From positions 1,754 to 65,753 of the IMG/VR virus record IMGVR_UViG_3300020202_000071: a stretch of 64,000 nucleotides of DNA. The stretch is one strand, 5' to 3'. This DNA is from a virus. Its lineage: Duplodnaviria; Caudoviricetes. This document shows positions 1 through 64,000 of this stretch, piece after piece. The notes beneath the pieces are model-generated. The model had not been told where the DNA came from, did no database searches, and saw nothing but the letters and a program-made list of their open reading frames with translations. Position numbers and translations under genes: made by a program. Positions within the stretch are counted from its first letter, which is position 1. Each line of letters starts with the position of its first letter.

Positions 1-422
1 AGCCGCCGATTGTGAACTTCGCGAAGGCGTATCCGGCGGGCACGACGCCGGCGACGGAACTCACGTCGAGCCGCGGCACCGTCACGTTGCGCGTGGCCAG
101 CGGGGGCGCGACGCTCGGCACGCTGCTCCCGGAAGAGAGCGCGCGCGAGTTCCCGTCACTCACGCTCTACCCCAAGCCGACGACGGCCGGCGAGATCATC
201 GCCGTCCCGGCGATCCGTGCGCCGAAGAAGTTGTATCTCGACAGCGACGAAGTCCCGCGCTTTTGGGGCTCGGCCATCCTTGAGGAAATGTGGCGGCTCT
301 GGAAGATCGGCACTGGCGAACCGCCGGCCGCCGATCCGGGGCCCGAGGTCAAGCGCCTCGTGGCGCATGACAACTCGACCATCAGCGGGCGCATCCGCAC
401 CCGCCCGGCGATCCTGTCGTGA
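1..422 (+). CDS. Head-tail adaptor / tail tubular A-like protein, 5'-truncated
   Basis: Open frame from the window edge. Contains LTLYPKP-type motif. Stop overlaps the next start (GTGA). Call is by synteny. Confidence 0.45.
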   Translation, partial: PPIVNFAKAYPAGTTPATELTSSRGTVTLRVASGGATLGTLLPEESAREFPSLTLYPKPTTAGEIIAVPAIRAPKKLYLDSDEVPRFWGSAILEEMWRLWKIGTGEPPAADPGPEVKRLVAHDNSTISGRIRTRPAILS

Positions 423-2533
423 GCTTTCACCGTCCGCAGCGGTCGATCTGGGTCAACGACTTCACGGCGGGGTATCTCGATTCGCCGCAGAGCGATGCCA
501 TTCCGCCCGGCGCGACGCCAGACGCGAAGAACGCGTTTCTCTACGACATCAACCTCGACGCGCGCACCTGTTCGATGGGGCGCCGCAAGGGCACCCGACT
601 GTGCAATGCCACCACGCTGTCGAGCGGCAAGCGCGTGGACGGGCTGTTCGACTATCGGCGTCCGGGTGCCAGCGCGACGCTGATCGCGATGTGCAACGGG
701 CAATTGAGCAGTATCGACCCCGTGGCGGGCACGACGGCGAGTCTCGGCGCGTCCTTCGGCACGGCGGGGAACACCGCCCGCTTCGTGCCCTACAAGAGCA
801 ACGTCATCATCTATGACGGCTCGGCCCAGCGGCGCTGGGACGGGACGACGCTCTACACCCTCGGCATGGCCACGCCCGGGACGATCACGAACATGGTCGC
901 GGGTGCCGGCACGCTGACGGGGACGTACGAGGCGGTCTACACCTGGTATGACTCGGTGCTCGATCGCGACAGTTCGATCTCGACCGCGACGGCCACGCTG
1001 GTCCTCGCGGGGCAGGGGCGCACGCACACGCGCCCGGGCAGCACCATTCCCTCGTCAGCGACGCATTGGCGCGCGTGGGTGCGCCGCACCGACACGAACG
1101 AACTGAATTACTACCTCGCGGGGAGTCAGGTGGTCGGCACGGCGGCGTTGACGGAAACGCTGTCGGATGCGGCGCGCCGCTTACAGGACATCGCGGCCAA
1201 GCCCAACGTCAACGATCCGCCGCCCGGGAATTTCGCGGTACTGGCCGAGATTGATGGGTACGGCATCGGGGCCTTGGCGAACGCGACCGACTACTACGTC
1301 AGCAAGATCGGCGATCTTGAAAGCTGGCATCCGAAAGATAAGTTTCCGGTGTCGCGCGCGACGGGCGAAGCGCTGTCGTGGGCACGCGCCTTTGCCGGTC
1401 GCCGTTTGATCGGGACGCCGCACGGCACATGGGAGTTGCGCGGCGATCGCGTCCCGTTCGCCGTGAAGAACGTGCACACGATGTACGGCAACGTCAGCCA
1501 AGACGCCGTGGTGGAAGTCGATAGTCTGCTGTACGGATGGGACCGCGTACGCGGGCCGTACGTGACGGACCTGTCGACGTGGCGACCGCTCGCCGATCAC
1601 CGCATCGGCACGTTTGTCGACACGATCAACCGCGGCGCCCTGACCGACATTCGCGCCGTCCATGATGAAGTCCGCAGTCTCGTGATCTGGGCGGTGCCGA
1701 CCACGTCCACGCGCCGGCGGACGCTGCTGGCGTATCACACCTTGCTCGGGTGCTGGCTCCCGCCGATCACCGGACTCGAATACGGGTCGCTCTCGCCCTT
1801 CACGGACTCGAACAGCGCGCTCGGGCTCTACCTGGGCGACTACTGGGGCCGCATCTACGAGTTGTTCTCCGGATCGCGGGAAGGGGTGCCGAGCGGCACG
1901 GTCAGCGCCCCGATCACTGGCAGTTCGGCGTCGACCGCCACGTGCAGCAGCGCCACCTTCTACACGACGGGGAGCGGTCTTGCCGGCCTGCCGGTCGCGG
2001 CGGTCTCGCCGGCCGGCGTCTGGCAGTGGCGGCGCATCCAGTCGAACACGGCCACGCAGATCACGCTCGATACCACCAACGACGCGCCCTGGACCACGAC
2101 GCCCGCGACCGATGGCACGTGGACCCTCGTCGTCGGCGGGATCGATTGGTTCTGGCGCACGCCGTGGCTGGACTTCGGCGCGCCACACAAGCAGAAGAAA
2201 GGCGGCTTCGTCTACGTTCAGTGCAGCGCGGAGCAGGCCAACCTCACCCTCTCGTGCAAAGGCCGCTTCAACGAAGAAGATGGCACGATTCAGCCCGGCG
2301 ACTACAACTTCGCGGTTCCGGTCGGATCGGCGCGATGGGGATCGGCGGTCTGGGGCACGTCATTGTGGGGCGGCCGCGCCAATCGCACGCTGCAAAAGCA
2401 GCGCATCAATCGGTCGTTCCTGTCGGCACAGCTGCATTTCTACAACGCGTACCCGGATCAGGAGATCAAGATCTTGATGTACGGCCTGCAGTGCGACGAG
2501 CAGCCGCGGCGCTCGGCGCGGAGTGTCCGGTAA
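419..2533 (+). CDS. Tail nozzle / tail tubular B-like (stabilisation) protein, 704 aa
   Basis: Beta-rich sequence with C-terminal WRTPWLDFG..KQK and WGSAVWG motifs typical of podoviral nozzle proteins. Lies upstream of the ejection genes. Confidence 0.65.
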   Translation: MSFHRPQRSIWVNDFTAGYLDSPQSDAIPPGATPDAKNAFLYDINLDARTCSMGRRKGTRLCNATTLSSGKRVDGLFDYRRPGASATLIAMCNGQLSSIDPVAGTTASLGASFGTAGNTARFVPYKSNVIIYDGSAQRRWDGTTLYTLGMATPGTITNMVAGAGTLTGTYEAVYTWYDSVLDRDSSISTATATLVLAGQGRTHTRPGSTIPSSATHWRAWVRRTDTNELNYYLAGSQVVGTAALTETLSDAARRLQDIAAKPNVNDPPPGNFAVLAEIDGYGIGALANATDYYVSKIGDLESWHPKDKFPVSRATGEALSWARAFAGRRLIGTPHGTWELRGDRVPFAVKNVHTMYGNVSQDAVVEVDSLLYGWDRVRGPYVTDLSTWRPLADHRIGTFVDTINRGALTDIRAVHDEVRSLVIWAVPTTSTRRRTLLAYHTLLGCWLPPITGLEYGSLSPFTDSNSALGLYLGDYWGRIYELFSGSREGVPSGTVSAPITGSSASTATCSSATFYTTGSGLAGLPVAAVSPAGVWQWRRIQSNTATQITLDTTNDAPWTTTPATDGTWTLVVGGIDWFWRTPWLDFGAPHKQKKGGFVYVQCSAEQANLTLSCKGRFNEEDGTIQPGDYNFAVPVGSARWGSAVWGTSLWGGRANRTLQKQRINRSFLSAQLHFYNAYPDQEIKILMYGLQCDEQPRRSARSVR

Positions 2534-2853
2534 TGGCGACCGATCGGGCGCTGACGAAGCCGGAAAGCCAAGCCTTTGACGCCGCCGAACGGGAAGGCTT
2601 CGGCGCGCCGTTCGCCGCGTACTCGCGGTGTTTCGAGGTGTCGTTTCCGAATAACACCGACACGATCGACGTGGCGCACGGGTTAGGTGCAGTGCCGGAC
2701 GGTATGCTTAAATTGGTCGAGGTCGGCGGCACGGTGGAAGCGGTCACGCCCCACCTGTGGTCGACCACGGTCGCGTATCTCAAAGCGAGCGCCGCCAACA
2801 CCCGGGCCAGGGTGGTGTTCATCACCTTACGGGAGAGCATCCTCGATGCGTAA
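2533..2853 (+). CDS. Small tail-associated protein (VAHGLGAVP motif)
   Basis: ATG overlaps the upstream stop (TAATG). HGLG..P motif is common in phage tail accessory proteins. Confidence 0.6.
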   Translation: MATDRALTKPESQAFDAAEREGFGAPFAAYSRCFEVSFPNNTDTIDVAHGLGAVPDGMLKLVEVGGTVEAVTPHLWSTTVAYLKASAANTRARVVFITLRESILDA

Positions 2854-3493
2854 CCGATCCCTGCTGGCCCTTCTGCTCGCGATCCTTGTCGCGCCGTTGT
2901 CCGTGACAGCGCAGATCACGGTCCCGAACCCGACGTTCGTCGTCGACACCGTCATTGACCCCGATCAGGTCAACGCGAACTTCGCGAAGTTCGCCGATGC
3001 GCTGAATCGCACCGGCGGCACGATGACCGGCACGCTGACGATGCAGGCGCTGGTCGATCTCTCGCACGCCAGTGCGGGACAGATCAAGTTTCCGGCCTCG
3101 CAAAACGCGTCGGCCAACGCCAACACGCTCGACGACTACGAAGAGGGCCCGTGGACCCCGTCCGATGGCAGCGGGGCCGGGCTGACGCTGTCTTCCACGA
3201 GTGCGGCCTACGTCAAGATCGGCCAGCAGGTGACCGCATGGGCCGAGTTCACCTACCCCGTGACCGCGAACGGCAGCTCCGTGCGCATCAATGGCCTCCC
3301 GGCGCCGACCCATACGACGCCGACCAACGGGGGATCGTGCGCGCTCGGATTTACGGATGTGGGATTTATCGTCACGGCGCAAGCGGTCGGCTCGTCCATT
3401 TTTTTGTATGACACGTCTGGATCGAATCAGATCAACTCGGCGTTTTCCGGCAAGTCGTTTCGTCTGACCTGCACGTATCGCGCGAGCAGTTAG
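2846..3493 (+). CDS. Tail fibre-like protein with N-terminal Sec-type signal peptide
   Basis: MRNRSLLALLLAILVAPLSVTA-Q leader. QVNANF, GGTMTGTL and ANTLDDYEEG.WTP...YVKIG..V motifs resemble phage fibre domains. Confidence 0.65.
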   Translation: MRNRSLLALLLAILVAPLSVTAQITVPNPTFVVDTVIDPDQVNANFAKFADALNRTGGTMTGTLTMQALVDLSHASAGQIKFPASQNASANANTLDDYEEGPWTPSDGSGAGLTLSSTSAAYVKIGQQVTAWAEFTYPVTANGSSVRINGLPAPTHTTPTNGGSCALGFTDVGFIVTAQAVGSSIFLYDTSGSNQINSAFSGKSFRLTCTYRASS

Positions 3494-3495
3494 CG

Positions 3496-3735
3496 ATGTT
3501 TCAGGCCGTCGTCCGATCGGTGCAGCGGCAGGGCGACAAGCTCTATGCCTTTGGCGTGGAGATTCTCGACGATCGCACCACGCCACCGACACGCGTGACA
3601 CTCGAGACGTTTGTGGCCAAGAACAAAGGCGATCTGGCGAAGGATGTGCGGCGCGCGCTCGAGACGTTGAAAGAGAGCGACGAGGAAGCCGCGCTTGCGC
3701 AAGAACTCGTCGGCACCAAGATCGGTGAGCTCTGA
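3496..3735 (+). CDS. Hypothetical protein
   Basis: Tightly coupled ORF in the operon (TGATG overlap with the next gene). Confidence 0.6.
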   Translation: MFQAVVRSVQRQGDKLYAFGVEILDDRTTPPTRVTLETFVAKNKGDLAKDVRRALETLKESDEEAALAQELVGTKIGEL

Positions 3736-4766
3736 TGGCGATCACGCGACGGCCCACTGGACTCGGCACGTTGTCTGCGAGTCCGACGTATCCGTCGTCC
3801 CACGGCGGGGCGACAGCAGGGAGTAGTGCCATGCCCGGATGGTTGATTCCGTTATTGCTCGCGGCCGGTACCGGCGCGCAAGTCGGGTCGTCGATCCATC
3901 AGTCGAACAAGAACCGCGAGGCGCAGAAGGAGAGCGACAAAAACTCGCTCGAGATCGCGAAGATGGGCGATGAGCGCGAGCGCGCGCTGGCGCTCCTCGA
4001 GTTGCTCGCGAACGAGAACATGGCGAATCCGTACCGCCATCTGCTGTCGCAGGGCGGTGCCGCCGCGATGTTCGATCAAATGGCGCGCGAGACACCGGTC
4101 TCGTATCGCTTGCCTGAGAATTCACGGTACGCGCAGTATGTCAACGGCGTGACACGGGAAGGTGGGTACGAGCCATCGCCGGAACTCCGTCGGTCCGCAG
4201 AGCAGCTCCGCAACAACGTGCTCAGTGGACAGCATGTGGCGCCAAGCGCGACCGATCCCAACGCGCCCCGCTACGGCACCATCGACCTACTGACGCAGAT
4301 CGGGCTCGGCGATCATCCGATCGCGCCGCACGGCGGACCGGTGGGTGGGGCGCGCCCGACGGCGCCGCCGTGGGGGACACCGAACACCGCCGTGCCACGC
4401 CCAGGCGGGTCGGTCCGCCACCCGGACGGCTACACGCGCGGCGGCGCTGGCGCGATGGCGCCTGGCGCGGAGCTCGGCCCGCTGTCATTTGAAGGGGCGG
4501 GCCACCGCACCATGCCGGTCGGCCGCGGCAGCGCGTATGCCCCGATGGGCGGCACGCTGCGCGACGAGACCACGGGCGAAGAGGCGACGACCGGCGACGC
4601 CGATCTCATGGCGCTGTTGGCGTCGCTCGACGCCCGCACGATGAGTCCGGCCGGCGCGCGTCCTGGACGTCCGGTCGCACGCGCGCCGATGCGACGGAAG
4701 CGGCGCCCGATGGCGGCGCGCGGCGGGCCGGCGGCCTCGTTCGGGACGATGTCCTTCGCCGCGTAA
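3735..4766 (+). CDS. Putative ejection / internal virion protein 1
   Basis: Hydrophobic Gly/Ala N-terminal segment followed by a coiled coil. Located after the tail genes. Confidence 0.55.
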   Translation: MAITRRPTGLGTLSASPTYPSSHGGATAGSSAMPGWLIPLLLAAGTGAQVGSSIHQSNKNREAQKESDKNSLEIAKMGDERERALALLELLANENMANPYRHLLSQGGAAAMFDQMARETPVSYRLPENSRYAQYVNGVTREGGYEPSPELRRSAEQLRNNVLSGQHVAPSATDPNAPRYGTIDLLTQIGLGDHPIAPHGGPVGGARPTAPPWGTPNTAVPRPGGSVRHPDGYTRGGAGAMAPGAELGPLSFEGAGHRTMPVGRGSAYAPMGGTLRDETTGEEATTGDADLMALLASLDARTMSPAGARPGRPVARAPMRRKRRPMAARGGPAASFGTMSFAA

Positions 4767-4782
4767 CCACCACAGTTCGTCA

Positions 4783-4809
4783 CCCCGAGCCGGGCCAAAA
4801 GGCACGGGG
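4783..4809 (+). promoter_or_regulatory. Conserved hairpin motif, copy 1 (CCCCG-A-GCC-GGGCCAAAA-GGC-A-CGGGG) before ATG 4812
   Basis: Same core as the copies at 15700 and 16435, with a different but complementary outer stem. Confidence 0.7.
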
Positions 4810-4811
4810 GC

Positions 4812-7400
4812 ATGGCACTCGGCCAGTTCTCATGGGAATCGTTCAGTGACCGGGAGGACCCTCGGGCCGGATGGGGGCGGTCGCTCCGGCGTCCACAGGG
4901 GCGCAATCCCCTCCAACGCGTCCAGCAGGAGCGCGGGGATGCCCGCGACGGCACGCTCCCCGGGCTCAGTTTTCAAGGCCTGCCGGATCTGACGGATTCG
5001 CCAGTCGGGTTCAAAACCCCACTGTCGGTGGAATCCGCGACTGCGCCCACCCCGAAACCGACGCCGCTGTCTTGGGACGACGCCATCAGTGCACCAAGCG
5101 CGCCAGGGGTATCGGTCTCCCGGCCATCCGGTCCATCGATGGCGGGACCGGACGAGCCGGTGCAGGCCGGCACGAGACCCATTCCGACACGTCCGGCTGT
5201 GGCCACGCCCGGGGGGGCACAGCAGAAGTTTCAGCGCGTCCGCCAGTTCCAAGAGGCGGTGCAGCAACTGCGATCGACGACGGACCCCCGCCAGCAAGCC
5301 GTCGCCCGCGATCGCCTGTCGCGCGATCTGTTCGCGTCGCTCAAGGCGGACGGCCATCAGGTCAAGTGGAAAGGCGATCAGCTCGTCGTCGATGGCCGCG
5401 TGTACGACGTGGGCGTCGGCACGACGGACGCGCCGCCCGCGCCGGGCGCGTCGCCCGCCGGCGTCGCCAGTCAAACGGCGCGCATGACCACCGCCGCTGG
5501 TGGGCCGCCGACCACGCCGCCCGCGTACGGCAACGACATGCGCGGCGGGGCGATTCCGATCACGCCCCGTGACGCGGGCCAAGGCGATGACGTCCGGGCG
5601 CAGGCGGTGCCGGCGACGCGACCGACGCCGGCGCCGCGCGTCGATCCGAAGCGCACCGGCACGGTGGAAGAAGCCACCAACGCGCTGCAGACCGAAGCGC
5701 AGCGCATTCTCGGTCGACGCCTGACCCAAGAGGAACTGAACGCGATCGCCACGAAAGTCGGCTACACCGGAACCCAAGGCCAGCGACCAACGCCACAATT
5801 GCGGCCACCTGGCGAAGCCGGTCCGGAAGCGCAGGCCATCAGCTACATCCAGCAGGAAGCGCAGCGGATGCTCGGCCGGCAGTTGTCGCCGCAGGAGATC
5901 CAGCAGTACGCCGCCTCGGTCGGCTACAACGGCGGCGGCACGGTCACGGCGGAACAGGTCAACCTCGTGTTACAGCAGATCGCCGAACAGGCCCCGCTCA
6001 GCGGCGGCGGGCCTGGGCAGGTGACTGGCGACATGTACAACCGCGCGCTCGACCTGCTCGAGGCGATGTGGACCGATCCGGACGGCGGTTCTGGGGGAGC
6101 CCCCGGACCCGGCGGACCGACCACGCCGGGCGACCCGGCGGGCGATCCCAATCAACCACCGCTGCCCAACGTGCCGCGGCATCCCCAAGGCGAAATCATT
6201 CCGTTCTATCCGCCCCACGGGCCGAATTACGTCCCGGGTGACATTCCCACCGATGACCTCGAGGGGTTCTCGCTCGACGACATCCTGGGGCACATCGGCG
6301 GCGAGCATCTCGGGCCCGGCGACTTCGACACGCTGACGAGCGACTACCTGCGTCGCCTGATGGCGGATCCGACGGCCGATCTCGGCGATCACGCAATCGA
6401 CGGGCAGACCGGCGATCTCATTTCGAGCATCATGGCCGACCCGACGAAGTTCCTCGGCGACACCGAGACGAGCGACGCCACACGCGCGCTGGCGCTCAGC
6501 GTGCTGCAGAACCCCGAATCGCTCTCGCCGCACGTCGTCGAGATGTTGAAAGGCCGCACGGCCGACGAACTCGCGGAGGCCCAGGCGTTCGAAGACGAGG
6601 AACTCTCGCTCTTCGGGCATCAGAACGGCATCGCCGACTCGAACTGGCTCGCGAGCGAACGCGCCGCGACGAAACGTGATCGGCAGCGCGCCGTCACGGA
6701 CAGCAATCGCAACATCGACATCGCGGCCGCCGAAACCAACATGGCGGATCGTCGCGCCGCCGCGGACCTCGGTATGCGGCTCGGCGCCGAGGATCGCGCG
6801 ATGGGTGAAGCGCGCACCGGCGCGCGCGAACGCGGTGCGACGTTGGGCGCGACGTGGGGCGCGGAACAGTTCCGTCGCGGAGAAGCGCGCACGGGCGCGA
6901 AGCAGCGCGTCGGCGAGATGGGCGCCAAGTGGGCGCGCGACCAGCGCGAGTTGTCGCTCGCCGAGCAACAGGAGCGCCGCGCGGCGGTGCAACTCGCCGC
7001 CGACACGTCGTTGCAATCGGCGGCGCTCCGCGGCGATCGTTACGCGCTGCGGGAACAGATCCACGCGAAGGCCGCGGAGCTCGGCCTCCAGGCCGACCAA
7101 CTCCAGGTGCAATTCATCCTCGGGCAGATGAACGACCTGACGCAGCGCTACGGCATCGACGTCGGGGCGACGATCGATCGTGAGCGTCTGGCGCAGCAAA
7201 GCCTGGAGTTCAAAGAAGAGTTGATGTTCCGCTTCCAGGAACTGCGCGAACGGATGCGCGCGGAGATGGAACGCCTCGCGCAAGAGGACGCACAGTTCGG
7301 GCATGACCTGGCCTATCGCTACAAGGTGCTGGAGAAGGGGCAAGGGGGGATTCCGTACTACGGCGGCGGCGGTGGTGGCTCGTTCTGGTCGTGGAGGTAA
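4812..7400 (+). CDS. Putative ejection / internal virion protein 2, 862 aa
   Basis: Pro-rich disordered N-half, internal duplicated helical unit (EAQR.LGR.L...E....A..VGY.G) and Ala/Gln/Arg coiled-coil C-half. Confidence 0.6.
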   Translation: MALGQFSWESFSDREDPRAGWGRSLRRPQGRNPLQRVQQERGDARDGTLPGLSFQGLPDLTDSPVGFKTPLSVESATAPTPKPTPLSWDDAISAPSAPGVSVSRPSGPSMAGPDEPVQAGTRPIPTRPAVATPGGAQQKFQRVRQFQEAVQQLRSTTDPRQQAVARDRLSRDLFASLKADGHQVKWKGDQLVVDGRVYDVGVGTTDAPPAPGASPAGVASQTARMTTAAGGPPTTPPAYGNDMRGGAIPITPRDAGQGDDVRAQAVPATRPTPAPRVDPKRTGTVEEATNALQTEAQRILGRRLTQEELNAIATKVGYTGTQGQRPTPQLRPPGEAGPEAQAISYIQQEAQRMLGRQLSPQEIQQYAASVGYNGGGTVTAEQVNLVLQQIAEQAPLSGGGPGQVTGDMYNRALDLLEAMWTDPDGGSGGAPGPGGPTTPGDPAGDPNQPPLPNVPRHPQGEIIPFYPPHGPNYVPGDIPTDDLEGFSLDDILGHIGGEHLGPGDFDTLTSDYLRRLMADPTADLGDHAIDGQTGDLISSIMADPTKFLGDTETSDATRALALSVLQNPESLSPHVVEMLKGRTADELAEAQAFEDEELSLFGHQNGIADSNWLASERAATKRDRQRAVTDSNRNIDIAAAETNMADRRAAADLGMRLGAEDRAMGEARTGARERGATLGATWGAEQFRRGEARTGAKQRVGEMGAKWARDQRELSLAEQQERRAAVQLAADTSLQSAALRGDRYALREQIHAKAAELGLQADQLQVQFILGQMNDLTQRYGIDVGATIDRERLAQQSLEFKEELMFRFQELRERMRAEMERLAQEDAQFGHDLAYRYKVLEKGQGGIPYYGGGGGGSFWSWR

Positions 7401-7403
7401 GCG

Positions 7404-8702
7404 ATGCCTGGCGCAGCAGACATCTTCGGCGTCATCGGGGGCGGGCTTGAAGGGTTCGCACGGGGTCTCTCCATTCAACGCGAGCTGGAAGCCGAAGAGC
7501 GGCGTCGTCTTGCAGAGGAAGCGCGGATCCGGCGACAGATGGAACTGGAGGATCGGAGAATCGCCCTCGCCGAGCAAACGCGACGTGATCGCAACAACGA
7601 GGTTGGTCTCGAGACGATGTCCCACGATCGCGCAGCGTGGGAACGCGAGCAGAAAATGCTCAGTGACCAGCGCGTGCAGCAGCAGTTGCAGGCGATTCAG
7701 GAGGAATGGCTCGCCTCGCTTCCGCCGGACTTGCGCGCGATGATGCGCGGCGAGCAACTCGGATTCAAGGGGGCGAAACGCGAGGACTTCCAGTCACCGG
7801 AACAACGCGAGGCGGAACGGACGCGCGCGGCGGCTCAGAAACGGGAGGAGGTGCAAGCCGAGCGCGACGCCGACTTCACAGACTTTCAGCGGCGTGAGCG
7901 ATTCAAAAAAAGCCTTGGCGGCGATCTACCGATCACGCCGAAGGACGATCCGGCGCTGCCGATGGGGGTTCGCGATTACCTCGACTCGTTACTGACCAAA
8001 CATCAGGGAGCGTTTGAAAAGGCCGAGGGGGACTTCAATCAAACCTGGAACCAGTTGAAGGAAGATCACCCCAGACTCGATCCGGCCAAGGCGCGGGAGT
8101 ACCTCAAGCATGTCTTTGGGTATGAGAAGCCTTCCGCAGCCTCCACGAAGCCGAACGCGCTGGACGTGTTTGGTCAGGTCGACCGTCCACCGATCAACGC
8201 ACCGACATCTGGCCGCGCGCGCGGGTTTGGGGCGAGTCCACAAGTGGCGTTGCCTCGGGAGCGGAATCCCGACCCGCGCGGCTTACCGAGACCACGGTCG
8301 GGTAACGGTGACATTGCGCTTGGCCAAGACGGTCAAGCGAGGACATCAGAGGCGGCTGCGGTCATCACGCAGGCGCGCGATGCGCGTGCGGTCGAGGAAC
8401 AGGAGCGCGCGCGCCGGCGCGGCTTGGATGTAGGCGATCTCCCCATCACACCGCTGCCGCGCGAACTCCGGGATGGGCGTGGCAAGCCGGAAACGATGCC
8501 GGTGGAAGTGGTCAGCCAGTCGGTCGACGCGCCACCCGAACGATCGCCAGAAGCGGATGCGGATCGGCTTCGGCGTCTGGAGCAGCAGGCCCGCAGTCTG
8601 CTCTCTCGCCTCGCGAACACGGCGGACACGTCGCAGCAGGACGTGTTGTTCAAGGAACTGGAGCGCGTCAAGGCGTTGCTAGTTGCAGCCGGAGGGAAAT
8701 AG
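7404..8702 (+). CDS. Putative ejection / internal virion protein 3
   Basis: GGAGG RBS. Gly-rich amphipathic N-terminus (GVIGGGLEGFARG) followed by charged coiled coil. Confidence 0.6.
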   Translation: MPGAADIFGVIGGGLEGFARGLSIQRELEAEERRRLAEEARIRRQMELEDRRIALAEQTRRDRNNEVGLETMSHDRAAWEREQKMLSDQRVQQQLQAIQEEWLASLPPDLRAMMRGEQLGFKGAKREDFQSPEQREAERTRAAAQKREEVQAERDADFTDFQRRERFKKSLGGDLPITPKDDPALPMGVRDYLDSLLTKHQGAFEKAEGDFNQTWNQLKEDHPRLDPAKAREYLKHVFGYEKPSAASTKPNALDVFGQVDRPPINAPTSGRARGFGASPQVALPRERNPDPRGLPRPRSGNGDIALGQDGQARTSEAAAVITQARDARAVEEQERARRRGLDVGDLPITPLPRELRDGRGKPETMPVEVVSQSVDAPPERSPEADADRLRRLEQQARSLLSRLANTADTSQQDVLFKELERVKALLVAAGGK

Positions 8703-8706
8703 TCGG

Positions 8707-11700
8707 GTGCCACAGCGTCCCGCCTCATTGCTCGCCGAGATTGACGCGGCACTGGCGTCGGCCTCTGCACGTCGTTCGTCTCCGACAGGCGCCAAGAGTC
8801 TGATCGCCGAGATCGACGCGGTGTTGGGGCAATCGCGCAGTACCCGATCTGCGGTCACGGACCAGACGAATGTCGATGTGTCCGCGCTGCTCGCGGACAT
8901 TGACGCGGCGCTCAACCAGTTCCAGTCACCACACCAAATGCCGCCGGCGATGACTCCATTGGCCAGTCACGCGCGCGAGGCGATGCCTTCCGCCTCGCTG
9001 CCGCCGATGCGGCCGATGTCGAGCCATGCGCCGGCGGCACCGTCGACACCGCTGATCGCCAGCAATCATGCGCAGCGCCCAATGCCGTCTGGTCCACCGC
9101 CTGGCCACGAGACGCGCCCAGGCGTGCAACCACAACCGCGGCGTCAGGGCGATGTCGTCCTCCCCGGCACGAGCGTGCCCCTCGAGGAGATCGAAGATGT
9201 TGTCGGCATGGTGCCCGCGGACCTGGCGGGCACGACGGCGCTCGAACGGCAGACCATTCGATCATCGCCGTCGCGACATCGTCCGCCCGCGCCGCCCGTC
9301 GTCGACACCCCACCCCCGCCGGCGCCGGGACCGACAGAAGCGACCGCGCTCGAATCCGTGATCTCTGGTGTCGCACGAGCGGGACGAGAGTTCGGCGAGG
9401 TGCATCAGCAACTCGGTCGCGGTGGCTTGCAAGGACTGGGTGGCGTCGCGACTGGTCTCGGGCGCGCGATCGAATGGGCTGGAGGCACCGAACCCGCCAC
9501 GCATCCGCACGCACAAACTGCGGAGCGCGTTGCGTCAGGCTTACAGCAGGTCGGCGAGTTGTTGAAGACGGCTGGCACCCCTCCCGATCCGGGACGCGTG
9601 CAGCGAGACATTGCCGAAGAACCCGCAGCGCTCTTGGACCCGCAGTGGTGGACCTACAACATCGGGTCGGCAGCCGGGAGTCAACTCGCGTTTCTGGGTC
9701 CAATGTTTGCGACCAAAGCCGTCGCCGGCGGCATCGGACGAATTGTGTCACTCGTGCCGAAGCTGAAAGAAGCGGCCGAGCTCACTGCGGGGATCGGCGC
9801 CGGTAGCGTCGTCGAAGCAGTTGTCGAAGGCGGGCTGGCGTACGACGACGCGATCGAGAGCGGCGCGACGCCGGAAGACGCCGGCAAGGCCGCCGCCATC
9901 GTCGCGCGCGAAAACATCGATACGTTGCTCGGCACCAATGCCGCCGGCTATTTGATGCCACTCGTGACGGATGCGCGCCCGATTCTGCGCCTGATCGCCG
10001 GGGGATTCTCGGAAGGGGGTCAGGAATACCTTCAGGAAGTCATCGCTGGCACGGCGGCGCAGCAGGTCTACGATCCAGCACGCAATCCCTTTGCGGGTGC
10101 CGCCACAGCCGGCCTGATGGGTGCCGTCACCGGCGGCGCACAAGGCGCGATGATGGCCGCGCCGCAGCGTCCGGCTGTGGCCGCACCTGCCGACGCCGCT
10201 CCGGTCCAGACCGGTATGGCGGTTTCCAGTGACGGGGCAACGGTCGACGGACCTGCTGTTCCTGATGTGCCGTTCGGTCTTGCGCCGGGAGGAACGCCGA
10301 CGGCCACGCCGTCGCCCACCGTTGCCGCGCCACTGACGCGCACCGACACGATCGATGACATCGAAGTAACCGTTCCGGTAGATGCGCCGCCGATTATTCC
10401 CCCACCGACGAACATCGTCGCCACGCCATCGGACCTCGTCGCAGCTGATGCCGTCGCCGTGCCTGACGCGACACGTGACGTCTCACCGGGGGCCGTGGAC
10501 ACCATGCCGCTGCCGTCCGCCCCGAGCGATCCGCTCCCCGGGGTGCGGTATCAGATGCCCGCGCGCGCCATCAGGATGGATCCAGAATCATTGCAATTCC
10601 GGGCGCAGGCGAATCGCGAGGGCCTCGACGCGACGCGCGCCATCACGGAGGCCTATGACCCCAAGAAAGGCGGCATTCTCGCCGTCTGGCGCGATCCGCA
10701 GACGGGCGAGACAAAGGTCGTCAACGGCCATCATCGACTCGCCGCCGCGCAACGCGACGATGCGTCCGTCGCTGTCGTGTACATCGATGCGCCGACGGCC
10801 GCTGAGGCCCGCACCCAAGGTGCGCTGCTGAACATCGACGAGGATCACGCGGATCTGCGCGATGCGGTCCAGCTGTTTGTCGACGGAGGCTTCACCAAGG
10901 CCGACCTCGAGACGTTGGGGATTTCGCCGCGGTCTCGCGTGGCACGCGACGCAGAGGCGGTCGCGAGCTTGGCGCCTGGCATCCGTGCGGCGTGGCAGGC
11001 GGGCGAGGTTCCGGATGGCATCGCAGTAGCGCTCGGGCGCGCAGATCTCTCACCAGAGCAACAGGCGGTCGTCCAGAAGGTCTATCTCCAGCAACAGGCG
11101 AAAGGGCGTGAACTCCCCGCGACGCAAATCAGTATTCTGGCGCGGCGCGTCAAAGCGGCGCCGGAGACGCGCCAGACCAGCGATCAGGGGTCGATCTTTG
11201 ATGTCCTTGGTGAGGAGCGCGGTCAGAATCTGTTTGTCGAGCGGGCAGCGCTCGAGGATTGGCTCGTGTCGCAACTCGGTCGCGACAAGCGCTTATTTGG
11301 CACAGTCAGTCGGCACGCCGACCGGCTCACGGAAGGCGGCACACAGGTCGATGTTGTGCAAGGCGAGCGGATTGCGGCAGAATCTGGTCAGGCTGCCGCC
11401 GTGGTGCGGCGCCTGGCGGACGTCGCCGGACCCGTCAGCCGCGCCTTGAACGAGGCGGCGACCCGTGTCGCGGCCGGAGAGAATCTTCATGCCGTCCGAA
11501 CCGCGCTCCTCGATGTCGCCCGCACCGCTGCGCGCGCCGAACTCGGCACCGCGGCCGCTGCTCACCCCGGCGCAAAAGGCACATCTGATGCGCGCGTATC
11601 CACGGCTCCGGAAGGCCGTGTCCTCCCGAACGACACCGACGGCTCACCGCGTACCGCTGTCGTAGCACGGCGCGGTGGCGGTACCGCGCGCGCGATGCCG

Positions 11701-14700
11701 CCCGCCACTCTGCGGGTGACGATTCGCGAAACTACCTATCGCGATCGTCCTGGCTTCACGGTCAGCTGGAGAGACGGCGCGTTTCCGCAATCGGTCTTCG
11801 TCCCATCCCGGATTCAAGCCGACGCCATCAAGTCTGTCGTGCAGCAGGGCGGCGGTGTCGACGCGATTGATCGGATTGTCCGCGATGGCCCGCCGATCAC
11901 GACGGACACGCTCCCCACGGGCGAACGGCAGCCGCGCCTCCCGGAAGCCGGCGAGGTGCGCGATCGCGAAGTGGTGACGCCGCCCGTGGCCGCGGTGCCC
12001 GAGCCTGAATTTCGTTTACGCGGTCAGTCCGCGCGCGCGCCCGCCACGCAAGGTCGCCTGTTCGGCATGTCAACCGCCGCGACGTCCACGCCCATGGGTG
12101 GCGACGCCCTGCGACAAGTCAACGACTACACGTTCGAGCAACCGCCATCGCACATTACTAATCGGTTTCGCGGTCGCGCGCCGATCTCCGAACATCAGGT
12201 CGTCAACACCTTACGGCGCATCTTCGCCGTCTCGCGCGAGAGCGGCGATGTGCTGGATCGCTTGGCGGGATCGGAGCAGGTGCCACTCCCCACACGCCGC
12301 GGCCGCAGCACCATGATTCGTCGTGGTCGGGCCCTAGGCGTCTACAACACCAAGACCGGCAGCATTCGACTCAAGCGGGACATAGATCTCTCCACGTTTG
12401 TGCACGAGCTCGGCCATCACATCGACTTCGCCTTGTTCGAACAGCATGGTCGTCCGATGGGCCTGTTCAAAGACGAATTGCTCCGCATGGGCGAAGGCAC
12501 CACGCCGCCCTCGATGCGCGGCGTCAAGAAGCATGAGTCCTATCAACTCGCGGAAGGCGTCGCCGAGTTCTTCCGGATCTGGTTTCCTGATCCGGCGCGC
12601 GCCAAGACGGTCGCGCCGAAGTTCTCGGCGGCCTTAGACGAGGTCATGCAGCGCGCTGAGGGGTTTGGCCAGCAGCTGGAAGACGCGCAATCCCTGGTGC
12701 AGCGGTATCTGTCGCAGGACTTGGCCACGCGCGGCGTCGCCCGCATCAGCATTCATCCGCGCTCGCTCGCGTCGGCCCCGATCGCGGCAGCCCGGCGCAC
12801 CGTCCGCAACGTGCGCGAGGCGTATCGGGAGGGCGGATCACTCAGGGCCACGGCGAAACGCGTCGGGGCGTCTGTCCTCGATTCCCTCAACGTGCCGAAG
12901 TGGATGCGCGACCCGCACCAGCAGTGGCAGGCATTCCGGAAACAGTGGATTGATGATCTCGACGCGATCCAGCGGGCCGTCTTCGACATGGCGGGCGATG
13001 ACCTGAGCGCGGCCGATCACGCGTACGTGCTGGCGCGCATCGCGCGCGGCACCGCTGGCAAGGCCCAAGGGTTTCTCGAGCACGGCGTCCGGGATCTCGA
13101 TGGGCAGTTTCTCGGGCCCTCACTCCGCGCCGCATTGGCACCCGTCATGGACCGGCTGACGCGGGACGAAGGAGCGCCATACACGCGGCCCGATTTGGCG
13201 TCGTATCTCGTGGCGCTCCGCGCGCGCGAGCTGCACACCCGCACGACCAACCCACGCGATCCAGGCATGAAGCTCGCGGAGGCCGAGCTGATCATTCGTG
13301 CCACGGAAGGTGATGCGCGCTTCGAGCAATTTGCGGCCGCGCGCGATGCCGTATATGCCTACCAACGGTCGCTCTTGGCGTACGCCAGGCAGGCCGGGGC
13401 GTTCAGCGAGGCGCAGATTACGGCGATCCAGAAGGCTGGCGAGTTCTATGTGCCGCTCCAGCGAGTGCTGGAAGAGGTCGAAGAGGCGGGCGGCGGAAGC
13501 GCCAAGCGCATTGCGGATCGCGTGAGCCCCATCAAGAGCCAGAAGGGCTCTGGTCGCGACATCATCGATCCCTTTGAATCGATCGTGAAGAACACGGCGA
13601 CCATCGTCGACATGGTCGAAAAGAACCGCGCGATGATCGCGCTGACGTCACTCGCCGACGAGACGACCGGATCGGCCCTATGGCTGGAACGGGTGCCACC
13701 CGATCAACTGCCCACGACGTTCAGACTTGACCAGCTCCAAGAGGTTGTCGTCGACAAGCTTGTGGCCGCCGGCACGGACGTTCCCGAGGGCATCGACTGG
13801 TCGGACATGGTGACGGTATTTACACCCACGCTGTGGGGCGATCCGAAGCACCGGATCGTCACGGTCATCAAGAATGGCAAGCGGCAGTTCTATCAAGTGC
13901 AGGACGAAGCGCTCTACCAGGCGATCACCGCAATCGGCCCGGCCGCCGCAACGGAGTTGATGCACTGGATGGCCAAGCCGACGGCGGTCCTCCGGGCGGG
14001 TGCGACGTTGACGCCTGGCTTCATCATTCGCAACCTGCTGCGAGACACCGTGGGCGCGATGCTGCAGTCGCGGCACGGATTTATCCCGGTCATCGACACG
14101 CTCGGCGGGTGGGTGTCCATGTTCCGGCGCGACGCGGACTGGCAGTTATATCAAGCCGCCGGCGTGCAACAAGCGGCACTCCTGGGACAGGACCGCGATC
14201 GCGTGGCGTCCGTGCTCGATGAACTCGGCGACAAAGGCTGGCGGCGCCGGATCAAAACCGCGCTGCATCCGCTCGATGCGCTGCGACGGGTCTCCGAACA
14301 GATCGAAAACGCCACGCGCGTCGGCGAGTTCAAGTTGGCGCTTCGCAATCCCGGCGCGGACCGACGGGTCGGGGTTCTCGGGATCGCGCAACGCATGGCC
14401 GATACCGCGCGCGGCCGGAATACGCCGATCACCGAGCGGCACCAACTCGCGCGCGCGACCCTCGCAGCGCGTGACGTGACCGTGGACTTTTCGCGCGGGG
14501 GGACGAGCGCGAAAGAGGTCTCGCAGTTCAAAGCCTTCTTCAACGCCCGCACGCAGGGCTTTGCACGAATTGCCGAGACCGTTCACCGCGACCCGACTGG
14601 CGCGGCGATCACGGTGGCGGGACTCTCAGCGCTGTCCCTCGCACTGTGGATGTTGAACAAGGACGATGAGGACTACCAGACCCTCACGCATCGCGAGCGC

Positions 14701-15594
14701 ATGGACTACTGGTGGTACAAGTTGCCAGGGAACGACCGGTGGCTCCGGATCCCCAAACCGCACGAGTGGGGCGCGATCCCGAACGTCGTCGAGGGCGCGC
14801 TCAACCAGGTCTACCACGAACAGCCGGATGAAATCCGCCGCATGATGCCCATTCTCCAAGGGATTTCGTGGACGGAACTCGCCACGGCGTTCACGTTTAC
14901 GTTTGTGCTGCCCGCATTGGAAGCTGCCAGTAACTACGACACGTACCGTCGCCGACCGATCGTGAGCCCGTTCGACGAGATGAACCTCTTGCCTGAGGAT
15001 CAGTACTCCGAGTTGACGTCCGAAACGATGAAACTCGTTGGGAAGGCACTCGGCGTGTCGCCCGCCAAACTGGAACATCTGGTTGTTGGGTATACCGCGT
15101 CGGCTGGGCGGGCGGCCCTAGATCTGACCGATCCGATTGCACGACTGATCACCGGGAGGCCGGCCAGGTCGCCAGTAAAGTGGCGATCGGAGCAATGGCC
15201 CGGCCTGGGCGTGGTGCTCAGGGACGCCTCGCCCACCAGTTACGCGCAGCCACTTCAAGACTTCTATCAGGAGCGAGCCGAACTGCAGCGGGCTCGTGGG
15301 ACTCAGCGCGCGCGGCAACGCGCCGGGGATGCGGCGGGCATCGCCGAGATCAACGAACGGTACGGTGCCAGGTTCACCCCGGAGCACGTCGCGCGCATCC
15401 AAGCCGCCGATGACGCCATTACGGAACTGCGCGGGATGCGAGATCAGGTTGACGCATCCGCAGACCTGACACCAGCCGAGCGGAAGCGCGCTCGTGAGGT
15501 GATTCACCGTGCGATGGTGCGATGGGCGGCCACCGCGACATGGTCGCCGACGATGAAAACGCACGTCCTGCCGCGAGCGGCCAGCGGTCAGTAA
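8707..15594 (+). CDS. Large polyvalent virion/ejection protein (~2,295 aa): ParB-like domain, zincin-like HExxH peptidase, LPD38-like C-terminus
   Basis: VVNGHHRLAAA (ParB/Srx), STFVHELGHHID...EGVAEFF (zincin), and C-terminal DVTVDFSRGG / FFNARTQG / LRIPKPHEWG / SPAKLEHL motifs. GTG 8707 follows GGAGGG; the ORF track starts at 8683. Confidence 0.75.
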   Translation: MPQRPASLLAEIDAALASASARRSSPTGAKSLIAEIDAVLGQSRSTRSAVTDQTNVDVSALLADIDAALNQFQSPHQMPPAMTPLASHAREAMPSASLPPMRPMSSHAPAAPSTPLIASNHAQRPMPSGPPPGHETRPGVQPQPRRQGDVVLPGTSVPLEEIEDVVGMVPADLAGTTALERQTIRSSPSRHRPPAPPVVDTPPPPAPGPTEATALESVISGVARAGREFGEVHQQLGRGGLQGLGGVATGLGRAIEWAGGTEPATHPHAQTAERVASGLQQVGELLKTAGTPPDPGRVQRDIAEEPAALLDPQWWTYNIGSAAGSQLAFLGPMFATKAVAGGIGRIVSLVPKLKEAAELTAGIGAGSVVEAVVEGGLAYDDAIESGATPEDAGKAAAIVARENIDTLLGTNAAGYLMPLVTDARPILRLIAGGFSEGGQEYLQEVIAGTAAQQVYDPARNPFAGAATAGLMGAVTGGAQGAMMAAPQRPAVAAPADAAPVQTGMAVSSDGATVDGPAVPDVPFGLAPGGTPTATPSPTVAAPLTRTDTIDDIEVTVPVDAPPIIPPPTNIVATPSDLVAADAVAVPDATRDVSPGAVDTMPLPSAPSDPLPGVRYQMPARAIRMDPESLQFRAQANREGLDATRAITEAYDPKKGGILAVWRDPQTGETKVVNGHHRLAAAQRDDASVAVVYIDAPTAAEARTQGALLNIDEDHADLRDAVQLFVDGGFTKADLETLGISPRSRVARDAEAVASLAPGIRAAWQAGEVPDGIAVALGRADLSPEQQAVVQKVYLQQQAKGRELPATQISILARRVKAAPETRQTSDQGSIFDVLGEERGQNLFVERAALEDWLVSQLGRDKRLFGTVSRHADRLTEGGTQVDVVQGERIAAESGQAAAVVRRLADVAGPVSRALNEAATRVAAGENLHAVRTALLDVARTAARAELGTAAAAHPGAKGTSDARVSTAPEGRVLPNDTDGSPRTAVVARRGGGTARAMPPATLRVTIRETTYRDRPGFTVSWRDGAFPQSVFVPSRIQADAIKSVVQQGGGVDAIDRIVRDGPPITTDTLPTGERQPRLPEAGEVRDREVVTPPVAAVPEPEFRLRGQSARAPATQGRLFGMSTAATSTPMGGDALRQVNDYTFEQPPSHITNRFRGRAPISEHQVVNTLRRIFAVSRESGDVLDRLAGSEQVPLPTRRGRSTMIRRGRALGVYNTKTGSIRLKRDIDLSTFVHELGHHIDFALFEQHGRPMGLFKDELLRMGEGTTPPSMRGVKKHESYQLAEGVAEFFRIWFPDPARAKTVAPKFSAALDEVMQRAEGFGQQLEDAQSLVQRYLSQDLATRGVARISIHPRSLASAPIAAARRTVRNVREAYREGGSLRATAKRVGASVLDSLNVPKWMRDPHQQWQAFRKQWIDDLDAIQRAVFDMAGDDLSAADHAYVLARIARGTAGKAQGFLEHGVRDLDGQFLGPSLRAALAPVMDRLTRDEGAPYTRPDLASYLVALRARELHTRTTNPRDPGMKLAEAELIIRATEGDARFEQFAAARDAVYAYQRSLLAYARQAGAFSEAQITAIQKAGEFYVPLQRVLEEVEEAGGGSAKRIADRVSPIKSQKGSGRDIIDPFESIVKNTATIVDMVEKNRAMIALTSLADETTGSALWLERVPPDQLPTTFRLDQLQEVVVDKLVAAGTDVPEGIDWSDMVTVFTPTLWGDPKHRIVTVIKNGKRQFYQVQDEALYQAITAIGPAAATELMHWMAKPTAVLRAGATLTPGFIIRNLLRDTVGAMLQSRHGFIPVIDTLGGWVSMFRRDADWQLYQAAGVQQAALLGQDRDRVASVLDELGDKGWRRRIKTALHPLDALRRVSEQIENATRVGEFKLALRNPGADRRVGVLGIAQRMADTARGRNTPITERHQLARATLAARDVTVDFSRGGTSAKEVSQFKAFFNARTQGFARIAETVHRDPTGAAITVAGLSALSLALWMLNKDDEDYQTLTHRERMDYWWYKLPGNDRWLRIPKPHEWGAIPNVVEGALNQVYHEQPDEIRRMMPILQGISWTELATAFTFTFVLPALEAASNYDTYRRRPIVSPFDEMNLLPEDQYSELTSETMKLVGKALGVSPAKLEHLVVGYTASAGRAALDLTDPIARLITGRPARSPVKWRSEQWPGLGVVLRDASPTSYAQPLQDFYQERAELQRARGTQRARQRAGDAAGIAEINERYGARFTPEHVARIQAADDAITELRGMRDQVDASADLTPAERKRAREVIHRAMVRWAATATWSPTMKTHVLPRAASGQ

Positions 15595-15699
15595 CGGCTA
15601 GACTCGGTCCGGGCAGGAATGGTACAGGTAGCGCAGCGCGCGCTCGGCAAACCTGGGCTGCGACGGTTCCAGCGCGCACAGTAGATTCGTCACCACCGA

Positions 15700-15725
15700 T
15701 GCCAGCCGGGCCAAGAAGGCAGGCA
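15700..15725 (+). promoter_or_regulatory. Conserved hairpin motif, copy 2 (TGCC-A-GCC-GGGCCAAGAA-GGC-A-GGCA) before ATG 15729
   Basis: Shared core with a compensatory outer stem. Confidence 0.7.
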
Positions 15726-15728
15726 CCG

Positions 15729-15965
15729 ATGTCCGGGGAGACCCCACGCGGCCAGAACACCTGGGCGCGCAAGTTTTTCGATCTCGTCCTACCGATCATC
15801 GCCGCGGGCATCATCTCGTGGACGACATCGGTGCTGACGCTTCAGACGAAAACCGCGATTCTGGAAGAACGCCAGAATCAGAACTTCCTCGAGCTTCAAC
15901 GCACCATCAGCTCGATGCGCGAGGACGTGCGCGAGATCCGCGCCGAATTGCTACGCCGGCCATGA
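15729..15965 (+). CDS. Single-TM coiled-coil lysis-module protein (holin/antiholin-like)
   Basis: One hydrophobic helix plus coiled coil. ATGA overlap with the lysozyme gene. Confidence 0.6.
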   Translation: MSGETPRGQNTWARKFFDLVLPIIAAGIISWTTSVLTLQTKTAILEERQNQNFLELQRTISSMREDVREIRAELLRRP

Positions 15966-16426
15966 CGGATCGCGATCTCAACGACATGCTCGCCCAGTTG
16001 ATCGACCACGAGAGCGAACGGCTCGTGGTCTACGACGACGCCACCGGGAAACCCCTGAAACAGGGCGACACGCTGAAAGGGCATCCGACGATTGGCATCG
16101 GCCGCAACCTCGCGGGCAAAGGGCTCACGCGCGAGGAGTCGCGGTATCTGTGTCGCAACGACATCGACGAGTGCGTCCGGGACTTGGTGACGTTCCCGTG
16201 GTTCCTCGATCTGAATGTCGTGCGGCAGCGCGCATTCGTGGATCTGCGGTTCAACCTGGGGCCGGGCACGTTCCGGCAGTTCAAAGGCATGTTCGCCGCA
16301 CTCAACGACCGGGATTACGACGCGGCCGCCGATCACTTGAAAGCGAGCCTCTGGTATCGGCAGGTGGGACGTCGGGGGCCTCGGATCGTGCACATGGTGC
16401 GGACGGGAACCGACCCGACGACGTAG
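15962..16426 (+). CDS. Endolysin, T4-like lysozyme (GH24)
   Basis: HE..RL.VYDD...GHPTIGIGRNL, RQRAFVDLRFNLG and SLWYRQVGRR motifs. Confidence 0.9.
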   Translation: MTDRDLNDMLAQLIDHESERLVVYDDATGKPLKQGDTLKGHPTIGIGRNLAGKGLTREESRYLCRNDIDECVRDLVTFPWFLDLNVVRQRAFVDLRFNLGPGTFRQFKGMFAALNDRDYDAAADHLKASLWYRQVGRRGPRIVHMVRTGTDPTT

Positions 16427-16434
16427 ACGACAAC

Positions 16435-16463
16435 CGCTCAGAGCCGGGCCAAAGGCATGAGCG
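16435..16463 (+). promoter_or_regulatory. Conserved hairpin motif, copy 3 (CGCTCA-GA-GCC-GGGCCAAA-GGC-A-TGAGCG) abutting ATG 16464
   Basis: Shared core with a compensatory outer stem. Confidence 0.7.
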
Positions 16464-18209
16464 ATGGAGCATCTCCAGGCGATCGACGACAACGAGAAGA
16501 ACGCGACAGCCGGCGCGGTCGTACCCATCCTGATCGCCCATCTCTGGGCCAGTGTCCGTGGCGCGTTGGTGCACGCGGGATGCCTCTACGGCCAGTTACG
16601 GCAGCGCGGCGCCGACGCGGCCGCAGCCGAAACCACGCTGATCGGCGTCGTGCGGAAGTGGATGAAGCGCGAACCGATCGCGATTGTGAGCATTCGCGGC
16701 ATCGGTGACGACGAAATTCTGGCGCTCGCGGATCACGCCGGTCGGATCCCCGACAGCGATCACGGTGGCCTGTTCGATTTCGGCGTGCAGTTCGGCCAGC
16801 ACGTGGAAGCGGGCGCATCGCGCGAGGAGGCGTATCACGCCGCCGGCGCATGGCTCGTGCAGTGGTACGGCGGGGAGAATCCCTGGCCCGCGCCGGAACC
16901 TGTTCCGACCCCAACGCCCGTCCCGACGCCAACGCCCACACCGGCCCCAACGCCTGTTCCCACGCCCACGCCGCCACTACCGGGAACGGAACTGCCGGCG
17001 TTGCGCGCGCGTGACCGCTGGTTCGCGCAGCACAGCAAGACCGACGCCTTTGATTACCGTGAAGCGACGGCCTTCATGCTCTTCGCGCGGTTCCTGCGCG
17101 GCGAAGACATCACCGACCGACTGCGCTACTGGCAGCGCTTCAAGATCAACAGCCTGCGCGTGATCGGCATGGTGCGTCACCCGTTCTGGGTCGAGCACGG
17201 GTGGAACCTGCATCCCGACGTGCCGCACTACTACGACGGCTGGCGGCCATTCCTGACGCTCTTGGAGCGGCACGGCTTCTATTGCCGCCTGTCGCTGTTT
17301 GCCGATCGGGACCATCTGCGCCATCTCGATCTCGCGGCCCACGCGGCGCGCATGGGGCAAGTGCTACACGGGTGCCGGAACGTGATTATCGAAATCACGA
17401 ACGAGCCCACCATGAACGGCTTTCAGGAGCCGAGCGAATTGCAGCTCCGCGTCGCGGGAAGTCCCGATCCAATCGAGGAAGCGATGACGGCGCACGCTGA
17501 GGCACAGGCGACGGCGCGTCTCCGGTTGGCCACGACGTTCTTGGAACACGGCGGCCCGGCGCTGCTCGCGCTTGGACCCGAGCACGGCGCGCGCGGTCAC
17601 CTGCTTACGTACATGCTGCCGCCGGCGACCTATCTCCCGTTCCACGCGGAGCGCGTGACCTGGGAGGACGGCTGGGCGTGGGTCCGCAGGATGGGCGAAT
17701 ACGGGCCGATTCAGAATCCGCTCGGCTGGCCGGCGCTCTCCGGTGAACCGATCAACGCCGGCACGCGGCCGGCGAATCCGAGCGATGCGGAACCGTCGAC
17801 GGCGATCTGGTACGCGTATGGCGCCCTGTCGCGGATCGTCCCCGAGCGCGGCTACCTCCCGTGTTTCCACTTCGACCGCGGACTGTTTGCCGATCTCCCG
17901 GACGCGCCCGCCGAAGCGTGCCTCGCCGCGTTCATGCAGGGGTGCGATGACGTGCCGATCCGCGCGCGCGAGCACGGCTGGACAAACGGGCATCACGGAA
18001 CGTCGCCGTTCCGCGACTACTTCCAAGAGTCCGATCCGCTCAACGACCGACCGGTGCGCATCTACGGCCGCGGCACCGGAAAGGACTACATCGGGATCGC
18101 CTTGCGGGCACCGCGCGACTGGCGCTGGCCAGACCTGCGGTTTCCGATTCGCAAAGTGCGTGAGATCCACGATCGCGGCTGGAGCGCGCAACTCTGGCAG
18201 GGAGTCTGA
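16464..18209 (+). CDS. Putative clan GH-A (GH5-like) glycoside hydrolase with Pro-Thr linker
   Basis: (PT)n linker at ~16890-16975. INSLRV, IIEITNEP (acid/base-like) and LSGEP (nucleophile-like) motifs. Confidence 0.55.
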   Translation: MEHLQAIDDNEKNATAGAVVPILIAHLWASVRGALVHAGCLYGQLRQRGADAAAAETTLIGVVRKWMKREPIAIVSIRGIGDDEILALADHAGRIPDSDHGGLFDFGVQFGQHVEAGASREEAYHAAGAWLVQWYGGENPWPAPEPVPTPTPVPTPTPTPAPTPVPTPTPPLPGTELPALRARDRWFAQHSKTDAFDYREATAFMLFARFLRGEDITDRLRYWQRFKINSLRVIGMVRHPFWVEHGWNLHPDVPHYYDGWRPFLTLLERHGFYCRLSLFADRDHLRHLDLAAHAARMGQVLHGCRNVIIEITNEPTMNGFQEPSELQLRVAGSPDPIEEAMTAHAEAQATARLRLATTFLEHGGPALLALGPEHGARGHLLTYMLPPATYLPFHAERVTWEDGWAWVRRMGEYGPIQNPLGWPALSGEPINAGTRPANPSDAEPSTAIWYAYGALSRIVPERGYLPCFHFDRGLFADLPDAPAEACLAAFMQGCDDVPIRAREHGWTNGHHGTSPFRDYFQESDPLNDRPVRIYGRGTGKDYIGIALRAPRDWRWPDLRFPIRKVREIHDRGWSAQLWQGV

Positions 18210-18212
18210 GAC

Positions 18213-18395
18213 ATGAAAGCCAAACACTACGCGCTGTTGGGGGTCTGCCTCGCCTCGATCGCGACCATGGTGAGCTCGCTGCCTGATTGGAATGAAGCGA
18301 TGAAGCCGTCTTTTGTCGGCGGCGTGCTCGGCGTCATCGGGACACAACTGGCGGCTCTGTATACCGAGCGGCCCAATGAACGGCGGCCGCGATGA
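18213..18395 (+). CDS. Holin-like protein (2 TM)
   Basis: 60 aa with two hydrophobic helices and a basic C-terminus, in the lysis cluster. Confidence 0.65.
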   Translation: MKAKHYALLGVCLASIATMVSSLPDWNEAMKPSFVGGVLGVIGTQLAALYTERPNERRPR

Positions 18396-18553
18396 GCAAG
18401 TGGTCGAAGTTTTGGAAGGGCGTCAAGGTCGCGGTCGGTCTCCTCGCGAAAGCTCAAGACAAGGGCCTCGTCAAGATCAAGGAGTTGCCGAAGATTGAGG
18501 CCGGCGTCGCGATCGTCGACGACGCGGTTGAGGACGCGAAGAAGCGACCGTGA
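18392..18553 (+). CDS. 53-aa cationic amphipathic peptide (possible membrane disruptor)
   Basis: MSKWSKFWKGVKVAVGLLAKAQDKG... Overlaps both neighbours (ATGA and GTGA). Below the ORF-track size cutoff. Confidence 0.6.
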   Translation: MSKWSKFWKGVKVAVGLLAKAQDKGLVKIKELPKIEAGVAIVDDAVEDAKKRP

Positions 18554-18774
18554 TCAACCGCCGCGGATTTCTGCTGTCGCCGCTCGCGGCCATCCGCGTC
18601 CCGCCGCCGCCGGTGACGCTCATCGGCCATCTGACGCTGGCCGCGCGGCCAGGTGAAGGCTACTTCGCGATCGGCCAGCATGCCGCGTTGATGGTGAAGA
18701 CGGACGACACAGCCACGATTCGAGCCTTGGAGGCGATCTGCGATCGCGACGTGACGGTGACGGTAACGGGATGA
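18550..18774 (+). CDS. Hypothetical protein with twin-arginine-like leader
   Basis: N-terminus NRRGFLL; coupled to the upstream gene. Confidence 0.5.
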   Translation: MINRRGFLLSPLAAIRVPPPPVTLIGHLTLAARPGEGYFAIGQHAALMVKTDDTATIRALEAICDRDVTVTVTG

Positions 18775-18793
18775 ACGAAAGGCGGGTACGGCG

Positions 18794-19372
18794 ATGTCCT
18801 TTGTACGTGATGACGATCCTCCGGTGGCGGTGAGCGTGGCACTCGCGATCGCGATCACGTGCGGCGGGGCGATCGCGTGCCTGACCGGCTGCGCGCCGAC
18901 GGTCGTCCGTCGATCGCTGCAGATTCCGCACTTCGAATCCGGGTATGAGCCGACCGCCGGGGATGAGATGGGCTCAGCCTACCTGCAGCTGCACGATCGC
19001 CTGACGCAGTGGGGCATCGCGATCCATGAGCAGCCGCTGCGCCAGTTCGGCCTCGCGGATCTGCGCCGGGGCGTGATTCTGATCCGCGAGGGCCTGCCGA
19101 TCAACGCGCGGTTCGAGGTGCTCGCGCACGAAGCGGCGCATCTGTTCCAGCCGCCCGCGCTCGAGGACAGTTCCACCGCCCAAGTGTTCGCGGAGCTCGT
19201 CGCCGTCGAGATCGCCAAGTTCTACGGGCATGACGGGTACGTGGACATCTCCGCGCGCTACCTGGCGATGCACAAGCATGCGTTCGCGAGCGTGAAGTAC
19301 CTCGAGCGCGACGTGGCCTACGCGGTGAAAGTGCTGACCGGGCAACGGCCGCTGCCGCGGCGCGTGCCCTAG
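18794..19372 (+). CDS. Lipoprotein with ImmA/IrrE-like HExxH metallopeptidase domain
   Basis: Hydrophobic leader ending LTGC. RFEVLAHEAAH motif with a downstream Glu. Confidence 0.65.
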   Translation: MSFVRDDDPPVAVSVALAIAITCGGAIACLTGCAPTVVRRSLQIPHFESGYEPTAGDEMGSAYLQLHDRLTQWGIAIHEQPLRQFGLADLRRGVILIREGLPINARFEVLAHEAAHLFQPPALEDSSTAQVFAELVAVEIAKFYGHDGYVDISARYLAMHKHAFASVKYLERDVAYAVKVLTGQRPLPRRVP

Positions 19373-19611
19373 CTGGCGACGAGTTCGGCGCGCCGGACGC
19401 GGATCGGCGTGCCGAGCGGTCGGCCGCGGTGATCGGTGGGCTGTTCCCACACCCCCCGATCGCCGACGGACGCGAGGGCGATTGCGGTGTCCCGTTCCGT
19501 GATCGGCGCGCGCAGCAAGCGGCCCGATGTCGCGTCGTAGAGACACCACTGGCCGTCCGGCGCCACGCGGCGCAGGATCACATCGCCGGTGCGGGGCGCG
19601 TCGTGCGTCAT
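19369..19611 (-). CDS. Hypothetical protein
   Basis: ORF convergent with 18794-19372. Start is uncertain (19611 or 19647). Confidence 0.45.
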   Translation of the reverse strand: MTHDAPRTGDVILRRVAPDGQWCLYDATSGRLLRAPITERDTAIALASVGDRGVWEQPTDHRGRPLGTPIRVRRAELVAS

Positions 19612-19692
19612 CCAGGAGCCCTTTTGAGAGGGACGCGTCATTGTCACAGGTGAGTACGGAGCGCGGCAAGCTCAGGCGCGTATAGTGATCGC

Positions 19693-19924
19693 GATGGGGG
19701 AACAACCACCGGATCCGTGGCCCGCGCTCATGAAGTTCTCGACGCTCGCGCGGTACCTCGATTACGCGGGTAAGCACGCGCCAGATGCGGCGCGGAAGTT
19801 TGTCATCCGCCGACGCATTCCGAAGTTTTGGCGCGATGGCGCCTGGCTGGTGAAACGCGCCGATGTCGACGCGTCACTCAAGGGTCGTGTCTTTGAATCA
19901 CGGCCCTCGGACCGACGAAAGTAA
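19693..19924 (+). CDS. Excisionase-like winged-HTH protein
   Basis: MKFSTLARYL...AARKF...IPKFWRDGAWLVKRADVD (MerR/HTH_17-like). Adjacent to attP. TATAGT -10 at 19681. Confidence 0.7.
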
Positions 19925-20123
19925 TAGACGATGTTCGGTGGACGCTTTCCCAACGGCTTCGGGTTACTCGCGTCGGCGCACCTGGCCCTGCAACGGGGCG
20001 AGCCGCCGCAGCGCGTGCGTCGACCGCCCGCGATCGCCGTCGTCGAATGCCCTGGCTGCGGCTGGTCCGAGTGGGACGGCGCGTCGGAACATCCATGGCG
20101 CGGCGTCCGGTTCGCGCGCCCAA

Positions 20124-20374
20124 TGTGTTACGGCCAAGCCGTGTCAGAAACGTGTCACGAATCACGGCTACAGGGGGGCACGTCAGGGCGGCCAGATGTG
20201 GCAGAACTCGTAGAACTGGCCGAAAACTCGCAGGAACCGCCCGATCGCGTCATCAGCACACAGCCTTAGAAGGCCGGTGCTCTATCCAACTGAGCTACGG
20301 GCGCATACGGAATTTACGGGCTTTTTTGCGTGTTTTCGGCGTCGCCCGCGATCGACGTGTCACTGACGTGTCAC
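20124..20374. other. attP region: core in the tRNA-Arg anticodon loop, paired CGTGTCAS arm repeats and phased GAACT repeats
   Basis: CGTGTCAG/CGTGTCAC at 20140 and 20151; CGTGTCAC at 20356 and 20367 (both pairs 11 bp apart). Located between the xis-like gene and the integrase. Confidence 0.8.
20266..20304 (-). pseudogene. 5' half of tRNA-Arg(TCT) (att homology)
   Basis: Minus strand reads GCGCCCGTAGCTCAGTTGGATAGAGCACCGGCCTTCTAA: acceptor 5' strand, D-arm and anticodon loop. No T-arm follows. Confidence 0.88.
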
Positions 20375-21458
20375 CGAAGTCGTCCGTGAACACCGTGCGA
20401 TCCATGCCAAGGTACTCCATCATCTGATCGAGCGACGTCCACCCGCCGATCATCTGGACTGTGCGGATGTCGATCTGAAACTCACGCAGCATCCGCGTGG
20501 CGCCGCTCGCCCGCGTCGCCGTGTGCCAGACGATGCCGCCATTCCTGATGCCCCACGGCACGTCGGCGGCCTTCGCGGCCTGCTGCACCCGCCGGAGGAA
20601 CCGTCGGCGCGGCACGGCCGGATCCTCGGCCTTCGCAAACGCCTCCTGCCAGTCTGGGAAGAAATAGCCGGTGTGCGTCTTCGGCCAGCGCCGCTTGAGG
20701 ACTGCGGCCGCGCGCGTCTGCAAGGGCGTCGGGCCGGTGAGCGGGATCTGATGCGGGCCCGTCTTCGTCAGGAGCGCCAGACGATCACCGCGGTGACTCG
20801 CGCGTTGCAGGTTGATCAGCGGTTCTTGGCGCAGCAGCGTGCCGACACCGACGACGTAGAGATCGTGGATCTCACGATCGAGCCGCTTGAGTGCGGCGAG
20901 GAACGGACGTTCTTCCTCGCGCGTGAGCGTGCGCTTGGCCGGCAGCTTGTCGCGTTTGCGTTTCACGGTGCCGAGAGCGTGTGCCTTGATCCACTCACCG
21001 ACCGCCGACTTGAGAATGGACTTCATTACGGCGAGCTCGGTGCCGACCGTCGTGACCGTGACGCCGTCCGCTAGGCGATCAGTCTCGTACTCGGACCAGC
21101 GCGCCGGCGTGATGTCGACGAGACTGATGTCGCCGAACGCGTCGATCAGGCGCTGAATGCGGAGCGCCTCCTGCACCTTCCCGCGATGTTTCGGCGTCTC
21201 GTGCGTGAGATACCACTGCGCCTGCGCGCGAAAGGTGCGACCGCCGCTGACTTGCGGGAGATCGAAACGCTGGCGAGCAGCATCACCGAGCATAGCGTCG
21301 TACGCGAGTTGCGCGAGGCGGCGGTTCTCTTTGGTTTGCTCAGGGTCGGCCGCCTTGACGAGGATCTTGGTGGACACGCGGGTGCGCCCTCGCTGGCCTT
21401 TTCGCTTCGGCAGGTTCAGCCAGTAATACTGGCTATCGGGACGCGTGACGACGCCCAT
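20295..21458 (-). CDS. int: Tyrosine recombinase (phage integrase)
   Basis: Catalytic set TLLR, TKT, WHTATR and GGW...EY. N-terminal arm-binding-like region. Overlaps attP. Confidence 0.9.
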   Translation of the reverse strand: MGVVTRPDSQYYWLNLPKRKGQRGRTRVSTKILVKAADPEQTKENRRLAQLAYDAMLGDAARQRFDLPQVSGGRTFRAQAQWYLTHETPKHRGKVQEALRIQRLIDAFGDISLVDITPARWSEYETDRLADGVTVTTVGTELAVMKSILKSAVGEWIKAHALGTVKRKRDKLPAKRTLTREEERPFLAALKRLDREIHDLYVVGVGTLLRQEPLINLQRASHRGDRLALLTKTGPHQIPLTGPTPLQTRAAAVLKRRWPKTHTGYFFPDWQEAFAKAEDPAVPRRRFLRRVQQAAKAADVPWGIRNGGIVWHTATRASGATRMLREFQIDIRTVQMIGGWTSLDQMMEYLGMDRTVFTDDFGDTSVTRRSRATPKTRKKARKFRMRP

Positions 21459-21782
21459 CGCTACGAGTTGGCCCTGCAACGGTTCGCCACGCCATCAAGG
21501 AGGTTGGCATGACGGAACACCTGAAACGCCCTGATGTGGCCCGAGAAGACACCGAGCGGCTGCGTGACCGTCTGGTAGCCGAGCCAGACCGCGTTCGCGA
21601 GCCGGTCGTCGATTGGCCGGAGTTGTATCGGCGTCTGTGGCAGGTGAAGCTCCGATACTTTCACCCAGACAACCGCTGAGTCCTTGGAGCGGTCGCGGTC
21701 GACGGCGCGCTGGCGTCGTGGTGCCGACGCCCTATACTGTCCGTAGGCTCTCCCCGAGCGCGTTGCAGGAGAGGTGTGAACC

Positions 21783-22220
21783 ATGGCAGGATACGCAGGC
21801 AACCCGACGTTCCCTATGGCCAAACAGCTCAACGTTAGCTTCAACCTCGACGGTGTCATCCGTGAGGACAAGGACACGAATTGCTTCGTGTCGTACTGCC
21901 CCGCGCTTGATCTGTACTCGGCCGGGCGCACCCGCCCAGAGGCCAGGGCCGCGCTGCAGAGCGCGATCGACCTGTTCGTCCGCCTCGGGTACGAACGCAA
22001 CATCCTTGGCCGGTTGCTCCACGACAAGGGCTTCGAGCCATTACCCGTTGGGGCACTGCTGCCTGAACTCGGTGCCGATGCCCGCAACACGATCGTGATC
22101 ACCGAGGACGCCCGCTTCGAGACGTACGACGACACGTTCAAGGTGACCGTCCCACTCAACCTCATCGCGGCTGCGGCCGCCGGTTCGACGCAGGTGCCGA
22201 CATCGTGTCGCCCGCAGTAA
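21783..22220 (+). CDS. hicB: HicB-like antitoxin
   Basis: FVSYCPALDLYSAGRTRPEARAALQSAI (partial RNase H fold of HicB). TATACT at 21733 and GAGG RBS upstream. Confidence 0.75.
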   Translation: MAGYAGNPTFPMAKQLNVSFNLDGVIREDKDTNCFVSYCPALDLYSAGRTRPEARAALQSAIDLFVRLGYERNILGRLLHDKGFEPLPVGALLPELGADARNTIVITEDARFETYDDTFKVTVPLNLIAAAAAGSTQVPTSCRPQ

Positions 22221-22474
22221 CGCCGCTCGCGCCCAGCGCGATCAAACAACTGCTCGAGGATCACGGCTACGAACTGGTCGGCGCCGACGACTACAACTGG
22301 GCCTTTGCGAAGAGCGTCACCGAGGAGCCGGTCTTTGTGCCGCATAAGATCGACCTCGTGCCGCTCGAAATCGCGTTCCACGTGGCGAAGCGCGTCGGTT
22401 TCAACGAGTACCTCACGGCGGTAACCAATGCCGCCGCGCCAGGCTCCACGTCCAGCAGGGCGCCAGACGCGTAA
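22205..22474 (+). CDS. HicA-like protein (dsRBD fold), canonical GSH motif absent
   Basis: IKQLLEDHGYELV....NWAF....VFVPH pattern, overlapping hicB. Confidence 0.55.
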   Translation: MSPAVTPLAPSAIKQLLEDHGYELVGADDYNWAFAKSVTEEPVFVPHKIDLVPLEIAFHVAKRVGFNEYLTAVTNAAAPGSTSSRAPDA

Positions 22475-22488
22475 GCGCGCCGACGCGG

Positions 22489-22761
22489 TCACAACTCTTC
22501 CGCCACGCGCCAGCCGCGCACTTCGTACTCGCGCATCGACGCGCGCGCGAGATCATGCACGGCAGCACCGTCCCGCACAATCTGTGACCAGTGCAGATCC
22601 CATGACCCATCGTGCCTTGTGATGTAGATCACGAGCTCCACGCCGATCGGCGCGATCCGCGTCCGCGCCTCGACCTTCCGGGTGTCCTTCACCAGCGTCC
22701 AGAGCACGAACTCTTCGCGGTGCGTCGTGTTCGGTGGGGGATCAACGAGGCGGATCGTCAT
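22489..22761 (-). CDS. Hypothetical protein
   Basis: Leftward operon; ATGA overlap with the upstream gene. Confidence 0.55.
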   Translation of the reverse strand: MTIRLVDPPPNTTHREEFVLWTLVKDTRKVEARTRIAPIGVELVIYITRHDGSWDLHWSQIVRDGAAVHDLARASMREYEVRGWRVAEEL

Positions 22762-23030
22762 TGGTGGATGTGAAAGGTCACCGGACAGATCGATCGTCCG
22801 CCGACCATTACCGGCGTGCCGCGGGTTGTTATGACCACACGAAGTGTCGTGCCGTCCTGAAGTGTCAGGGTGTCGGCCTCATTGGTGTCGGTCTGGTGGC
22901 TGAGCGCGTCCGATGTGGGGTTCATCGCCTCGATGCTGCCCTCGCGTGCGTCGTGCGCGAGAAACACCATTCCTTCAAAGAGGACATCGGTCGACGACCC
23001 TCGGAAGATGCGTCCAAATTGTTTCGCCAT
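22758..23030 (-). CDS. Hypothetical protein
   Basis: Leftward operon with AGGA RBS. Confidence 0.5.
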   Translation of the reverse strand: MAKQFGRIFRGSSTDVLFEGMVFLAHDAREGSIEAMNPTSDALSHQTDTNEADTLTLQDGTTLRVVITTRGTPVMVGGRSICPVTFHIHQ

Positions 23031-23041
23031 ACGTCCTGCCC

Positions 23042-23470
23042 CTACCGCGGGGTCCGCTTCGCTTCTTTAGCGAGCGCGGCATCGGCCTCTGCGAGCAGGG
23101 CATCAATGTCGGCCAGTGAACGACTCGGCGGCTTCAGGTCAAGGTCCGACACGCGACGCCGTCGTGCCGCGGAATTCGCCTCTATCCTCGCTGCGGCCTC
23201 TGTCGCCGCTTCGGCTCGCGCCGCTTCGGAGATCCAGACACCCAGTTCGTGGCCGGCAACTGGAATGAACGATCCCCACTGCGAGCGACCCGTCCAGCGA
23301 TCGATCCGGATGTACGCGGCGTGGTCGCCACCTGGATCACGCCACTCGTAGCGCGGAAAGGCCGCGTGGCACAGCACGGCGGCGACGATCAGGGCGATGC
23401 CGAGCCACCAATCACGACGCGTGATGTGAGCATCACCTGATCGAAACCGTCCCGCCGTACTGGTTATCAT
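23042..23470 (-). CDS. Membrane-anchored protein (IRIDRWTG motif, C-terminal amphipathic helix)
   Basis: Single TM segment WWLGIALIVAAVL. Confidence 0.6.
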   Translation of the reverse strand: MITSTAGRFRSGDAHITRRDWWLGIALIVAAVLCHAAFPRYEWRDPGGDHAAYIRIDRWTGRSQWGSFIPVAGHELGVWISEAARAEAATEAAARIEANSAARRRRVSDLDLKPPSRSLADIDALLAEADAALAKEAKRTPR

Positions 23471-23476
23471 CGATTT

Positions 23477-23983
23477 TCACCGTCGCGGTCGCTGCGTTTC
23501 TTCCGTAGACCCGCTGGCACCGACGGTGTTTGCCGACGTCATCACCAATGCATAAAACCCTATCGAGGCTGCGATGGCCAGCGCCGGGAAGCAGTCAAAC
23601 CAAATCGCCTCAAAATTGAGTGAGGGCCCCCACCAGTTCCACGACTGCACCCACGGCCACAAGTCTGCGTATTGGCGTTCGGCCACCCACTGCTCGCCGT
23701 TATGGCTAATCCATGGGTAGAGGCTGACGAACCATAAGCCCCAGCTCGCAAACCACCACACCTTGAACACGGTTGTGTGTCGCCTCTCGCGGCCGATTGC
23801 AGCAAAGCCGCAATAGGCCAACAACAAAGGACCGGCGTCTCGCCAAATAAACGAGTCGGACAGCACGGGAATCGTTAGTAACAGGACGTGTGAACAGTGT
23901 AGCCAACGATGCGCGACGTGCATCGCAGCGTGGACTGGTATCGCTGCGTCTGTGCTGCCAACGCCCCGTAGAGCGCGAGCCAT
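23477..23983 (-). CDS. Multi-pass membrane protein
   Basis: Trp/Phe-rich hydrophobic segments and lower GC. Start is uncertain. Confidence 0.45.
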   Translation of the reverse strand: MARALRGVGSTDAAIPVHAAMHVAHRWLHCSHVLLLTIPVLSDSFIWRDAGPLLLAYCGFAAIGRERRHTTVFKVWWFASWGLWFVSLYPWISHNGEQWVAERQYADLWPWVQSWNWWGPSLNFEAIWFDCFPALAIAASIGFYALVMTSANTVGASGSTEETQRPRR

Positions 23984-24390
23984 TGGTCCTGCGTCCGCTG
24001 CTTGGCGGCCAAGTCTTCAATGCGAAGTCGGAGAAGTTCAATCGCGAACTCGACATCCAGTTCGCGATTAGGCACGCCACTCGGCCGCACGAACCCGACC
24101 TGCTGATTCTTCCCGTGCTCAGGGCAAATCCGTAGTGGAGGAGCCTCGGCCTCAGCGCCGCTCACCCATCGGGCGAGAACGGGCTTGAGCGGCTCGCACG
24201 TCTTAAACCTCCCAGGCACGAGATACTCCAGCGTGACGGGCATCGGCCCCCACGCGCGGCCGTCTTCATAAAGCGTGGCACCGGGCGGGTCTGAGACGTA
24301 CGTCACCTTGACCTTTGTGTCGGCCACGAGAGACGCACCAGCAAATCCGGTGAACGCAGCAACGAGCAGCACATGAATAAATTGACTCAT
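23875..24390 (-). CDS. Secreted PEGA-like domain protein
   Basis: Signal peptide; SDPPGATLYEDG..WG..PVTL; C-terminal CTSRIVGYTVHTSC. Confidence 0.7.
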   Translation of the reverse strand: MSQFIHVLLVAAFTGFAGASLVADTKVKVTYVSDPPGATLYEDGRAWGPMPVTLEYLVPGRFKTCEPLKPVLARWVSGAEAEAPPLRICPEHGKNQQVGFVRPSGVPNRELDVEFAIELLRLRIEDLAAKQRTQDQWLALYGALAAQTQRYQSTLRCTSRIVGYTVHTSCY

Positions 24391-24461
24391 GACTCACTTC
24401 GCGAAAGCGTTCGTTGCCTGTGCGATGAGGAGAATCGGTCACCGTGGACTCAGCGTTGGCG

Positions 24462-24992
24462 TCATTGCCGATTCCCGTTGAATGGGCCGCTCAGTGTCAG
24501 CACACCGACCCCAGTTCTGGTACCAGCAATAAAAACATTCCACGTTTCAGATGATGTGCCGCTTGCAGAGTTGCCGGTCACAGTCGCTGTGATCGAGCGT
24601 GAGATCATTTCGAGATCGCGCCGCGCACCATTCGGGCACGTGGCACCGGTGATGATTCCAACATCGCAGCGCGTCCAGTTCAGCGTCACTGACGAAGCCC
24701 CGGCCGTGCCGTTGTAGTCGCACGTCAAGCCAGAACTGGAATTAGTAGCGCGAGCGCTGAGAGTGCCGCCGCTCTGTGTCACGCTCATCGTGCCGGCCTC
24801 GACTGCGCCAATCGTTGCTTGTAGCAATGGGCCGACGCATTCGCCGCCAGCCACGGTTGCGAGGCGAGCGCTGTAGCTCCAGAGACCAGCGATCTGCACA
24901 AACGATGGAGCAGATGGCCCCGTTGGTGAGTTCTTGCCGCAGCTCACGGAGCCTACGAGAGTCGCAATCAGTAATAGGACACGTGTGGTCAC
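24462..24992 (-). CDS. Lipoprotein (beta-rich, disulfide-containing)
   Basis: AGGAG RBS; lipobox VSC followed by GKNSPTGPS linker. Confidence 0.75.
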   Translation of the reverse strand: MTTRVLLLIATLVGSVSCGKNSPTGPSAPSFVQIAGLWSYSARLATVAGGECVGPLLQATIGAVEAGTMSVTQSGGTLSARATNSSSGLTCDYNGTAGASSVTLNWTRCDVGIITGATCPNGARRDLEMISRSITATVTGNSASGTSSETWNVFIAGTRTGVGVLTLSGPFNGNRQ

Positions 24993-25099
24993 TTGTCGCT
25001 CTCCTGAAAAACACCGCCGGGGGGTGACGTGCTCGGTGCGACTGTTGTTTCCGCGTGATGCGTTTACCTGTTTCTGTGTTTCACCGTGACGACCCTTCG

Positions 25100-25324
25100 T
25101 TACGGTCCTCTTCCTTCAAGATCGGCCACGGCGTCATCAACCAACTTTTCGATCACGTCGACGTACGCGGGTCTGCGTCGTCTCAGGAGCTCCAGATTGG
25201 CTGCGAATCTCGTGCTCGGCGATGAGCTCAATGAGTCGGTTGGCGATACGGCGGCTTTCGAGAACGAATTCCCGGTAGTGCGGTTCGAAACGATCACTTT
25301 CAAGGCCGGCCGACGCTGGGACAT
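25100..25324 (-). CDS. Small protein overlapping the 3' half of the repressor gene
   Basis: GGAGG 5 nt before ATG 25324; helical C-terminus. Confidence 0.45.
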   Translation of the reverse strand: MSQRRPALKVIVSNRTTGNSFSKAAVSPTDSLSSSPSTRFAANLELLRRRRPAYVDVIEKLVDDAVADLEGRGP

Positions 25325-25574
25325 CGGAGCCTCCTTCCTTCGAAGCGGTCTGTTGTGCGCGAAGTTGATAACCGTCGATGCCGCCGAGAATCTCATCGGT
25401 CGAGCAATTCAGCGCCGTCGCGAGCTTGATCAGCGTCCGCATGTTGAGCGTCTTCCTGCGGTTGTTTTCCCAATCCCAGATCCGCTGAGGCTTCATCTTC
25501 ATCGCCTCCGCGAGATCGGTCTGGGAGAGCTTTGCTCGCTCTCGGAGGCGCTTGATGTTCTCCCCGAGGGCCAT
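25137..25574 (-). CDS. CI-like XRE-family repressor
   Basis: LGENIKRLRERAKLSQTDLAEAM...IWDWENN...LIKLATALNCSTDEIL. Divergent from the cro-like gene. Confidence 0.88.
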   Translation of the reverse strand: MALGENIKRLRERAKLSQTDLAEAMKMKPQRIWDWENNRRKTLNMRTLIKLATALNCSTDEILGGIDGYQLRAQQTASKEGGSDVPASAGLESDRFEPHYREFVLESRRIANRLIELIAEHEIRSQSGAPETTQTRVRRRDRKVG

Positions 25575-25640
25575 CGCGGCGCCCAGCATAGGCGCACGTT
25601 CTGAAACGTGTAAAGCAGTAAATGGTTGAGCCGTCACGAC

Positions 25641-25704
25641 TTACGCCAAAAGGAGTAAATTTACACCAATAGGGTTGACAACGTTACGCCGCTAGGCGTA
25701 TTGT
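25641..25704. promoter_or_regulatory. Three 18-bp operators (TTACRCC-N4-GG...) overlapping the rightward promoter TTGACA-18-TATTGT
   Basis: TTACGCCAAAAGGAGTAA at 25641, TTACACCAATAGGGTTGA at 25661, TTACGCCGCTAGGCGTAT at 25684. -35 at 25675, -10 at 25699. Confidence 0.85.
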
Positions 25705-25711
25705 TCTGCCC

Positions 25712-25972
25712 ATGCCGTTGACGGATGCGCAGATTGAGGAACTGGCCAATACGCCCGTCGGGTCGACGGGTAACCGCCTCGCGCGGGCGATCGAGATGCT
25801 CGGTGTCCGGCAGATCGATGTCGCCGAAGCGACTGGGCTCGCGCAGCCATACATCTCGGATGTCGTCCGTGGTCGTCACGAGACGATCACCGTTGAAAAC
25901 GCGCACAAGTTCGCGCGGTTCACGGGCGCCGACATCAAGATTCTGTTCCCCGAGAAAGCGGTGGCGGCCTAG
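25712..25972 (+). CDS. Cro-like XRE HTH regulator
   Basis: RQIDVAEATGLAQPYISDVVRG HTH. First gene downstream of the promoter. Confidence 0.85.
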   Translation: MPLTDAQIEELANTPVGSTGNRLARAIEMLGVRQIDVAEATGLAQPYISDVVRGRHETITVENAHKFARFTGADIKILFPEKAVAA

Positions 25973-26222
25973 TCATGGCTCTCCATCTCTCGCAACAGTC
26001 GCAGATCATCCGCCAGCGCCGCGCTCGCTCGACGCAGTCGCACCTGCAGGCGCCCCAATTGGCGAATGCGTCGCCGCACCCGCGTCACGGCGATCGCGGT
26101 GATGTCGGCCCGCGGTGGACTCCCACTGCTCATGTCCTGAATCAGCGTCCACAACTGCCGCAGGTGCGGCGGGAGGTTGGGCTCGCCCTCGGCGATCGTC
26201 GTCGGCGCGCGGAGGGCGGGCG

Positions 26223-26672
26223 ATGAAGGCGCGGGTCTTGGCCATGCGTGGGATGTCATCGCCGATGAGTCTGCCGAGCGGACCCGTACCAACGCACGTC
26301 CATTCGGTCGCGACCAGTACCAAAACCGTTGGTACTCGCCTCGAGCTGACAGAGGCCGTGTGCGACGCGATCGCCGCCCTGGACTGGAAAGACGGCTTCG
26401 TGGCGGCCGCGCAAAAACTCGATCCGTCCGTGTGGTCGAAGCAGAAGACGCGGAAAGACGGCTACGGCATTCGCCTCGACAAGCTCGAACAGCTCCCCCC
26501 GGAGTTTCTCCCGGAACTCGTGCGCGCCCTCGCCGCGCGCGCGGGTCTGCGTGTCGTGGAAGCCGATCGCAAGCGTCGTGCGCTCGCGCGGGCGATGCCG
26601 CTGTTGATGGAACTGTTTCAGGAACTCGCCGACGAGGCGCCTGACGACGTCCGTGAGCGGAGGCGCGCATGA
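26223..26672 (+). CDS. CII-position regulator (putative)
   Basis: HTH-like segment (AAAQKLDPSVWSK) and synteny. Start is uncertain. Confidence 0.45.
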   Translation: MKARVLAMRGMSSPMSLPSGPVPTHVHSVATSTKTVGTRLELTEAVCDAIAALDWKDGFVAAAQKLDPSVWSKQKTRKDGYGIRLDKLEQLPPEFLPELVRALAARAGLRVVEADRKRRALARAMPLLMELFQELADEAPDDVRERRRA

Positions 26673-26959
26673 CACGCCGGGCATCAACGGCTCGCGTGTC
26701 GCCCGTGCGCAGATCCCTGCAGACACCGGCACCGCCGACTGCGGCACCGGTGGATCTCAGCACCGCGGTCTATCTGAAATTTTCGCAACTGGCGACGTAC
26801 CTCGGCTACTTCGGCAAGCGCGGGCGCAACGCCGCGCGTGAGTTTGTCGAGCGCCGCCAACTGCCCAAGTTCTGGCGCGGCGGGGCGTGGTTGGTGAAAC
26901 GCGCCGATGTCGACGCCGCCCTTGAAGGCCGCGTCAGTTTCCGGGGGCACGGGCGATGA
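26669..26959 (+). CDS. Second excisionase-like HTH protein, paralog of 19693-19924
   Basis: Shares PKFWR.GAWLVKRADVDA.L.GRV with the att-proximal copy. Confidence 0.75.
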   Translation: MTRRASTARVSPVRRSLQTPAPPTAAPVDLSTAVYLKFSQLATYLGYFGKRGRNAAREFVERRQLPKFWRGGAWLVKRADVDAALEGRVSFRGHGR

Positions 26960-27123
26960 CAGTGCTCGGGCGGTTCTGGCTCCTGGTGATGTTGCCGTTC
27001 TGGCTGCTGTTCATGGCGCTGTTCGGCGTGTGCACCTGGTCCCCGGTGTGGGCGATCCGACAGGGCGTGGCGGACTGGCACGCCGAGTGGCGCTATCAAA
27101 CGCAGTTTCGCCGGGTGCGATGA
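26956..27123 (+). CDS. Small membrane protein
   Basis: ATGA overlaps at both ends; one TM helix. Confidence 0.5.
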   Translation: MTVLGRFWLLVMLPFWLLFMALFGVCTWSPVWAIRQGVADWHAEWRYQTQFRRVR

Positions 27124-27482
27124 CCGTGATCGTCGTCTGGCCGGATGACTGCAGTGCACGCGTCAGCGTGGAGCTCGCCGCCGCGATGGTCGCGCGGCGT
27201 CCCGACCTCCGCGTGCACACCGAATGGTGCGACGCCTATGTGATGCCCCCGCCGCGGCTCGTGCCGAAAACGGTCGCGCGGCGCGGGCCGAGCCAACTGA
27301 CGCCAGAGGAGCGACGTCGCGTCGTCGCCGACATCAAGGCTCTCGGGTACGTCGCGGCGAGCAAGCGGTGGGGCATGAGTATGTCGAGCGTGCAGCGGTT
27401 GATGCGGCAAGAGGGCGAACGCGTCATGGAGCACGGACGTGAGGCGTGGTGGCGTTCGCGCTACGGACTCGATGCGAAGTGA
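27120..27482 (+). CDS. HTH protein
   Basis: LTPEERRRVV...ASKRWGMSMSSVQRL. Confidence 0.55.
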   Translation: MTVIVVWPDDCSARVSVELAAAMVARRPDLRVHTEWCDAYVMPPPRLVPKTVARRGPSQLTPEERRRVVADIKALGYVAASKRWGMSMSSVQRLMRQEGERVMEHGREAWWRSRYGLDAK

Positions 27483-27492
27483 GGAAATCACG

Positions 27493-27822
27493 ATGGAACA
27501 GACCGTCACCGCACCGTCGCCGAACGACTCGCGCGATTACCTCGCCGAGGCGCACGCGATCCTCAAAGGCGAGACGCTCTTGATGCCGACGCGTGAGCAC
27601 TTGCTCGTGCTGCAGCAGGCGATCAACGAGACCGCACTGCTGTCCGGACTGCTGAACCGCGTCGTCTGCGGCCTGCTGATCGACAGCGATCGGAGCGAAG
27701 TCTGCATCCCGGCGGGGCTCGTGTCGGAGGTCGAACGTCGCCGCCTCGATCTCGCCCTCACCAAAAAGAACGGTCACATCATCGCGACGCTGATCGCGCC
27801 CCATCGCGGGCCGACCAACTAG
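27493..27822 (+). CDS. Hypothetical protein
   Basis: GAGG RBS; operon position. Confidence 0.55.
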   Translation: MEQTVTAPSPNDSRDYLAEAHAILKGETLLMPTREHLLVLQQAINETALLSGLLNRVVCGLLIDSDRSEVCIPAGLVSEVERRRLDLALTKKNGHIIATLIAPHRGPTN

Positions 27823-27832
27823 GAGGGGACCC

Positions 27833-28519
27833 TTGTCGTTTCGTTTGTTTCCGCATCTGCAGCAGTGTGTCGGGCGGCATCCGTCGCACGTCAACGGCGT
27901 GTATCCGAAGAATGACTCGGCGTATCTGCTGCCGCTCGAAGCGGCGGACCGCAGTGCGGGCGGGATCATCATCGCCGAAGCGCACCGCGAGCAATCGCAG
28001 AAGGCCATCGTGCTCGCCGTGGGCAACGGACTCTGGCACGACGAGCAGATGAAGCTCTATCCCGTCGAGTGCGCGGTGGGGGATCTCGTCTACCTCGCGA
28101 GCAAATACGCCGGCGTGCTGGTCGACGTCGGGGGCGGTCTGGACGTGATCGCGATGCGGCCCATCGAGCAGATCGGGCGTAAGCCGCACGGCACCTTCCA
28201 GTTGGTCGAACACGTCATCGGCCAGGGCACGTCCCGCGAGAAGGCGATCTATCACGAGGTCGGCGAGACCTGCGACCACTGCCCGAAGCCCACCAGCACG
28301 CTCATCGAAGAAGAGCGCGCGCGGCTGGTCGCGGCGCGCAATGCCGACACCGCCGCCCCGTCCGAGGACAGCACCGCGGGCGAGATCGAGCACGAGTCGG
28401 CGCCGTTGTCGCCGGCGTCGGAGCACGCACCATCGCGCGCGGCAGGAGCAGAGCCGCTATCTCGCGGCACTCCATCTCTATGGAGCCGTCAAGCCGCTCG
28501 GCGGCTTGGCTTGGCATGA
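27833..28519 (+). CDS. GroES/Cpn10-like co-chaperonin with C-terminal extension
   Basis: YPKND......SAGGIII....KAIVLAVGNG...VGDLVYL.KYAG; AGGAGG RBS. Confidence 0.8.
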   Translation: MSFRLFPHLQQCVGRHPSHVNGVYPKNDSAYLLPLEAADRSAGGIIIAEAHREQSQKAIVLAVGNGLWHDEQMKLYPVECAVGDLVYLASKYAGVLVDVGGGLDVIAMRPIEQIGRKPHGTFQLVEHVIGQGTSREKAIYHEVGETCDHCPKPTSTLIEEERARLVAARNADTAAPSEDSTAGEIEHESAPLSPASEHAPSRAAGAEPLSRGTPSLWSRQAARRLGLA

Positions 28520-28606
28520 GTTGTCGGGCGAGCAGCGCGCGTCGTTCTACGCGCTCATCGACACGGCGATCGCGGCAACCGATCTCACACCGGAGGTGAA
28601 GTAGCC

Positions 28607-29782
28607 ATGGCCGTCGTCGATGCCGACATCGTTGAAGAACAGGTCGCCCCGCTCCTCCCGATGCAGGGCGGCGGCGCCGTGGATATTCAGGTCTCCACGG
28701 CCAAGCGTTTCCCGCGGTCGATCGAGGCGTTCATTCGCCGCGCGACCGAGATGGCGACGCTCACGCCAGAGATCGCCGCGAGCTGCGTCTACGCCCTGCC
28801 CCGCGATGGGAAGGTGATAGAGGGCCCTTCGGCGCGCCTGGCGGAAATCGTCGCCAATGCGTGGGGCAACCTGCGCATCCAGGCTGGCGCCGACGCCGAC
28901 ACGGACACCGACAGTCATTTCATTGTCGGCTACGGCGAGGCCTGGGACGTGGAGGCGAACGTCGCCATCCGGTTCGAAGTCCGGCGCCGCATCACCAACC
29001 GCGAAGGGCGTCGCTACAACGACGACATGGTCGTCGTGACGGGCAACGCGGCCGCGTCGATCGCGCTGCGCAACGCCGTCTTCAAGGCCGTGCCGTCGTC
29101 GTTCTGGCGGCCCATCTACTTGAAGTGCCGACAGGTCATTGCGGGGAAGGCCGAGACGTTCGCGAAACGCCGCGACGAGATGCTCAAAGCCTTCAACGTG
29201 ATGGGCGTCACCAACGACAGGCTGTATGGCGCGATCGGCGTGAAGGGCCTGGCCGACATCACGCTCGATCACATGGTGCAGTTGACGGGCTTTTACAACG
29301 CACTCAAGGAAGGCGAAATCTCGATCGAAGACGCGTTCCCGGAAGGAGGCGGACTCGGCAAAGCCCCGATCGCGATGCCGCAACGCAAGACGGAGGCGCA
29401 GACAAGCGCCGCGCCGACGAGCAACGGCACCACGACGACTGAGGCGGCCGCCGCGACGCCGAGCACTACGCCCGCCGACGCCGAAGGCGTCACGATCGTC
29501 TCCGTCGAGGCGATTGAGTTCGTGAAGACGCGTGGCAAATCCGACGAGGAGCTCGCCAAGGCCGGCGAGAAGCGCCTGTTCTGGTGGCTCATCACTACCA
29601 GCGACGGCAAAAAGTTCTACACGATCAGCGACGACATTCGGCAGTCGTGCGAACGGCTCAAAGCGGCCGCGCGCCACGTCGAGATGGAGTCCATGGCCGA
29701 TGGGAGCCACCAGTTCCCAAAGGTCGTGACCGTCACACCGCTTGGCGTGGGCACGCTCCACGTCGGAGTGGCGCAGTCATGA
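28607..29782 (+). CDS. Putative recombination (single-strand annealing-like) protein
   Basis: DIQVSTAKRFPR and IEGPSARLAE motifs. Adjacent to the exonuclease. Function is by synteny. Confidence 0.55.
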   Translation: MAVVDADIVEEQVAPLLPMQGGGAVDIQVSTAKRFPRSIEAFIRRATEMATLTPEIAASCVYALPRDGKVIEGPSARLAEIVANAWGNLRIQAGADADTDTDSHFIVGYGEAWDVEANVAIRFEVRRRITNREGRRYNDDMVVVTGNAAASIALRNAVFKAVPSSFWRPIYLKCRQVIAGKAETFAKRRDEMLKAFNVMGVTNDRLYGAIGVKGLADITLDHMVQLTGFYNALKEGEISIEDAFPEGGGLGKAPIAMPQRKTEAQTSAAPTSNGTTTTEAAAATPSTTPADAEGVTIVSVEAIEFVKTRGKSDEELAKAGEKRLFWWLITTSDGKKFYTISDDIRQSCERLKAAARHVEMESMADGSHQFPKVVTVTPLGVGTLHVGVAQS

Positions 29783-30429
29783 TCGCCGCGCTGCACACGA
29801 GCGGGCTCGCGTTCGACGAGGCGACGCACACCTACCGCGTCGACGGGCGTGAGATTCCGTCCGTGACCCAGGTGCTCGCCGACAACCGGCTGCGGCCGGA
29901 CTTCTCGCGCGTGCCGCCAGACGTGCTCGATCGCGCGCGTCAGCGTGGGACAGCCGTGCACCTGGCGACGCATTACCACGACGAGGGCTCACTGGATCCG
30001 ACAACGGTCGATGCGGTCGTCGTCCCGTACCTCGACGCCTGGCTGCAGTTTCTCCACGAGCGCCGCGTGCGCATCCTGGAACTCGAGAAGCGCTATGCGC
30101 ATTCGACGCTCGGCTACGCCGGGATGATCGACCGGATCGCGCTGGTCGACGTCGGCGGCCGCGAGCGGCGCTGCGTCCTCGACATCAAGACGGGCGATCC
30201 GAGCGGCGCGGAGTATCAGACCGCCGCCTACGCCGAGCTCTATCGCGACGCCGGCCACGTGTCGTCGTTGCCACCTGAACGCTGGTCGGTGCAACTGCAC
30301 CCGGACCGGCCGATTCCCTACACCGTGACGCCGTATCGCGAGTTGCGCGACTGGCGCATTTTCCGCGCCGCGCTGGATCTCACTCACGCGCGCGCCGCAC
30401 AGGGGCAGTCCTGGAGAGAGGCCGCATGA
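29779..30429 (+). CDS. PD-(D/E)xK exonuclease (Cas4/RecB-like)
   Basis: PSVTQVL, RGTAVH, YAGMIDRI, LDIKTG and YQTAAY motifs. Confidence 0.85.
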   Translation: MIAALHTSGLAFDEATHTYRVDGREIPSVTQVLADNRLRPDFSRVPPDVLDRARQRGTAVHLATHYHDEGSLDPTTVDAVVVPYLDAWLQFLHERRVRILELEKRYAHSTLGYAGMIDRIALVDVGGRERRCVLDIKTGDPSGAEYQTAAYAELYRDAGHVSSLPPERWSVQLHPDRPIPYTVTPYRELRDWRIFRAALDLTHARAAQGQSWREAA

Positions 30430-31319
30430 ACGCCACCGACTACGCCGATCCCGTGATGCTGCCGGCCGATCCCGTGGCACCGCCACCGATCGCCGATCCC
30501 GTCGCCGCCGATCCGGTCGCGGCGCCGGGCGCCGTGACACCAGAAGTCCTCGATCCGGAGCCGCCGCTCGGCGAGCAGGCCCTGGCACGTCAGGCCGATT
30601 CGCTGGTCACCCGGGCGAAGGCCCTCCAGATCATCGATGCCGAGTCCTTCGAACTGGCCGGCGCGTTCCTGCAGGACCTCAAGGATCAGCAGCGGCGCAT
30701 CGAAGAATTCTTCGAGCCGGATGTCCAGCGGGCGCATGCCGCGTGGAAGGGCCTGACCGAGAAGCGCGCGAGCTTCGTCACCCCGCTCAAGGAAGCCATC
30801 ACCATCATCAGCGCCCGCTACGCGCAGTTTGCGCGCGAGGCCAAGGCCAAGGCCGACGCTGAGCGCCGGCAACGTGAAGAGGACGCTCGTAAGGCGGAAC
30901 AGGAGCGGCTCGCCGAAGAAGCGCGCGCCCGTGAGGACGAGGCGCGGAAGCTCGCGGAGCAGGCGCTCGCGGCACCCTCGCGCGACGAAGCGCAGATCAT
31001 CGAACAGCAGGCCGAGCAGCTGGCGCAGGAAGCGACGCAGTTGCGCGTCGATGCCGCGACGGTGCAGGCCCCGGTGATGCACGTGGCGCCGGTCGTCTCG
31101 CCGCCGAAAGGCACGAGCGTCAAGGCGAACTGGACGTTCCGCGTCGACGACAAGCTCGCGCTGGTGAAGGCGATTGCCGCCGGCCAGGTCAGCGTTGAGG
31201 CGATCGTGCCGAACGACACCTACCTCCGCGCGCGCGCGAAGGCCGACAAGGACACCGTGAAGATCCCCGGCGTCACGTTCTACGACGCCGGCAGCGTTGC
31301 GGTGCGGCGAGGCCGGTGA
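30426..31319 (+). CDS. Coiled-coil phage protein (recombination module)
   Basis: Long charged coiled coil; C-terminal W.F.V.D and KIPGV.FY motifs. Confidence 0.65.
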   Translation: MNATDYADPVMLPADPVAPPPIADPVAADPVAAPGAVTPEVLDPEPPLGEQALARQADSLVTRAKALQIIDAESFELAGAFLQDLKDQQRRIEEFFEPDVQRAHAAWKGLTEKRASFVTPLKEAITIISARYAQFAREAKAKADAERRQREEDARKAEQERLAEEARAREDEARKLAEQALAAPSRDEAQIIEQQAEQLAQEATQLRVDAATVQAPVMHVAPVVSPPKGTSVKANWTFRVDDKLALVKAIAAGQVSVEAIVPNDTYLRARAKADKDTVKIPGVTFYDAGSVAVRRGR

Positions 31320-31561
31320 TGGCGCAGGACCCGCTTCGACCGACCGAGCAGACCGCGGCGCATCTCTACGTCGCGCAGAAGGTGCGAGGGCGCCTGGTGT
31401 GGGACGCCGTCTATTGCCGCCGTCACTTCGAGGAGTGGCGCCAGCGCGGCACCTTCGATGTGCTGTGGCGCGATCGGCGTGTCGTGAACGTGGTCGTTCT
31501 CCCGTGGCCGCACGAGCCTCGATGCGGCGTGTGTGCCGAAGCCGCGGAGAAGTCGGCGTAG
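31316..31561 (+). CDS. Small Cys-containing hypothetical protein
   Basis: CRRH and CGVC motifs; GTGA overlap. Confidence 0.5.
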   Translation: MMAQDPLRPTEQTAAHLYVAQKVRGRLVWDAVYCRRHFEEWRQRGTFDVLWRDRRVVNVVVLPWPHEPRCGVCAEAAEKSA

Positions 31562-31563
31562 CC

Positions 31564-32001
31564 ATGCCGATCGACTACTCCGTCCTCGCATCCGTCGGTG
31601 GCATCGGGAAGGGCACGCCACGCGGACTCCGCGCGCACAGTCGCAAGGCGGCTGAGAAGGCGAAACTCGCGAAAGCGTACGCCGAGGTCGACGCGCGGGA
31701 TCAGGGCTACTGCGTCGTCACAGGTGCCTACACGACGCCCGGCGCGATCGATCCCAAGAAGCGACGCGAGCATCACCACTTGTCCGGTCGTCGCGTACGG
31801 CCGTCGTGGAAGTTCGACAGCCGCCGAATCATCACGGTGAGTGCCTTTGCGCACAGCCTGTTGACAAGTGAAGCGTTGCAACTCGAAGGGGATGACGCGA
31901 CGAAGCGCATCGTTGCCCATTGGAACAGACGCCTCGTCAAGCCGGGAAAAGAACCGTTCCAGTTGCGGAGTAAGCGCTGGTCAGCGAACGAGAACGAGTA
32001 A
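31564..32001 (+). CDS. HNH-like protein
   Basis: VDARD.GYCVVTG...EHHH....R.....IITV...H. Confidence 0.55.
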   Translation: MPIDYSVLASVGGIGKGTPRGLRAHSRKAAEKAKLAKAYAEVDARDQGYCVVTGAYTTPGAIDPKKRREHHHLSGRRVRPSWKFDSRRIITVSAFAHSLLTSEALQLEGDDATKRIVAHWNRRLVKPGKEPFQLRSKRWSANENE

Positions 32002-32086
32002 CGAGAGCTTGCGCGGGCCGGGGTGGGTCGGCGGTTCTGAGGTTCCGTTTCCGACTGTCGATGCGAGATCGACACCCGCGCAAATA

Positions 32087-32211
32087 GTTGTTCAGTGCAG
32101 CAGCACGGAAGGACGTGCAGCGGGACTAGCTCCGCGCCAACTCCCGCCGAGTGCGCACCGGAGATCGGGTAGGCAGCCGGTGAACTTCAAGCCCGGCCTG
32201 CACTGAACAGC
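32087..32211 (+). ncRNA. Candidate tRNA-like multi-stem ncRNA
   Basis: 14-bp closing stem (32087-32100 with 32198-32211) enclosing GCAC/GTGC, GCGGGA/TCCCGC and GCCGG/CCGGC hairpins. Confidence 0.6.
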
Positions 32212-32270
32212 AAATGTGAAGGAGCGAGATACACCACGAGCGGGGCGCACTAAACGCTGAGTCATGCCCA

Positions 32271-32476
32271 GGGGCCGTCAGTCCGTGTCGCAAACGGCCC
32301 CCTCTGATCGCGCAAGTCGTTGCGGACAGCGCGCGATCACAACGGAGTGGACACGGAGCGGAAGCCCTGATTGCCGAGAGCCGAAGAGCGCAACCTCTGA
32401 ACGCTCAAACGTGGAACGTCGCACGGATCGCGCCAAGACGTGACTTACGCCGGAGGGAGAGCAATCCGGCACTCAG
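32271..32476 (+). ncRNA. Candidate pseudoknotted and multi-stem ncRNA(s)
   Basis: GGGGCCGT/ACGGCCCC hairpin whose loop TCCGTGTC complements GACACGGA at 32350. Further stems at 32305/32331 and 32367/32467. Confidence 0.5.
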
Positions 32477-32517
32477 CGTACGGCGATTAGATTCGCGTTT
32501 GTTTCGGACGAGGTGAC

Positions 32518-32886
32518 ATGGCGAAGACGAGACCTAGCCAATTGATTCTGGCGACCGCGACCAGACGGGGTCGCGGCTGGCTGGTGATTAACACGGCGGC
32601 GACGCACCTTATGCCGCCGACGCCGGTGGTCTACGCCATCTACCAGTACGGCGAACTGCTCTACATCGGCCAGACCGTGAATCTTCGTCGGCGGTTTCTG
32701 ACTTATCGCGATCGATACGAATGCTCTTACTCAAAGGTGTGCGTGGTGCCAGATAAGGGCGAGCGCTTGGCGCTTGAGCGCAAACTCATCCGGCGCGTTC
32801 GCCCCGTTCAGAATCACGTTTTTACCGGGCGCCCAAGTCGTCGCCATGGCACGCACGTTTGCGCACTGTCATACCTCCATGCCTAA
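32518..32886 (+). CDS. GIY-YIG nuclease
   Basis: VVYAI....LLYIGQTVNLRRRF...LERKLI....P..N. Confidence 0.8.
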   Translation: MAKTRPSQLILATATRRGRGWLVINTAATHLMPPTPVVYAIYQYGELLYIGQTVNLRRRFLTYRDRYECSYSKVCVVPDKGERLALERKLIRRVRPVQNHVFTGRPSRRHGTHVCALSYLHA

Positions 32887-33469
32887 CGAGTTGCCTTACT
32901 GCCCCTTGTTTGTGGGCGATTTAATGGCCGCTGTCAGCACGTGGCCACCCGACCGCGTCGGCGCCTACATGCTCGCGCTCCTGTACCAGTGGGAGAACGG
33001 CGGACTGCCGGCGGATGACGAAAGCGAACTCGCGCGGATCCTTCACGCCTCGCGTTCTGTGGCGCGACGGCTCTGGCTCGAGATTCGATCGAAGTTTGTC
33101 AAGTACACGGACGGCCTGTGGTGGAACCCGAAAATGGAAGAGGTTCGCATTGAGGCTCGACGCCAGCATAAAGCCGCGTCGGAGCGTGGCCGAAAGGGTG
33201 CGGCGAAGCGGTGGGGGAAAGGTGCTCAAGTAGATGCTCAAGCATCGCTTAAGCAAAGCCTGGGCAATGCCAACCAGATCCAATCCATAGAAGAACCCCC
33301 CCAACCCCCCGCTGGCGCGGGGGGCTCAAATCGACCGCGTCGACGTCGCAAGACGGACCCGCATCCAGAAGACCTCGCGGACATCAAGCGCAATCACGAG
33401 TTGATGCGCCTGATGCGCGACGAAAAGCTTTCACGGCCAGAAGCGCTCAAGCGCTTGGGGATTCACTAA
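32879..33469 (+). CDS. DUF1376/YdaU-like replication initiator
   Basis: LPYCPLFVGD....GAYMLAL..QW..G.LP.D...LARI...GRKGAAKRW. Confidence 0.8.
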   Translation: MPNELPYCPLFVGDLMAAVSTWPPDRVGAYMLALLYQWENGGLPADDESELARILHASRSVARRLWLEIRSKFVKYTDGLWWNPKMEEVRIEARRQHKAASERGRKGAAKRWGKGAQVDAQASLKQSLGNANQIQSIEEPPQPPAGAGGSNRPRRRRKTDPHPEDLADIKRNHELMRLMRDEKLSRPEALKRLGIH

Positions 33470-33786
33470 TGCCTTGGCAGATCGCACGCCTCACCGATCA
33501 CTGCGGCGCCGGCTGTCCGTCACCCACCATCGCGAAGGGGCAGCCGGTGTACGTCACCACGTTGGGTCAGAAGCGGTGCGAAGCGTGCGGGACGCGAGCG
33601 TTCGGACCGCCGCCGGCGGATCTCCTGCGCGAGCTCCAACCAGAGCCGTCTGCGCAACGGGAGTCGGGACCGGAATCCGTGTCCGCGATTGCGATGCGGC
33701 GATCGCTCGACGAGATCGCCGAGAAGGCGCAGCAACAGACCGGATGGTCCGGTCGCGATCGGCAGCTGCCGGAAGGGGATCGCTGA
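33469..33786 (+). CDS. Zn-binding hypothetical protein
   Basis: C...C and CEAC motifs; coupled start. Confidence 0.55.
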   Translation: MPWQIARLTDHCGAGCPSPTIAKGQPVYVTTLGQKRCEACGTRAFGPPPADLLRELQPEPSAQRESGPESVSAIAMRRSLDEIAEKAQQQTGWSGRDRQLPEGDR

Positions 33787-34157
33787 TGGCGATGCCGGAA
33801 ACGCAGCTCGGGATCGACTGGACACGCGACACGAACGCGCCCGTCAGCGGCCGCACACCCGCAGCGCGCCACGCGAGCAGCACGGGCGCCATGGCGATCG
33901 CCCCGAAGGCGGGCACCTTGCGGGCACGGATGCTCGCGGCCTTCCGGCAGCACGGGAAGCTGACGATCGCGGAATGCGCCGTTATCACCGGCATCAAGGA
34001 AACCACGGTCTGCGCCCGGTGGAAGGAACTCGAGACGGCGGGCTGGATTGTCGGCACGGCCACGTTTCAGACCTATCGCGCGAGCGGTCGCGTGGTGCGG
34101 CGGGAATGGCACGAATTGACGGCACGCGGGCGCGAGATCGCGGAGTCGCTCCGCTGA
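33786..34157 (+). CDS. Winged-helix DNA-binding protein
   Basis: LTIAECAVITGIKETTVCARWKELETAGWI. Confidence 0.65.
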   Translation: MAMPETQLGIDWTRDTNAPVSGRTPAARHASSTGAMAIAPKAGTLRARMLAAFRQHGKLTIAECAVITGIKETTVCARWKELETAGWIVGTATFQTYRASGRVVRREWHELTARGREIAESLR

Positions 34158-34495
34158 TGGCTCGCGCAAGTCTTCCGCTCGATCGTCAGTGTCAGTTGCT
34201 CGGACTCCCGCGTCCGGTTGCCGAGCATCGGTTCCACCCGACGCGCCGTTGGCGGTTCGATTGGGCGTTCGTGGACGAGCGGATCGCGATCGAGATCGAA
34301 GGCGGCGTCTTCCTCGCCGACGGAGGGCGGCATTCACGCGGCGCCGGATTTCGGAACGACACCGAGAAGTACGCCGAAGCCGCAATTGCCGGCTGGCGAA
34401 TCATCCGCGTGCTCCCGGAGCACGTGACCCAAGGGCAAGCCGTCGAATGGATTCGACGCGCATTGAAAGGACCGATCGATGTTTCTGACCGCTGA
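34157..34495 (+). CDS. Vsr/DUF559-like PD-(D/E)xK endonuclease
   Basis: EHRFHPTRRWRFDWAF....IAIEIEGG...D.EKY..A...GWRIIRV. Confidence 0.8.
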   Translation: MARASLPLDRQCQLLGLPRPVAEHRFHPTRRWRFDWAFVDERIAIEIEGGVFLADGGRHSRGAGFRNDTEKYAEAAIAGWRIIRVLPEHVTQGQAVEWIRRALKGPIDVSDR

Positions 34496-35108
34496 CATTC
34501 CAGCCCTGTTCAAGAAGGGCACGTTGAAGTTGGTCCCGAACGAAGACGGCGATGGCATTCGTCGCGTTGCGGAGGCCATGCTCGTGATCGAGCCGTTCCC
34601 GGTGAAGCTCGCACGCGAGATGGGCGACGAGATCGCCAATCACCTGTTCGACGACGACGACACGATCCGGATGGAGCTCGAATCGATCGATCTGCGCGTC
34701 AGGGCTGGTCTGCAGAACGTCACGGTGCGGCCGGACGAAGCACTGGAACCAATCGCCATCCTGACGCCGGTCTCAATCAAGGACGTCAGCGCCACCGTGA
34801 TCGACGACAAGAAGACGCAGCGGCGCTGGCTGTCGTTCTCGTTCGTGCTGGTGTTCTCGCTCGAGACGCGCGAGGCGCGGAACTTCGTGTTGGATCAGTT
34901 CGGCCGCACGTTGTTGTGGTCCTTCGAGGCGATGCAGCGCGATCTCTTGCGCCAAGCCGACCTTCACGAGACGGCGGCCCGGCTCGGCGAGCACGGCTCC
35001 GCAACGCTGGAGACACCTGACGGCGAGCGTATCTCGTTCGACGAGCACACCAGCAAGAAGCACCGGCAGATCGCGCGCAACTTGCGCGACGCAGCGAAGG
35101 CGCACTGA
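34479..35108 (+). CDS. Hypothetical protein
   Basis: AAGGA RBS; phage-like codon usage. Confidence 0.6.
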   Translation: MFLTADIPALFKKGTLKLVPNEDGDGIRRVAEAMLVIEPFPVKLAREMGDEIANHLFDDDDTIRMELESIDLRVRAGLQNVTVRPDEALEPIAILTPVSIKDVSATVIDDKKTQRRWLSFSFVLVFSLETREARNFVLDQFGRTLLWSFEAMQRDLLRQADLHETAARLGEHGSATLETPDGERISFDEHTSKKHRQIARNLRDAAKAH

Positions 35109-35111
35109 CCA

Positions 35112-35333
35112 GTGATCACCGTCCCGGTCTTCCCCTCGTCGCGGCATGGCGTCATGGCGATGCAACCGATGCAGATCCCCGCGTGCTGGTCCGTCTGGAT
35201 CTGTCGTGGCATTCGGTATTCCTGGACGGCGAGTCGGCAGTTGCAGGCGAGGGATGAAGACGGACGCACGTGGCGCTTTGACGAAACGCGTCAGGCGTGG
35301 ATGCGGGTGATCGATCGGGAGAAGGTCGCGTGA
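35112..35333 (+). CDS. Hypothetical protein
   Basis: Coupled to the methyltransferase start (GTGA). Confidence 0.45.
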   Translation: MITVPVFPSSRHGVMAMQPMQIPACWSVWICRGIRYSWTASRQLQARDEDGRTWRFDETRQAWMRVIDREKVA

Positions 35334-36748
35334 TCTTGCACGGCGATTGCCTCACCGTGCTCCGGACGCTCGACGTCGACTCGATCGACGCCTGCGTCAC
35401 CGATCCGCCCTACGGGATCGGGTTCATGTCGAAATCATGGGACACGTTCTCGCCAGCGGCGGCGGCCGCGCGGATCATGGAGAACGACGAGATCGATTCG
35501 GACAATCCGAACCTCCGCGGGCGAACGCGCGGCGTCGCCTCTTCACCGTCAGCCATCGAATACGACCGCTCGGTCGAAGGTCAACGTGGGTTTCAGGCGT
35601 TCTGTGAGTCGTGGGGCCGTGAAGTCTTTCGAGTCCTAAAACCGGGAGCGTATCTGCTGGTCTGCGGTGCGCCGCGCAGCTATCACCGGATGGCCTGCGG
35701 CATCGAAGATGCCGGCTTCGAGGTGCGCGACTGCTTCGCGTGGTTGTTTGGGCAAGGCTATCCGAAAAGCGTGGACATCGCCCGGGCGATCGACATGGCG
35801 CTCTGTACCGAGGATGGCCGTCATTGCATGCGGCGAGTGCCGCCGTCGTTGAAGTTCCAGCCAGGAGATCACGTCTGCGCTGAGACGGAACTCGGGAAGC
35901 AATGGGCGGGGTGGGGCTCTGGCCTGAAACCGTCGAACGAGCCAATTTTAGTGGCGCGCAAGCCGCTTGTCGGCACGCTCGCCGAAAACGTCCTGAAGTT
36001 TGGCGCGGGGGCGCTGAACATCGCAGCATGCCGTCTTGACAGCACTGTTGACGACTGGTCACGCGAAAAGTTGGCGCGTCACAAGGCTGCGCGAAACGAA
36101 CCATCAGGCACGCGGCGCTATATCGAGAAGGGCTCAACCGATTTCGGCATGCTGCCGGGACCGCGCGGTGGTGACGAATTGGGCCGATGGCCTGCGAATG
36201 TGCTGCTGGATCAGATTGCGGCCGACTTGCTCGACGCCCAGAGTGGCGAGCTCACGAGCGGTGCCAACCCGAGGCGCCGGTCATCGGACAAGTTCCGCGA
36301 CATCTTCGGCGCGTTTCATGGGCAGGCGGAATGCACGCCGGCTCGTGGCGCTGATGCTGGCGGTGCTTCGCGCTTCTACTACGTCGCGAAACCGTCACGC
36401 GAAGAACGCGATCTCGGCTGCCACGACCTGATCGCGCGGCCACGGGACGAGAGCCGCAAAGAGGGGAATCCCGGCGGCGACAACCCGCGCAACCGAGGAC
36501 TTCAGCCACGCGGCAACTTCCATCCCACCGTCAAGCCGGTGGAACTCATGCGCTGGTTGGTGCGACTCGTGACGCCGCCGGGCGGGCTGGTGCTCGATCC
36601 GTTCACCGGCAGCGGGACGACGGGCATGGCGTGCGTCTATGAGCAGCGCCGGTTCATTGGCATCGAACGCGAGGCGGATTACATCGCGATCGCGGAGCGC
36701 CGCATTCGATCCGTCGCGCCGTTGTTCGTAGATGAGGCGTCTGCATGA
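35330..36748 (+). CDS. N6-adenine/N4-cytosine DNA methyltransferase (beta class)
   Basis: VTDPPYG, HPTVKP and VLDPFTGSGTTG motifs. Confidence 0.93.
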   Translation: MILHGDCLTVLRTLDVDSIDACVTDPPYGIGFMSKSWDTFSPAAAAARIMENDEIDSDNPNLRGRTRGVASSPSAIEYDRSVEGQRGFQAFCESWGREVFRVLKPGAYLLVCGAPRSYHRMACGIEDAGFEVRDCFAWLFGQGYPKSVDIARAIDMALCTEDGRHCMRRVPPSLKFQPGDHVCAETELGKQWAGWGSGLKPSNEPILVARKPLVGTLAENVLKFGAGALNIAACRLDSTVDDWSREKLARHKAARNEPSGTRRYIEKGSTDFGMLPGPRGGDELGRWPANVLLDQIAADLLDAQSGELTSGANPRRRSSDKFRDIFGAFHGQAECTPARGADAGGASRFYYVAKPSREERDLGCHDLIARPRDESRKEGNPGGDNPRNRGLQPRGNFHPTVKPVELMRWLVRLVTPPGGLVLDPFTGSGTTGMACVYEQRRFIGIEREADYIAIAERRIRSVAPLFVDEASA

Positions 36749-37041
36749 CGGCGCGCAGAGGCTTCGCGATCGGCGATCCCCGCGCCACGGCGGCCGCCAA
36801 GAAGGGCGAAGCGGCCTCACGCGAGACACGGCGTCAGCGGATGTGGCGGCGCTTCATGAACGCCGCTGGCCGGTGTGAGTCGAAGTTCGACGCGTTCATC
36901 CTGGGCTGGAAGGCGCATCGCGAGTTTTCGAGCCGTCGCCGGACGCAGGGCGCGCCGCAGGATGACGGGCACCCGCCGATGTTGCCAGCGGATCGGCCCC
37001 CAGGGAACTGGCAGACGCGATCCGAGTGGGAATTGGACTGA
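36745..37041 (+). CDS. Hypothetical protein
   Basis: Coupled ORF. Confidence 0.5.
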   Translation: MTARRGFAIGDPRATAAAKKGEAASRETRRQRMWRRFMNAAGRCESKFDAFILGWKAHREFSSRRRTQGAPQDDGHPPMLPADRPPGNWQTRSEWELD

Positions 37042-37250
37042 TGGAAGCGATGCTGATCGCTGGCGTCCTCGCGTTGATCGTCGTGGCGGCGGCCGCGGGC
37101 TTCGAAGTCGGCCGCTGGTATGGCCAAGCCTTCGCCTATCGCTTGCATCGGCATGACGTGAATCTCGATCGCTGGTATGCGGAGGAACCCAAGATCCGCA
37201 CACTTGCCCTGGCGCACCAGGACCAACAGCAGGAGGTAACCGGTGGGTAA
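37041..37250 (+). CDS. Small membrane protein
   Basis: One TM helix; TGATG coupling. Confidence 0.5.
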   Translation: MEAMLIAGVLALIVVAAAAGFEVGRWYGQAFAYRLHRHDVNLDRWYAEEPKIRTLALAHQDQQQEVTGG

Positions 37251-38190
37251 GGACACGGCCATCGAGTGGGCCACGCACACCTTCAATCCATGGATCGGCT
37301 GCACGAAGATCGCGCCGGAGTGTGCACGATGCTACGCGCACGATGAGACGTTCGTCCGCGTGCAGCGATCGCGCGGCCGCGAACTCTGGGGACCGACGGC
37401 GGATCGTCACGTCACGTCCGCCGGGAACTGGCGCGCGGTCCTCGCGTGGAACCGCATGGCCCACGCGGAAGGCACACGCGGGCGTGTGTTCTGCGCGTCA
37501 CTCGCCGACGTCGCCGAGGATCGCCCGGATCTCGTCGAACCCCGCGCGCGTCTGTGCGATCTGATTCGACGAACCGACGCGCTGGACTGGCTCCTGCTCA
37601 CCAAACGGCTCGAAGATCTCGTCCGGTTGTTCCCGGCCGATGTGCTCCAACGCGCATGGGTTGGCACGACGGCTGGCACCGTCGATCGGATGCGCGAGGA
37701 AGCCCCGCGGCTCGCAGAAATCGACTGCCGTGTCCGCTTCATCAGCGTCGAACCGATGCTCGAGGATGTCGCCGCCGATCTGCGCGACGCGCTTGTCGCG
37801 ATCGGCGATCACGTACCTCGTTGGGTTGTAGCGGGTGGCGAGTCTGCGAAGCCCGGTGACAAGCCGGCCCGTCCGATGCATCCCGATTGGACGCGCGGAG
37901 TCCGCAACGTCTGCGTGTCCCTCGGCGTGCCGTTCCTGTTCAAACAGTGGGGCGACTGGCAGGACGGTAGCGTGATCGAGCCAGGGAAACCACCAGTCGG
38001 AGAAATCGTGCTGCTGGACGGCCGGCATGGCAAGACGCCGGAGGACCTCGGTTTCACCGGTATTGCGCGAGCAATGGAGTGGGGCCGGTTGCGCCCAACG
38101 ATGATGGCACGCGTCGGCAAGAAAGCCGCCGGCCGAATGCTCGACGGTCGCGAGTGGAACGAATTCCCCACGGTTGAGGCGACCGTATGA
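37243..38190 (+). CDS. DUF5131 (phage Gp37/Gp68 family) protein
   Basis: TAIEWATHTFNPWIGCTKIAPECARCYA, LLLTKR, RFISVEP, GGES, FLFKQWG and GRMLDGREW motifs. Confidence 0.92.
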   Translation: MGKDTAIEWATHTFNPWIGCTKIAPECARCYAHDETFVRVQRSRGRELWGPTADRHVTSAGNWRAVLAWNRMAHAEGTRGRVFCASLADVAEDRPDLVEPRARLCDLIRRTDALDWLLLTKRLEDLVRLFPADVLQRAWVGTTAGTVDRMREEAPRLAEIDCRVRFISVEPMLEDVAADLRDALVAIGDHVPRWVVAGGESAKPGDKPARPMHPDWTRGVRNVCVSLGVPFLFKQWGDWQDGSVIEPGKPPVGEIVLLDGRHGKTPEDLGFTGIARAMEWGRLRPTMMARVGKKAAGRMLDGREWNEFPTVEATV

Positions 38191-38432
38191 AGGAGCTTTG
38201 CCTATGCGGTTGCCTCGGGCTGGCCGATCCAATTCTCATCACGCTCGACAACTGGTGCCCGAACTGTGGCCATGGCCACGTCGATCTTCCTGGCGATGAC
38301 AGTACGTGTCGGTGCATCAGTTGTGGCGAGCCGCTACCGCGTTCCGTCGCACTGAAGACGCCGCCGACGCGCGTTCAGATTCGTCGCAAGGCCGGCGCGC
38401 GGCACAAAAAATCTGTCGAGGCGACGGTATGA
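38187..38432 (+). CDS. Cys-rich (Zn-ribbon) hypothetical protein
   Basis: CPNC and CISC motifs; flanked by a repeated gene junction. Confidence 0.5.
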   Translation: MKELCLCGCLGLADPILITLDNWCPNCGHGHVDLPGDDSTCRCISCGEPLPRSVALKTPPTRVQIRRKAGARHKKSVEATV

Positions 38433-38626
38433 GCGACGCACTGAAATTGCTGGAGCCGCCCGCGTTCATTGGCATCTCGCAACTCCGCGTGACCAACGCC
38501 GCGCAGTTGCACGAGTTGACGCGCCCCGAGATCGTCATGGTGCAGAGCCAGCCCGTCGCCGTGCTCGTGCCTTATGACCTCTTTATGGCCGCGCAAGCAC
38601 TCATCCGGAGGGTGAGTCAGTCATGA
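38429..38626 (+). CDS. Phd/YefM-like small protein
   Basis: IGISQLR...PEIVM...QPVAVLVPYD pattern. Confidence 0.55.
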   Translation: MSDALKLLEPPAFIGISQLRVTNAAQLHELTRPEIVMVQSQPVAVLVPYDLFMAAQALIRRVSQS

Positions 38627-38666
38627 CCCGGATCGCGTTCACCTACGTTGAGGAAGGAACTGAAGA

Positions 38667-39209
38667 GTGAAGACGCTGAAGCTCGCCGAGAACCTGAACC
38701 TCCCCGCGGACGAAGCCGTCACCCAGAAGTTCGGCACCGCCTACGTAACGGAACTCCGCGAGCGGATCATCGCCAATAGCGTTGAGGATGAGCGCGGCTG
38801 CTGGCTCTGGCAGAAGAGCAAGAAGAACGGCTACGGGCAAACCAGCGTTCATCGCATGTCGACGTACACGCATCACCTCGCGTACGAACTGTTCATCGGG
38901 CCCATTCCACCCGGGCGCTTTGTGTGCCATCGCTGCGACGTCAGCGCGTGCAACAACCCGGCGCATCTCTTCCTGGGAACGCAGGCTGAGAACCTCGCCG
39001 ACATGCGCGCGAAGGGCCGCGGCTCGAAGCCGCCAGTCGCTCAGGGCGAGACGCATCACGCTACGCCGCTCACCGACAAGCAGGTCGTGGAAATCAGACG
39101 GCTTGCGGCGGAAGGCAAAAAGCAACGGGACATCGCGGCGCAGTTCGGGTGCTGCCAGGCAACGGTGTCGTCGATCGTTCGAGGTCAGTATCGGAGGAGC
39201 GCGCGATGA
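38667..39209 (+). CDS. HNH homing endonuclease with C-terminal HTH; N-terminus duplicates the downstream ATPase
   Basis: CWLW...GYG...HHLAY...VCHRCDVSACNNPAHLFLGTQAENLADM. Confidence 0.92.
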   Translation: MKTLKLAENLNLPADEAVTQKFGTAYVTELRERIIANSVEDERGCWLWQKSKKNGYGQTSVHRMSTYTHHLAYELFIGPIPPGRFVCHRCDVSACNNPAHLFLGTQAENLADMRAKGRGSKPPVAQGETHHATPLTDKQVVEIRRLAAEGKKQRDIAAQFGCCQATVSSIVRGQYRRSAR

Positions 39210-40957
39210 AGAAGATGCTGGAGCTCGCACCGGGCCTGAATCTGCCGGCTGACGAGGCGATCGCGCAGAAGTTCGGATTCATCGGCCGATCTGGGTCAGG
39301 TAAGAGCTATGCGGCGATGAAGCTCGCCGAGCTCTTTCTGTCAATCGGCGCGCAGGTTATCGCGTTGGACTGGGTGGGACTTTGGTGGTCGCTGCGCCTG
39401 GCGGCCAATGGCAAGGCACCCGGCTTCGAGCACGTCTACATCTTTGGCGGCGAGCACGCCGACGTGCCACTCGAGCCGACGTCAGGCGCGCTCATGGCGG
39501 ACCTCGTCGTCGATAAGCACATCTCCGTCGTGCTCGACGTGATGCACTTCCGCAAAGCCGAGCGCACGCGGTTCGCGACCGCATTCGCGGAGCAGTTCTT
39601 TCACCGGAAGAAGACGGCGCGCACGGCGTGCCACCTCTTCATCGAAGAGGCGCAGGCGTATCTCCCGCAAATGGTCCGCGGCGAGGAAGCGCGCATGGTC
39701 GGCGTGTTCGAGGACATCGGGAAGGTCGGGCGCAATTACGGCATCGGCAATTCGCTGATCTCGCAGCGGCCGCAGGCCATCAACAAGGACGTGCTGAACC
39801 AGATCGAGGTCCTGCTGGCGTTTCAGACCAACGGCCCGCAGGAGCGCAAGGCGATCGCAGGCTGGACCGCTGAGAACACGACCGCCGGCGCCGCGATGAT
39901 GCAGGCGCTGCCGACGCTGCCCGTCGGCCACGCGCTCGTCTGGTCGCCGCAGTGGCTCCGCATCGCCGAGCGCGTGCACATCCTGCCGCGGCAGACCTAC
40001 AACGCCAGCGCGACGCCGACCGGCAAGGCGAAGCAGATCGCCCCGCAGACCCTCGCGCCGGCGGAACTCGAATCCCTGGGCGATGCCATCAAGGCGACGG
40101 TCGAACGGTCGAAGGCCGATGACCCGCGCGAGCTCCGGAAGCAGATCGCCGAGTTGAAGAAGCAGCTCGCGACGCCCGCCACACCGACCGCGGCGCCGGC
40201 GGCCCCGAAGGTGATCGAAAAGCCCGTCGTCACCGACAAGCAGATCGCGGCGGTGCAGAAGCTGGTCGATCAGTTGGACGCCCTGGCGTCGAAGGCCGAT
40301 GACCTCAGCGATCGCTGTGTCTCGGCCGCCGCGGCGTTGCGCGCGGACTTGGCGAAGGCGATTCAGCAACCGCCCCCGAAGCCGCAGCCGAGCACCGCAG
40401 GCCGGCTGGTGGAGCCGACGATCACGCGGATGCACGCGACGCCACTGCAGCCGATCGTGAAGCGCGCGGCACCGAGCGATGGGAATGGCGTGGCGCTCGG
40501 GAAGGCCGAACGCGCCATCCTGACGGTCCTCGCGCAGCATCCTGACGGCTGCGAGAAAGGCAAACTGACGTTGCTCGCGGGCTATCGCTACTCTGGTGGC
40601 TTCCGCAACAGCCTCGGTGCCCTGCGCACCGCCGGCTACATCGTGGGCAGCAATGAGAGCACGATGCGCATCACCGATGCTGGTGTCGCCGCGCTCGGCG
40701 AGTTCGACCCGCTGCCCACCGGTGACGCGCTGCGCGATTACTGGTTGTCGCATCCCTCTTTTGGAAAAGCCGAGCGGGCGATTCTGGCCGCACTGTTCGA
40801 GCATCCCGACGGACTGGATGCGCCGGCGTTGTGTCAGCGCACGGGCTACGAATACAGCGGCGGCTTTCGAAACTCACTCGGCGCCCTCCGCACCGCCGGC
40901 CTGCTCGTTGGCGCAAACACTGGCGTCATGAAGGCCAGTGACGTGTTGCTCGAGTAG
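39206..40957 (+). CDS. HerA/FtsK-superfamily (DUF87-like) ATPase with tandem C-terminal winged-helix repeats
   Basis: Walker A GRSGSGKS, Walker B LFIEEAQ, GRNYGI and SQRP motifs; repeat GKAERAIL...YSGGFRNSLGALRTAG occurs twice. Confidence 0.85.
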   Translation: MKKMLELAPGLNLPADEAIAQKFGFIGRSGSGKSYAAMKLAELFLSIGAQVIALDWVGLWWSLRLAANGKAPGFEHVYIFGGEHADVPLEPTSGALMADLVVDKHISVVLDVMHFRKAERTRFATAFAEQFFHRKKTARTACHLFIEEAQAYLPQMVRGEEARMVGVFEDIGKVGRNYGIGNSLISQRPQAINKDVLNQIEVLLAFQTNGPQERKAIAGWTAENTTAGAAMMQALPTLPVGHALVWSPQWLRIAERVHILPRQTYNASATPTGKAKQIAPQTLAPAELESLGDAIKATVERSKADDPRELRKQIAELKKQLATPATPTAAPAAPKVIEKPVVTDKQIAAVQKLVDQLDALASKADDLSDRCVSAAAALRADLAKAIQQPPPKPQPSTAGRLVEPTITRMHATPLQPIVKRAAPSDGNGVALGKAERAILTVLAQHPDGCEKGKLTLLAGYRYSGGFRNSLGALRTAGYIVGSNESTMRITDAGVAALGEFDPLPTGDALRDYWLSHPSFGKAERAILAALFEHPDGLDAPALCQRTGYEYSGGFRNSLGALRTAGLLVGANTGVMKASDVLLE

Positions 40958-40967
40958 GTCGAGTCCG

Positions 40968-42154
40968 ATGAGCGCCGAGACCAGTGTGATCGGTTCATAT
41001 GCCCGCGCCTTCGAGCGCTTCCTTGACGCGCTGGAACGCCGCTACAAGCGCCGCCAGAAGGCCAGCGAGCGCGCCTTGGCATCTGTGCTCGCTATCGACA
41101 AGGCGGACCCGCAGTACGTCCGCGTGGTGCGGAGCTACGAGGTCACGCACGCCCGCGCCAAAGAGGCGCGGTTGGTGCTCAACGCGGCGCTGAAGGCATT
41201 CGACGACGCAGAAAAGGAAGCTCGATGAGCGCCGAGCCCTCCTTCCGTCAAATCATTCTCGCTGCTGGTCGCGGGCACATTCAATACCGAATCAACGCGG
41301 TCCCTGGCGGCCAGTATCGTCTCGGTTATCGCGTCACGCCGCACTTTGCGGTCACGCAGGTCGCGGGCCAGTGGTGGCCGACGCATCTCCCGAGCGGGCG
41401 GTGTCTCGGCGGCTTGTCGTGGAAGACGAAAGCGGAGGCCACGCGGATGCTGCAGCAGCTCGAGACGGTCGCGGACTGGTCGCGCGTGCGGAAGGGAACG
41501 AAAGCGTTGGCGCAGAAGGTGCGCGCCGTGACGGGTGGACAGCCCATGCGGAGGATCGGATGAGCGCCGAGACCCATGCCACGCGATTAGACGAGATGGC
41601 ACGCGAGTACCGCGACACGGCGAATCGCTGCATCCTGCCGAGCGCGGCGCGGTCGTACGAAAACGACGCGCGGTCTTGTGAGGCCGGTGCCGCCGCGTTA
41701 CGGCGTGGCACCTGTGTCTGGCAACAAGACGAGGATGGGGCCTGGAGTACGGCCTGCGGGAAGCGCTGGGAGTTCACCTGGTATGAGCATCGGCCGTCGG
41801 CGCATGACATGCGGTTTTGTCATCACTGCGGGCAGACGCTCGGGGAACGAGGCTATGTCGAACCAGCGAACGATGAGTCCTGAACAGCACGGGGCGATCT
41901 TGGCCTCACGCGCGGAACACGCGCGGGCGGTCGGCATGCGCGAACTGGCTGAGTCACTAGACGCGGGCGCCGCCGCCCTCCGACGGGGGACGTGTGAGAG
42001 CTGCCGGTACTTCAGTGAGTTCTACGGGCGGCTCTGTCATCACATTGATGTGAATCGCAACGGAGCAAGGTTTCAGCCGCCTCCAGGGTTCGGCTGCACG
42101 CTCTACCGCGGGAAGACCGACGACGAGACAGAACAACAAGCTTCTGGTGGTTGA
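40968..42154 (+). CDS. Four small coupled hypothetical genes (40968-41228, 41225-41563, 41560-41883, 41873-42154)
   Basis: Overlapping starts and stops; three begin MSAE; two share AGAAALRRGTC. Confidence 0.55.
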
Positions 42155-42703
42155 TCGAGGTTGGATGGGTGGGACGTTCAGGACGATCGCCAGTCGCGTG
42201 CGACCGGGCCGCGTCCTGACTTCGCGGGGCCTCTCGATGCTGAGGCTGAGATCGCAGGAAGCGACGAGCCTGTGGAACGCGGCGTAGATCAACCACCGGG
42301 GGCCTTCGCTGATTGGAGAGAGAGATGGGTAAACGGAAAGGCGACGACGTGGAGTTGGCGCGACTGCTCGCCGCGGAAAGCAAGTTACAGCGCACACATG
42401 ATGTGCTCGGCACGCTGATCGCGTGGATGGCGCAGTCGGCCAACAGCCCGATCCGTCGCGAGGAAGCGCAGGAATTGCTGCGGAAGCTGGGCGTGTAGGG
42501 CCTTTCGCTGATGGGAGAGAGAGATGAACGCGACTGAGGACGTGAAAGCGCTAGCAGCGGCGGTTGAGAAGATGTCACCCCGTGAGCTGTTTCTGCTCGC
42601 GGCGGGACTCTGCGAGCGCGGCCAGCACGACACGGCAGAGACGATCGCAGAGCGCGGCGTGCAACTACTGCAGCTCCGGCGCTTACTCGGTAAGTCCAAG
42701 TAG

Positions 42704-42964
42704 ATGCCCCGCTACGCCTCCAAGGTAGACGCCACGGCTGCGAGTCTGGTGAAGCACGCCAAGTCCGTCGGGGCGGACTATCTGCCCTTGAACGGGGTAA
42801 TCGATGGGGTGCTGCATTTCCGGGGCCGGGTCTGGTTGATCGACTGGAAGTCGCCGGGTGGGGACTTGACGCCGGCGCAGTCGAAGCTGGTGGCGCGCGG
42901 CTGGCCGATTCGCTTTATTTCGACCACGGCGCAACTCAACACGCTGTTGGGGATCGGCGCATGA
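42704..42964 (+). CDS. VRR-NUC-like small nuclease
   Basis: YASKVD...IDG......LIDWKSPGGDLTPAQ. Confidence 0.7.
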   Translation: MPRYASKVDATAASLVKHAKSVGADYLPLNGVIDGVLHFRGRVWLIDWKSPGGDLTPAQSKLVARGWPIRFISTTAQLNTLLGIGA

Positions 42965-43839
42965 CGGTGACCTGGTGGACGCAGCAGCGGAGGGACACGA
43001 TGAGAACCGCCCGCGCTGTTGAATCAGGTCGAAGTGGCATGACTCGCCAAGACGATCCCGTGGTGGACAGCGGTAGCGGAGCTGCGATGCCGATCACGAC
43101 TACAGAAAACACCGCCGCAATGCACGGCAGTGTCGGGACGGGGCGATCGGAGACGAGCGAATGAGAGACGAGACCCCGGAAGAAGTGGCGGCGCGCTGGT
43201 TGTTCGGCGCAGCCTATGCGGCTAGCGGTCTGAGTAGTCGCGACTGGTGGCGGCATCTCCAAGGGTCCGCATCAGCGCGCCTCGTGCATGAGTTTGTGGC
43301 CGCGATGCGCACTGCCCTCGCCCGATGATCCGCTCCCTCTGGCGCTATCTGACGCACGGGCTGTGTCGGCATCAGCCGATGCATGACCGGACGAAACAGG
43401 TTCCCCATTGGACCTGTTTCAAGTGTGGGGCGAGCTGGCCGAAGGTGCGGTATGGGCCGAAGCCGACGAAGAAGCCCGCCAAGGCGCGACGGGCAGCGGT
43501 GTTACGGATGGTGTCCCGATGAGCGGCGAGGGAGGGAGAGAAGAACCAATGCCAAAGCCTTTGGAAACGTGTTCGTCATCTGGGCGCGTTCACCGGGCCT
43601 CACTAACCGCGTGTTGAACCAGCCTTCTACCGTATGGGGGAGTGTGAGATGGAAAGCTTCACGATGAAGTCACGCGATGGGCGACGTTCTGCATCAGCGG
43701 TCCACCTTCGGAACGTCGGGTCCGCTTGGTGGGAAGTGGCGCTGACAAAGTCCACCCGTACACGGAGTGAGACACGCTCACAGCGCACCAAAACCAAGCG
43801 CGATGCCGTCCGGCTCGCGAAGGATTGGATCAGCCCGCA

Positions 43840-44082
43840 ATGATCGCGCGCGGCAAGTTTTCGCGAGGACAGCGCGTGCGGTTGTCGGCCGAAGGCCAGC
43901 GCAGCGGCATTGCCCCGAGATCGGCTCGCGCTGGCACAGTGGTCGGATTTGGACGCGCGCCGAACGCGCACGTTGTGTGGATCGTGCGCGATGGCTGCAA
44001 AGCGAGCGAGGCGTACCACATGGACTTTTGGGAAGGTGAACCCGAAATGGCTCACCAAGCCGATCCAGTGGAGCATCCCTAG
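43840..44082 (+). CDS. SH3-like hypothetical protein
   Basis: KFSRGQRVRL...GTVVGF pattern. Confidence 0.45.
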   Translation: MIARGKFSRGQRVRLSAEGQRSGIAPRSARAGTVVGFGRAPNAHVVWIVRDGCKASEAYHMDFWEGEPEMAHQADPVEHP

Positions 44083-45135
44083 GTGACTGACATGCGGCAA
44101 CACGACCACCCAGACCCCTCGCACTCCAGCCCTGCGCCCCTGGAGGGGCTGATCGCGGAGTTACAGGGGCGCGCGCCCTATTCCGATGTCGCTCGACGCG
44201 CGGGAGAACTGGAACAGGCGGGATTGCGCTGCCCGAAGTGTGGAGCCCCCAACCAAGGAAAGGATACCTATTGTGCCGCGTGTGAAAACGAAGTCCTCAA
44301 AACCATCGAGCCCGCCAGTGGAGATGTATCGCTGCCAGTTCTGCGAACGGGAGAGCCCCGCGTCGAAATGGAAGGCGCGGATGGACAACTGCCCGAGATG
44401 CGGCCTGAAATACGACCCGATACTGGCGCAGGAGATGGACGACTAATCGGAGAGATTGAGCGCCTTCAGGAGATCGCGCGTCTCACCGCCGCCCTCGAGA
44501 CGGCCCTTGCTGCGCGGCCGCAGGACAGGTGGGTCGGTGGTGCACCGATGGCGCAGTACGCCGTGCTGGGCATCGGTGCTGAGGCGTGGGTGGAATTGGA
44601 GCAGGTTGAAGCCGACGCGCAGAAATACGGCACCACCGATAGCACGCACGTCTCGTTGAGATGGGCGACGCTGCGGGTTGTGATGCGCGTGCTGCGCGTC
44701 ATTCGGCTGGAGGACTTCCGCGATCTCCGCGCCGACAACGAACGACTCACCGCCGCCCTGGAGACAGCGCAGCGGGAGAACGAAAAGCTACGCGGCGCGC
44801 GGCGGATTCACGAACTCGACAACCACCATAACGCCGCGCTGTGCCCGTATTGCAATCCCGACCTCGAAAAGATGCGAGCGGCGCAGCGGGAGACGGTGAT
44901 CTGCGCCGCAGTGCGACTGGCGGACGGCTACATCGTGCGCGGGCATCGGCACCCGGACGCCATGCAGTCGGCGCGCGGCATCCCGCGATATGCAGCGACG
45001 CGCATCACGCAGGAGATGCAGGGTTTCATCACCTCGCGCAACCGCTTCGTGTCGCGCGAGGAAGCGGCGGACCTGTGGCGCGCGGATCATCCCGCGTTCA
45101 CGGCGGACACGCTGTTCAGTGAGGACGTGTACTGA
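44083..45135 (+). CDS. Mosaic hypothetical protein (Zn ribbon, coiled coils, C-terminal QGFITS.NRFV.R.EA domain)
   Basis: CPKC/CAAC, repeated RLTAALETA, and ICAAV...GHRH motifs. Confidence 0.6.
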   Translation: MTDMRQHDHPDPSHSSPAPLEGLIAELQGRAPYSDVARRAGELEQAGLRCPKCGAPNQGKDTYCAACENEVLKTIEPASGDVSLPVLRTGEPRVEMEGADGQLPEMRPEIRPDTGAGDGRLIGEIERLQEIARLTAALETALAARPQDRWVGGAPMAQYAVLGIGAEAWVELEQVEADAQKYGTTDSTHVSLRWATLRVVMRVLRVIRLEDFRDLRADNERLTAALETAQRENEKLRGARRIHELDNHHNAALCPYCNPDLEKMRAAQRETVICAAVRLADGYIVRGHRHPDAMQSARGIPRYAATRITQEMQGFITSRNRFVSREEAADLWRADHPAFTADTLFSEDVY

Positions 45136-45812
45136 TGACGCGCTACGACCTGATCACGAACTACCGCGCCGGGGCGTCCATCGAAGAAATGGAGCCGAGT
45201 GACGACGGCGAATGGGTGCGCTACGAAGACGTTGAAGCCGATCTCACCCGTCTCCGCACCGAACTGGACGCGATCTCCGCACTGGTATCTCCGCATGTGG
45301 ACGCCGATCCGACCGATACGGTCGTGGACCGCGTGCGGTTACTGCGGGAGTTGCACGAGGACGTGCTCGACGATGCGCGTACCAATCGGGGCAACGTGAT
45401 CCGCTTGGAAGATATGTTGACGGTCGAGCGGCAGGAACTCACCCGTCTCCGCACCGAACTCGAACAGGTAAAGGCCGCCGCGGACGCCGAGATCGCGGCG
45501 GAAAAGGACCGCAACGCCAAAGTCCGCGTGAAGATCGCAGCGGCCTTACAGGTGCGCATTGGCGAACAGGAATGGGACGCCGCCGAGCGTCTCCGCAGCG
45601 AACGGGAGGCGTTGATCGGGTATGTGCAACACAAGCCGGAGTGCGAGATGACGCCCGGAGGCCCGCACAAGATGACCGGCGGGCGAGGGCTTTGGTGGAG
45701 CATCAACGGCACCGTCCGCGAGCAGCGCGATCCAAACGGCCCAGAAATCGTGCGGCGAGCCGTCTGCACCTGCGGGCTGGATCGCCTCACCACGGGACAG
45801 GAGACGCCATGA
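45135..45812 (+). CDS. Mosaic coiled-coil hypothetical protein
   Basis: DGEWVRYED motif; LTRLRTEL repeated; H...C...CTCGL. Confidence 0.6.
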   Translation: MTRYDLITNYRAGASIEEMEPSDDGEWVRYEDVEADLTRLRTELDAISALVSPHVDADPTDTVVDRVRLLRELHEDVLDDARTNRGNVIRLEDMLTVERQELTRLRTELEQVKAAADAEIAAEKDRNAKVRVKIAAALQVRIGEQEWDAAERLRSEREALIGYVQHKPECEMTPGGPHKMTGGRGLWWSINGTVREQRDPNGPEIVRRAVCTCGLDRLTTGQETP

Positions 45813-45817
45813 GCGCG

Positions 45818-46075
45818 TCACTCGGAGGGCGGATGCTGATCGCGGCGTTTGGCCCACCGGGCCTGGACGAGGGCTCTGGCACGCGCGGAGCGTTCCGCGG
45901 GCGTGAGCTGCGCATGGCTACGGCGCCCGCCGGCGGCGCGGGCGTCGAGATGGTCGAGGGCGATGGTCAGGAGATCGATCGCCGCGGATGGCAGCGATCG
46001 ATTGTGGGACCGGGCATAGGCGCGGAGGCGGGCCACCAGATCAGCCGGGACGCCGCGGAGCATGAGGGACGGCAT
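45818..46075 (-). CDS. Ribbon-helix-helix (Arc/FitA-like) protein with basic tail
   Basis: MPSLMLRGVPADLVARLRAYARSHNRSL; AAGG.....LTPAERS..AR....ARW. Confidence 0.7.
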   Translation of the reverse strand: MPSLMLRGVPADLVARLRAYARSHNRSLPSAAIDLLTIALDHLDARAAGGRRSHAQLTPAERSARARALVQARWAKRRDQHPPSE

Positions 46076-46291
46076 CTACAGCACGCCTTCGGCGCGGAGA
46101 TGCTGCTCGGCGAGGACGCGGAGGCCGCTCTCGCGATGCCTGGCGTCGGCGGTCTGGCCGATCAGGACGGGGCGCTGCTCAGCGGCCGGGATGGTGCTGC
46201 GGAGGGTCAGGTAGACCGGGGCGCTGGCGTTGGTCAGGTCGGCGTCGATGTCGCAGGTCAGGCCGTCGATGTCCATCTGGTAGGTCGTCAT
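46076..46291 (-). CDS. Hypothetical protein
   Basis: Abuts the RHH gene; downstream of a leftward promoter. Confidence 0.55.
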   Translation of the reverse strand: MTTYQMDIDGLTCDIDADLTNASAPVYLTLRSTIPAAEQRPVLIGQTADARHRESGLRVLAEQHLRAEGVL

Positions 46292-46360
46292 GGTCTCGTC
46301 TCAGCTCTCTGCCCCATCTCGGGGCCGGCGTCGATGCTGTCCATCAGCACCGTATGAGAG

Positions 46361-46390
46361 AGTATACGGACTAGCGCGAACAATGTTCAA
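46361..46390 (-). promoter_or_regulatory. Sigma70-like leftward promoter TTGAAC-18-TATACT with GAACA(A)TGTTC palindrome
   Basis: Read on the minus strand in an AT-richer gap. Confidence 0.6.
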
Positions 46391-46632
46391 GCGAAACCAT
46401 AGGCGAAACGCACGATTTTACAAGTGGTAACGCAGTGGACCCCGGAGACCCCATGAGCGAGTGGCAACCGCGTGAGAGGGACTGACGTGCCCAACATGAC
46501 ATCCAGCATGCCGTTGTGGACCCCATGAAGCCTGAGACCTTGATCGCGATGGCGTTGACGGAAGCGTTGGATCAGCAGCGCACGCCGGGTAAGGGGCTAG
46601 CCTCAGCCGTGCCTTCTTTGCGAGACTGAGCC

Positions 46633-47181
46633 GTGGAGCAGTTTGCCGACAGCTACCGCCTCGCGAAAGAGCCGCAGGCGCTGGTCGAGCGGTTACGGCT
46701 GCTGCCCGAGTTCGCGCACCTGCGCGGATCTCGGATCGTGTGCGTGTTCTCGGAACGCGTGCCGATGCTCCGCGGGTTCCCGTGCGCGGCCTTCATTGGC
46801 GAGCCGCGCGTCCAGGGCGCGTTTCGGCCGTTGTTTGACTGGATGGTCGCGCAGCTCTGTCGCCCGCTGTTGGGCGCGGAGGACCCGGAGTTTCTCGTGA
46901 TCGTCGACGCCGCGCTGTGGCCCTCGCTCGAGAAGGTCCAGCGCGAACGCCTCGTCTATCACGAGCTCTGTCATCTGAAAGCCAAAGAGAACCCCGAAAC
47001 TGGCGAGCCACGGCTACACGAAGACGGCCGCCCGCAGCTTCAGGTGGTGCCCCACGATGTCGAAATCTTCGAAGCCGAAGTCGCCCGCTACGGGCCGGAA
47101 GTCTGCGACCTCGACGCGCTCTGCACGGCGATCGTCGAGGGGCAAAAGCGCGCCCGCAAGCGCGCCGGCGCCGTCGCCTGA
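46633..47181 (+). CDS. Putative phage metallopeptidase
   Basis: LVYHELCH...PHDVE.F...ARYG. Confidence 0.8.
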   Translation: MEQFADSYRLAKEPQALVERLRLLPEFAHLRGSRIVCVFSERVPMLRGFPCAAFIGEPRVQGAFRPLFDWMVAQLCRPLLGAEDPEFLVIVDAALWPSLEKVQRERLVYHELCHLKAKENPETGEPRLHEDGRPQLQVVPHDVEIFEAEVARYGPEVCDLDALCTAIVEGQKRARKRAGAVA

Positions 47182-47638
47182 CGTCCTCCCGGCGGAACTG
47201 ATTGGTACACAAAGCGATACAGCGCAGGGTGTCGTCGGATTTGAGCCGTCGCACCAGCAGTTCCGGTATCTCTTGGAGCTCGAAGAGGCGCTTGAGCAGC
47301 GTCGCCCGGTCACCGACAGCGCCATCTGTAAGGCAATGAAAATGAGCCGGTTGACGCTCTGGGAGTGGAAGCAGGACCCGGGCTTTCGCGCCTGGCTGCG
47401 GGCGAAGCTCGATCAGACGAGCGATGAGCACTGGCCGCTGATCCTGCGGCGGCACGAGCTGCTGGCGATCCAGGGCAGCGTGAAGAGTGCGGAGTTCATC
47501 GGGAGGGTGCGGTCGCTCGGGCAGCGGGGCGGCGGGTTCAACGGCGACGAGACGGTGATCAACGGGGATGTCGTCGCGAACTACAGCGTCAATTTGCTGG
47601 TGCCGCGGCCGCCGGCGCTCGAAGGGGCGACGTCATGA
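47057..47638 (+). CDS. Terminase small subunit-like HTH protein
   Basis: ICKAMKMSRLTLWEWKQDPGF...AIQGSVKSAEF. Start is uncertain. Confidence 0.6.
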   Translation: MSKSSKPKSPATGRKSATSTRSARRSSRGKSAPASAPAPSPDVLPAELIGTQSDTAQGVVGFEPSHQQFRYLLELEEALEQRRPVTDSAICKAMKMSRLTLWEWKQDPGFRAWLRAKLDQTSDEHWPLILRRHELLAIQGSVKSAEFIGRVRSLGQRGGGFNGDETVINGDVVANYSVNLLVPRPPALEGATS

Positions 47639-50033
47639 TCGGTGCGTCCATCGAATTGCCGACCGTGCGCATCATTCCCGCGACCCGCACGCCGCTGACG
47701 GGCGTCTACGTGGAGTATCACGGCGAACCGCAGCGCCAGGCACGCATTGAACGGGCGGTGGTGCCGGAGGACTTCATCATTCGCCTGCCGGATGACTGGC
47801 TATGCCTCGACGACCTGCAGGCGATTGCCGACTACGTCGCGATCACGGAAGGGCGGCCGATCGCGGCGATGACGATGCGACACGAGTTGCGCCGGAACGT
47901 GCTAATCCTTTACGAGCAGGACAAGCGCGCGTGCGGGCGCAGCCTGTCGGGATGTGTGAGCGGTGAGTTGCCGCTGCTGTCCGACGCGACCTACGCGCCG
48001 CGCGTCATCACCGTGCGATTGGAGCAGCGATCGTGAAGCTCGAAAATGAAGCGCTGATCGCCAGCGGCGCGCTTCTGACCTGCGACGGGTGCGGCAGCAA
48101 CGACGAGGTCATCCTGAAACGCCGATCGGACCGCGAGGGCTGGTTCTGCACGCTCTGCCGGCGTGCGGACATTCGGCGCCAGTACGCTCAGGTAGAGCAG
48201 ACGTTGCTCGGCGCGGCGGTCGGCATCCTGCGGAGGCTCTTTCGATGCTGACGACACGTCGAGGATTCTTTGGGCTCATCGCCACGCTCGTTTCGTGGCC
48301 CCTGACCAAGCTCCGAGCCCACGCGAACGCTGTAAACGGCCTCCGCACAAGCGAAGAGACGGGCGAAAGGCTTATTGACGGCACAACCGTCCTTGGCCGT
48401 GTGCACCGCGCGAGCGATGGCACCCCACTGCTCATCATCGACACGTTCGCGCCCACGGGGGCGGTCTACAGTGGCTCGTTAATCGTCGGCGGTGACGTCG
48501 TCAGAACGGTCAACAACCTGACCGAGTCGATGGCGGCCGCGCGCGAGGACGACGGCGACGACCTCGTGGACCGTGCGCAGTTCATTGCCGGCTTGCGGTT
48601 TGTTGCCTGGCGCACGCTGCATCACGTGTTGCCGCTCGAGGAGCGTCGCGCGATCGCGCGTCAGGCGAGCACAGCGCCGCGGCAGATGCCGTGGGTGACG
48701 GCGCGGGGCGAGTCATGAGCGCGCTCGCCACACTGCACTTCGAAGATTGGCCGGATTCGAGCACGATGATCGTTGTGCGGCCGGCGCCGTCCGGCGTGAC
48801 TTACGCGAATCAGACAGACGGCATCATGTGCCAGCACCGCGACGTCGAGGGATACGTCGAATCGGTGCTGCCGCTGCCGCGTGATGTTAAAACCTGCTGG
48901 TGCGGGCCTGATGCGGGTTGCCCGGAGACACTAATTCACCACCTGCGCTGCTACGGCTACGAACTGGACGGCGCCGATCGCGGTGAAGAGGGTTGGGTCA
49001 AGACGCGCTGCGGCGCGATCGTCTTGACGCCGAACTGCGATTGACGCCATGAAGCGCCGCACCTTCCTCGAACTGTTGACCGCCGCGGTCACGAGTGCGT
49101 TCGCCGGGCCGCTCCTGCCGTCGCTGACGTTGACGCCAGGGATCAAGTCTCGCGGACTCGATGAGCCGATGCCGGAGCCGACCGGCGGCGAGTACCTCTA
49201 CATGAGCGGCAGCGACGCGTACCGCGTGTATTTCACCGACAACACGTCGGTCGATGTGCCAGGCATCGAGATTGCGCGGGCACGCCGGCACGGGGACGCC
49301 AGTCAAGTCCGCGCAATGCTGCATCGCCTCTGGCGTGAGCAGCGGCAGGCGAGGTTGGCGTTGTGACCGCGCGGTGCTCCGTCTGCGGCCACGTGGCGCG
49401 TCTGCCAATCTTGCAAGTCTCCGCGCTCGGGGCGTGCATCCTCTGCCCTGATCAGCAGATCGCGATCGAAGAGTGCTTGCAACGTCGTCCGCCGGGTCGT
49501 CCGTGGTGGGCGTTCTGGCGTCGCCGTGTGCCGATGGAGGTGTACCTCGATGCACTGTTCGAGGCATTGCCGTGGCGGTTCACAGAAGTCTCATGACCGT
49601 CCGCGAGTGGTTCCGCGAGCTGCGGCGATCGCAGCCCCCGTCCGTCGAACTCCGCGAGTTCTGCGAGTCCCTTGTACGGGACGATGTCGATCGCCACGCG
49701 CGTGAAGCGCTCTTCCTCCAGGTGCTCATCGCCGCTGGATTGATGGACGATCCGCCTGGCGCGTTGACGTGGCACCGACTGCTCGCCGGCAGCAGCATCA
49801 TGACCGGCGCCTTGCAGCACGGCCGCGATGGCGAACCGCGCCTCGTGCTGCCGCCGCGGCCGCGCCTAGTGCCCGATGCGGACTACCCGCTCGTCGGGGT
49901 GTGGGTTACGGACCCTGATGAGCCGACGCTGCGTGACTTCGCCTCGGCAGCCGACTACGGCGTGCGCGATGCCTACGTGGCCTACTTGCACTTTCGTCCA
50001 GGAGTTTCGGGAGATCCGACCCCGGATTCGTGA
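47635..50033 (+). CDS. Cluster of small coupled hypothetical genes between terS-like and terL (47635-48036, 48033-48251, 48245-48718, 48715-49044, 49049-49366, 49363-49596, 49593-50033)
   Basis: Chain of ATGA/GTGA overlaps; two genes have twin-arginine-like leaders. Confidence 0.55.
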
Positions 50034-52597
50034 GCGGCAAGCGCGCAAAGCACGCGCGTCGGCTCGCCGCCCTCCGCAAAGGCTTCCTCTGGGGCTATCT
50101 CCACCCCTCTGGCTCGTGCCTGCACGAGCCGCCCTGTACGCCCTCTCGTGAACGCTGTCAGCCCCAACCCAAACAGGCGATCGCCCACGCGTCGACCGCA
50201 GAGGTCCTGTTCTACGGAGGCGCCGTCGGTGGAGGAAAAAGCGAATTCGGCCTGATCGAGGCGATCACGATCTGCCTCGAACACAAGAACGTCAAGGTCG
50301 CGTTCTTCCGCCGCAAGCTGCGCGAGCTTGAGCAGGAAATCATCGGGCGCTTCCTGCTGCTGGTGCCCGATTACATCGCCACCTACAACGCCAGTACGCA
50401 CGTCGCGAAGTTCTGGCAGGGCTCCGAGCTCTGGTTCTGCCACTGCCAGCACGAGAAGGACGTCTACACCTACCAGTCGGCGCAGTGGGTGGCGCTCTTC
50501 ATCGACGAGAGCACGCACTTCACCGAGTTCATCGTCCGGTATCTGATCACGCGCGTCCGCTCGGCACGTATCGGGATGCGGAAGCGCATCCGCCTGATGT
50601 CCAACCCGGGCGGCGTCGGTCACGGCTTTCACAAACGCTGGTTTATCCGTCCGGTGCCCGACGAGCTCGGCACGCGTCCCGCGCCGGCGCCGTTTGCGAT
50701 CTGGCGTCCGCTGCCGCTGCCGAACGACCCGACCCCACCGGAGCATGTGCCGACGCGCCAGTTCATCCCGGCCTGGTTCCACGACAACGTGGCGCTCGCG
50801 AGCGCGGACCCCGCCTATCTCGCCAAGGTCTGGGCGCTCGGGGGTGACAAGGCGAAGCAGCTCGCCGAGGGTGATTGGGACGCCAACGACTCGATGATTG
50901 TCGGCTCGACGTGGCGTGAGAAGCGGCTCGTGCAAGCGAGCGATCACGCGCTCCTGGCCCTCGGGCTGAAGGTCGGCCAGATCATCCCCTGGCACATCAT
51001 CCCGAACCCGCAGTGGAAGCCACCGAAGGGGGCGACGATCTGGGGGAGCGTCGATTACGGCTACGGCGCCCCGTGGGCGTTCCACCTACACGCGGGCTTA
51101 CCGGGCGGCCATATCCGCACGTTCTTCGAGTTCTACATGCCGAAGAAGCGTGACGTCGAGCAGGCGCGCATGATCGCCAAAGTGCTGCGCGAGAACCACT
51201 GGCAACCCGAGTGGATCGTGATGGATCCGTCGATGTGGAACTCACGCGCCGAACAGGGGCTCGCGAAGTCGATCGCCGAAGTCTACGCCGACGAGATCCA
51301 GTCGATCTGCCAGCTGCGCAAGGGTGCCGCCGGTCGATCAGCCCGCGTGTCGCGCCCGCAACGGTGGCTTGCCGCGTTGCAGCCGGCCGCCGATGGTCTG
51401 CCGAATTGGACCGTCACGACTGCCTGTCCGGATCTCATTCGCACCGTACCCGACGTGCCCTGGGATCCGGAGGACCCGGAGGTCGAGGACGATTCGAGCG
51501 AGAACCACTGCATCGCCGCCGGCACCCTCATCGACACGAGTGAAGGTCCGAAGCCGATCGAGCAGATCATCGCCGGCGATCTCGTCCTGACGCGCAAAGG
51601 CTACCGCCCGGTGCTACGGGCCTGGCTCACGAATCCTGATGCCGAAGTCCTTGAGGTGACATGTTCGGACGGTCGCGCGTTGCGAGCGACGGCGAATCAT
51701 CGCGTCTTTGAAAAGAATCAAGGATTCATTGAATTTGGAGAATTAGCCGAAGGCTTCATACTGCATAATCACTCAGAGATTTCGCGATGGTTGAAGGTCC
51801 GATCGTTATTTCAGACACCGCGCAGGAATGGCGTGAAGTGGTCTATTACAAGTGCGGTCGCTACTTTGCGCGCCGCGGCTACGGTCGGTTGCACCGGCGC
51901 GTCTGGCGCGATGTCTACGGGCGCATCCCCTACGGCTGTCACATCCACCACAAGGACAACAACCCGGCGAACAACCATCCGTCGAATCTCGAACTCCTCC
52001 ATCGCAAGCAGCATTTGTCGATGCACAGCCGCAATCCGACGGAGCGGCAGCGCGCCGCGCGCCGCGAAAACCTGCGATACGCCTCGGAGATCCGCATGGC
52101 AAGACCGAGCATCATCGTGGCGTGCTCGCATTGCGGCGAGCCTGCAGCAGTGGCTGAAGGGCAACTACGCGTTCGCAACTACTGCTCACGGCAGTGCCGG
52201 TGGAACGCCTTCGATAAACGCCAACGCGATGCGCAGCCCGCGCGTGAGGTCATCTGCGCCGGCTGTGGGAAAGCTTTCCAGACCAAACGGCGCGGCAAAC
52301 GCTTCTGCGGGGACGTCGCGTGTTATTACCGTGCGGCCAAGCGGGCGAACAGCGGTGTACGACCTGACGGTCGCTGACGCGCACGAGTTCTTCGCCAACG
52401 GCATCCTCGTTCACAACTGCTACGAAGGGGTCGGGCGCTTCTTTGAGGCGCGGCCGTTCGTGCCGGCGCCGGCCCCGTTCGATCCGTATGAGGGTCTCGA
52501 CCCGATTTCGCGTGCGCATCACGAGGCGCTCGAGAAGAAACATCGCAGCCGGGTCGGCGGGGCGATGGGGATCGGCAACCTGGCGAATCAGGGGTGA
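50030..52597 (+). CDS. terL: Terminase large subunit with intein
   Basis: YGGAVGGGKS Walker A, FIDES Walker B, SNPGGVGH, LAEGDWD and VDYGY nuclease motifs. Confidence 0.95.
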   Translation: MSGKRAKHARRLAALRKGFLWGYLHPSGSCLHEPPCTPSRERCQPQPKQAIAHASTAEVLFYGGAVGGGKSEFGLIEAITICLEHKNVKVAFFRRKLRELEQEIIGRFLLLVPDYIATYNASTHVAKFWQGSELWFCHCQHEKDVYTYQSAQWVALFIDESTHFTEFIVRYLITRVRSARIGMRKRIRLMSNPGGVGHGFHKRWFIRPVPDELGTRPAPAPFAIWRPLPLPNDPTPPEHVPTRQFIPAWFHDNVALASADPAYLAKVWALGGDKAKQLAEGDWDANDSMIVGSTWREKRLVQASDHALLALGLKVGQIIPWHIIPNPQWKPPKGATIWGSVDYGYGAPWAFHLHAGLPGGHIRTFFEFYMPKKRDVEQARMIAKVLRENHWQPEWIVMDPSMWNSRAEQGLAKSIAEVYADEIQSICQLRKGAAGRSARVSRPQRWLAALQPAADGLPNWTVTTACPDLIRTVPDVPWDPEDPEVEDDSSENHCIAAGTLIDTSEGPKPIEQIIAGDLVLTRKGYRPVLRAWLTNPDAEVLEVTCSDGRALRATANHRVFEKNQGFIEFGELAEGFILHNHSEISRWLKVRSLFQTPRRNGVKWSITSAVATLRAAATVGCTGASGAMSTGASPTAVTSTTRTTTRRTTIRRISNSSIASSICRCTAAIRRSGSAPRAAKTCDTPRRSAWQDRASSWRARIAASLQQWLKGNYAFATTAHGSAGGTPSINANAMRSPRVRSSAPAVGKLSRPNGAANASAGTSRVITVRPSGRTAVYDLTVADAHEFFANGILVHNCYEGVGRFFEARPFVPAPAPFDPYEGLDPISRAHHEALEKKHRSRVGGAMGIGNLANQG
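51509..52417 (+). mobile_element. Intein (303 aa) in the terminase nuclease domain
   Basis: Block A CIAAGTLI, block B ATANHRV, blocks F/G VYDLTVADAHEFFANGILVHN, +1 Cys. Confidence 0.95.
51787..52377 (+). CDS. HNH endonuclease with Zn fingers, nested out of frame in the intein
   Basis: LHRRVW...G.IP.GCHIHHKDNNPANNHPSNLELL...H...H; CSHC, YCSRQC, CAGC and FCGDVAC. Confidence 0.9.
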   Translation: MVEGPIVISDTAQEWREVVYYKCGRYFARRGYGRLHRRVWRDVYGRIPYGCHIHHKDNNPANNHPSNLELLHRKQHLSMHSRNPTERQRAARRENLRYASEIRMARPSIIVACSHCGEPAAVAEGQLRVRNYCSRQCRWNAFDKRQRDAQPAREVICAGCGKAFQTKRRGKRFCGDVACYYRAAKRANSGVRPDGR

Positions 52598-52783
52598 CAA
52601 GGGGGGGTGACAATCCGCTGGCTGACCCGTCGAGCTACTACCCCTTGTATTCAATCCCGGCTGTTTTGCTACTCTGCCGTGGGGGGAGCGAGCCGGGACA
52701 TTCCCCGAGGCGACCGTGCTAGCACACGGAGAATCGACGGACTTCCGGCTCGCGCCTTTTGCCCGATCTCACCCGGACAACCT

Positions 52784-53257
52784 ATGGGCCTAGCCGAACG
52801 CGTCAGCCGTCGCAGCGTCGTGAAGACCGCCGAAGCCGCGGCGATGACAGTCAATCAGTGCGTCGCCGCAGTCAACGAGCAGGCGACGCACGTCGCCGCC
52901 GTCGAACGCGAGATCAAGGACGTGCGGTCGACGATCGATGCGCTTCGCGCGCGCCTCGAAAGGCACCAGAAGGACGCCACCGAGCGGATGGACGGCCAGG
53001 GCGGGATGCTGCTCGTCAATGAGAAGGCGATCGCTGACGTCAAGAAACGCATCGTGCCGATTGAGCGCGCGCTGTTTGGCGGGTCCGAAGCCGAGCGTGA
53101 GCTGCTCGATACGCACACGGCGCTCATGGATCGGTTCTATCGGCAGTGCCGAATGTTCGACGCGGCGATGGACGACCTGCGCCACGGGCGCATCGTGCTG
53201 TCGAACGTCGGCTTCTTCGGCCGGCTACGGTTCCTGCTCACCGGGAGGGCTTCGTAA
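52784..53257 (+). CDS. Coiled-coil hypothetical protein
   Basis: C-terminal FFGRLRFLLTGR amphipathic tail. Confidence 0.6.
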   Translation: MGLAERVSRRSVVKTAEAAAMTVNQCVAAVNEQATHVAAVEREIKDVRSTIDALRARLERHQKDATERMDGQGGMLLVNEKAIADVKKRIVPIERALFGGSEAERELLDTHTALMDRFYRQCRMFDAAMDDLRHGRIVLSNVGFFGRLRFLLTGRAS

Positions 53258-53428
53258 GTGGAGAAGATCACGATCCCCGCCGGCACGGTCGTCAAGATCA
53301 ACGGTATTCCGCTCGAACTGACGTCGGATACCGAGATGCTCACGCACCGCGCCAACGCCGAACTGATTCGGCCATGGTTTGGTGAGCCGAAGGACGAGAC
53401 GCCGCGCATCCAGCGGCAGGGCGACTGA
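53258..53428 (+). CDS. Hypothetical protein (56 aa)
   Basis: GGAGG RBS; abuts both neighbours. Confidence 0.5.
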   Translation: MEKITIPAGTVVKINGIPLELTSDTEMLTHRANAELIRPWFGEPKDETPRIQRQGD

Positions 53429-53734
53429 ATGTTCACGCGCCTGCGCCTCGCGTTCCGTGCCCTGTTCGGGATCGCCGATCCCGCACCGGTGCCGTGTGCG
53501 CGCTGCGTGGAACTCGCCCAGGAACGCGACTACTGGAAAGCGCGTGAAGAGCGCACCGCCGATCGACTGCTCGAGCGCCAAGGTATTGCGCCCGTCGCGC
53601 AAACGCCGGCGCCGCCGCCCATCAATCCGATGGCGCTCGCCATGCACGCCATGACCATCACCGAGATCGACAGCACGAAAACCAAGTCACCGCAGCCGGG
53701 CCGGGATGCGATGACCCGTGGAGCCGCGCACTGA
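53429..53734 (+). CDS. Hypothetical protein
   Basis: CARC plus coiled coil; precedes the portal gene. Confidence 0.55.
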   Translation: MFTRLRLAFRALFGIADPAPVPCARCVELAQERDYWKAREERTADRLLERQGIAPVAQTPAPPPINPMALAMHAMTITEIDSTKTKSPQPGRDAMTRGAAH

Positions 53735-56138
53735 CCCCGCTGCGGCACAGGCTGCCGCTCCCGGCCAGGCGACGCCCGAGCGCAAGATCGATTACGTCGG
53801 CCAGGGCAAAGCGCTGATCGAGAAGTGCATCGCCGAAGCGGCGTCGAATCACGCGCGCCTGCTGCGCGACCGCGCCGACATCCTCAATCAGAAATTCGAC
53901 CGCGGCGGCCGCGCCAATCAGTGGTGCGTCTGGGACCAAGGCACGGGACGCTACGTCGAACGTGGCACCGATCCCGAGCAAGGCGGCCTGCCGGAATATA
54001 TTCCGCGCCCCGTCACCAATGTCTTCAACGTCGTGATCGATGGGATCTGCGCGATCCTCGATCAGTCCGAACCCGCGCAAGTCTTCGGCCCGAACACGGA
54101 CGCGGACAGCGACAAAGCGGCCGCGGAAGTCGCGGCCGATGCCGTGCCGGTGCTGCGGGAGGAATGCGGATACGACTCCGAAGGCCACCGCCACGAGTTG
54201 AACCGCTTGTCGACGCTCATCGACAAGTGCCTCTACCTCCTCTACTACGACAACGACCCCAAGCACGGCATGGGCGAGGTCGAGTTGTTCTCGTGCGGCC
54301 AGTGCGGCGAGGTGGTTGAGCCGATGGAAGTCGAGGACGCCGGCGGGAAGTGCCCCCATTGCGAGTACGCGGAGACGGAGCACTTCGAGCTCGTCACCGA
54401 CCCGACGACGGCCCTGCCGATCACGATCCCGATGCCAAAGGGCCGGATTCGTGGCGAGATCATCCCGAGCTACGAGTTCACGCTGCCGTCCTCATGTCGG
54501 CGGCCGAACGCGAAAGCCGCGCCGTGGATCCTGACGCACTCGCGGATGGCGCCGCAGGACGTCGCGCGCATGTGGCCCGCGGCCGCCGCGATCGCCGACG
54601 ACAAGTCGAAGTGGGCCTCGGGCTCTCTGACGCGGGCCTACGCCGATCAAATGCGGGCGCTCTCGAGCCCCGCGACCGGTGAGACCGGGAGTCGCACGGG
54701 ATCGCAGGAAGTGGATGGGCCCGTCGTGTATCGCCTGATGCACGACCCGATCGAGGATCGCGACTTTTACTTCCCGAAGGGTTTTTTCGGCGTGCTGATC
54801 GGTGGCGAGCTCGTGGAGAAAGGGCCGCTGCCGTTCGAGGACGGCAACGGCACGCCGGTCAAGCACGGCATCGTGCGCACGTATGTGGACGGCACGGGCT
54901 CGCAGTTCGGCCACCCGCCGGGCGATGACTTGGTGCCGCTGCAGCAGTCGCGCAATCTCGTCGAGTCGATGATCCAGTTGATCATCATGCACGACGCGGC
55001 GCCGACGAAGTACCTGCCGGAAACCGTCACGCTGGTCGATCAGCCGACCGGCGTCCCGGGCGAATGGGTGCGCTACCGCTCGCTGGATGGGCAGAAGCCC
55101 ACCGAGAGCCGCGGCATGAATCCGCCCGAGTCGCTGTTCAACTACCTCGATCGCATCGACGCAAAGTTCCAAGAGGTCAGCCGGCTCAATTCCGTGCTCT
55201 CCGGGCAACGGCCGTCTGGCGATCCGACGCTCGGCGAAGTCCAGATCCTCGAAGAGCGCGGCATGGCCGCGTTCAGAGCCCCGCTCGACTGCCTGATCCA
55301 GTTCGAGAAGGATCTGTCGTTCCTGCTGTTGACGATTGCGCGGCAGTGCGCGTGGTCGCCGCGCTTCCGCCGCATCCGCGGCGAGGACAAGCAGTGGGAG
55401 ATCAAGCAATTCGCGAGCGCGGACCTCTCGGGCGAGATCGACATCACGGTCGCGCGCGCGTCGGCATGGCCGAAATCGCCGCTGATGCAGCAGCTCCGCA
55501 TCAAGGAAGCGCTGTCCGGTGGCGTGCTGCCGCCGCCGATGCAAGACCCCGAGTTGCAGGGCCAGTTGCTCGTCGACATGGACCTGGCGCACCTGAAGAA
55601 GTCGTGGGACGTCGATCGCCGGCAGATCGCGCGCGAGCTCGATGTGTGGCGCCACGCGCACACGCCCGACGAGATCATGGCCGCCGCGCCGGATCCACAC
55701 ATCATCGAGATCTCCCTGCATCTCTATCTGAAAAAGAACTTCCTGAAAACCGAGGAAGCGGAAGAGATCCGGCTGGCGAATCCGCCGGTCTATCAGGCGA
55801 TGGTGCAGCAGGTGCTCGGGCTCGAGCAGCACATGCAGATGAAGGCGATGCAGGCGGCCGCGATCCAAGCGGGCCCGCAAACGCCGGCCGCACCCGGTGG
55901 CGAGGGCGCGCTCGACGCCGCGCTGGAAGCCGGCGCTGTCGCACCCGCCGAGGAACCGCAGCCCGAAGCGTTGGCCGCGGCAATGGAATCAGGCGCGTTG
56001 ATGCCCGCGGGCGCGGGCGAGGCGATGGCCGCCGCGGCGGCGGCTGGCCCGTCGATGGACGACCTGTTGGAAGCGAAGTTGTTACTCCCGGTGACGCCGG
56101 ACGAGGGCGCCGCGCATGCAGGCGTGCCCCCGCTGTAA
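53718..56138 (+). CDS. Portal protein with Zn-ribbon insertion
   Basis: 806 aa between terL and scaffold. VTNVF, D.D..AAEVA and DDLVPLQ..RN motifs; CGQC/CPHC insert. Confidence 0.8.
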   Translation: MEPRTDPAAAQAAAPGQATPERKIDYVGQGKALIEKCIAEAASNHARLLRDRADILNQKFDRGGRANQWCVWDQGTGRYVERGTDPEQGGLPEYIPRPVTNVFNVVIDGICAILDQSEPAQVFGPNTDADSDKAAAEVAADAVPVLREECGYDSEGHRHELNRLSTLIDKCLYLLYYDNDPKHGMGEVELFSCGQCGEVVEPMEVEDAGGKCPHCEYAETEHFELVTDPTTALPITIPMPKGRIRGEIIPSYEFTLPSSCRRPNAKAAPWILTHSRMAPQDVARMWPAAAAIADDKSKWASGSLTRAYADQMRALSSPATGETGSRTGSQEVDGPVVYRLMHDPIEDRDFYFPKGFFGVLIGGELVEKGPLPFEDGNGTPVKHGIVRTYVDGTGSQFGHPPGDDLVPLQQSRNLVESMIQLIIMHDAAPTKYLPETVTLVDQPTGVPGEWVRYRSLDGQKPTESRGMNPPESLFNYLDRIDAKFQEVSRLNSVLSGQRPSGDPTLGEVQILEERGMAAFRAPLDCLIQFEKDLSFLLLTIARQCAWSPRFRRIRGEDKQWEIKQFASADLSGEIDITVARASAWPKSPLMQQLRIKEALSGGVLPPPMQDPELQGQLLVDMDLAHLKKSWDVDRRQIARELDVWRHAHTPDEIMAAAPDPHIIEISLHLYLKKNFLKTEEAEEIRLANPPVYQAMVQQVLGLEQHMQMKAMQAAAIQAGPQTPAAPGGEGALDAALEAGAVAPAEEPQPEALAAAMESGALMPAGAGEAMAAAAAAGPSMDDLLEAKLLLPVTPDEGAAHAGVPPL

Positions 56139-56454
56139 GACGCCGATGATCGAAACGATCACGACCGGCGCCAGCGCCCGGTATGTCGCATGGAGTTGTC
56201 CGGGCTGCCGGTATCGGCCGCCCGGGGAGCAGTTGGTGGGCTCGGCGCCGCGGGGCGTCCTCTGGCCCGGCTCCGTCACCGACGGTGCCGAGACCACCAC
56301 TGATCACGACGACGAGGTGTCGGTGAGGTAGTCGGCCGCTGGGAGCGCAGGCGACCCCGACCTGCGAGGGCGATGGGCCTCACCACACATTGACTCCGGC
56401 ATCGTGCCGCGTCGATGTGCGATGCGCAAGCTGAGCGGGGAGAGAAAAGGTTGA

Positions 56455-56526
56455 CGCAGGGGCGCGTGGGCGCGGTTGGGACTCATACCCCCGACGGTCC
56501 GAGTTCGACTCTCGGCCCTGCAACCA
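56455..56526 (+). tRNA. Atypical initiator-like tRNA-Met(CAT)
   Basis: Acceptor CGCAGGG/CCCTGCA with C1:A72 mismatch, ACCA end, CTCATAC loop and T-arm CCGAG-TTCGACT-CTCGG. D-arm is reduced. Confidence 0.7.
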
Positions 56527-56723
56527 AGATGCGCGGATAAGCGCGCAGCACGGTCTGAACGGCAACGGGAATGATCACCCGGCGGTAGTCCACCGCGCGC
56601 CGTTCAGCATTCACAAGGACAAGCGGGATTCAAGGACGGGATCTCACGCGACGCCGCGCGATACGCGGTGCGTGAGCCCGTCCTTTTCGTTTTTCGCCTG
56701 TCCGTTTCGACAAGGAGAGCGCA

Positions 56724-57782
56724 ATGCACCTGTTCAAACGGTTCATCGCCACGCCACTTCTGGCTCCAGAAGACGGCGCGATGGCCGGTGGTGCGGATCC
56801 TGGTGCCGAGGGAACCGCAGACGCTGGCTTTGACGGCGGCGACGGCGGCGACGGCAACGACGCGGACGGCTTCGACGACGGCGCCAGCGATGGCGACGGC
56901 ACGCAAGCTCGCGGCGACGACGACGAAGACCTGGACCTGATCGCCGGACCCGAAGAAGACGACGACGCGGTAGGCCGTCCTGCCGAGGAGCGACTTCGCA
57001 ATGTGCTGAAAAAGTTTCGCAAAGCGAGACGACAGCTGGCGAAGTTCAAGCCCTTGGCCGACCGCCTCAAAGGCGTCGATGTCGATGAAGTCCTGCAGGG
57101 CCACAGGCAGTTTCTGACGCTGCGCGAGCGGTTGGCGACCAACAAGCGCCTGCAGCGGCTGTTGATCGAGGACGGCGCGGACGGTGCCGCGGACGACCAG
57201 AGCGACGACGCTCCGGCCGGACGCGGTGCCGATCGTGGCCGGGCCGTCGAGGAGTTCGATGAATCGACGCTGCCGTTCGACCCGAACGCCAGTCCGTCGA
57301 ATCGGTATTTCGCCGACTTCTTCAAGCGTCACCACGCCACGGCGCGCGAGCAAGAGCGCATGGTGCGAACGCTGAGCAAGCGGATCGAGCAGTTGGAAGG
57401 TGGCCTTCAGCAACGGGATCAGCGCGTCATCAGCGAGCGCTGGCAGAACGAGCTGAATGCCGCGCTCAGCCAGATCAAGGGTCCCGACCGGGTGATGGTG
57501 AAGAACCAGCAGACGGTGCTCAAGGACCTCGTGACGGCGGCGTTCCGACTCGCGCCGAAGGGCACCGATCCGAAGAAGGTCATCGCGCACTACTCGGGGC
57601 TTCTCGGGATCAAGCCGACGCAGGGCCAGTTGTCCGCCGCGCAAGCCAAGCAGCGAGCAGCTATTCGCAACGCCAGTTTGCCGCGCACGGGCGGCGGCGC
57701 CGGCGTCCCCACTCCTGCGCGCGGCAAGAAAGAGTCGATCGCAGATGTGACGCGCCGGATTCGCCAGTCGCTCAGCGGCTAG
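56724..57782 (+). CDS. Capsid scaffolding protein
   Basis: AAGGAG RBS; acidic disordered N-terminus and coiled coils; directly before the MCP. Confidence 0.75.
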   Translation: MHLFKRFIATPLLAPEDGAMAGGADPGAEGTADAGFDGGDGGDGNDADGFDDGASDGDGTQARGDDDEDLDLIAGPEEDDDAVGRPAEERLRNVLKKFRKARRQLAKFKPLADRLKGVDVDEVLQGHRQFLTLRERLATNKRLQRLLIEDGADGAADDQSDDAPAGRGADRGRAVEEFDESTLPFDPNASPSNRYFADFFKRHHATAREQERMVRTLSKRIEQLEGGLQQRDQRVISERWQNELNAALSQIKGPDRVMVKNQQTVLKDLVTAAFRLAPKGTDPKKVIAHYSGLLGIKPTQGQLSAAQAKQRAAIRNASLPRTGGGAGVPTPARGKKESIADVTRRIRQSLSG

Positions 57783-57790
57783 GAGTGACC

Positions 57791-59137
57791 ATGAAGCGAT
57801 CCCTGTTTCATGCGTGCTCGGACCTCGCCTTCGACGGTCTCCACGACCGTCAGTGGATGCCCGGGTCCGACACCACGCAGTGGGACCCGTTGTTCAAAGA
57901 CGACTACGGGCCCGCGATCGTCAGCCAGGTCAACGAAGAGAACCTGATGACGAAGTGGATGGAAACCGAAATCGCCGACGACTCGTGGGTCGGGCGACAG
58001 AAGGTGGTCCCCATCAAGATCGGCCGCAACCGGTCGATCGGCTCGATCCCGTCGCGGGGCCGCCTGCCGCAGGCCGGCCGCAGCGTGTTCGAGGACTTCC
58101 AGATTCCGATGAAGAACACGTACGGCCGCGTGGGCTTCGAGCGGAACGTCATTGCGCAGTCGCGCAACAAGAAGGGGTCGTGGCAGCAGGTGATCCCCGC
58201 CGAAATGGAGGGGCTGACCGAAGCCATGGCCTTCCACCGCAACCGCGTGATCTGGGGCTACGGCTCCGGCATTCTCGCGCTGGTCAACGGCGCGCAGAGC
58301 GCCGACACGACGATCGAAGTCGACAGCCCGGGCAACGTGTCCGGATCCTCGGGAGGCGCGCGCTACCTCGATGGCGACAGCACGTCGGGCATGTACGTCG
58401 CGTTCCTGGATTCAAGCAACAACATCCAGGCGACGGCGACGATCAACAGCGTCGCCGCGGCGCTGACCTCCGTCACGGTGGACTCGGCGATCACGGTCGA
58501 CGACAACGCGAAGATCGTCATCGCGCAGTCGGCGACGCAGACGTCGCACAATCAGGAGCCCGAGGGTCTGCTCGCGGGCATCGACGACGGCACGTACGTC
58601 GCGACCTACCACGGCCTGAGCCGCACCACCTACCCGATCCTCAACTCGCACGTGACGACCGGCGTCGGCGCGCTCTCGCTGGATGCGATTCAGCAGATGT
58701 GCGACGCGGTCCACATCAAGACCGGCAAGACGTTCGACATGTTCGCGTGCGAGCACGCGGTGCGTCGCGCGTATCTGGTCCTGCTCGAGACGGATCGGCG
58801 CTACACCGGGGCGGATCTCGCGCGCCCGGATGGCGGCACCGCCGCGGCGAAGAAGCCGGGCGGCCGCACCATCACCTACGGCGACATTCCGATGTTCGTC
58901 GATCGTGATGCGCCCTACCGGATGCTGTTCGGCGTCAACAAGGCCTCGTGGACGCGCTACGTCGAAAACGAGGGTGAGTGGGCCGCGCAGGAGGGCTCGG
59001 TGCTCAAGTGGGTCCAGGACTACGACGAGTACACCGCCTTCTACTTCATCCAGGACAACTTCCATTGCCAGCGGCCGAACGTGAACGCGCGCATGGAAGG
59101 CATCGATGTCACGCAGCTGGCGGTGAAGGCGGCCTAA
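57791..59137 (+). CDS. Major capsid protein
   Basis: LFKDDYGPAI..Q, VVPIKIGRN, GYGSG.LA, EPEGL and YGDIPMFVD motifs; strong codon bias; AGGAG RBS. Confidence 0.85.
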   Translation: MKRSLFHACSDLAFDGLHDRQWMPGSDTTQWDPLFKDDYGPAIVSQVNEENLMTKWMETEIADDSWVGRQKVVPIKIGRNRSIGSIPSRGRLPQAGRSVFEDFQIPMKNTYGRVGFERNVIAQSRNKKGSWQQVIPAEMEGLTEAMAFHRNRVIWGYGSGILALVNGAQSADTTIEVDSPGNVSGSSGGARYLDGDSTSGMYVAFLDSSNNIQATATINSVAAALTSVTVDSAITVDDNAKIVIAQSATQTSHNQEPEGLLAGIDDGTYVATYHGLSRTTYPILNSHVTTGVGALSLDAIQQMCDAVHIKTGKTFDMFACEHAVRRAYLVLLETDRRYTGADLARPDGGTAAAKKPGGRTITYGDIPMFVDRDAPYRMLFGVNKASWTRYVENEGEWAAQEGSVLKWVQDYDEYTAFYFIQDNFHCQRPNVNARMEGIDVTQLAVKAA

Positions 59138-59175
59138 TCGCCGTCTGACGCCAGCGCACGCGGCGTTTGCGCACG

Positions 59176-59211
59176 ACCCGGGTGAGCGGTCCTCGCCGAC
59201 TCACTCGGGTC
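59176..59211 (+). terminator. Hairpin downstream of the MCP (no U-tract)
   Basis: ACCCGGGTGAG / CTCACTCGGGT stem. Confidence 0.35.
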
Positions 59212-59241
59212 CGTAGCCCGCGACACACACAAGGAGAAGTG

Positions 59242-59997
59242 ATGGGCATCCCGTACAACCCGCCGCAGATCGATCGGAGCAAGGTCCGCTCGCTGCTGCC
59301 GGCGCATCGCCAAAAGCAGGAACTGAAGCCGGACACGCTCGTGACGTGCCTGAATCGCGGCCCGCGCCGCCTCGTCGACATGTTCGACGCCGAGGAATAC
59401 GTCATCGAGCCGTACATGCTGTTCGAAGTCACCTTCGCGTGTGCGAAGCACTTTCAGAACCGCCTGATTGTGCCCGGCACGCGCAACCCAAATCCGGCCG
59501 ATACCGAGCTGCCGCAGTCGGTCAGTTGGATCGCGATTCTCGGCGTCGACCCGCCGCAGGCCTGCGAGCCGTTCGATCCGGCCCTGCTCGAGCGGTTTGG
59601 CGAAAAGGTCGAAGGCCTCAATCGCGACGCCCTGCCGAGTGCCGATCGCGACGTGCAAATTGCGTCGACGGCGGACCTGCGACGGCTCCTGCCCGGTGCC
59701 GGTGCGGCCTCCAGTGTCGCGGCGCTCGCGATGGCCGCGGGTCACGACGTGGCCGCCGGCGCGGGCGGTGGTGGCGGGCTCGGGCTGCAGCAGCAGATTG
59801 TCGGCGGGTCCGACGAGAAGCGCGAAGCGGCGCTCGCACCGGTCGAGACCAGCGACGCCTCTGCGGCGGTCGCCGAAGCCATCGCATCAGGGACGTGGGC
59901 ACCACCGGACGAAAGCCAGATCGTCGATCGCAGTGCGCCGACACCCGAGGAAGTCGTCGCGCGCGCGACCGGGACGCGCGGCGGACGCCGCCGGTAA
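59242..59997 (+). CDS. Hypothetical late protein
   Basis: AAGGAG RBS; follows the MCP. Confidence 0.65.
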   Translation: MGIPYNPPQIDRSKVRSLLPAHRQKQELKPDTLVTCLNRGPRRLVDMFDAEEYVIEPYMLFEVTFACAKHFQNRLIVPGTRNPNPADTELPQSVSWIAILGVDPPQACEPFDPALLERFGEKVEGLNRDALPSADRDVQIASTADLRRLLPGAGAASSVAALAMAAGHDVAAGAGGGGGLGLQQQIVGGSDEKREAALAPVETSDASAAVAEAIASGTWAPPDESQIVDRSAPTPEEVVARATGTRGGRRR

Positions 59998-60005
59998 GTG
60001 TCGCC

Positions 60006-60506
60006 ATGCCGCACGTGCCGCTGCCCGTCCACCTGCGTCTCGAGCCGTGGTGTCACCACGTGCAGGACTACGTGATGCGCCACGACCCGGATCTGCGGAT
60101 CCGCCAGTCGATTGAGCATCCGGGGTTCTACGTGCTCGAGCGCCGGTGCCGCCGATCGCCGGCGAGTGAGGCGGGCCTCGGGAACCACACCGATGCGCAC
60201 GTGCAGAAGCGAGACGGGTACATCCACGTCTCGCTCGTGCACTGGCAGTGGTTGACCCGTCCCTGGAACATCGTGCGCGCCTTGCAGGAGGAGGGACAGG
60301 ACCTCTTCGCGAAGGGCGGGCATCAGTTCGCGGACGAACTCGAATACGAGGAAGCGTGGGCGAAGGAAACGCGGCGCCGCCGGCGGCTCGGGCTCTACCG
60401 AGACATCGCGGCGGACGCGTATCCCGTGCTCAATCGCCTCGGCAACAAAGACGGAACAGAGCGCACGCGGATTTCTGCGCCGGGCCCCGTCTCCACCGCC
60501 GCGTAA
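60006..60506 (+). CDS. Hypothetical late protein
   Basis: DPDLRIR....YVLER pattern; operon position. Confidence 0.6.
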   Translation: MPHVPLPVHLRLEPWCHHVQDYVMRHDPDLRIRQSIEHPGFYVLERRCRRSPASEAGLGNHTDAHVQKRDGYIHVSLVHWQWLTRPWNIVRALQEEGQDLFAKGGHQFADELEYEEAWAKETRRRRRLGLYRDIAADAYPVLNRLGNKDGTERTRISAPGPVSTAA

Positions 60507-60524
60507 GCCAGAGGGAGATCCTCA

Positions 60525-61721
60525 ATGTCCACGAGACTCGAACATCGCGTGCTGGCAAAGACGGCCAGCTTCACGATTCCCGGCGATCGCTCGTATGCGC
60601 CAGGCACCGTGATCACCAACCGCGGCGCCACGGGCAGCGTCACGGCGACGCTCCCGACGCCGGGCAGTGGCCTGAAAGGGCACTGGTACATCTTCTGGTT
60701 GCACGCCAACCAGTCGTTCATCGTGGCCGCGCCGAGCACGAACACGCTCGTGACGATCGGCGATGCGACGGCCGACAACGTCGGATTCCAGATCTCGAAC
60801 AAGAAAGTTGGGCGCGCGATCTATGCCGAGTGCGATGGCACGTCCTGGTTCGCCTGCCCGTTCGGGAGCGCCGATGGCTTCTGCATTGACGGCACGGAGG
60901 TCAGCCCTGCGGCGTCGCTGACGCTGCCGACCGTCAACGGCGCGGTGCTCAATGCGACGGGCGACGAGCTCGACGTGCTCGACGATGTCACGGCGGGGAC
61001 CTTCGCTGCCAGCAAGGGGATGGTGCTCGACGCGAGCGGCCACGGCGTGATGCCCGACAACGGCATCCTCGCGCTGTCGCGGGGCACGGCGGCGGCCGCC
61101 GGATCAGGCGCGTCCGACGCCACGGCACTGACCGATCAGATCGCGATCGTGACCGGGGCGGACAACGCGAAGGGCGTCGCCTTGCCGGCGGCCGCGACGA
61201 CGACCGGTCCGTTCCTGGTCATCAACGACGCGGCGGCGCGGCTGCTCGTCTATCCCGTCAACGGCGGCAACGACAACATCAACGGCTTGGCCGAAGATGC
61301 GGCGTTCACGCTGGCGGGCGGTGAGTGGGCGCTGTTCATTCCGACGTCGGCCACGCAGTGGTACACCGCGACGCGTGGCGCGCAGGCGGAACCCTCGCCG
61401 CGGGCACGCACGACGGTCGCCAACGCGGGCACGGTCGCGGCGGCCGATCTCCGCGGGCGCGTGCTGTTCCAGGACGCGTCGGGCGGCAACGTCACGATGA
61501 CGACGCGCACGGGCACGCAGATCGCCGCCGATCTGCCCGAAATGCGTGTCGGCGATTCAATCCTGTTCCATGTCGCCTCGAATCACGCGACCAACACGTC
61601 CACGATCAGCGGCGGCACGGATGTGACGCTCGTCGGCAGCGGCGCCGTGACGAACACGGGCGGCAGTTTCCTGCTGATCAAGACCGCGGCGACGACGTTC
61701 GACCTCGTGCGGGTCGGGTAA
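60525..61721 (+). CDS. Virion structural protein (decoration/fibre-like, repeated beta domains)
   Basis: Thr/Ala/Gly-rich; TLP...G, VYP...DNING motifs. Confidence 0.65.
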   Translation: MSTRLEHRVLAKTASFTIPGDRSYAPGTVITNRGATGSVTATLPTPGSGLKGHWYIFWLHANQSFIVAAPSTNTLVTIGDATADNVGFQISNKKVGRAIYAECDGTSWFACPFGSADGFCIDGTEVSPAASLTLPTVNGAVLNATGDELDVLDDVTAGTFAASKGMVLDASGHGVMPDNGILALSRGTAAAAGSGASDATALTDQIAIVTGADNAKGVALPAAATTTGPFLVINDAAARLLVYPVNGGNDNINGLAEDAAFTLAGGEWALFIPTSATQWYTATRGAQAEPSPRARTTVANAGTVAAADLRGRVLFQDASGGNVTMTTRTGTQIAADLPEMRVGDSILFHVASNHATNTSTISGGTDVTLVGSGAVTNTGGSFLLIKTAATTFDLVRVG

Positions 61722-61757
61722 CGCGACCACGTATCACAACCAAGGGAGATCCTGATC

Positions 61758-62297
61758 ATGAGCCAGCGCACCAACGAAGACCTGATCCGACACCTGATGG
61801 CACTCGGCATGGCGACCGGCACCGTCGGCGCTCTCGCCCCGGACGTGATTGCCGACCTCGCGACAGTCGTCGGCGGCACCACACAGAACGAAGACAACAC
61901 GCTCAACAGCGTGGCGCTCGATGACGAGTGGCTCTCGCAGCGGAAGCGCGGGGCCATCATCGTCGCCTGGGGCACGACGGCCGCCAACGGCAACACGAAG
62001 GACATCAAGCTGTTCCTCGGAGCCTCGGCGATCCTGACGCTCGCCGATCAGACCAACAACGCCAAGGACTTCGCGTTCATCGCGTTCCTGTTCTCGGACG
62101 GCGTCGACTCGCAGCGCGGGTTCGGCATCGCCCTGATGGACGGCGCCGTCGTGGCGGGGTCGTCGATCAACTTCACGGCGACCGAAGACGCGAACGTCGC
62201 GAAGACGATCAAGACGACCGGCAACAACAATTCCGCGGCGGCGTCCGCTGCGACGGGCAAGGGGCTCGTCGTCATCCCGCTCGCCAACGCGGCGTAA
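61758..62297 (+). CDS. Virion structural protein
   Basis: AWGTTAANGNTK.IKL beta-sandwich-like pattern. Confidence 0.6.
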   Translation: MSQRTNEDLIRHLMALGMATGTVGALAPDVIADLATVVGGTTQNEDNTLNSVALDDEWLSQRKRGAIIVAWGTTAANGNTKDIKLFLGASAILTLADQTNNAKDFAFIAFLFSDGVDSQRGFGIALMDGAVVAGSSINFTATEDANVAKTIKTTGNNNSAAASAATGKGLVVIPLANAA

Positions 62298-62372
62298 CGC
62301 GGGCACGGGACCCGGGCGGGTGTGAGGCTGCTTGGCCGCACCCGCCCTTTCCCGAGGGAGATCCCCATCATC

Positions 62373-62813
62373 ATGCGCACGCTCAATCGCACGATTGTCG
62401 GCGTCCTGCTTGTGCTCGCGCTGTCGGCGCTGCACTCCTTCCGGCCGTCAGAGACGACGCCGGATCAGGTGTCATCGGTGCTCGCGTTGTCGCGGGCGCC
62501 GGACTTCTTCGCGCCGGCCTTGCTGGCGCAACCGGGCAACCGCGTGCGCCTCGCCGCGCCGTATCGCGTCAGCTGTGGCGCCGCGGCCGCGCAACTCACG
62601 GCGAGCGGCAACGTCCACGGCGTTGTGCTGAAGGCCCTGGTGCCTGGCCAGACGATGTATGTCGGCGTGTCGTCGGCCGTCACCACCGCCAACGGCTACC
62701 CGATGAGCGACAAAGAAACGCTCACGCTGGAGGTTCGCAATGCGAACGAGCTCTATTGCATCGCGTCTGCGGGAGGGCAGGAAATGGCTGTCCTGCCGTT
62801 CTCGCGGTATTGA
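62373..62813 (+). CDS. Virion-module protein with N-terminal signal/anchor
   Basis: MRTLNRTIVGVLLVLALSA leader; MYVG...VTTANGYP....L.L....LYCI domain. Confidence 0.65.
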   Translation: MRTLNRTIVGVLLVLALSALHSFRPSETTPDQVSSVLALSRAPDFFAPALLAQPGNRVRLAAPYRVSCGAAAAQLTASGNVHGVVLKALVPGQTMYVGVSSAVTTANGYPMSDKETLTLEVRNANELYCIASAGGQEMAVLPFSRY

Positions 62814-63753
62814 CACACTCGCTGGCGCGCTGATCGCGCTGATCGTGTCAGGGCCGCTGCTCGCGCAGCAGTCTGGCCCGGGCGTGTTGCCGGGCGGCAG
62901 CGGTGGTGGAGGCGGCGCGCCGACGTCGGCGACCTATATCACGCAAACGGCAAACGGTGATCTGAGCGCTGAACAAGCGTTGGCGTCGCTCTCGAGCGGC
63001 ATCATGCGCGTCGCCACGACGACGGGCGTGGTGTCCTCGCTCACCGACAGCGCCGGGATCGCGGCGAACATCAGCGATGAAACCGGCACAGGCGTGCTCG
63101 CCTTCTCAGATTCGCCAGTGTTCACGACGCAGGTCGATCTCGCGGCGGCGGGCGTGCGAGCGTCCGCAGCCGATGGCGTGCTGACGCTGCTCGGGCTCGG
63201 CAACGGCAACGATGAGAACCTGACGTTCGATTTCGACAATGCCGCCGCGAATACCGTCGCCGTCGCCAGCGGGACGGGAGTCGCGGCGATCACCTTCGGC
63301 GCGATCAATCTGGCGACGACGACGATCGACAGTGGCGTCGCGAACACGGCGCTGATCGTGAAGACGCCGACAGGCAGCACTGCGGCTGGCGTCAGCGTCG
63401 TGTCCGGGTCTACCGTGCGGGGGTTGTTCGGCGGTAACAACGTCGAGACGTACATCCAAGGCCAGCCAAGCCTGCCGATCAGCTTCTACAACGGGGCCGG
63501 CAGCACCGTGAACATGGCGATTCTCGATGCCGGGGCGCTCCGCATTGGCAGTTGGACGGCGGCACTGACGGCGGGTGCCCTCGGGCTGCCGAAGATGACG
63601 GCATCGGGCACCGCGCCGGGCGCCGCGGGCCTCAAGCTCGAAGTCGTCTGCGGCACCAACGCCGGCACCGCCAAGATCATCGCCTACGCGGGCACGTCGA
63701 CGACCGCGACGACGGTGCTGGACAACATCGGCTCCGGCGTCACCGGGTGCTGA
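62740..63753 (+). CDS. Fibre-like protein with signal-peptide-like N-terminus (start uncertain)
   Basis: LAGALIALIVSGPLLA-Q; GAPTSATYITQTAN..LSAEQAL and ISDETGTG.LAF..SP fibre motifs. Confidence 0.6.
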   Translation: MRTSSIASRLREGRKWLSCRSRGIDTLAGALIALIVSGPLLAQQSGPGVLPGGSGGGGGAPTSATYITQTANGDLSAEQALASLSSGIMRVATTTGVVSSLTDSAGIAANISDETGTGVLAFSDSPVFTTQVDLAAAGVRASAADGVLTLLGLGNGNDENLTFDFDNAAANTVAVASGTGVAAITFGAINLATTTIDSGVANTALIVKTPTGSTAAGVSVVSGSTVRGLFGGNNVETYIQGQPSLPISFYNGAGSTVNMAILDAGALRIGSWTAALTAGALGLPKMTASGTAPGAAGLKLEVVCGTNAGTAKIIAYAGTSTTATTVLDNIGSGVTGC

Positions 63754-63832
63754 CGCGCGCGTGATCGGTTCAATCGTTCCGCACGGGGCGCGCGAGGCGG
63801 AACAGCAGGGCACCGCGCCGGAGGACAGTCCA

Positions 63833-64000
63833 ATGCGAACCCGTTTGCTGATCCTGACGCTGCTGCTGGCCCTGGCCGTACCAGTCCACGCGCAGAACAC
63901 GTCGACGACCATGATGGCGCTCGTCTCGTCCCCGCAGTTCACCAACCGGCTGCAGTACCTCGGCGCACAGGTGGCGAAGGAAGTGCTCGAAGAGGCGGCC
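63833..64000 (+). CDS. Signal-peptide-bearing protein, 3'-truncated
   Basis: GGAGG RBS; MRTRLLILTLLLALAVPVHA-Q. Confidence 0.65.
   Translation, partial: MRTRLLILTLLLALAVPVHAQNTSTTMMALVSSPQFTNRLQYLGAQVAKEVLEEAA

Follow-up and report, generated by a model that had tools for sequence, protein, structure and literature searches.

Hairpins over late-gene translation starts and a co-varying complementary hairpin apex after the portal gene suggest antisense loop pairing in a temperate soil phage

The window, by which we mean the whole stretch of 64,000 nucleotides that was analysed, is part of a 65.7-kb soil phage in IMG/VR with a genome GC content of 66% and an integrase gene, which marks the phage as temperate. 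It raises the question of why one short hairpin should stand directly before several late genes, and what, if anything, reads it. The original prediction was of a three-copy covarying hairpin over translation starts, with a weaker copy before the portal gene. The three cores (4788-4804, 15704-15721 and 16442-16457), their distances to the start codons (ends 7, 7 and 6 nt 5' of ATG 4812, 15729 and 16464) and the three outer stems (CCCCG/CGGGG at 4783-4787/4805-4809, TGCC/GGCA at 15700-15703/15722-15725 and CGCTCA/TGAGCG at 16435-16440/16458-16463) were all confirmed, and the portal copy was real. The target hairpins and two of their motifs are:

4783..4809, + strand: target hairpin 1, CCCCG-A-GCC[GGGCCAAAA]GGC-A-CGGGG, before ATG 4812 of the 862-aa gene
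4788-4797, + strand: motif of target hairpin 1, AGCCGGGCCA
15700..15725, + strand: target hairpin 2, TGCC-A-GCC[GGGCCAAGAA]GGC-A-GGCA, before ATG 15729 of the 78-aa gene
16435..16463, + strand: target hairpin 3, CGCTCA-GA-GCC[GGGCCAAA]GGC-A-TGAGCG, abutting ATG 16464 of the 581-aa gene
53686..53715, + strand: target hairpin 4 (portal), GTCA-C-CGCA-G-CC[GGGCCG]GG-A-TGCG-A-TGAC, 2 nt 5' of the portal GTG 53718
53694-53705, + strand: motif of the portal copy, AGCCGGGCCGGG

The four copies of the window lay on the + strand only, all within the structural/lysis module, and their hairpins ended 0-7 nt before the start codon. The pattern AGCCGGGCCAA N1-4 GGCA had three matches in the window, all on the + strand, and none in 100 dinucleotide shuffles; the 11-mer alone matched three times, against 0.02 expected. 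Copies 1 and 2 had the upstream sequence CACAG..TTCGTCACC in common, as had been noticed at the outset, and the direct repeat CACCGATG flanked copy 2. A sequencing-run search for the window stretch returned no RNA runs with the phage and two soil DNA runs, one of them possibly the source of the record; the contigs from these two runs had no differences at the hairpins.

Among the tagged genes, the portal gene (53718..56138, + strand) had a PHROG portal match and orthologs in relatives. The 78-aa product of the gene at ATG 15729, the first gene past a giant ORF, was holin-like, with one membrane helix. A search with the 581-aa gene product gave no matches, and the 862-aa protein matched only itself in a set of 5.8 billion proteins. 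Family scans matched the giant ORF to polyvalent-protein, methylase and ParB-like families and to no polymerase family, and hairpin promoters for a virion RNA polymerase were dropped for this reason.

The same element was present in seven related lineages, with portal identities of 44-62% and capsid identities of 68-87%. Its core was GCCGGG, but GACCGGG in one lineage (G009). The tests were made on 22 copies from eight lineages, chosen by eye among CCGGG sites preceding starts, and some of the counts profit from this choice; in all 22, GCCGGG lay 15-21 nt 5' of the start. Left out of the tests were near-duplicates (G003, G004, L149, L155 and L156), two ambiguous copies (G002 30958 and G009 6618), L150, in which the anti-motif described below was present and the portal start missing, and one distant relative (G010/L165), the portal start of which was without the motif. 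A search of the genome contig collection with the portal alignment found no relative.

The portal start had the element in all eight lineages used and was the best-conserved site. At the start of the 862-aa gene the element was found in the window phage, G005 and G007, and was absent at the ortholog of G002, which has the N-terminus MALGQFSW in common with the 862-aa protein; at this gene the element was gained or lost between lineages. The gene after the giant ORF had it at the same position in the window phage, G002 and G005, the G002 copy with one G-U in the inner stem. The set of targets, first described as an ejection protein and lysis genes, is therefore wider, the portal being the universal target and the 581-aa gene having no assigned role. 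Outer stems varied in sequence among copies yet still paired, and Rfam release 15 gave no hits over the window at the gathering score. With conservation in relatives, re-pairing stems and no Rfam match, the earlier reading as a cis-regulatory RNA of a new kind was partly supported, and the comparisons favour a candidate unrecognised, strand-specific, structured cis element over late-gene translation starts. The proposal of a kissing loop through GGCC was not supported, and self-kissing was dropped, because GGCC was not conserved in the loops of relatives, which read GGGCGG or GGGTGG and are not self-complementary.

An origin as a short repeat or mobile element with no function, or by chance in DNA rich in GC, would fit the direct repeat at copy 2 and the commonness of single pattern matches in the IMG/VR virus contig collection (at least 119 stretches, with one match each among the matches listed). 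The empty shuffles count against such an origin, as does the placement at the start codons of orthologous genes, which was kept even in lineages with less than 50% portal identity, and we regard it as highly improbable.

All three original copies folded as the hairpin proposed. Their folding energies were ordinary for a 66% GC genome (z = -1.4, +0.06 and -1.5), and upstream regions with CCGGGCC did not exceed the remaining gene starts in stability (11 regions, including 8 true copies, compared with 160; Mann-Whitney p = 0.2). In unconstrained folds, CC closed a GGG-led hairpin loop with at least seven pairs in 14 of the 22 copies, compared with 25 out of the 1167 CCGGG sites elsewhere on either strand (Fisher p = 3e-17). 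Target hairpins measured 26-34 nt, and the loop between the conserved halves 4 to 10 nt. The 3' arms were left unaligned by MAFFT, and scripted tests were therefore used and no covariance model. A nut/boxB-like antitermination site was dropped on sequence grounds only, given loops of this length and their position at late starts.

An SD-like tetramer was found 4-13 nt before the start in 16 of the 22 copies, and in all 16 at least two of its bases were paired in the MFE fold. In the window copies this tetramer was AAGG or GGGA, lay 8-11 nt 5' of the start codon and was half paired within the hairpin; most other window genes had GGAG-type sites, as judged by eye. The earlier statement that these genes have no clear SD was correct only in part, since weak SD-like elements do exist. 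The paired SD-like GG would be accounted for by passive RNA, that is, by half-buried weak ribosome sites giving low constant expression, or by processing or stability hairpins, spread by duplication and with no partner in trans. The flanks common to copies 1 and 2 suggest duplication, the element came or went between lineages at the 862-aa gene, and some of the tagged genes plausibly encode low-copy products (portal, holin-like protein), all of which agree with this explanation. It gives no account, however, of why 7-9 specific letters were kept across lineages, rather than just a stem, nor of why these letters change jointly with an apex behind the portal gene, and we consider it quite unlikely.

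That apex lies in the portal-scaffold intergenic region, so that the portal gene has the motif at its 5' side and a complementary anti-motif at its 3' side:

56236..56298, + strand: long hairpin of the portal-scaffold intergenic region, fold z = -2.9, the apex of which carries the anti-motif
56260-56272, + strand: anti-motif at the apex, CTCTGGCCCGGCT
56455..56526, + strand: tRNA-Met (CAT), found by ARAGORN, likewise between portal and scaffold genes and 183 nt 3' of the anti-motif

The TGGCCCGGCT at 56263-56272 was the only + strand copy in the window. In every lineage (the window and the seven relatives) a long hairpin was found 55-128 nt past the portal stop, with an apex complementary to the motif of its own genome. 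Fold z-scores of the long hairpins were -2.9, -4.4, -1.15, -3.7, +0.67, -2.96 and -1.95. The eight long hairpins were not alignable with MAFFT; for this reason RNAalifold returned 0 pairs for them, and no formal covariation. An Rfam search of 56100-56760 returned only two chance-level hits, and a small protein gene in the portal-scaffold spacer was dropped as an explanation, no ORF being conserved across the intergenic regions. The Rfam scan of the window reported no tRNA hit. By our own reading of the sequences, a tRNA-Met was also present in this region in G006, and a tRNA-like sequence in G002; the tRNA-Met of the window may provide a processing site that would free the upstream hairpin RNA.

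Complementarity between motif and apex extended over 8-12 bp, at the hairpin apex, and the letters of both differed between lineages. GCCGGGT in the motif was matched by ACCCGGC at the apex in G007, GCCGGGCGG by CCGCCCGGC in G005, and GACCGGG by CCCGGTC in G009, with two positions changed, in all three G009 copies. Anchored contiguous helices averaged 9.5 bp for cognate and 7.5 bp for non-cognate combinations (8 of 40320 genome-label permutations reached the observed value), and duplex energies were -25.9 and -23.2 kcal/mol, respectively (38 of 5040 permutations as good). To judge from the sequences, these are compensatory changes in trans between motif and apex, and what is new here is an apical anti-motif complementary to the motif of the start-codon hairpins. 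With G-U allowed, the portal copy and the anti-motif formed 12 contiguous pairs; the copies of G006 formed no more than 8-9 Watson-Crick pairs with the apex. Allowing G-U pairs gave longer helices in just 4 of the 22 copies, which by rough estimate is about chance. Co-fold energies barely separated targets from other gene starts (18 and 243, p = 0.03), and for 4 of the 22 cognate co-folds, folding the two RNAs apart gave a stability equal or almost equal to that of the pair. Complementary sites of equal length existed elsewhere in each genome, the apex being one of the 1-8 best sites. What can be read directly from these genomes is the motif and where it lies, the architecture of the hairpins, and the complementarity with its co-variation.

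Part of these results would also be expected of a duplex DNA site of 9-10 bp for a phage regulator (a stoperator-type repressor, a late activator or a sigma-like factor), the post-portal copy being a reversed site. The phage is temperate, and its sites share one orientation within the short spaces between genes, which PMC3203893 also describes for stoperators. Co-variation within genomes, inverted copy included, fits a co-evolving protein that reads both orientations equally well, and the near-chance count of helices lengthened by G-U is in line with it. A DNA site would not need flanking stems of free sequence, yet the hairpin was present in 14 of the 22 copies against 2% of controls; the loop between the conserved halves varied in length, the inverted copy was always at the apex of a long hairpin, no sigma-70-like promoter was found near the portal copy, and a core 15-21 nt from the start leaves too little distance for a classical upstream activator. 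We judge a DNA site unlikely. A translational operator bound by a phage or host protein, which would read the GGG loop and the GCC stem and leave the apex as incidental or a decoy, had been among the first suggestions. Protein operators usually look like this, with the loop and 5' arm conserved and the outer stems free to vary, and the constant spacing from the start codon would agree with occlusion of the ribosome site. Such an operator is conceivable, but PHROG/Pfam scans of 19 proteins gave no candidate RNA-binding protein, nothing else points to one, and a co-varying complementary partner was found instead, the conserved place of which an operator leaves unexplained; we hold it to be very unlikely.

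Control of translation starts by antisense loop pairing between apex and targets is the reading that we prefer, with somewhat more belief than doubt. We infer that both elements act as + strand RNA and that they pair. A two-part RNA system would then exist within the late transcript, composed of a set of small target hairpins (the window phage has four) and one long hairpin. Each target hairpin would set its conserved 5' arm and the start of its loop (A-GCC-GGG...) at 15-21 nt before the start codon, and its invariant CC would pair with GG within a weak tetramer of Shine-Dalgarno type (AAGG, AGGA or GGGA). The apical loop of the long hairpin, as the complement of the target 5' arm plus loop, would meet the target loop to loop first and then invade the 5' arm. 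Pairing would be in cis for the portal cistron, over 2.4 kb, and in trans for the other target genes, perhaps once the hairpin has been cut free beside the tRNA. Since the apex and the SD-like GG would compete for the same CC, pairing should free the ribosome-binding site. The direction of the effect is the least firm step: if pairing occurs, we give about an even chance to release of the ribosome site, with translation turned on, and a distinctly smaller one to the alternative that a GC helix of 9-12 bp at -24 to -14 would obstruct the 30S subunit and limit how much of the low-copy proteins is made.

The passages on SAS in Pope et al. (2011; PMC3203893) describe, in Cluster K mycobacteriophages, short asymmetric repeats of one orientation a few nt before selected start codons, numbering 11-19 per genome, in the non-structural half, and containing a strong AGGAG; they report one site of opposite orientation, away from gene starts, in four K1 phages, and there the authors saw no hairpin support for the extended SAS. 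SAS have been known since 2011, and their function was still called unverified in 2025 in the text on SAS of a later paper (PMC3203893, PMC12699233). The present elements resemble SAS in their single orientation, in lying near starts, in overlapping the ribosome-site position and in being kept across subgroups at different gene families. A further likeness is the single reversed copy off gene starts, in a hairpin loop (56263-56272 in the window, 59870 in Anaya); the Anaya copy, in the gp96-gp97 spacer, occupied, on the + strand, the apical loop (10 nt) of an extended hairpin. The sequences, however, were unrelated, the 13-bp SAS consensus having no match in the window with up to two mismatches, and 17 matches at three mismatches against 16.3 expected. 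The phages also differ in that there are 3-4 copies here, at late structural/lysis genes, with a weak SD-like element within the hairpin.

The c4 antisense RNA of phages P1 and P7, as outlined in a review (PMC12197685), is likewise a phage-encoded structured RNA with loops complementary to short sites at the ribosome-binding region, which is the arrangement predicted here. In both cases regulator and target letters differ jointly between related phages; unlike c4, the present system would have several late-gene targets, its complementary site is just 5' of the SD-like element, not over it, and it matched none of the Rfam families, among them C4, provided that the library contains that family. 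The c4 RNA blocks one target (icd/ant) for immunity, pairing over the ribosome site itself, and RNAs of its type are processed from the target's own transcript by RNase P. Stoperators are duplex DNA sites for a phage repressor, with no hairpin needed. Those of Cluster A are sites of one orientation in short intergenic gaps, according to the lines on them in PMC3203893. The present sites are similarly asymmetric and multi-copy, share one orientation and lie in the short gaps between genes of a temperate phage, but their hairpin architecture is not expected of stoperators. Activation of rpoS by DsrA or RprA is of the anti-antisense type, with long leaders and host small RNAs, and depends on Hfq. 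There, as predicted here, the regulator pairs with the 5' arm and the ribosome site is in the 3' arm; in the phage, in contrast, the hairpins are of 26-34 nt and the proposed regulator is within the same operon.

Accounts of late-gene control in tailed phages usually deal with transcription, and very differing amounts of protein from one late transcript are mostly attributed to ribosome-site strength. An antisense loop within the operon that addresses chosen start sites would add a new level of control, here for a subset made up of the portal, a large virion protein, a holin-like protein and one further gene. It would also offer a testable mechanism for SAS, with the co-varying letters as ready-made specificity swaps. 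That phage start-associated sequences in general are address tags, read by one antisense loop RNA per genome, is a tentative extension which we hold to be possible but doubtful; if true, phages would own a translation regulon that can be re-programmed, a change of one loop and of its tags retuning the whole set of genes, and both the present family of elements and the SAS of Cluster K would be explained.

Re-reading of the sequence reproduced exactly the three cores, outer stems and distances to the ATG reported in the original prediction for the hairpins with core GCCGGG at 4783-4809 (ATG 4812, 862-aa gene), 15700-15725 (ATG 15729) and 16435-16463 (ATG 16464, 581-aa gene), and the hairpin proposed for each copy was also its predicted fold. 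The gapped pattern matched three times in the window, always on the + strand, and never in 100 shuffles; the 11-mer matched three times (0.02 expected). The weaker copy suspected before the portal gene (53686-53715) was borne out as a fourth hairpin, with a stem pair different from those of the other copies. Folding revealed no unusual stability of copies 1-3 (z = -1.4, +0.06 and -1.5), and motif-bearing upstream regions were no more stable than the upstream regions of other genes (p = 0.2); stability is not the distinguishing mark of the copies.

The source record was 65,753 bp long (IMG/VR; rated complete by CheckV), with the window at bases 1754-65753 and a window GC content of 66%. Because of the following gene content, the phage is a temperate tailed phage:

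50030-52597, large terminase with an intein (Pfam Intein_splicing, Hint)
53718-56138, portal
57785-59137, major head protein
within 15818-16426, lysozyme
20295-21479, minus strand, integrase
8728-15594, multi-domain giant ORF, 2288 aa

The late module began at about 49.6 kb, crossed the junction of the record's two ends and finished at about 19.4 kb. Terminase orthologs in the related records G001, G005 and G006 were about 550-610 aa long and had no intein. The giant ORF varied in length (2288 aa in the window vs. 4698 aa in G002, 27475-41571 in the orientation used here, and 4287 aa in G005, 27402-40265), and its alignment with relatives was confined to the C-terminal ~1100 residues; with PHROG matches to methyltransferase, ParB-like and head-protein families, it looks, by sequence, like a packaged polyvalent protein. 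The 581-aa protein (16464-18209) had a Pro/Thr-rich linker and no Pfam or PHROG matches, and its C-terminal part carried an ...ITNEPT... stretch which we take to be reminiscent of glycoside hydrolases. No close homologs were found for the 581-aa and 862-aa genes.

Related IMG/VR contigs were recovered by portal and capsid alignments, with identities to the window of 44-62% for the portal (45-57% in its first 400 residues) and 68-87% for the capsid. Eight lineages were used: the window (G000), G001, G002, G005, G006, G007, G008 (L152) and G009 (L164). Near-duplicates (G003, G004, L149, L155 and L156), the fragment L150, without the portal start, and the distant record G010/L165, with no motif at the portal, were excluded. 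A hairpin on GCCGGG (GACCGGG in G009) preceded the portal start in 8/8 lineages. In relatives, copies also stood before the 862-aa gene orthologs of G005 and G007, before the gene that directly follows the giant ORF (G002 and G005), and before a few other genes; no copy preceded the 862-aa ortholog of G002, which overlaps the preceding stop codon and whose GGGAGGG site is strong. Beyond the core, the copies of one genome had letters in common, namely GCCGGGCCA in G000, G001 and G002, GCCGGGCGG in G005, AGCCGGGTGG in G007 and GACCGGGCCA in G009.

The positional bias that the original prediction required of relatives was present, with a core-to-start gap of 15-21 nt in 22/22 selected copies, which were picked by eye from lists of pre-start sites, so that counts on them are somewhat favoured. 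An SD-like tetramer (AAGG, AGGA or GGGA) was located 4-13 nt before the start in 16 of the 22 copies, and in all 16 at least two of its bases were paired in the MFE fold, the partner of the SD-like GG being the motif's invariant CC. In a blind fold with a fixed 50-nt window, CC closed a GGG-led hairpin loop within a helix of 7 or more pairs in 14/22 copies, compared with 25/1167 other CCGGG sites (both strands, eight genomes; Fisher p = 3e-17). An extra GCCGGGCCAAAGG copy with CACC/GGTG flanks lay within the giant ORF of G002 (30958, orientation used here), with an in-frame ATG 22 nt downstream; it marks an internal start or is due to chance. A search of Rfam for the element returned no match. 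The element is a real feature, both conserved and structured; Rfam lacks it, and it is apparently undescribed, as far as the literature search reaches.

Among the minus-strand copies listed, G000, G001 and G002 each had one between the portal and scaffold genes. On the + strand, the complement of the genome's own motif was found in every spacer read (six genomes, then G008, L150 and G009), always 55-128 nt past the portal stop, and at or beside the apex of a long hairpin in each genome. In the window these were:

56236-56298, long hairpin
56263-56272, + strand, anti-motif TGGCCCGGCT, the sole + strand occurrence of this 10-mer

The remaining three matches to the 10-mer were the reverse strand of copies 1-3. 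Long-hairpin folds had z of -2.9, -4.4, -1.15, -3.7, +0.67, -2.96 and -1.95, the value of +0.67 being that of G006, where the fold window was too short for the stem; the long hairpins were too diverged to be aligned for formal covariation. No conserved reading frame was found across the portal-scaffold spacers; one 61-codon ORF (56147-56330; CPGC motif) overlapped the long hairpin and was not kept in other spacers. Elsewhere in the genome, a 10-nt complement occurred only once more: CGGCCCGGCT (34975-34984, + strand), which lies within an early gene and is the complement of the portal copy; it is probably due to chance.

Downstream of the anti-motif by 183 nt, ARAGORN placed a tRNA-Met (CAT; 56455-56526), for which Rfam gave no match even with E up to 1. 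Read by eye, its first acceptor pair was mismatched (C-A), a trait of bacterial initiator tRNAs. A clearer tRNA-Met occupied the equivalent place in G006, and L165 had one upstream of the portal gene. At 56636-56695, directly before the scaffold gene's AAGGAGAG site, a GC-rich hairpin led into a T-rich run, with similar arrangements in G002 and G006; it was not among the + strand terminators listed by a simple scan.

Variable letters differed in motif and apex together, with a double exchange in G009.

Motif and apex in three related genomes
G007: motif GCCGGGT; apex ACCCGGC
G005: motif GCCGGGCGG; apex CCGCCCGGC
G009, all three copies: motif GACCGGG; apex CCCGGTC

Counted as contiguous Watson-Crick pairs anchored on the core, 8-12 pairs formed between copy and own apex in 22/22 cases, and the mean helix was 9.5 bp with the cognate apex vs. 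7.5 bp with those of other genomes. The cognate helix result was equalled by 8/40320 genome-label permutations, in trials that were not independent because the lineages are related; three separate change events were counted. Duplex energy (seven genomes) was -25.9 for cognate vs. -23.2 kcal/mol for other pairs, with 38/5040 permutations as good. Co-folding, which does not model loop-loop kissing, separated targets poorly from other gene starts (p = 0.03), and in 4/22 cognate co-folds the pair gained little or no stability over the two RNAs folded separately. Equally long complements occurred elsewhere in each genome, the apex being one of the 1-8 best sites. A search of sequencing runs for the phage sequence returned no RNA runs and two DNA runs, with no variants.

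A protein that recognises the motif as a duplex, whichever way round it lies, would produce identical co-variation of motif and apex, which is the most important weakness of the RNA reading. RNA pairing is still the preferred reading, for three reasons: each target is a hairpin whose stems are free in sequence and whose loop measures 4-10 nt; every target lies on the gene strand, with its distance to the start fixed; and in all cases a hairpin tip presents the reversed copy. In such pairing, the apex and the SD-like GG would be rivals for the CC of the motif, and pairing should therefore free the ribosome site, a geometry matching anti-antisense activation by small RNAs of bacteria. The effect might also run the other way, with a GC-rich helix at -24 to -14 hindering the 30S subunit. 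The tRNA-Met could offer a processing site that frees the long hairpin. Unlike the tagged genes, neighbouring high-copy genes (scaffold, capsid, tail) had plain GGAG-type sites by eye.

Among described elements, the Start-Associated Sequences (SAS) of Cluster K mycobacteriophages come closest. PMC3203893 describes them as one-orientation repeats 3-7 bp before start codons, gives "either RNA or protein" as suggested binders, and notes, in four K1 phages, a single reversed copy away from gene starts; a 2025 paper still termed their function unverified (PMC12699233). Mycobacterium phage Anaya had 16 forward SAS and one reversed (59870, gp96-gp97 spacer), which, on the + strand, made up the 10-nt loop at the apex of an extended hairpin (L170 9830-9920 = Anaya 59830-59920; fold z = -4.4 with a 146-nt window and -0.04 with the 91-nt window alone). 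In this one Cluster K genome, the layout was that of motif and apex in the window. With its unrelated sequence, another copy number and another class of genes, the element was not filed as SAS. In mechanism, the tested system that comes nearest is c4, an antisense RNA of phages P1/P7, whose loops pair with the ribosome-site region of the c4 target (PMC12197685). A second start-associated repeat, (A/G)GGGAGATCC plus 3-7 nt, preceded three consecutive genes of the window (starts 60525, 61758 and 62373), and this extended ribosome site was also upstream of the orthologs in G001 and G002:

60505-60524, second start-associated repeat
61738-61757, second start-associated repeat
62350-62372, second start-associated repeat

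Since the portal cistron lay between motif and anti-motif in 8/8 lineages, the ancestral role may have been to bring the 5' and 3' sides of that cistron into contact, other genes being recruited afterwards, in keeping with gain and loss at the 862-aa gene. The complementary apex makes a two-part system that can be tested out of what had been a curiosity in three copies, with antisense-loop control and start-associated repeats as its kin among known kinds of element.

Follow-up and report, generated by a model that had tools for sequence, protein, structure and literature searches.

How does a phage nuclease gene come to open with the N-terminus of the ATPase encoded directly downstream of it, and how does that ATPase stay whole? 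This question is raised by a locus in the window, that is, the entire 64,000-nt stretch of tailed phage (Caudoviricetes) DNA from IMG/VR record IMGVR_UViG_3300020202_000071 analysed here; the features of this locus lie on the plus strand. The first-pass annotation proposed that a free-standing HNH gene had inserted into the ATPase gene just before Walker A, had kept the original ribosome-binding site and start, and had restored its host gene with a recoded, cleavage-resistant 5' end, without splicing.

Organization of the locus

The HNH gene (38667-39209) starts with GTG and encodes 180 amino acids, of which the first form the N-terminus MKTLKLAENLNLPADEAVTQKFG. The gene for a HerA/DUF87-like ATPase of 583 amino acids with two C-terminal winged-helix-like repeats (39206-40957) starts with the ATG at 39206-39208, which overlaps the HNH stop codon TGA (39207-39209) within an ATGA, and its product opens with MKKMLELAPGLNLPADEAIAQKFG, leading directly into Walker A (FIGRSGSGKS). 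Both open reading frames are as first described: the HNH begins with an ATPase-type N-terminus, and the ATPase starts in its stop. The first copy of this N-terminus (copy 1, 38667-38735) consists of the GTG and 22 codons fused in frame to the HNH body (38736-39209), which comprises a short linker (TAYVTE), the HNH_3 nuclease, a predicted C-terminal helix-turn-helix and the stop. The second (copy 2, 39206-39277) consists of the ATG and 23 codons and is the working N-terminus of the ATPase, followed by the Walker A motif GRSGSGKS (39284-39307, residues 27-34).

Eight nucleotides before the HNH GTG lies the Shine-Dalgarno-like sequence GAGGAAGGA (38650-38658), a putative translation signal judging by its letters and presumably the original ribosome-binding site of the ATPase gene, now used by the HNH. 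Ahead of its conserved core, the HNH has no in-frame ATG, GTG or TTG other than the GTG of the leader, so it depends on that codon and on the upstream GAGGAAGGA, in keeping with the proposal that the nuclease retained the original start signals. A further Shine-Dalgarno sequence, GGAGGAG (39193-39199), lies in the 3' end of the HNH gene, 6 nt before the ATPase ATG, and would probably serve the ATPase.

The nuclease domain is recognized by Pfam HNH_3 (PF13392) at residues 67-110 with 44.4 bits, above the gathering cut-off of 24.8; this stretch (38865-38996) contains the catalytic and zinc motif CHRCD...CNNPAHL...N. PHROG HNH families match with E-values down to 6.9e-31, all matches beginning at residue 24 or later. 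The 39 aligned relatives all have H88, C90, D91, C95, P98, H100 and N109, and nearly all have C87. A helix-turn-helix DNA-binding module is predicted at residues 135-172 (39069-39182): phrog_517 matches it (E=1.2e-9), the Pfam helix-turn-helix families all score below cut-off there (best 21.1 versus 27), and the structural model has three helices at 137-171 with pLDDT 89-98. The top Foldseek match, a weak one, is I-HmuI (1u3e; E=0.02, probability 0.95, TM 0.31). Judging from the invariant motif and this match, the nuclease looks active, and the likeliest explanation of the protein is a free-standing homing endonuclease of the I-HmuI type with HNH_3 and helix-turn-helix domains. Because the intron RNA search gave no Rfam match at E<=1 within 37500-40500 and Pfam no Hint/intein domain in either protein, the arrangement can be regarded as splicing-free, as originally suggested.

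For the ATPase, the Pfam DUF87 match (23.2 bits) lies exactly at the cut-off, and solved HerA chains match residues 131-259 at E=3.3e-9 to 1e-4. The search for homologues yielded 1376 proteins. The ATPase is complete, its residues 1-583 aligning with uninterrupted homologues over 99-100% from residue 1, so that the host gene has indeed been restored, and as one polypeptide, not two. Within Walker A, all 30 homologues compared have G27, R28, G30, G32 and K33. A terminase role was considered for the protein and rejected, given that the phage encodes a separate large terminase, portal and major head protein.

Origin of the leader peptide

The peptide adjoins Walker A in 113 of 119 ATPase homologues and is present in only 4 of 120 HNH relatives. 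A hidden Markov model (HMM) built from the 113 ATPase N-termini recognizes copy 1 with E=5.7e-16 and each of the four leader-bearing HNHs (P0121, P0122, P0136 and P0131) with E<=3.2e-7. In these four proteins the leader gives way to the HNH at differing points, after QKFG, TQK, ADAIT and RGSG (three or four distinct junctions), a pattern that speaks for several captures close to a single site. In the model of the ATPase, copy 2 forms a beta-hairpin, a short helix and a strand running into the P-loop (pLDDT 92-96), whereas copy 1 is unstructured in the HNH model (pLDDT 47-67). Taken together, the counts, the differing junctions and the contrast in folding point to capture in the direction from ATPase to HNH and support the view that the 23-residue leader is an ATPase property captured by the nuclease. 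The insertion proposed in the first-pass annotation is thereby supported in its anatomy.

The HNH of P0122 is 63% identical to that of the window and has a similar leader that has lost the family-invariant proline. We assume that a second ATPase N-terminus is encoded downstream of P0122, P0131 and P0136. The leader of another relative, P0123, resembles that of the HNH at locus L188 (see below) and is not significantly ATPase-like (E=3.3).

Scans of viral contigs with related HNHs returned 1 locus for P0122, 52 for P0136, 26 for P0123 and none for P0131. None of these 79 other viral loci contained the ATPase gene as well, so the HNH clade is not confined to the ATPase gene. In the 53 HNH loci tested, no leader copied from the neighbouring gene was found, barring L145 and L146, in which the similarity is doubtful (z of 6-7) and the alignment crosses a stop. 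A protein search with HNH residues 1-40 retrieved only the query from 2 candidates and is uninformative on rarity. The degenerate DNA pattern for LPADEA..QK hit 2 viral and 106 metagenome stretches; 14 of the latter were ATPase genes and none of these had two copies in one locus, the pattern being too narrow to count absences.

Comparison of the two copies

When the HNH was compared with the whole window by tblastn, the second-best match was 39212-39277 (72.7% over 22 aa, E=7e-6), and local alignments of the repeat gave z-scores of 19 and 20 relative to shuffles; the repeat is therefore not due to chance. The copies have 17 of 23 aligned residues in common; of the 16 identical residues other than the start, 8 are encoded by different codons, in agreement with the many synonymous differences noticed at first sight. 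Identity between the copies is 73% across their final 60 nt, and the longest exact run that they share is 11 nt.

Matching HNH-less relatives to the two copies had been suggested as a check. Copy 1 is the more family-typical: it was the closer copy in 109 of 127 family comparisons, as against 6 for copy 2 and 12 that were tied, and its identity to relatives (0.74 at the nucleotide level) equals that of the relatives among themselves. Copy 2 is only 0.67 identical to relatives, versus 0.74 among relatives, and the next 90 nt 0.72 versus 0.80; over the remainder of the ATPase gene divergence is at parity with relatives. A near-identical relative, however, is absent from the set, the closest reaching only about 90% nucleotide identity in the conserved core, so that breakpoints and parent alleles are not identifiable and neither copy can be assigned as native.

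The excess divergence of the 5' end is modest: differences affect 42 of the first 150 sites versus 56 of 450 (Fisher p=0.022). Of 9 aligned alleles, that of the window has diverged most within these 150 nt, with 42 differences and a ratio of 2.25, nearly matched by L110 (ratio 1.96). The distinctive residues of copy 2 (LELAP.., AIAQ) also occur in ordinary homologues, and the recoding of Walker A had to be discarded as evidence, codon choice there being equally variable among HNH-less relatives. Copy 2 thus looks like a natural allele, and the idea of a purpose-made, recoded, cleavage-resistant replacement is not borne out by these residues, these codons or the modest divergence. Each copy has N in LNLP and F in QKFG, both of them rare states, which hints that the copies descended within one lineage rather than from two distant parents.

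The GC3 contrast that the first-pass annotation saw by eye does exist as a weak dip, 0.76 over 39251-39370 versus an ATPase mean of 0.865 (sd 0.08, 25-codon windows), but the 3' end of the gene is as low (0.64-0.80). Values for copies 1 and 2 are 0.96 and 0.83, respectively, for the HNH body 0.79, for the first ~60 ATPase codons 0.76-0.84 and for the ATPase core 0.92. Since the dip amounts to only about 1 sd and the 3' end falls further, it was rejected as a sign that the sequence is foreign.

Related ATPase loci

Among 62 ATPase loci with readable upstream DNA, an HNH gene lies directly upstream of the ATPase gene in two, the window and L188, and is missing from the other 60, so its presence varies among otherwise homologous loci. 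In L188, a contig from a Gemmatimonadetes metagenome-assembled genome, the HNH is 47% and the ATPase 37% identical to those of the window. The L188 HNH gene has an ATGA overlap with the upstream gene at its start and another with the ATPase gene at its end, and its leader, MTKLRMEF, is short and not significantly ATPase-like. In another locus, L032, a different HNH_3 gene abuts the 3' end of the ATPase gene.

Duplication of the ATPase N-terminus was found in only 2 of 61 ATPase loci. The locus other than the window is the viral contig L007, in which a copy 1 of 22 codons, ending in AVTQ, occupies the ancestral position adjoining a conserved divergent neighbour (E=4e-8 to the neighbour in L072); it is followed by ~480 nt with a minus-strand gene (16 homologues) and then by the ATPase gene with copy 2. 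The duplication occurs at the same point as in the window, but the cargo is not a nuclease. It had been argued that HNH-less relatives retaining both copies would speak against a nuclease insertion; this holds in part, for this one relative with a different cargo gene. Because L007 keeps both copies without an HNH, the duplication is not tied to the HNH cassette. The plus-strand ORF that continues copy 1 in L007 was dismissed as the cargo gene, as it matches no Pfam family and the overlapping minus-strand ORF has the 16 homologues; GC3 is 0.70 in both overlapping frames and is not decisive. DNA upstream of the ATPase gene is mosaic and differs in every relative examined. An upstream similarity in L183 (z=5.2) was set aside as chance, judged from its ORFs.

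Proposed origin and alternative explanations

On this comparative evidence we favour, with a probability of about 60%, an origin in which the gene for the HNH_3 plus helix-turn-helix nuclease came to lie inside the 5' end of the ATPase gene through endonuclease-triggered one-sided repair that imported the nuclease together with a donor 5' end. During mixed infection, nucleases of this clade would break HNH-less alleles near the DNA coding for the N-terminus and Walker A; the break would be repaired from the HNH-bearing genome, with homology on the ATPase side only, and the other broken end, keeping recipient codons 1-23, would be joined illegitimately to the nuclease gene. Copy 1 would then be the scar of the recipient, later put to use for starting translation, while copy 2 would be the 5' end that belonged to the donor allele. 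Fused in frame to the first 23 codons, the HNH would be translated from the ribosome-binding site and GTG of the ATPase gene, and the strong Shine-Dalgarno sequence in the last HNH codons, along with the ATGA, would allow the full ATPase to be made by coupled translation. The copies, 73% identical and sharing no exact run longer than 11 nt, are probably too dissimilar for recombination between them to remove the nuclease. The extra divergence seen in copy 2 and in the Walker A region may confer resistance to self-cleavage and may also steer broken ends to copy 1.

The most serious competitor, in our opinion a distinctly less probable one, is a self-contained cassette of the HNH body and a recoded N-terminus that inserts with precision, by homing, between codon 23/24 and Walker A and whose replacement 5' end has been selected to withstand cleavage. 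The rank of copy 2 together with the Walker A region as the most diverged of the 9 alleles (p=0.022), the similar leader of the 63%-identical HNH of P0122 and the similar GC3 of the HNH body and the early ATPase codons, both below the core as if they travelled together, would all suit such a cassette. A precisely homing unit is, however, hard to reconcile with four HNHs that differ in their junction and with the duplication in L007 that lacks any HNH; moreover, the variant residues of copy 2 occur in ordinary alleles, Walker A codons are equally variable without the nuclease, and no second locus with the same copy 2 was found.

The non-nuclease cargo of L007 and the ever-changing region upstream of the ATPase gene are also what would be expected if the window held an ordinary mosaic joint or local duplication, with the HNH a passenger upstream of the ATPase gene of the donor. 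We consider this improbable, given that five independent junctions cluster within ~25 codons, that the N-terminus of one particular gene is found on 4 of 120 HNH relatives, that HNH_3 genes sit at either end of the ATPase gene in different phages, and that the duplication is present at just 2 of 61 loci.

Slightly less credible still is a domesticated rather than selfish HNH acting as a partner of the ATPase, with the N-terminal peptide as a docking or assembly motif for a common partner or for the ATPase ring. Copy 1 retains every residue that is conserved in the family (L, L, L, P, A, Q, K), and the adjacency of HNH and ATPase in the window and L188 persists despite 37% ATPase identity, but 60 of 62 ATPase loci have no adjacent HNH, P0122 lacks the invariant proline, most of the peptide is absent from L188 and P0123, and the structural models leave the leader unstructured in the HNH but place it in the core sheet of the ATPase.

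An assembly chimera is conceivable for DNA of metagenomic origin, and one other locus (L108) is an evident palindromic misassembly. It is nevertheless very improbable here, because Logan contigs of a second soil run (X2), which belongs to another study, match 38561-38849 and 39132-39586 with 0 differences and bridge both junctions, and the same protein is on record from Logan/ENA contigs as long as 63,901 nt. No HNH-less joint was found in the contigs of either run, in which rare variants are invisible.

Returning to one-sided repair, a broader version of it is tentative, and we would sooner doubt than accept it in full: the HNH lineage may be specialized for the 5' end of one ATPase gene and may capture its start signals, the diverged replacement end may keep the ATPase whole, resist cleavage, prevent excision and steer broken ends to copy 1, and the duplications, that of L007 included, may be scars of the cleavage site. 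If this is true, the scars would show how breaks made by endonucleases give rise to duplicated gene ends and to mosaic joints in the genomes of phages. An N-terminal duplication whose junction lies close to Walker A is in any case a marker at the sequence level, one that may indicate where an uncharacterized nuclease clade cuts and how mosaic boundaries arise. For annotation, when neighbouring phage genes match over a short N-terminal stretch, the match can represent a recombination scar and not a shared domain.

Relation to known systems

To our knowledge, free-standing homing endonucleases of phages have been described either as intergenic or as splitting genes into pieces. The arrangement proposed here, in which the host start is used and the gene is kept whole by a duplicated 5' end, would be a third splicing-free route into coding sequence. 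Our literature search, to which subscription journals were mostly inaccessible, found no phage endonuclease fused to the N-terminus of its neighbour with a duplicated 5' end.

The closest known parallel is the mORF 'gene hybrids' of fungal mitochondria, in atp6 of Allomyces macrogynus and in atp6, atp9, cox2 and nad3 of Glomus sp. (PMC3630166, citing Paquin et al. 1994). There, as here, an endonuclease ORF resides in a protein-coding gene without intron or intein, in our case between two copies of a gene end (z=20). The mORF element brings a foreign gene end and the native end stays as a duplicate; the duplicates are distant in DNA and close in protein (64-81% in the hybrids, 73% here), and some of the ORFs are in phase with the host gene, as in the window (PMC3630166). 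The two systems are mirror images, since the 3' end is duplicated in the hybrids and the 5' end here. Unlike in the hybrids as described, the native end would not be idle in the phage, providing the endonuclease with a ribosome-binding site, a start codon and a leader. The nuclease is of the HNH_3 type in a tailed phage and of the LAGLIDADG or GIY-YIG type in the hybrids. In the hybrids the native copy is tested by near-identity to a close relative, whereas the closest relative here reaches only ~90% at the nucleotide level.

The T4-like genes-in-pieces, namely mobE in nrdA of Aeh1, mobA in gene 39/60 of T4 and seg in gene 43 (PMC2988022), likewise have a free-standing HNH or GIY-YIG gene in a critical region of a conserved phage gene, but their products are two reassembling polypeptides and no part of them is duplicated, whereas the ATPase is kept whole by its duplicated 5' end. 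Like the T4 mob and seg genes and the nucleases of ICP1 (PMC2988022, PMC10448857), the HNH gene is sporadic and sits beside a conserved gene at a mosaic boundary (the genes beside those nucleases being essential), and co-conversion of flanks is expected in both settings. Those nuclease genes are intergenic with their own starts, and the accessible parts of both accounts describe no borrowed N-terminus of a neighbour such as that found here.

Two further cases come from a review (PMC8393795). In one, homing-type gene conversion with flanking sequence led to a duplicated 5' gene end, as proposed here, but the vehicle was a group I intron, and no intron RNA family was found in our locus. In the other, 'core creep', intron-encoded endonuclease ORFs form in-frame fusions with the upstream exon and gain host translation signals by reading on from the host start, as the HNH would do; here there is no intron or splicing, and what saves the host gene is a second start instead of RNA splicing.

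A nuclease gene that opens with an ATPase N-terminus

The window derives from a tailed phage that encodes a large terminase (50030-52597), a portal (53718-56138) and a major head protein (57785-59137) of its own; the 65,753-nt record that contains it is rated complete in IMG/VR. Within a replication and DNA-metabolism block that also includes a methyltransferase (35297-36748), a DUF5131 protein (37243-38190) and small ORFs, the gene for a 180-aa HNH_3 nuclease (38667-39209, GTG start) precedes that for a 583-aa HerA/DUF87-like ATPase (39206-40957), the nuclease stop overlapping the ATPase ATG in an ATGA. The HNH_3 domain (Pfam) occupies residues 67-110 of the nuclease (44.4 bits; cut-off 24.8) and is followed by a C-terminal helix-turn-helix. 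Residues 1-23 of the nuclease (copy 1, 38667-38735) duplicate residues 1-24 of the ATPase (copy 2, 39206-39277), with 17 of the 23 aligned positions identical. Of the 16 identical residues other than the start, 8 are encoded by different codons, the last 60 nt are 73% identical, and the longest exact run common to both copies is 11 nt. An assembly error can be rejected because a second soil run, from a different study, yielded contigs that bridge both junctions with 0 differences. Given these contigs, recovery of the repeat within the window by tblastn (E=7e-6) and alignment z-scores of 19-20 against shuffles, the repeat noticed in the first-pass annotation is real.

On reading the sequence, we found no other in-frame ATG, GTG or TTG ahead of the nuclease core, so the nuclease depends on the GTG of the leader and the upstream GAGGAAGGA, and its translation appears to begin at the former ATPase start. 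The ATPase gene is whole despite the insertion, and its translation is predicted to initiate at a second ATG that is coupled to the nuclease stop; GGAGGAG lies 6 nt 5' of its ATG, within the final codons of the nuclease. With the nuclease fused at the start of an ATPase whose gene is whole, the proposed anatomy of insertion, start takeover and restoration of the ATPase is supported. The arrangement also appears to be splicing-free, as had been suggested: neither an intron RNA family nor an intein domain was detected at the locus.

Origin of the shared peptide

A motif with the consensus ..L.LA..L.LPADEAVTQKYG directly precedes Walker A in 113 of the 119 ATPase homologues listed; across 30 aligned ATPase homologues P14 is invariant, and L5, L11, L13, A18, Q21 and K22 are nearly so. 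When an HMM built from ATPase N-termini was run against 120 HNH relatives, the protein of the window included, only four matched, each at its very start: the window's own protein (E=5.7e-16), P0122 (E=7.4e-10), and P0136 and P0131 (E=3.2e-7 each). The junctions in these four nucleases are unlike, falling after QKFG, TQK, ADAIT and, inside Walker A, RGSG. Similarity to the HNH family (PHROG, alignment) starts only near residue 24-30 of the window nuclease. In AlphaFold models, the peptide is a hairpin plus a strand leading into the P-loop of the ATPase (pLDDT 92-96) and a leader in the nuclease (pLDDT 47-67, at least 90 from residue 21 on). Taken together, the HMM matches, the differing junctions and the models show that the peptide passed from the ATPase gene to the nuclease, and did so more than once.

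Relatives with and without the nuclease

The ATPase loci compared comprised 7 true homologues among 10 on viral contigs, 14 among 106 pattern matches on metagenome contigs and 47 on genome contigs. A duplicate of each locus's own N-terminus was sought in the 1.8 kb upstream at 61 loci, including the window, for which 300 nt or more of upstream sequence could be read; eight further loci were left out. The window (z=20.1) and the viral contig L007 (z=8.2) contain such a duplicate. A candidate in locus L183 (z=5.2) was judged to be due to chance after its ORFs were read, and the remaining loci did not exceed z=3.7.

Among the relatives, L007 weighs most for interpretation; it has the same ATPase N-terminal duplication (2447-3060). 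Its first copy (2447-2512; 22 codons, ending AVTQ) is at the ancestral position, separated by ~45 nt from a small divergent gene homologous to the neighbour of the ATPase start in locus L072 (E=4e-8), and its second, starting at 2995, opens an ATPase that shifts frame near 3552. The ~480 nt between the first copy and the ATPase contain a minus-strand gene (2524-2964; 146 aa, 16 homologues) in which no nuclease family was found. The junction is thus the same as in the window and the cargo different, making L007 the one HNH-less locus among those searched that keeps both copies. The 65-aa ORF directly 5' of the HNH gene in the window (38429-38626) has no Pfam or PHROG family and no homologue at any of the retrieved loci, so that synteny gives no guide to the ancestral position of copy 1 there.

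Of the loci gathered, just two have an HNH relative directly upstream of the ATPase: the window and L188, a Gemmatimonadetes MAG contig of 4,587 nt. In L188, a 164-aa HNH protein (617-1111; 47% identical) is encoded between an upstream gene and the ATPase, overlapping the former at its start and the latter at its end by ATGA; the L188 ATPase is only 37% identical to that of the window. The leader of this HNH protein (MTKLRMEF) is too short to be considered ATPase-derived, and the similar leader of the HNH relative P0123 scores E=3.3 with the HMM. In loci L184 and L191, HNH relatives lie >2 kb upstream of the ATPase. In locus L032, an HNH_3 gene (6625-7143, minus strand; 172 aa, zinc-ribbon-like N-terminus) begins where the ATPase homologue stops, so that in different phages nucleases occupy both ends of the gene.

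A few further cases deserve mention. P0086 (530 aa, from a JGI contig of 8,243 nt) is an ATPase homologue whose called N-terminus is unrelated through ...RRSTG and that joins the family exactly at FIGRSGSGKS; judged from its protein sequence, it may represent another insertion at the same point. On the metagenome contig L108, the two strands bear mirror-image copies of the ATPase 5' end, probably a palindromic misassembly. In L145/L146 (about 3995-4600), an unrelated HNH protein has a leader (KLIERFMKKVRKTD) that resembles a stretch ~115 nt past the stop of its gene (z of 6-7); the stretch itself holds a stop, and the resemblance may reflect either a decayed duplication or chance.

Which copy is original

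The last 20 residues of each copy were compared with homologues, excluding those that lacked the motif or had <20 N-terminal or <90 aligned body residues. Of 127 comparisons, 109 placed copy 1 nearer, 6 placed copy 2 nearer and 12 were tied, which makes copy 1 the more typical of the family. At the DNA level, the mean identity of copy 1 to nine relatives (0.74) equals that of the relatives among themselves; for copy 2 it is 0.67, for the 90 nt after it, which include Walker A, 0.72 versus 0.80, and in the rest of the ATPase gene identity is at parity. Relative to a leave-one-out consensus built from eight relatives, the window shows 42 differences in the first 150 sites and 56 in the next 450 (Fisher p=0.022), and its divergence ratio of 2.25 is the top of nine, with L110 close at 1.96.

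The first-pass annotation read copy 2 as a recoded, cleavage-resistant replacement. That reading remains conjectural, and both L007 and how ordinary copy 2 looks count against it. The variant residues of copy 2 are found in ordinary alleles (for example, homologues P0061, P0090, P0081 and P0019), and Walker A codon choice is equally variable among HNH-less relatives. The reported lower GC3 of the ATPase 5' region does exist as a dip (0.76-0.84; gene mean 0.865, sd 0.08), but it amounts to no more than about one sd, and the 3' end of the gene dips just as far. All three observations weigh against designed recoding. Two rare states, N in LNLP and F in QKFG, are common to both copies, a hint of shared ancestry within one lineage. 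The nearest relative is no closer than about 90% at the nucleotide level, even in the conserved core, too distant to identify parents or breakpoints.

Proposed mechanism and known parallels

From the anatomy and from what is described for free-standing HNH/GIY-YIG endonucleases (PMC2988022, PMC10448857), we infer the following scenario. During mixed infection, the enzyme would break nuclease-less alleles near the DNA coding for the N-terminus and Walker A, and repair would copy the nuclease plus its flanks. In the founding event, homology would have existed on the ATPase side only (the region upstream of the ATPase is mosaic in every relative), and the recipient end, codons 1 to about 23, would therefore have been joined illegitimately to the nuclease gene in the same reading frame, with the complete ATPase 5' end of the donor imported alongside. 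L007 would be the same kind of scar, left by a donor whose upstream neighbour was a non-nuclease gene. Divergence between the copies plausibly keeps repeat recombination from deleting the nuclease. In addition, copy 2 is diverged further, which may guard against self-cleavage and may lead broken ends to pair preferentially with copy 1.

The closest parallel is found in fungal mitochondria, in gene hybrids formed with endonuclease ORFs. There, according to PMC3630166 (citing Paquin et al. 1994), a mobile endonuclease ORF carries in a foreign C-terminal portion of the gene and the native end stays as a duplicate, with 64-81% DNA identity and near-identical protein. The C-terminal end is concerned in those hybrids, whereas in the phage it is the 5' end. 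PMC8393795 describes N-terminal duplication via intron mobility in Tremella and 'core creep', the fusion of intron ORFs to the upstream exon. Phage endonucleases inside genes are known from genes-in-pieces, which, as described in PMC2988022, lack the duplicated gene end present here. In a search of mostly open-access literature, we found no phage nuclease fused to the N-terminus of a neighbour with a duplicated 5' end. What is new here is the 5' end, the phage, the HNH nuclease and the capture of the start; endonuclease-driven duplication of gene ends was already known. The main value of the arrangement is that it marks a probable cleavage site, and it bears on how endonuclease breaks shape phage gene boundaries.

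Finally, the large terminase (855 aa) contains an intein (about 51509-52417), with Hint_2 at residues 494-529 and Intein_splicing at 528-796, both exceeding Pfam cut-offs; the phage thus has another selfish element besides the nuclease gene, again in an essential gene. On the plus strand, positions 8683-15594 form a single ORF of 2,303 aa with a coding-like GC3 of 0.75.

What the first reader, a model, noticed from the sequence alone, without database searches (positions are those of the whole stretch)
51509..52417. Terminase intein whose homing endonuclease is a separate gene nested in another reading frame
Seen in sequence: the terL frame runs unbroken through a 303-aa intein (C1 at 51509, HN at 52412-52417, +1 Cys). 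Its ~200-aa middle is Ser/Thr/Ala/Arg-rich with no recognisable domain. The same DNA in the -1 frame is a complete ORF (ATG 51787 to TGA 52377) encoding an HNH nuclease (HHKDNNPANN..NL) with four CxxC-type Zn knuckles. Established: canonical inteins carry the endonuclease in frame between blocks B and F. Inference: this is a dual-coding mobile element in which the nuclease is expressed independently of terminase translation and splicing, while the intein tolerates off-frame filler. I cannot check whether it has already been reported in other phages.
Basis: partly seen in the sequence, partly recalled or inferred. Interest (0 to 1): 0.92.

Follow-up and report, generated by a model that had tools for sequence, protein, structure and literature searches.

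The report
Terminase intein with overlapping HNH gene
A phage DNA-packaging gene carries a self-splicing protein insert whose middle also encodes, one base out of frame, a separate DNA-cutting enzyme that probably spreads the insert; the layout is real and common in phages, but its general kind was first described in 2025.

Summary
The terL ORF (50030-52597) reads unbroken through a 303-aa class-1 intein (51509-52417). A 196-aa HNH_3 ORF (51787-52377) lies in the -1 frame. Codon-position GC, a confident fold (pLDDT 90.5, best match I-HmuI) and conservation mark the HNH frame as the selected one. The same DNA in the intein frame is Ser/Thr/Ala/Arg-rich filler with low fold confidence between two confident HINT halves.

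It is not an assembly error. Contigs from a second sample and study agree across both frame junctions. The same two-frame layout occurs in 64 of 80 IMG/VR loci picked by HNH similarity and in 72 of 80 picked by the intein C-terminal block alone. None has the HNH in frame. Phages TJE1 and phiCDHM19 show the same layout. All 5 closest TerL relatives lack the intein at ENH|AYE.

Relatives of this HNH also occur free-standing beside terL, between split-intein halves, and once nested in the other frame.

The general kind is in print (Gosselin et al. 2025 preprint; ShiLan; dnaX intein), for other nuclease families. This scan has already noted the same layout on other DNA. Expression, splicing and cleavage are untested here. 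This copy of the HNH lacks a motif that most relatives have.

The parts
50030..52597 (+). terL precursor ORF (855 aa, stop included). The GTG start is taken from the ORF list and is not verified.
   Evidence: ORF; Terminase_6N plus intein families; phrog_979 3.7e-35 and phrog_2 6.8e-25 on the N-extein.
50030..51508 (+). N-extein (493 aa), ending ...SSENH.
   Evidence: 5 of 5 relatives align up to residue 493 and then continue directly with AYE....
51509..52417 (+). Class-1 intein, 303 aa (Cys1 ... His-Asn).
   Evidence: Pfam. In a 38-sequence alignment the invariant residues are C1, T61, H64 and N303. AF2 HINT halves. Foldseek best hit is the gp41-1 mini-intein 6qaz, E 6.9e-08, TMt 0.87.
51509..51786 (+). 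N-terminal splicing part of the intein (blocks A and B, TANH at residues 61-64). Not overlapped by the HNH ORF.
   Evidence: pLDDT 93-98 for residues 1-90; sequence.
51787..52377 (+). Nested HNH endonuclease ORF (196 aa) in the -1 frame relative to terL. It comprises an HNH_3 catalytic core and two Cys4 zinc-ribbon modules.
51788..52375 (+). The same DNA read in the terL frame: about 196 aa of Ser/Thr/Ala/Arg-rich filler inside the intein.
   Evidence: 57% S+T+A+R. pLDDT about 40-63 for residues 100-265. Mean pairwise identity is 22% here against 38% in the HNH frame. The GC maximum falls at terL codon position 2, which is HNH position 3.
51766..51768 (+). TAA stop in the HNH frame, 6 codons upstream of ATG 51787. 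It closes the HNH frame to upstream read-in.
51600..51900 (+). Local GC dip (0.505-0.525, against about 0.64-0.68 around it) spanning the HNH start. The RNA around the ATG is no more structured than shuffles.
   Evidence: (z +1.41). The only SD-like element is GAGA, 7 nt before the ATG.
52316..52417 (+). C-terminal splicing part of the intein (blocks F and G, ...VYDLTVADAHEFFANGILVHN). The HNH ORF ends inside it, 40 nt before the intein end.
   Evidence: pLDDT 95-98 for residues 270-303. The same 34-88 nt offset is seen in 39 relatives.
52418..52597 (+). C-extein (59 aa plus stop), starting with the +1 Cys: CYEGVGRFFEARP...
   Evidence: Relatives have AYE[DG]VGRFFEARP at this point.
53718..56138 (+). 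Portal protein gene (context: packaging module).
   Evidence: phrog_156, 2.3e-18.

Best explanation
The large-terminase gene of this metagenomic phage (IMG/VR record of 65,753 bp) is interrupted by a mobile class-1 intein. It sits in a conserved motif near the TerL C-terminus, ...ENH|C....

A complete HNH homing-type endonuclease gene lies between the intein's N-terminal (blocks A/B) and C-terminal (blocks F/G) splicing parts, on the same strand but in the -1 frame.

Inferred mechanism:
- Ribosomes translating terL read straight through the HNH gene in the terL frame. This yields about 196 residues of unstructured filler that loops out of the HINT fold.
- The two HINT halves still associate and splice, giving a 552-aa TerL.
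- The HNH protein is made separately by internal initiation at ATG 51787 on the late terL mRNA.
- It nicks or cuts intein-less terL alleles (...GAGAACCAC|GCnTAYGAR...) in co-infecting relatives.
- Recombinational repair then copies the intein plus HNH into the cut allele, with co-conversion of the +1 codon from Ala to Cys.

Selection acts on the protein sequence in the HNH frame. In the terL frame it acts essentially only against stop codons.

The element is one member of a large family in which this two-frame state is the norm. That family interconverts with free-standing terL-adjacent HNH genes, split-intein ('fractured') terL genes and HNH-less mini-inteins.

Shown here: the anatomy, frame composition, folds, recurrence, empty sites and agreement of the assemblies. 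Inferred: HNH translation, splicing, cleavage specificity and homing.
For: **Anatomy and families:**

**The HNH frame is the coding one.** GC by position in the HNH frame is 0.64/0.51/0.73, and the maximum falls at terL position 2. AF2 mean pLDDT is 90.5 for the HNH. For the intein frame it is 93-98 (residues 1-90), about 40-63 (100-265) and 95-98 (270-303), using equally deep 38-row alignments.

**Not an artefact.** Logan contigs of run X2, from another sample and study, cover 51716-51991, 52057-52290 and 52328-52700 with 0 differences and 0 gaps. X1 covers the whole stretch but may be the source of this DNA.

**Recurrence.**
- 9 of 9 IMG/VR loci found with the HNH protein are nested.
- Of the 80 best loci from an HNH profile scan, 63 are nested with terL in the HNH+1 frame, 1 is nested in the +2 frame, 16 are not read-through and 0 are in frame.
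- 5 of 8 MAG contigs are nested.
- Of 80 loci picked only by the intein C-terminal block, 72 have the HNH in the -1 frame, 0 in frame and 0 in the +1 frame. The other 8 have no HNH hit: 5 are cut by contig ends and 3 are mini-inteins.
- The isolated phages TJE1 and phiCDHM19 have the same layout.

**Stop avoidance.** In AT-rich phiCDHM19 the expected number of stops is 5-10.5 and the observed number is 0; 0 of 3000 shuffles were stop-free in each of three nulls.

**Mobility.**
- 5 of 5 closest TerL relatives (54-68% identity) lack the intein exactly at ENH|AYE.
- GC3 of the intein N-terminal part is 0.63 and of the HNH 0.73, against 0.85 and 0.80 in the exteins.

**Independent translation.** A TAA lies 6 codons before the ATG and there is no slippery heptamer. 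The start region is GC-poor and unstructured. phiCDHM19 has AAGGAG 8 nt before its HNH start.

**Substitutions.** In 5 close pairs there are 50 synonymous and 88 non-synonymous changes in the HNH frame, against 31 and 107 in the terL frame.
Against: - No expression, splicing or cleavage data exist for this phage.
- The window's own stop avoidance is weak: P(no stop) is 0.04-0.24.
- The SD before ATG 51787 is poor (GAGA only), and no promoter-like site was found in 49000-54000.
- This HNH lacks the WH..G..WH motif found in 54 of 59 distinct nested relatives (alignment). It also sits on a long branch, so this copy could be impaired.
- Read support comes from assembled contigs at low depth (3-4x in X2), not from raw reads, and X1 may be the source sample.
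- The multi-locus stop count (182 expected, 0 observed) was made on loci already chosen for being open, so it is not an independent test.
- The close-pair substitution test rests mostly on one pair, L023/L025, which contributes 107 of the 138 differences.
Confidence: 0.85

Rival explanations
1. Assembly or sequencing artefact. The true sequence would be a canonical intein with the HNH domain in frame, and two compensating indels in the contig would create the apparent second frame.
For: The record is a metagenome assembly. The only full-length holder, X1, may be its own source, and only contigs were available, not raw reads. For this window alone, an open terL frame is not very improbable.
Against: - Independent contigs from X2 agree across both junction zones with no gaps.
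- 64 of 80 and 72 of 80 relatives have the same two-frame layout and 0 have the HNH in frame.
- A search of longer proteins found no in-frame fusion, though that is weak evidence.
- A TAA in the HNH frame lies 6 codons before the ATG.
- The isolated phages TJE1 and phiCDHM19 show the same offset.
Confidence: 0.02
2. The layout is real, but in this particular phage the HNH gene is a decaying relic that is no longer an active homing enzyme. The element would then behave as a mini-intein carrying inert, vertically inherited filler.
For: - The window's HNH lacks the WH..G..WH motif present in 54 of 59 distinct nested relatives.
- It sits on a long branch.
- Its SD is weak.
- HNH-less mini-inteins of the same family exist (L135, L156, L180), so loss does occur.
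Against: - The ORF is intact at 196 codons.
- It keeps all 15 residues that are invariant in 38 homologues, including the HNH core and the first zinc ribbon.
- It folds with mean pLDDT 90.5.
- The +2 frame of the same DNA has 6 stops, so an unconstrained frame would not be expected to stay open.
- Other members also lack the motif: 4 other nested loci and several split ones.
- The intein is absent from all 5 closest terL relatives, which fits a recent gain.
Confidence: 0.1
3. The HNH protein is a packaging accessory that works with terminase, like the HNH proteins encoded next to terminase genes in cos phages, rather than a homing enzyme.
For: Free-standing homologues sit directly beside terL in PAE1, CL2, EauM-23 and Shemara and in L084 and L093. 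A packaging role for terminase-adjacent HNH enzymes is proposed as speculation in PMC3592412 (passages seen).
Against: - 5 of 5 closest TerL relatives lack both the intein and the HNH, so it is dispensable for this terminase type.
- The protein is I-HmuI-like (HNH_3), which resembles a homing-endonuclease family.
- It travels with an intein, with split inteins, or alone, with at least 7 architecture changes on the HNH tree. That is the behaviour of a selfish element.
Confidence: 0.03
4. The HNH is not initiated internally. It would be made by programmed ribosomal frameshifting out of the terL frame, as an N-extein-IntN-HNH fusion.
For: The SD in the window is weak. The two frames overlap on the same mRNA.
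Against: The HNH frame is closed by a TAA 6 codons upstream of the ATG. No X XXY YYZ heptamer occurs in the terL frame between 51509 and 51850. Relatives have their own start codons, some with good SDs: AAGGAG in phiCDHM19 and GAGGA in the Vibrio phage.
Confidence: 0.01

Closest known systems
Non-canonical actinobacteriophage inteins with a homing endonuclease in a separate reading frame (Gosselin, Arsenault & Gogarten, bioRxiv 10.1101/2025.01.02.630785; passages read)
   Same: [quoted passage not shown]
- The host frame stays open.
- The in-frame translation of that stretch has no recognisable structure.
- Terminase large subunit is among the host proteins.
- The proposed origin is invasion of an intein by a free-standing HEN.
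[quoted passage not shown]
   Same: The HNH is about 195 aa with zinc-finger modules, encoded in the third frame of a host gene that stays open through it. Its distribution is sporadic and homing-like. The same open question applies: how is the hidden ORF translated?
   Different: ShiLan has no intein splicing domain, so the filler stays in the methylase. Here, bona fide HINT halves flank the insert and can remove it. No Mycobacterium phage record appeared among the 27 tblastn hits to this HNH at E<=1e-5.
[quoted passage not shown] That paper also cites Gorbalenya 1998, 'Non-canonical inteins', which I did not read.
   Same: The overlapping HE frame is under purifying selection while the intein frame is relaxed. 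Mini-intein, full-intein and empty alleles coexist. Secondary invasion of a mini-intein is proposed.
   Different: That case is a LAGLIDADG enzyme in a cellular dnaX gene, not an HNH in phage terL.
Fractured genes: split inteins with a free-standing endonuclease gene between the halves (Dassa et al. 2009, PMC2677866; passages read)
   Same: - The endonuclease gene sits at the HEN insertion point of the intein.
- Its 3' end overlaps the coding region of the C-terminal intein part (6-69 bp there; the HNH ends 40 nt before the intein end here).
- A terminase locus was among their hosts.
- The best structural match of this intein is gp41-1. From recall, not from a call here, gp41-1 is one of those split inteins.
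   Different: Here the host ORF is not broken: the terL frame reads through. Their nucleases were GIY-YIG and Vsr-like, not HNH. Split relatives of this element do exist (Vibrio phage 1.245.O; L026, L028, L034, L040).
I-HmuI, the HNH homing (nicking) endonuclease of Bacillus phage SPO1 (PDB 1u3e)

Membership tests
Class 1 intein (HINT splicing domain) | N-terminal Cys/Ser nucleophile, block B TxxH, C-terminal His-Asn, and a +1 Cys/Ser/Thr | tested here: met
   C1 (51509), T61-A-N-H64, H302-N303 and the +1 Cys (52418). C1, T61, H64 and N303 are invariant in 38 aligned inteins.
Class 1 intein (HINT splicing domain) | HINT fold and profile match | tested here: met
   Pfam Intein_splicing 1.3e-11 (above its cut-off), Hint_2 and PT-HINT. 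In the AF2 model the N and C halves have pLDDT 93-98. Foldseek gives 40 PDB hits at E<=0.001; those listed are inteins or related HINT domains (hedgehog, BIL), and the best is gp41-1, 6.9e-08.
Class 1 intein (HINT splicing domain) | Inserted in frame at a conserved site of a host protein, with intein-less alleles in relatives | tested here: met
   5 of 5 closest TerL relatives read ...SENH|AYE... without the insert.
Class 1 intein (HINT splicing domain) | Protein splicing activity | not testable with these tools
   Inferred from the essential role of terL and the intact catalytic residues only.
HNH (His-Me finger) homing endonuclease, HNH_3 / I-HmuI-like | Profile match and conserved HNH-motif residues | tested here: met
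   PF13392 4.4e-13 (cut-off 24.8, score 49.1). phrog_15471 1.1e-24. H36, H54, H55, D57, N62, N63, N67 and H76 are invariant in 38 homologues.
HNH (His-Me finger) homing endonuclease, HNH_3 / I-HmuI-like | beta-beta-alpha-metal fold like that of I-HmuI | tested here: inconclusive
HNH (His-Me finger) homing endonuclease, HNH_3 / I-HmuI-like | Site-specific cleavage or nicking of the element-free allele, and gene conversion | not testable with these tools
   Only indirect evidence: sporadic distribution and lower GC3 than the exteins.
[quoted passage not shown] 2025) | HEN ORF between the splicing blocks in another frame, host frame open through it, and in-frame translation unstructured | tested here: met
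[quoted passage not shown] 2025) | Nuclease of their same-strand out-of-frame group, i.e. endonuclease VII-like | tested here: not met
Fractured gene / split intein with a free-standing HEG (Dassa et al. 2009) | Host gene broken into two ORFs, each carrying one intein half | tested here: not met
   terL is a single 855-codon ORF. Relatives L026, L028, L034, L040 and Vibrio phage 1.245.O do meet this feature.
Terminase-associated packaging HNH proteins | Conserved partner of the terminase across related phages | tested here: not met
   Absent from the terL region of 5 of 5 closest relatives.

The most novel reading that the evidence does not exclude
This is not a transient accident of a homing endonuclease gene landing in a mini-intein. 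It is a long-lived, selection-maintained dual-coding module that is the default state of a whole family of terL nuclease-domain inteins across many phage and host lineages.

The same HNH lineage moves between four states: free-standing next to terL, between split-intein halves (in either orientation), read-through in the -1 frame, and read-through in the other frame. All four would target the same conserved terL site.

If so, the family provides living intermediates for how inteins acquire and lose endonucleases. It would be the intein counterpart of 'collaborative homing' between free-standing endonucleases and introns. It would also show that an intein can tolerate about 200 residues of arbitrary polypeptide indefinitely.
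Probability: 0.4. Interest if true: 0.7.

Novelty: new member of a known kind. Interest (0 to 1): 0.45.

Why it matters
Canonical inteins carry their endonuclease in frame. An endonuclease that is a separate overlapping gene shows three things:

- The splicing domain and the homing enzyme are separable partners.
- A HINT domain can splice around a long meaningless insert.
- Automated annotation hides a functional gene inside an essential phage gene.

The family found around this window contains read-through, split, free-standing and mini-intein forms. That gives a natural series for testing the 'splicing domain first, endonuclease later' model of intein origin. It also offers compact HNH/zinc-ribbon nucleases whose target, the intein-less terL site, can be read directly from relatives.

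For this single window the value is mainly as one more well-documented, GC-rich member.

Tried and rejected
- **DNA similarity to known phages.** blastn of the terL region against 50,697 phage records found nothing.
- **In-frame fusion.** A search of proteins of 344-2000 aa with the HNH found none at E<=1e-5. The tool itself calls this weak evidence.
- **RNA evidence.** No RNA holder was listed among the sequencing runs, so nothing can be said about expression.
- **Promoters, terminators and RNA structure.** There were 0 sigma-70-like sites in 49000-54000 and 2 terminator-like sites (2.9 expected). There is no RNA structure at the HNH start (z +1.41). I take the latter only as 'not occluded'.
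- **Foldseek on the HNH model.** No hit at E<=0.001, so I used VIA-align instead.
- **Multi-locus stop count**. This is circular as a test because the loci had been chosen for an open frame. I rely on the unselected tallies and on phiCDHM19.
- **Close-pair substitution counts**. Only 5 usable pairs, dominated by one pair, so the support is weak.
- **HNH tree** (FastTree, 86 distinct sequences, 150-residue core). The nodes around the window have SH-like support of only 0.72-0.89, and no root or direction of change is claimed.
- **Motif regex.** My HNH-motif regex was too strict. It left 13 loci unassigned (two of them duplicate sequences), and identical sequences were counted once. The 54 of 59 figure refers to the nested sequences that passed.
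- **Classification regexes.** Block A or block G regexes missed in 9 of the 63 nested loci. I counted these as nested on frame openness and ORF length alone.
- **Output.** It was cut. L064 and parts of L046 and L071 were not seen, so their classes are uncertain.
- **Supplementary tables of the Gosselin preprint.** I could not see them. They may list terL inteins closer to this one.
- **Literature.** Four searches found no paper describing an out-of-frame HNH_3 gene in a terL intein. That is the basis for 'not found in print', and subscription journals are not covered.


Full report
**1. The observation**

The window comes from an IMG/VR virus record of 65,753 bp. A single ORF, 50030..52597 (855 aa), carries Terminase_6N and intein profiles. 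Its N-terminal 493 aa match terminase large-subunit PHROGs (phrog_979 3.7e-35, phrog_2 6.8e-25), and a portal gene follows at 53718-56138.

- Cys1 is at 51509.
- ...GILVHN ends at 52417.
- The +1 Cys is at 52418.
- The intein is 303 aa and the spliced TerL would be 552 aa.

A second ORF runs from ATG 51787 to TGA 52377 (196 aa). Its codons start one base upstream of terL codons. It matches Pfam HNH_3 (4.4e-13) and phrog_15471 (1.1e-24). It has two Cys4 zinc-ribbon modules: C113/C116/C133/C137 and C157/C160/C174/C179.

**2. Which frame carries the information**

In the exteins, GC is highest at codon position 3 (0.85 and 0.80). Across 51790-52300 the maximum moves to terL position 2, which is position 3 of the HNH frame.

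The overlap read in the terL frame is 57% Ser+Thr+Ala+Arg, against 26% in the N-extein.

I folded both products with AlphaFold2, using equally deep 38-row alignments:
- The HNH protein has mean pLDDT 90.5, with 145 of 196 residues at 90 or above.
- The intein has pLDDT 93-98 for residues 1-90 and 95-98 for residues 270-303, but only about 40-63 for residues 100-265.

The intein model matches mini-inteins. The best is gp41-1 (6qaz): E 6.9e-08, TM 0.87 on the target.

Across 38 relatives, the same DNA is 38% identical in the HNH frame and 22% identical in the intein frame. The flanking splicing parts are 33% and 45% identical.

**3. Not an artefact**

Logan contigs of run X2, from a different sample and study, cover 51716-51991, 52057-52290 and 52328-52700. 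These stretches include both places where compensating indels would have to lie. They show no differing letter and no gap. X1 covers the whole stretch but may be the source sample. These are contigs at low depth, not raw reads.

The stronger argument is recurrence.
- tblastn of the HNH against phage records hit 27 records.
- In Tetrasphaera phage TJE1 and Clostridium phage phiCDHM19, the match lies inside the annotated terL CDS at the same frame offset. terL reads through a Cys...SN|C intein in both.
- In Vibrio phage 1.245.O, terL is split around the HNH gene.

For phiCDHM19 (31% GC), 5-10.5 stops are expected in the terL frame across the HNH gene and none is observed. None of 3000 shuffles was stop-free in any of three null models. 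For the window alone, P(no stop) is only 0.04-0.24.

**4. Family size**

- 9 of 9 IMG/VR loci found with the HNH protein are nested.
- A profile scan gave at least 591 pattern matches, 411 of them confirmed by tblastn. Among the 80 best, 63 have terL open through the HNH gene in the HNH+1 frame, 1 (L024) in the +2 frame, 16 are not read-through, and none has the HNH in frame.
- 5 of 8 MAG contigs are nested. They are labelled Ktedonobacterales, Kangiellaceae, Saprospiraceae, Gammaproteobacteria and Selenomonadaceae.
- As a sample that does not depend on the HNH, I scanned for the intein C-terminal block E[FY]FANG[IV]LVHN. Of the 80 loci returned (out of at least 113), 72 have an HNH hit in the -1 frame (HMM E<=1e-5), 0 in frame and 0 in the +1 frame.
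- The remaining 8 have no HNH hit. 5 are cut by contig ends, and 3 (L135, L156, L180) are mini-inteins, which I estimate by eye from the printouts at about 130-135 aa.

In 39 loci the HNH stop lies 34-88 nt before the intein end, inside block F. In the window the distance is 40 nt.

This scan's earlier notes report the same layout in at least 79 other genomes. My tallies agree with them independently.

**5. Mobility**

The five closest TerL relatives (54-68% identity) all lack the intein. They read ...SENH|AYE[DG]VGRFFEARP where the window reads ...SENH|[intein]|CYEGVGRFFEARP.

At the DNA level, the empty sites are ...GAGAACCAC|GCnTAYGAR.... The window therefore differs at the +1 codon: TGC instead of GCn.

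GC3 of the intein N-terminal part (0.63) and of the HNH (0.73) is below that of the exteins (0.85 and 0.80). This fits acquisition from a less GC-rich source.

**6. How the HNH is probably made**

- The HNH frame is closed by a TAA six codons before ATG 51787.
- No slippery heptamer lies upstream in the terL frame.
- The start sits in a local GC dip, 0.505-0.525.
- The RNA there is no more structured than shuffles, z +1.41.

The SD is weak in the window (GAGA). It is good in phiCDHM19 (AAGGAG, 8 nt before the start) and in the Vibrio phage (GAGGA).

Internal initiation on the terL mRNA is therefore the simplest reading. It has not been shown.

**7. Evolutionary setting**

Free-standing homologues lie directly beside an intein-less terL:
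- PAE1, CL2 and EauM-23 have the order terS-terL-HNH-portal.
- In Shemara, L084 and L093 the HNH is on the opposite strand, between terL and portal.

Split forms have the HNH between a terL-N/IntN ORF and, where one was seen, an IntC/C-extein ORF: L026, L028, L034, L040, L046 and L088. L072 and L092 are split forms with the HNH antisense (whose output was cut).

On a FastTree of 86 distinct HNH cores, the window groups with L024, the split forms and L093, with SH-like support of 0.72-0.75. A clade of 22 sequences with support 0.89 mixes free-standing, split and nested forms. Parsimony needs at least 7 changes between nested and not nested. The supports are moderate, and no direction of change is claimed.

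In L024, terL runs in the HNH+2 frame. There 19.8 stops are expected and none is observed, with 0 of 2000 shuffles stop-free.

**8. Caveat for this copy**

The window's HNH lacks a WH..G..WH motif of about 21 residues, located between the catalytic core and the first zinc ribbon.
- 37 of the 37 other sequences in alignment A3 have it.
- 54 of the 59 distinct nested sequences that passed my regex have it.
- Four other nested members and several split members also lack it.

All 15 residues that are invariant across the family are present in the window's copy. I put the chance that this copy is inactive at about 10%.

**9. What is known**

- Gosselin, Arsenault & Gogarten (bioRxiv 10.1101/2025.01.02.630785; passages read) report inteins whose endonuclease lies in a separate frame. 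These include a same-strand 'frame 3' endonuclease VII-like enzyme, with terminase among the hosts. Their HNH inteins are in frame.
- Arsenault et al. (PMC11855218; passages read) describe an out-of-frame HNH of 195 aa inside a methylase gene that has no intein.
- Phillips et al. (bioRxiv 10.64898/2026.09.14.751524; abstract and section 17 read) describe an out-of-frame endonuclease in the dnaX intein and cite Gorbalenya 1998.
- Dassa et al. 2009 (PMC2677866; passages read) describe split inteins with a free-standing endonuclease gene between the halves.

Four full-text searches found no description of an HNH_3 gene overlapping a terL intein. Supplements were closed.

**10. Verdict**

The element is a new member of a recently described kind: the same architecture with a different nuclease family. 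It belongs to a large family that this scan has already met many times.

Interest is moderate for this window (0.45). The family-level picture deserves more. It comprises the two-frame state as the norm, the interconversion of states, and the existence of two frame solutions.

Noticed in passing
L024:1452-3734 (terL) and L024:2992-3537 (HNH): The nearest HNH relative of the window on the tree is nested in a terL intein in the other frame: terL runs in the HNH+2 frame. In that frame 19.8 stops are expected and 0 are observed, with 0 of 2000 shuffles stop-free. This is a second frame solution to the same overlap.
   Followed up: partly
L072 and L092 (IMG/VR loci): These are split terL genes whose intein halves flank an HNH gene on the opposite strand. 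They are an antisense version of the 'fractured gene' layout.
   Followed up: no
L019 (PAE1), L020 (CL2), L021 (Shemara), L022 (EauM-23), L084, L093: Free-standing homologues of this HNH sit immediately next to the 3' end of an intein-less terL, between terL and portal. They may cut the same terL region that the intein occupies in other phages.
   Followed up: partly
L135, L156, L180: These are HNH-less mini-inteins, by my estimate about 130-135 aa, with the same C-terminal block in terL, apparently at the equivalent site. In the printout, L156 terL also appears to carry a second, upstream intein with a LAGLIDADG-like motif.
   Followed up: partly
L002:3-2522 (Vibrio phage 1.245.O terL N-part): The same terL has an additional upstream intein with LAGLIDADG-like motifs (...LGDGSIDK...LMDTDGTV...THN|T), besides the split intein that flanks the HNH gene.
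   Followed up: no
window 51509-52377 compared with 50030-51508: GC3 of the intein N-terminal part (0.63) and of the HNH (0.73) is clearly below that of the exteins (0.85 and 0.80). The element has not been brought to the host phage's composition.
   Followed up: partly
window 52040-52110 (HNH residues about 85-105): This HNH lacks the WH..G..WH motif of about 21 residues that 54 of 59 distinct nested relatives carry. The deletion is a multiple of three, so it keeps both frames.
   Followed up: partly
window 49982-51085, minus strand: A 367-codon antisense ORF lies opposite terL, and many ORFs of 80-130 codons occur in all frames. This is typical of chance open frames in DNA of about 65% GC and is not treated as a gene.
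   Followed up: no
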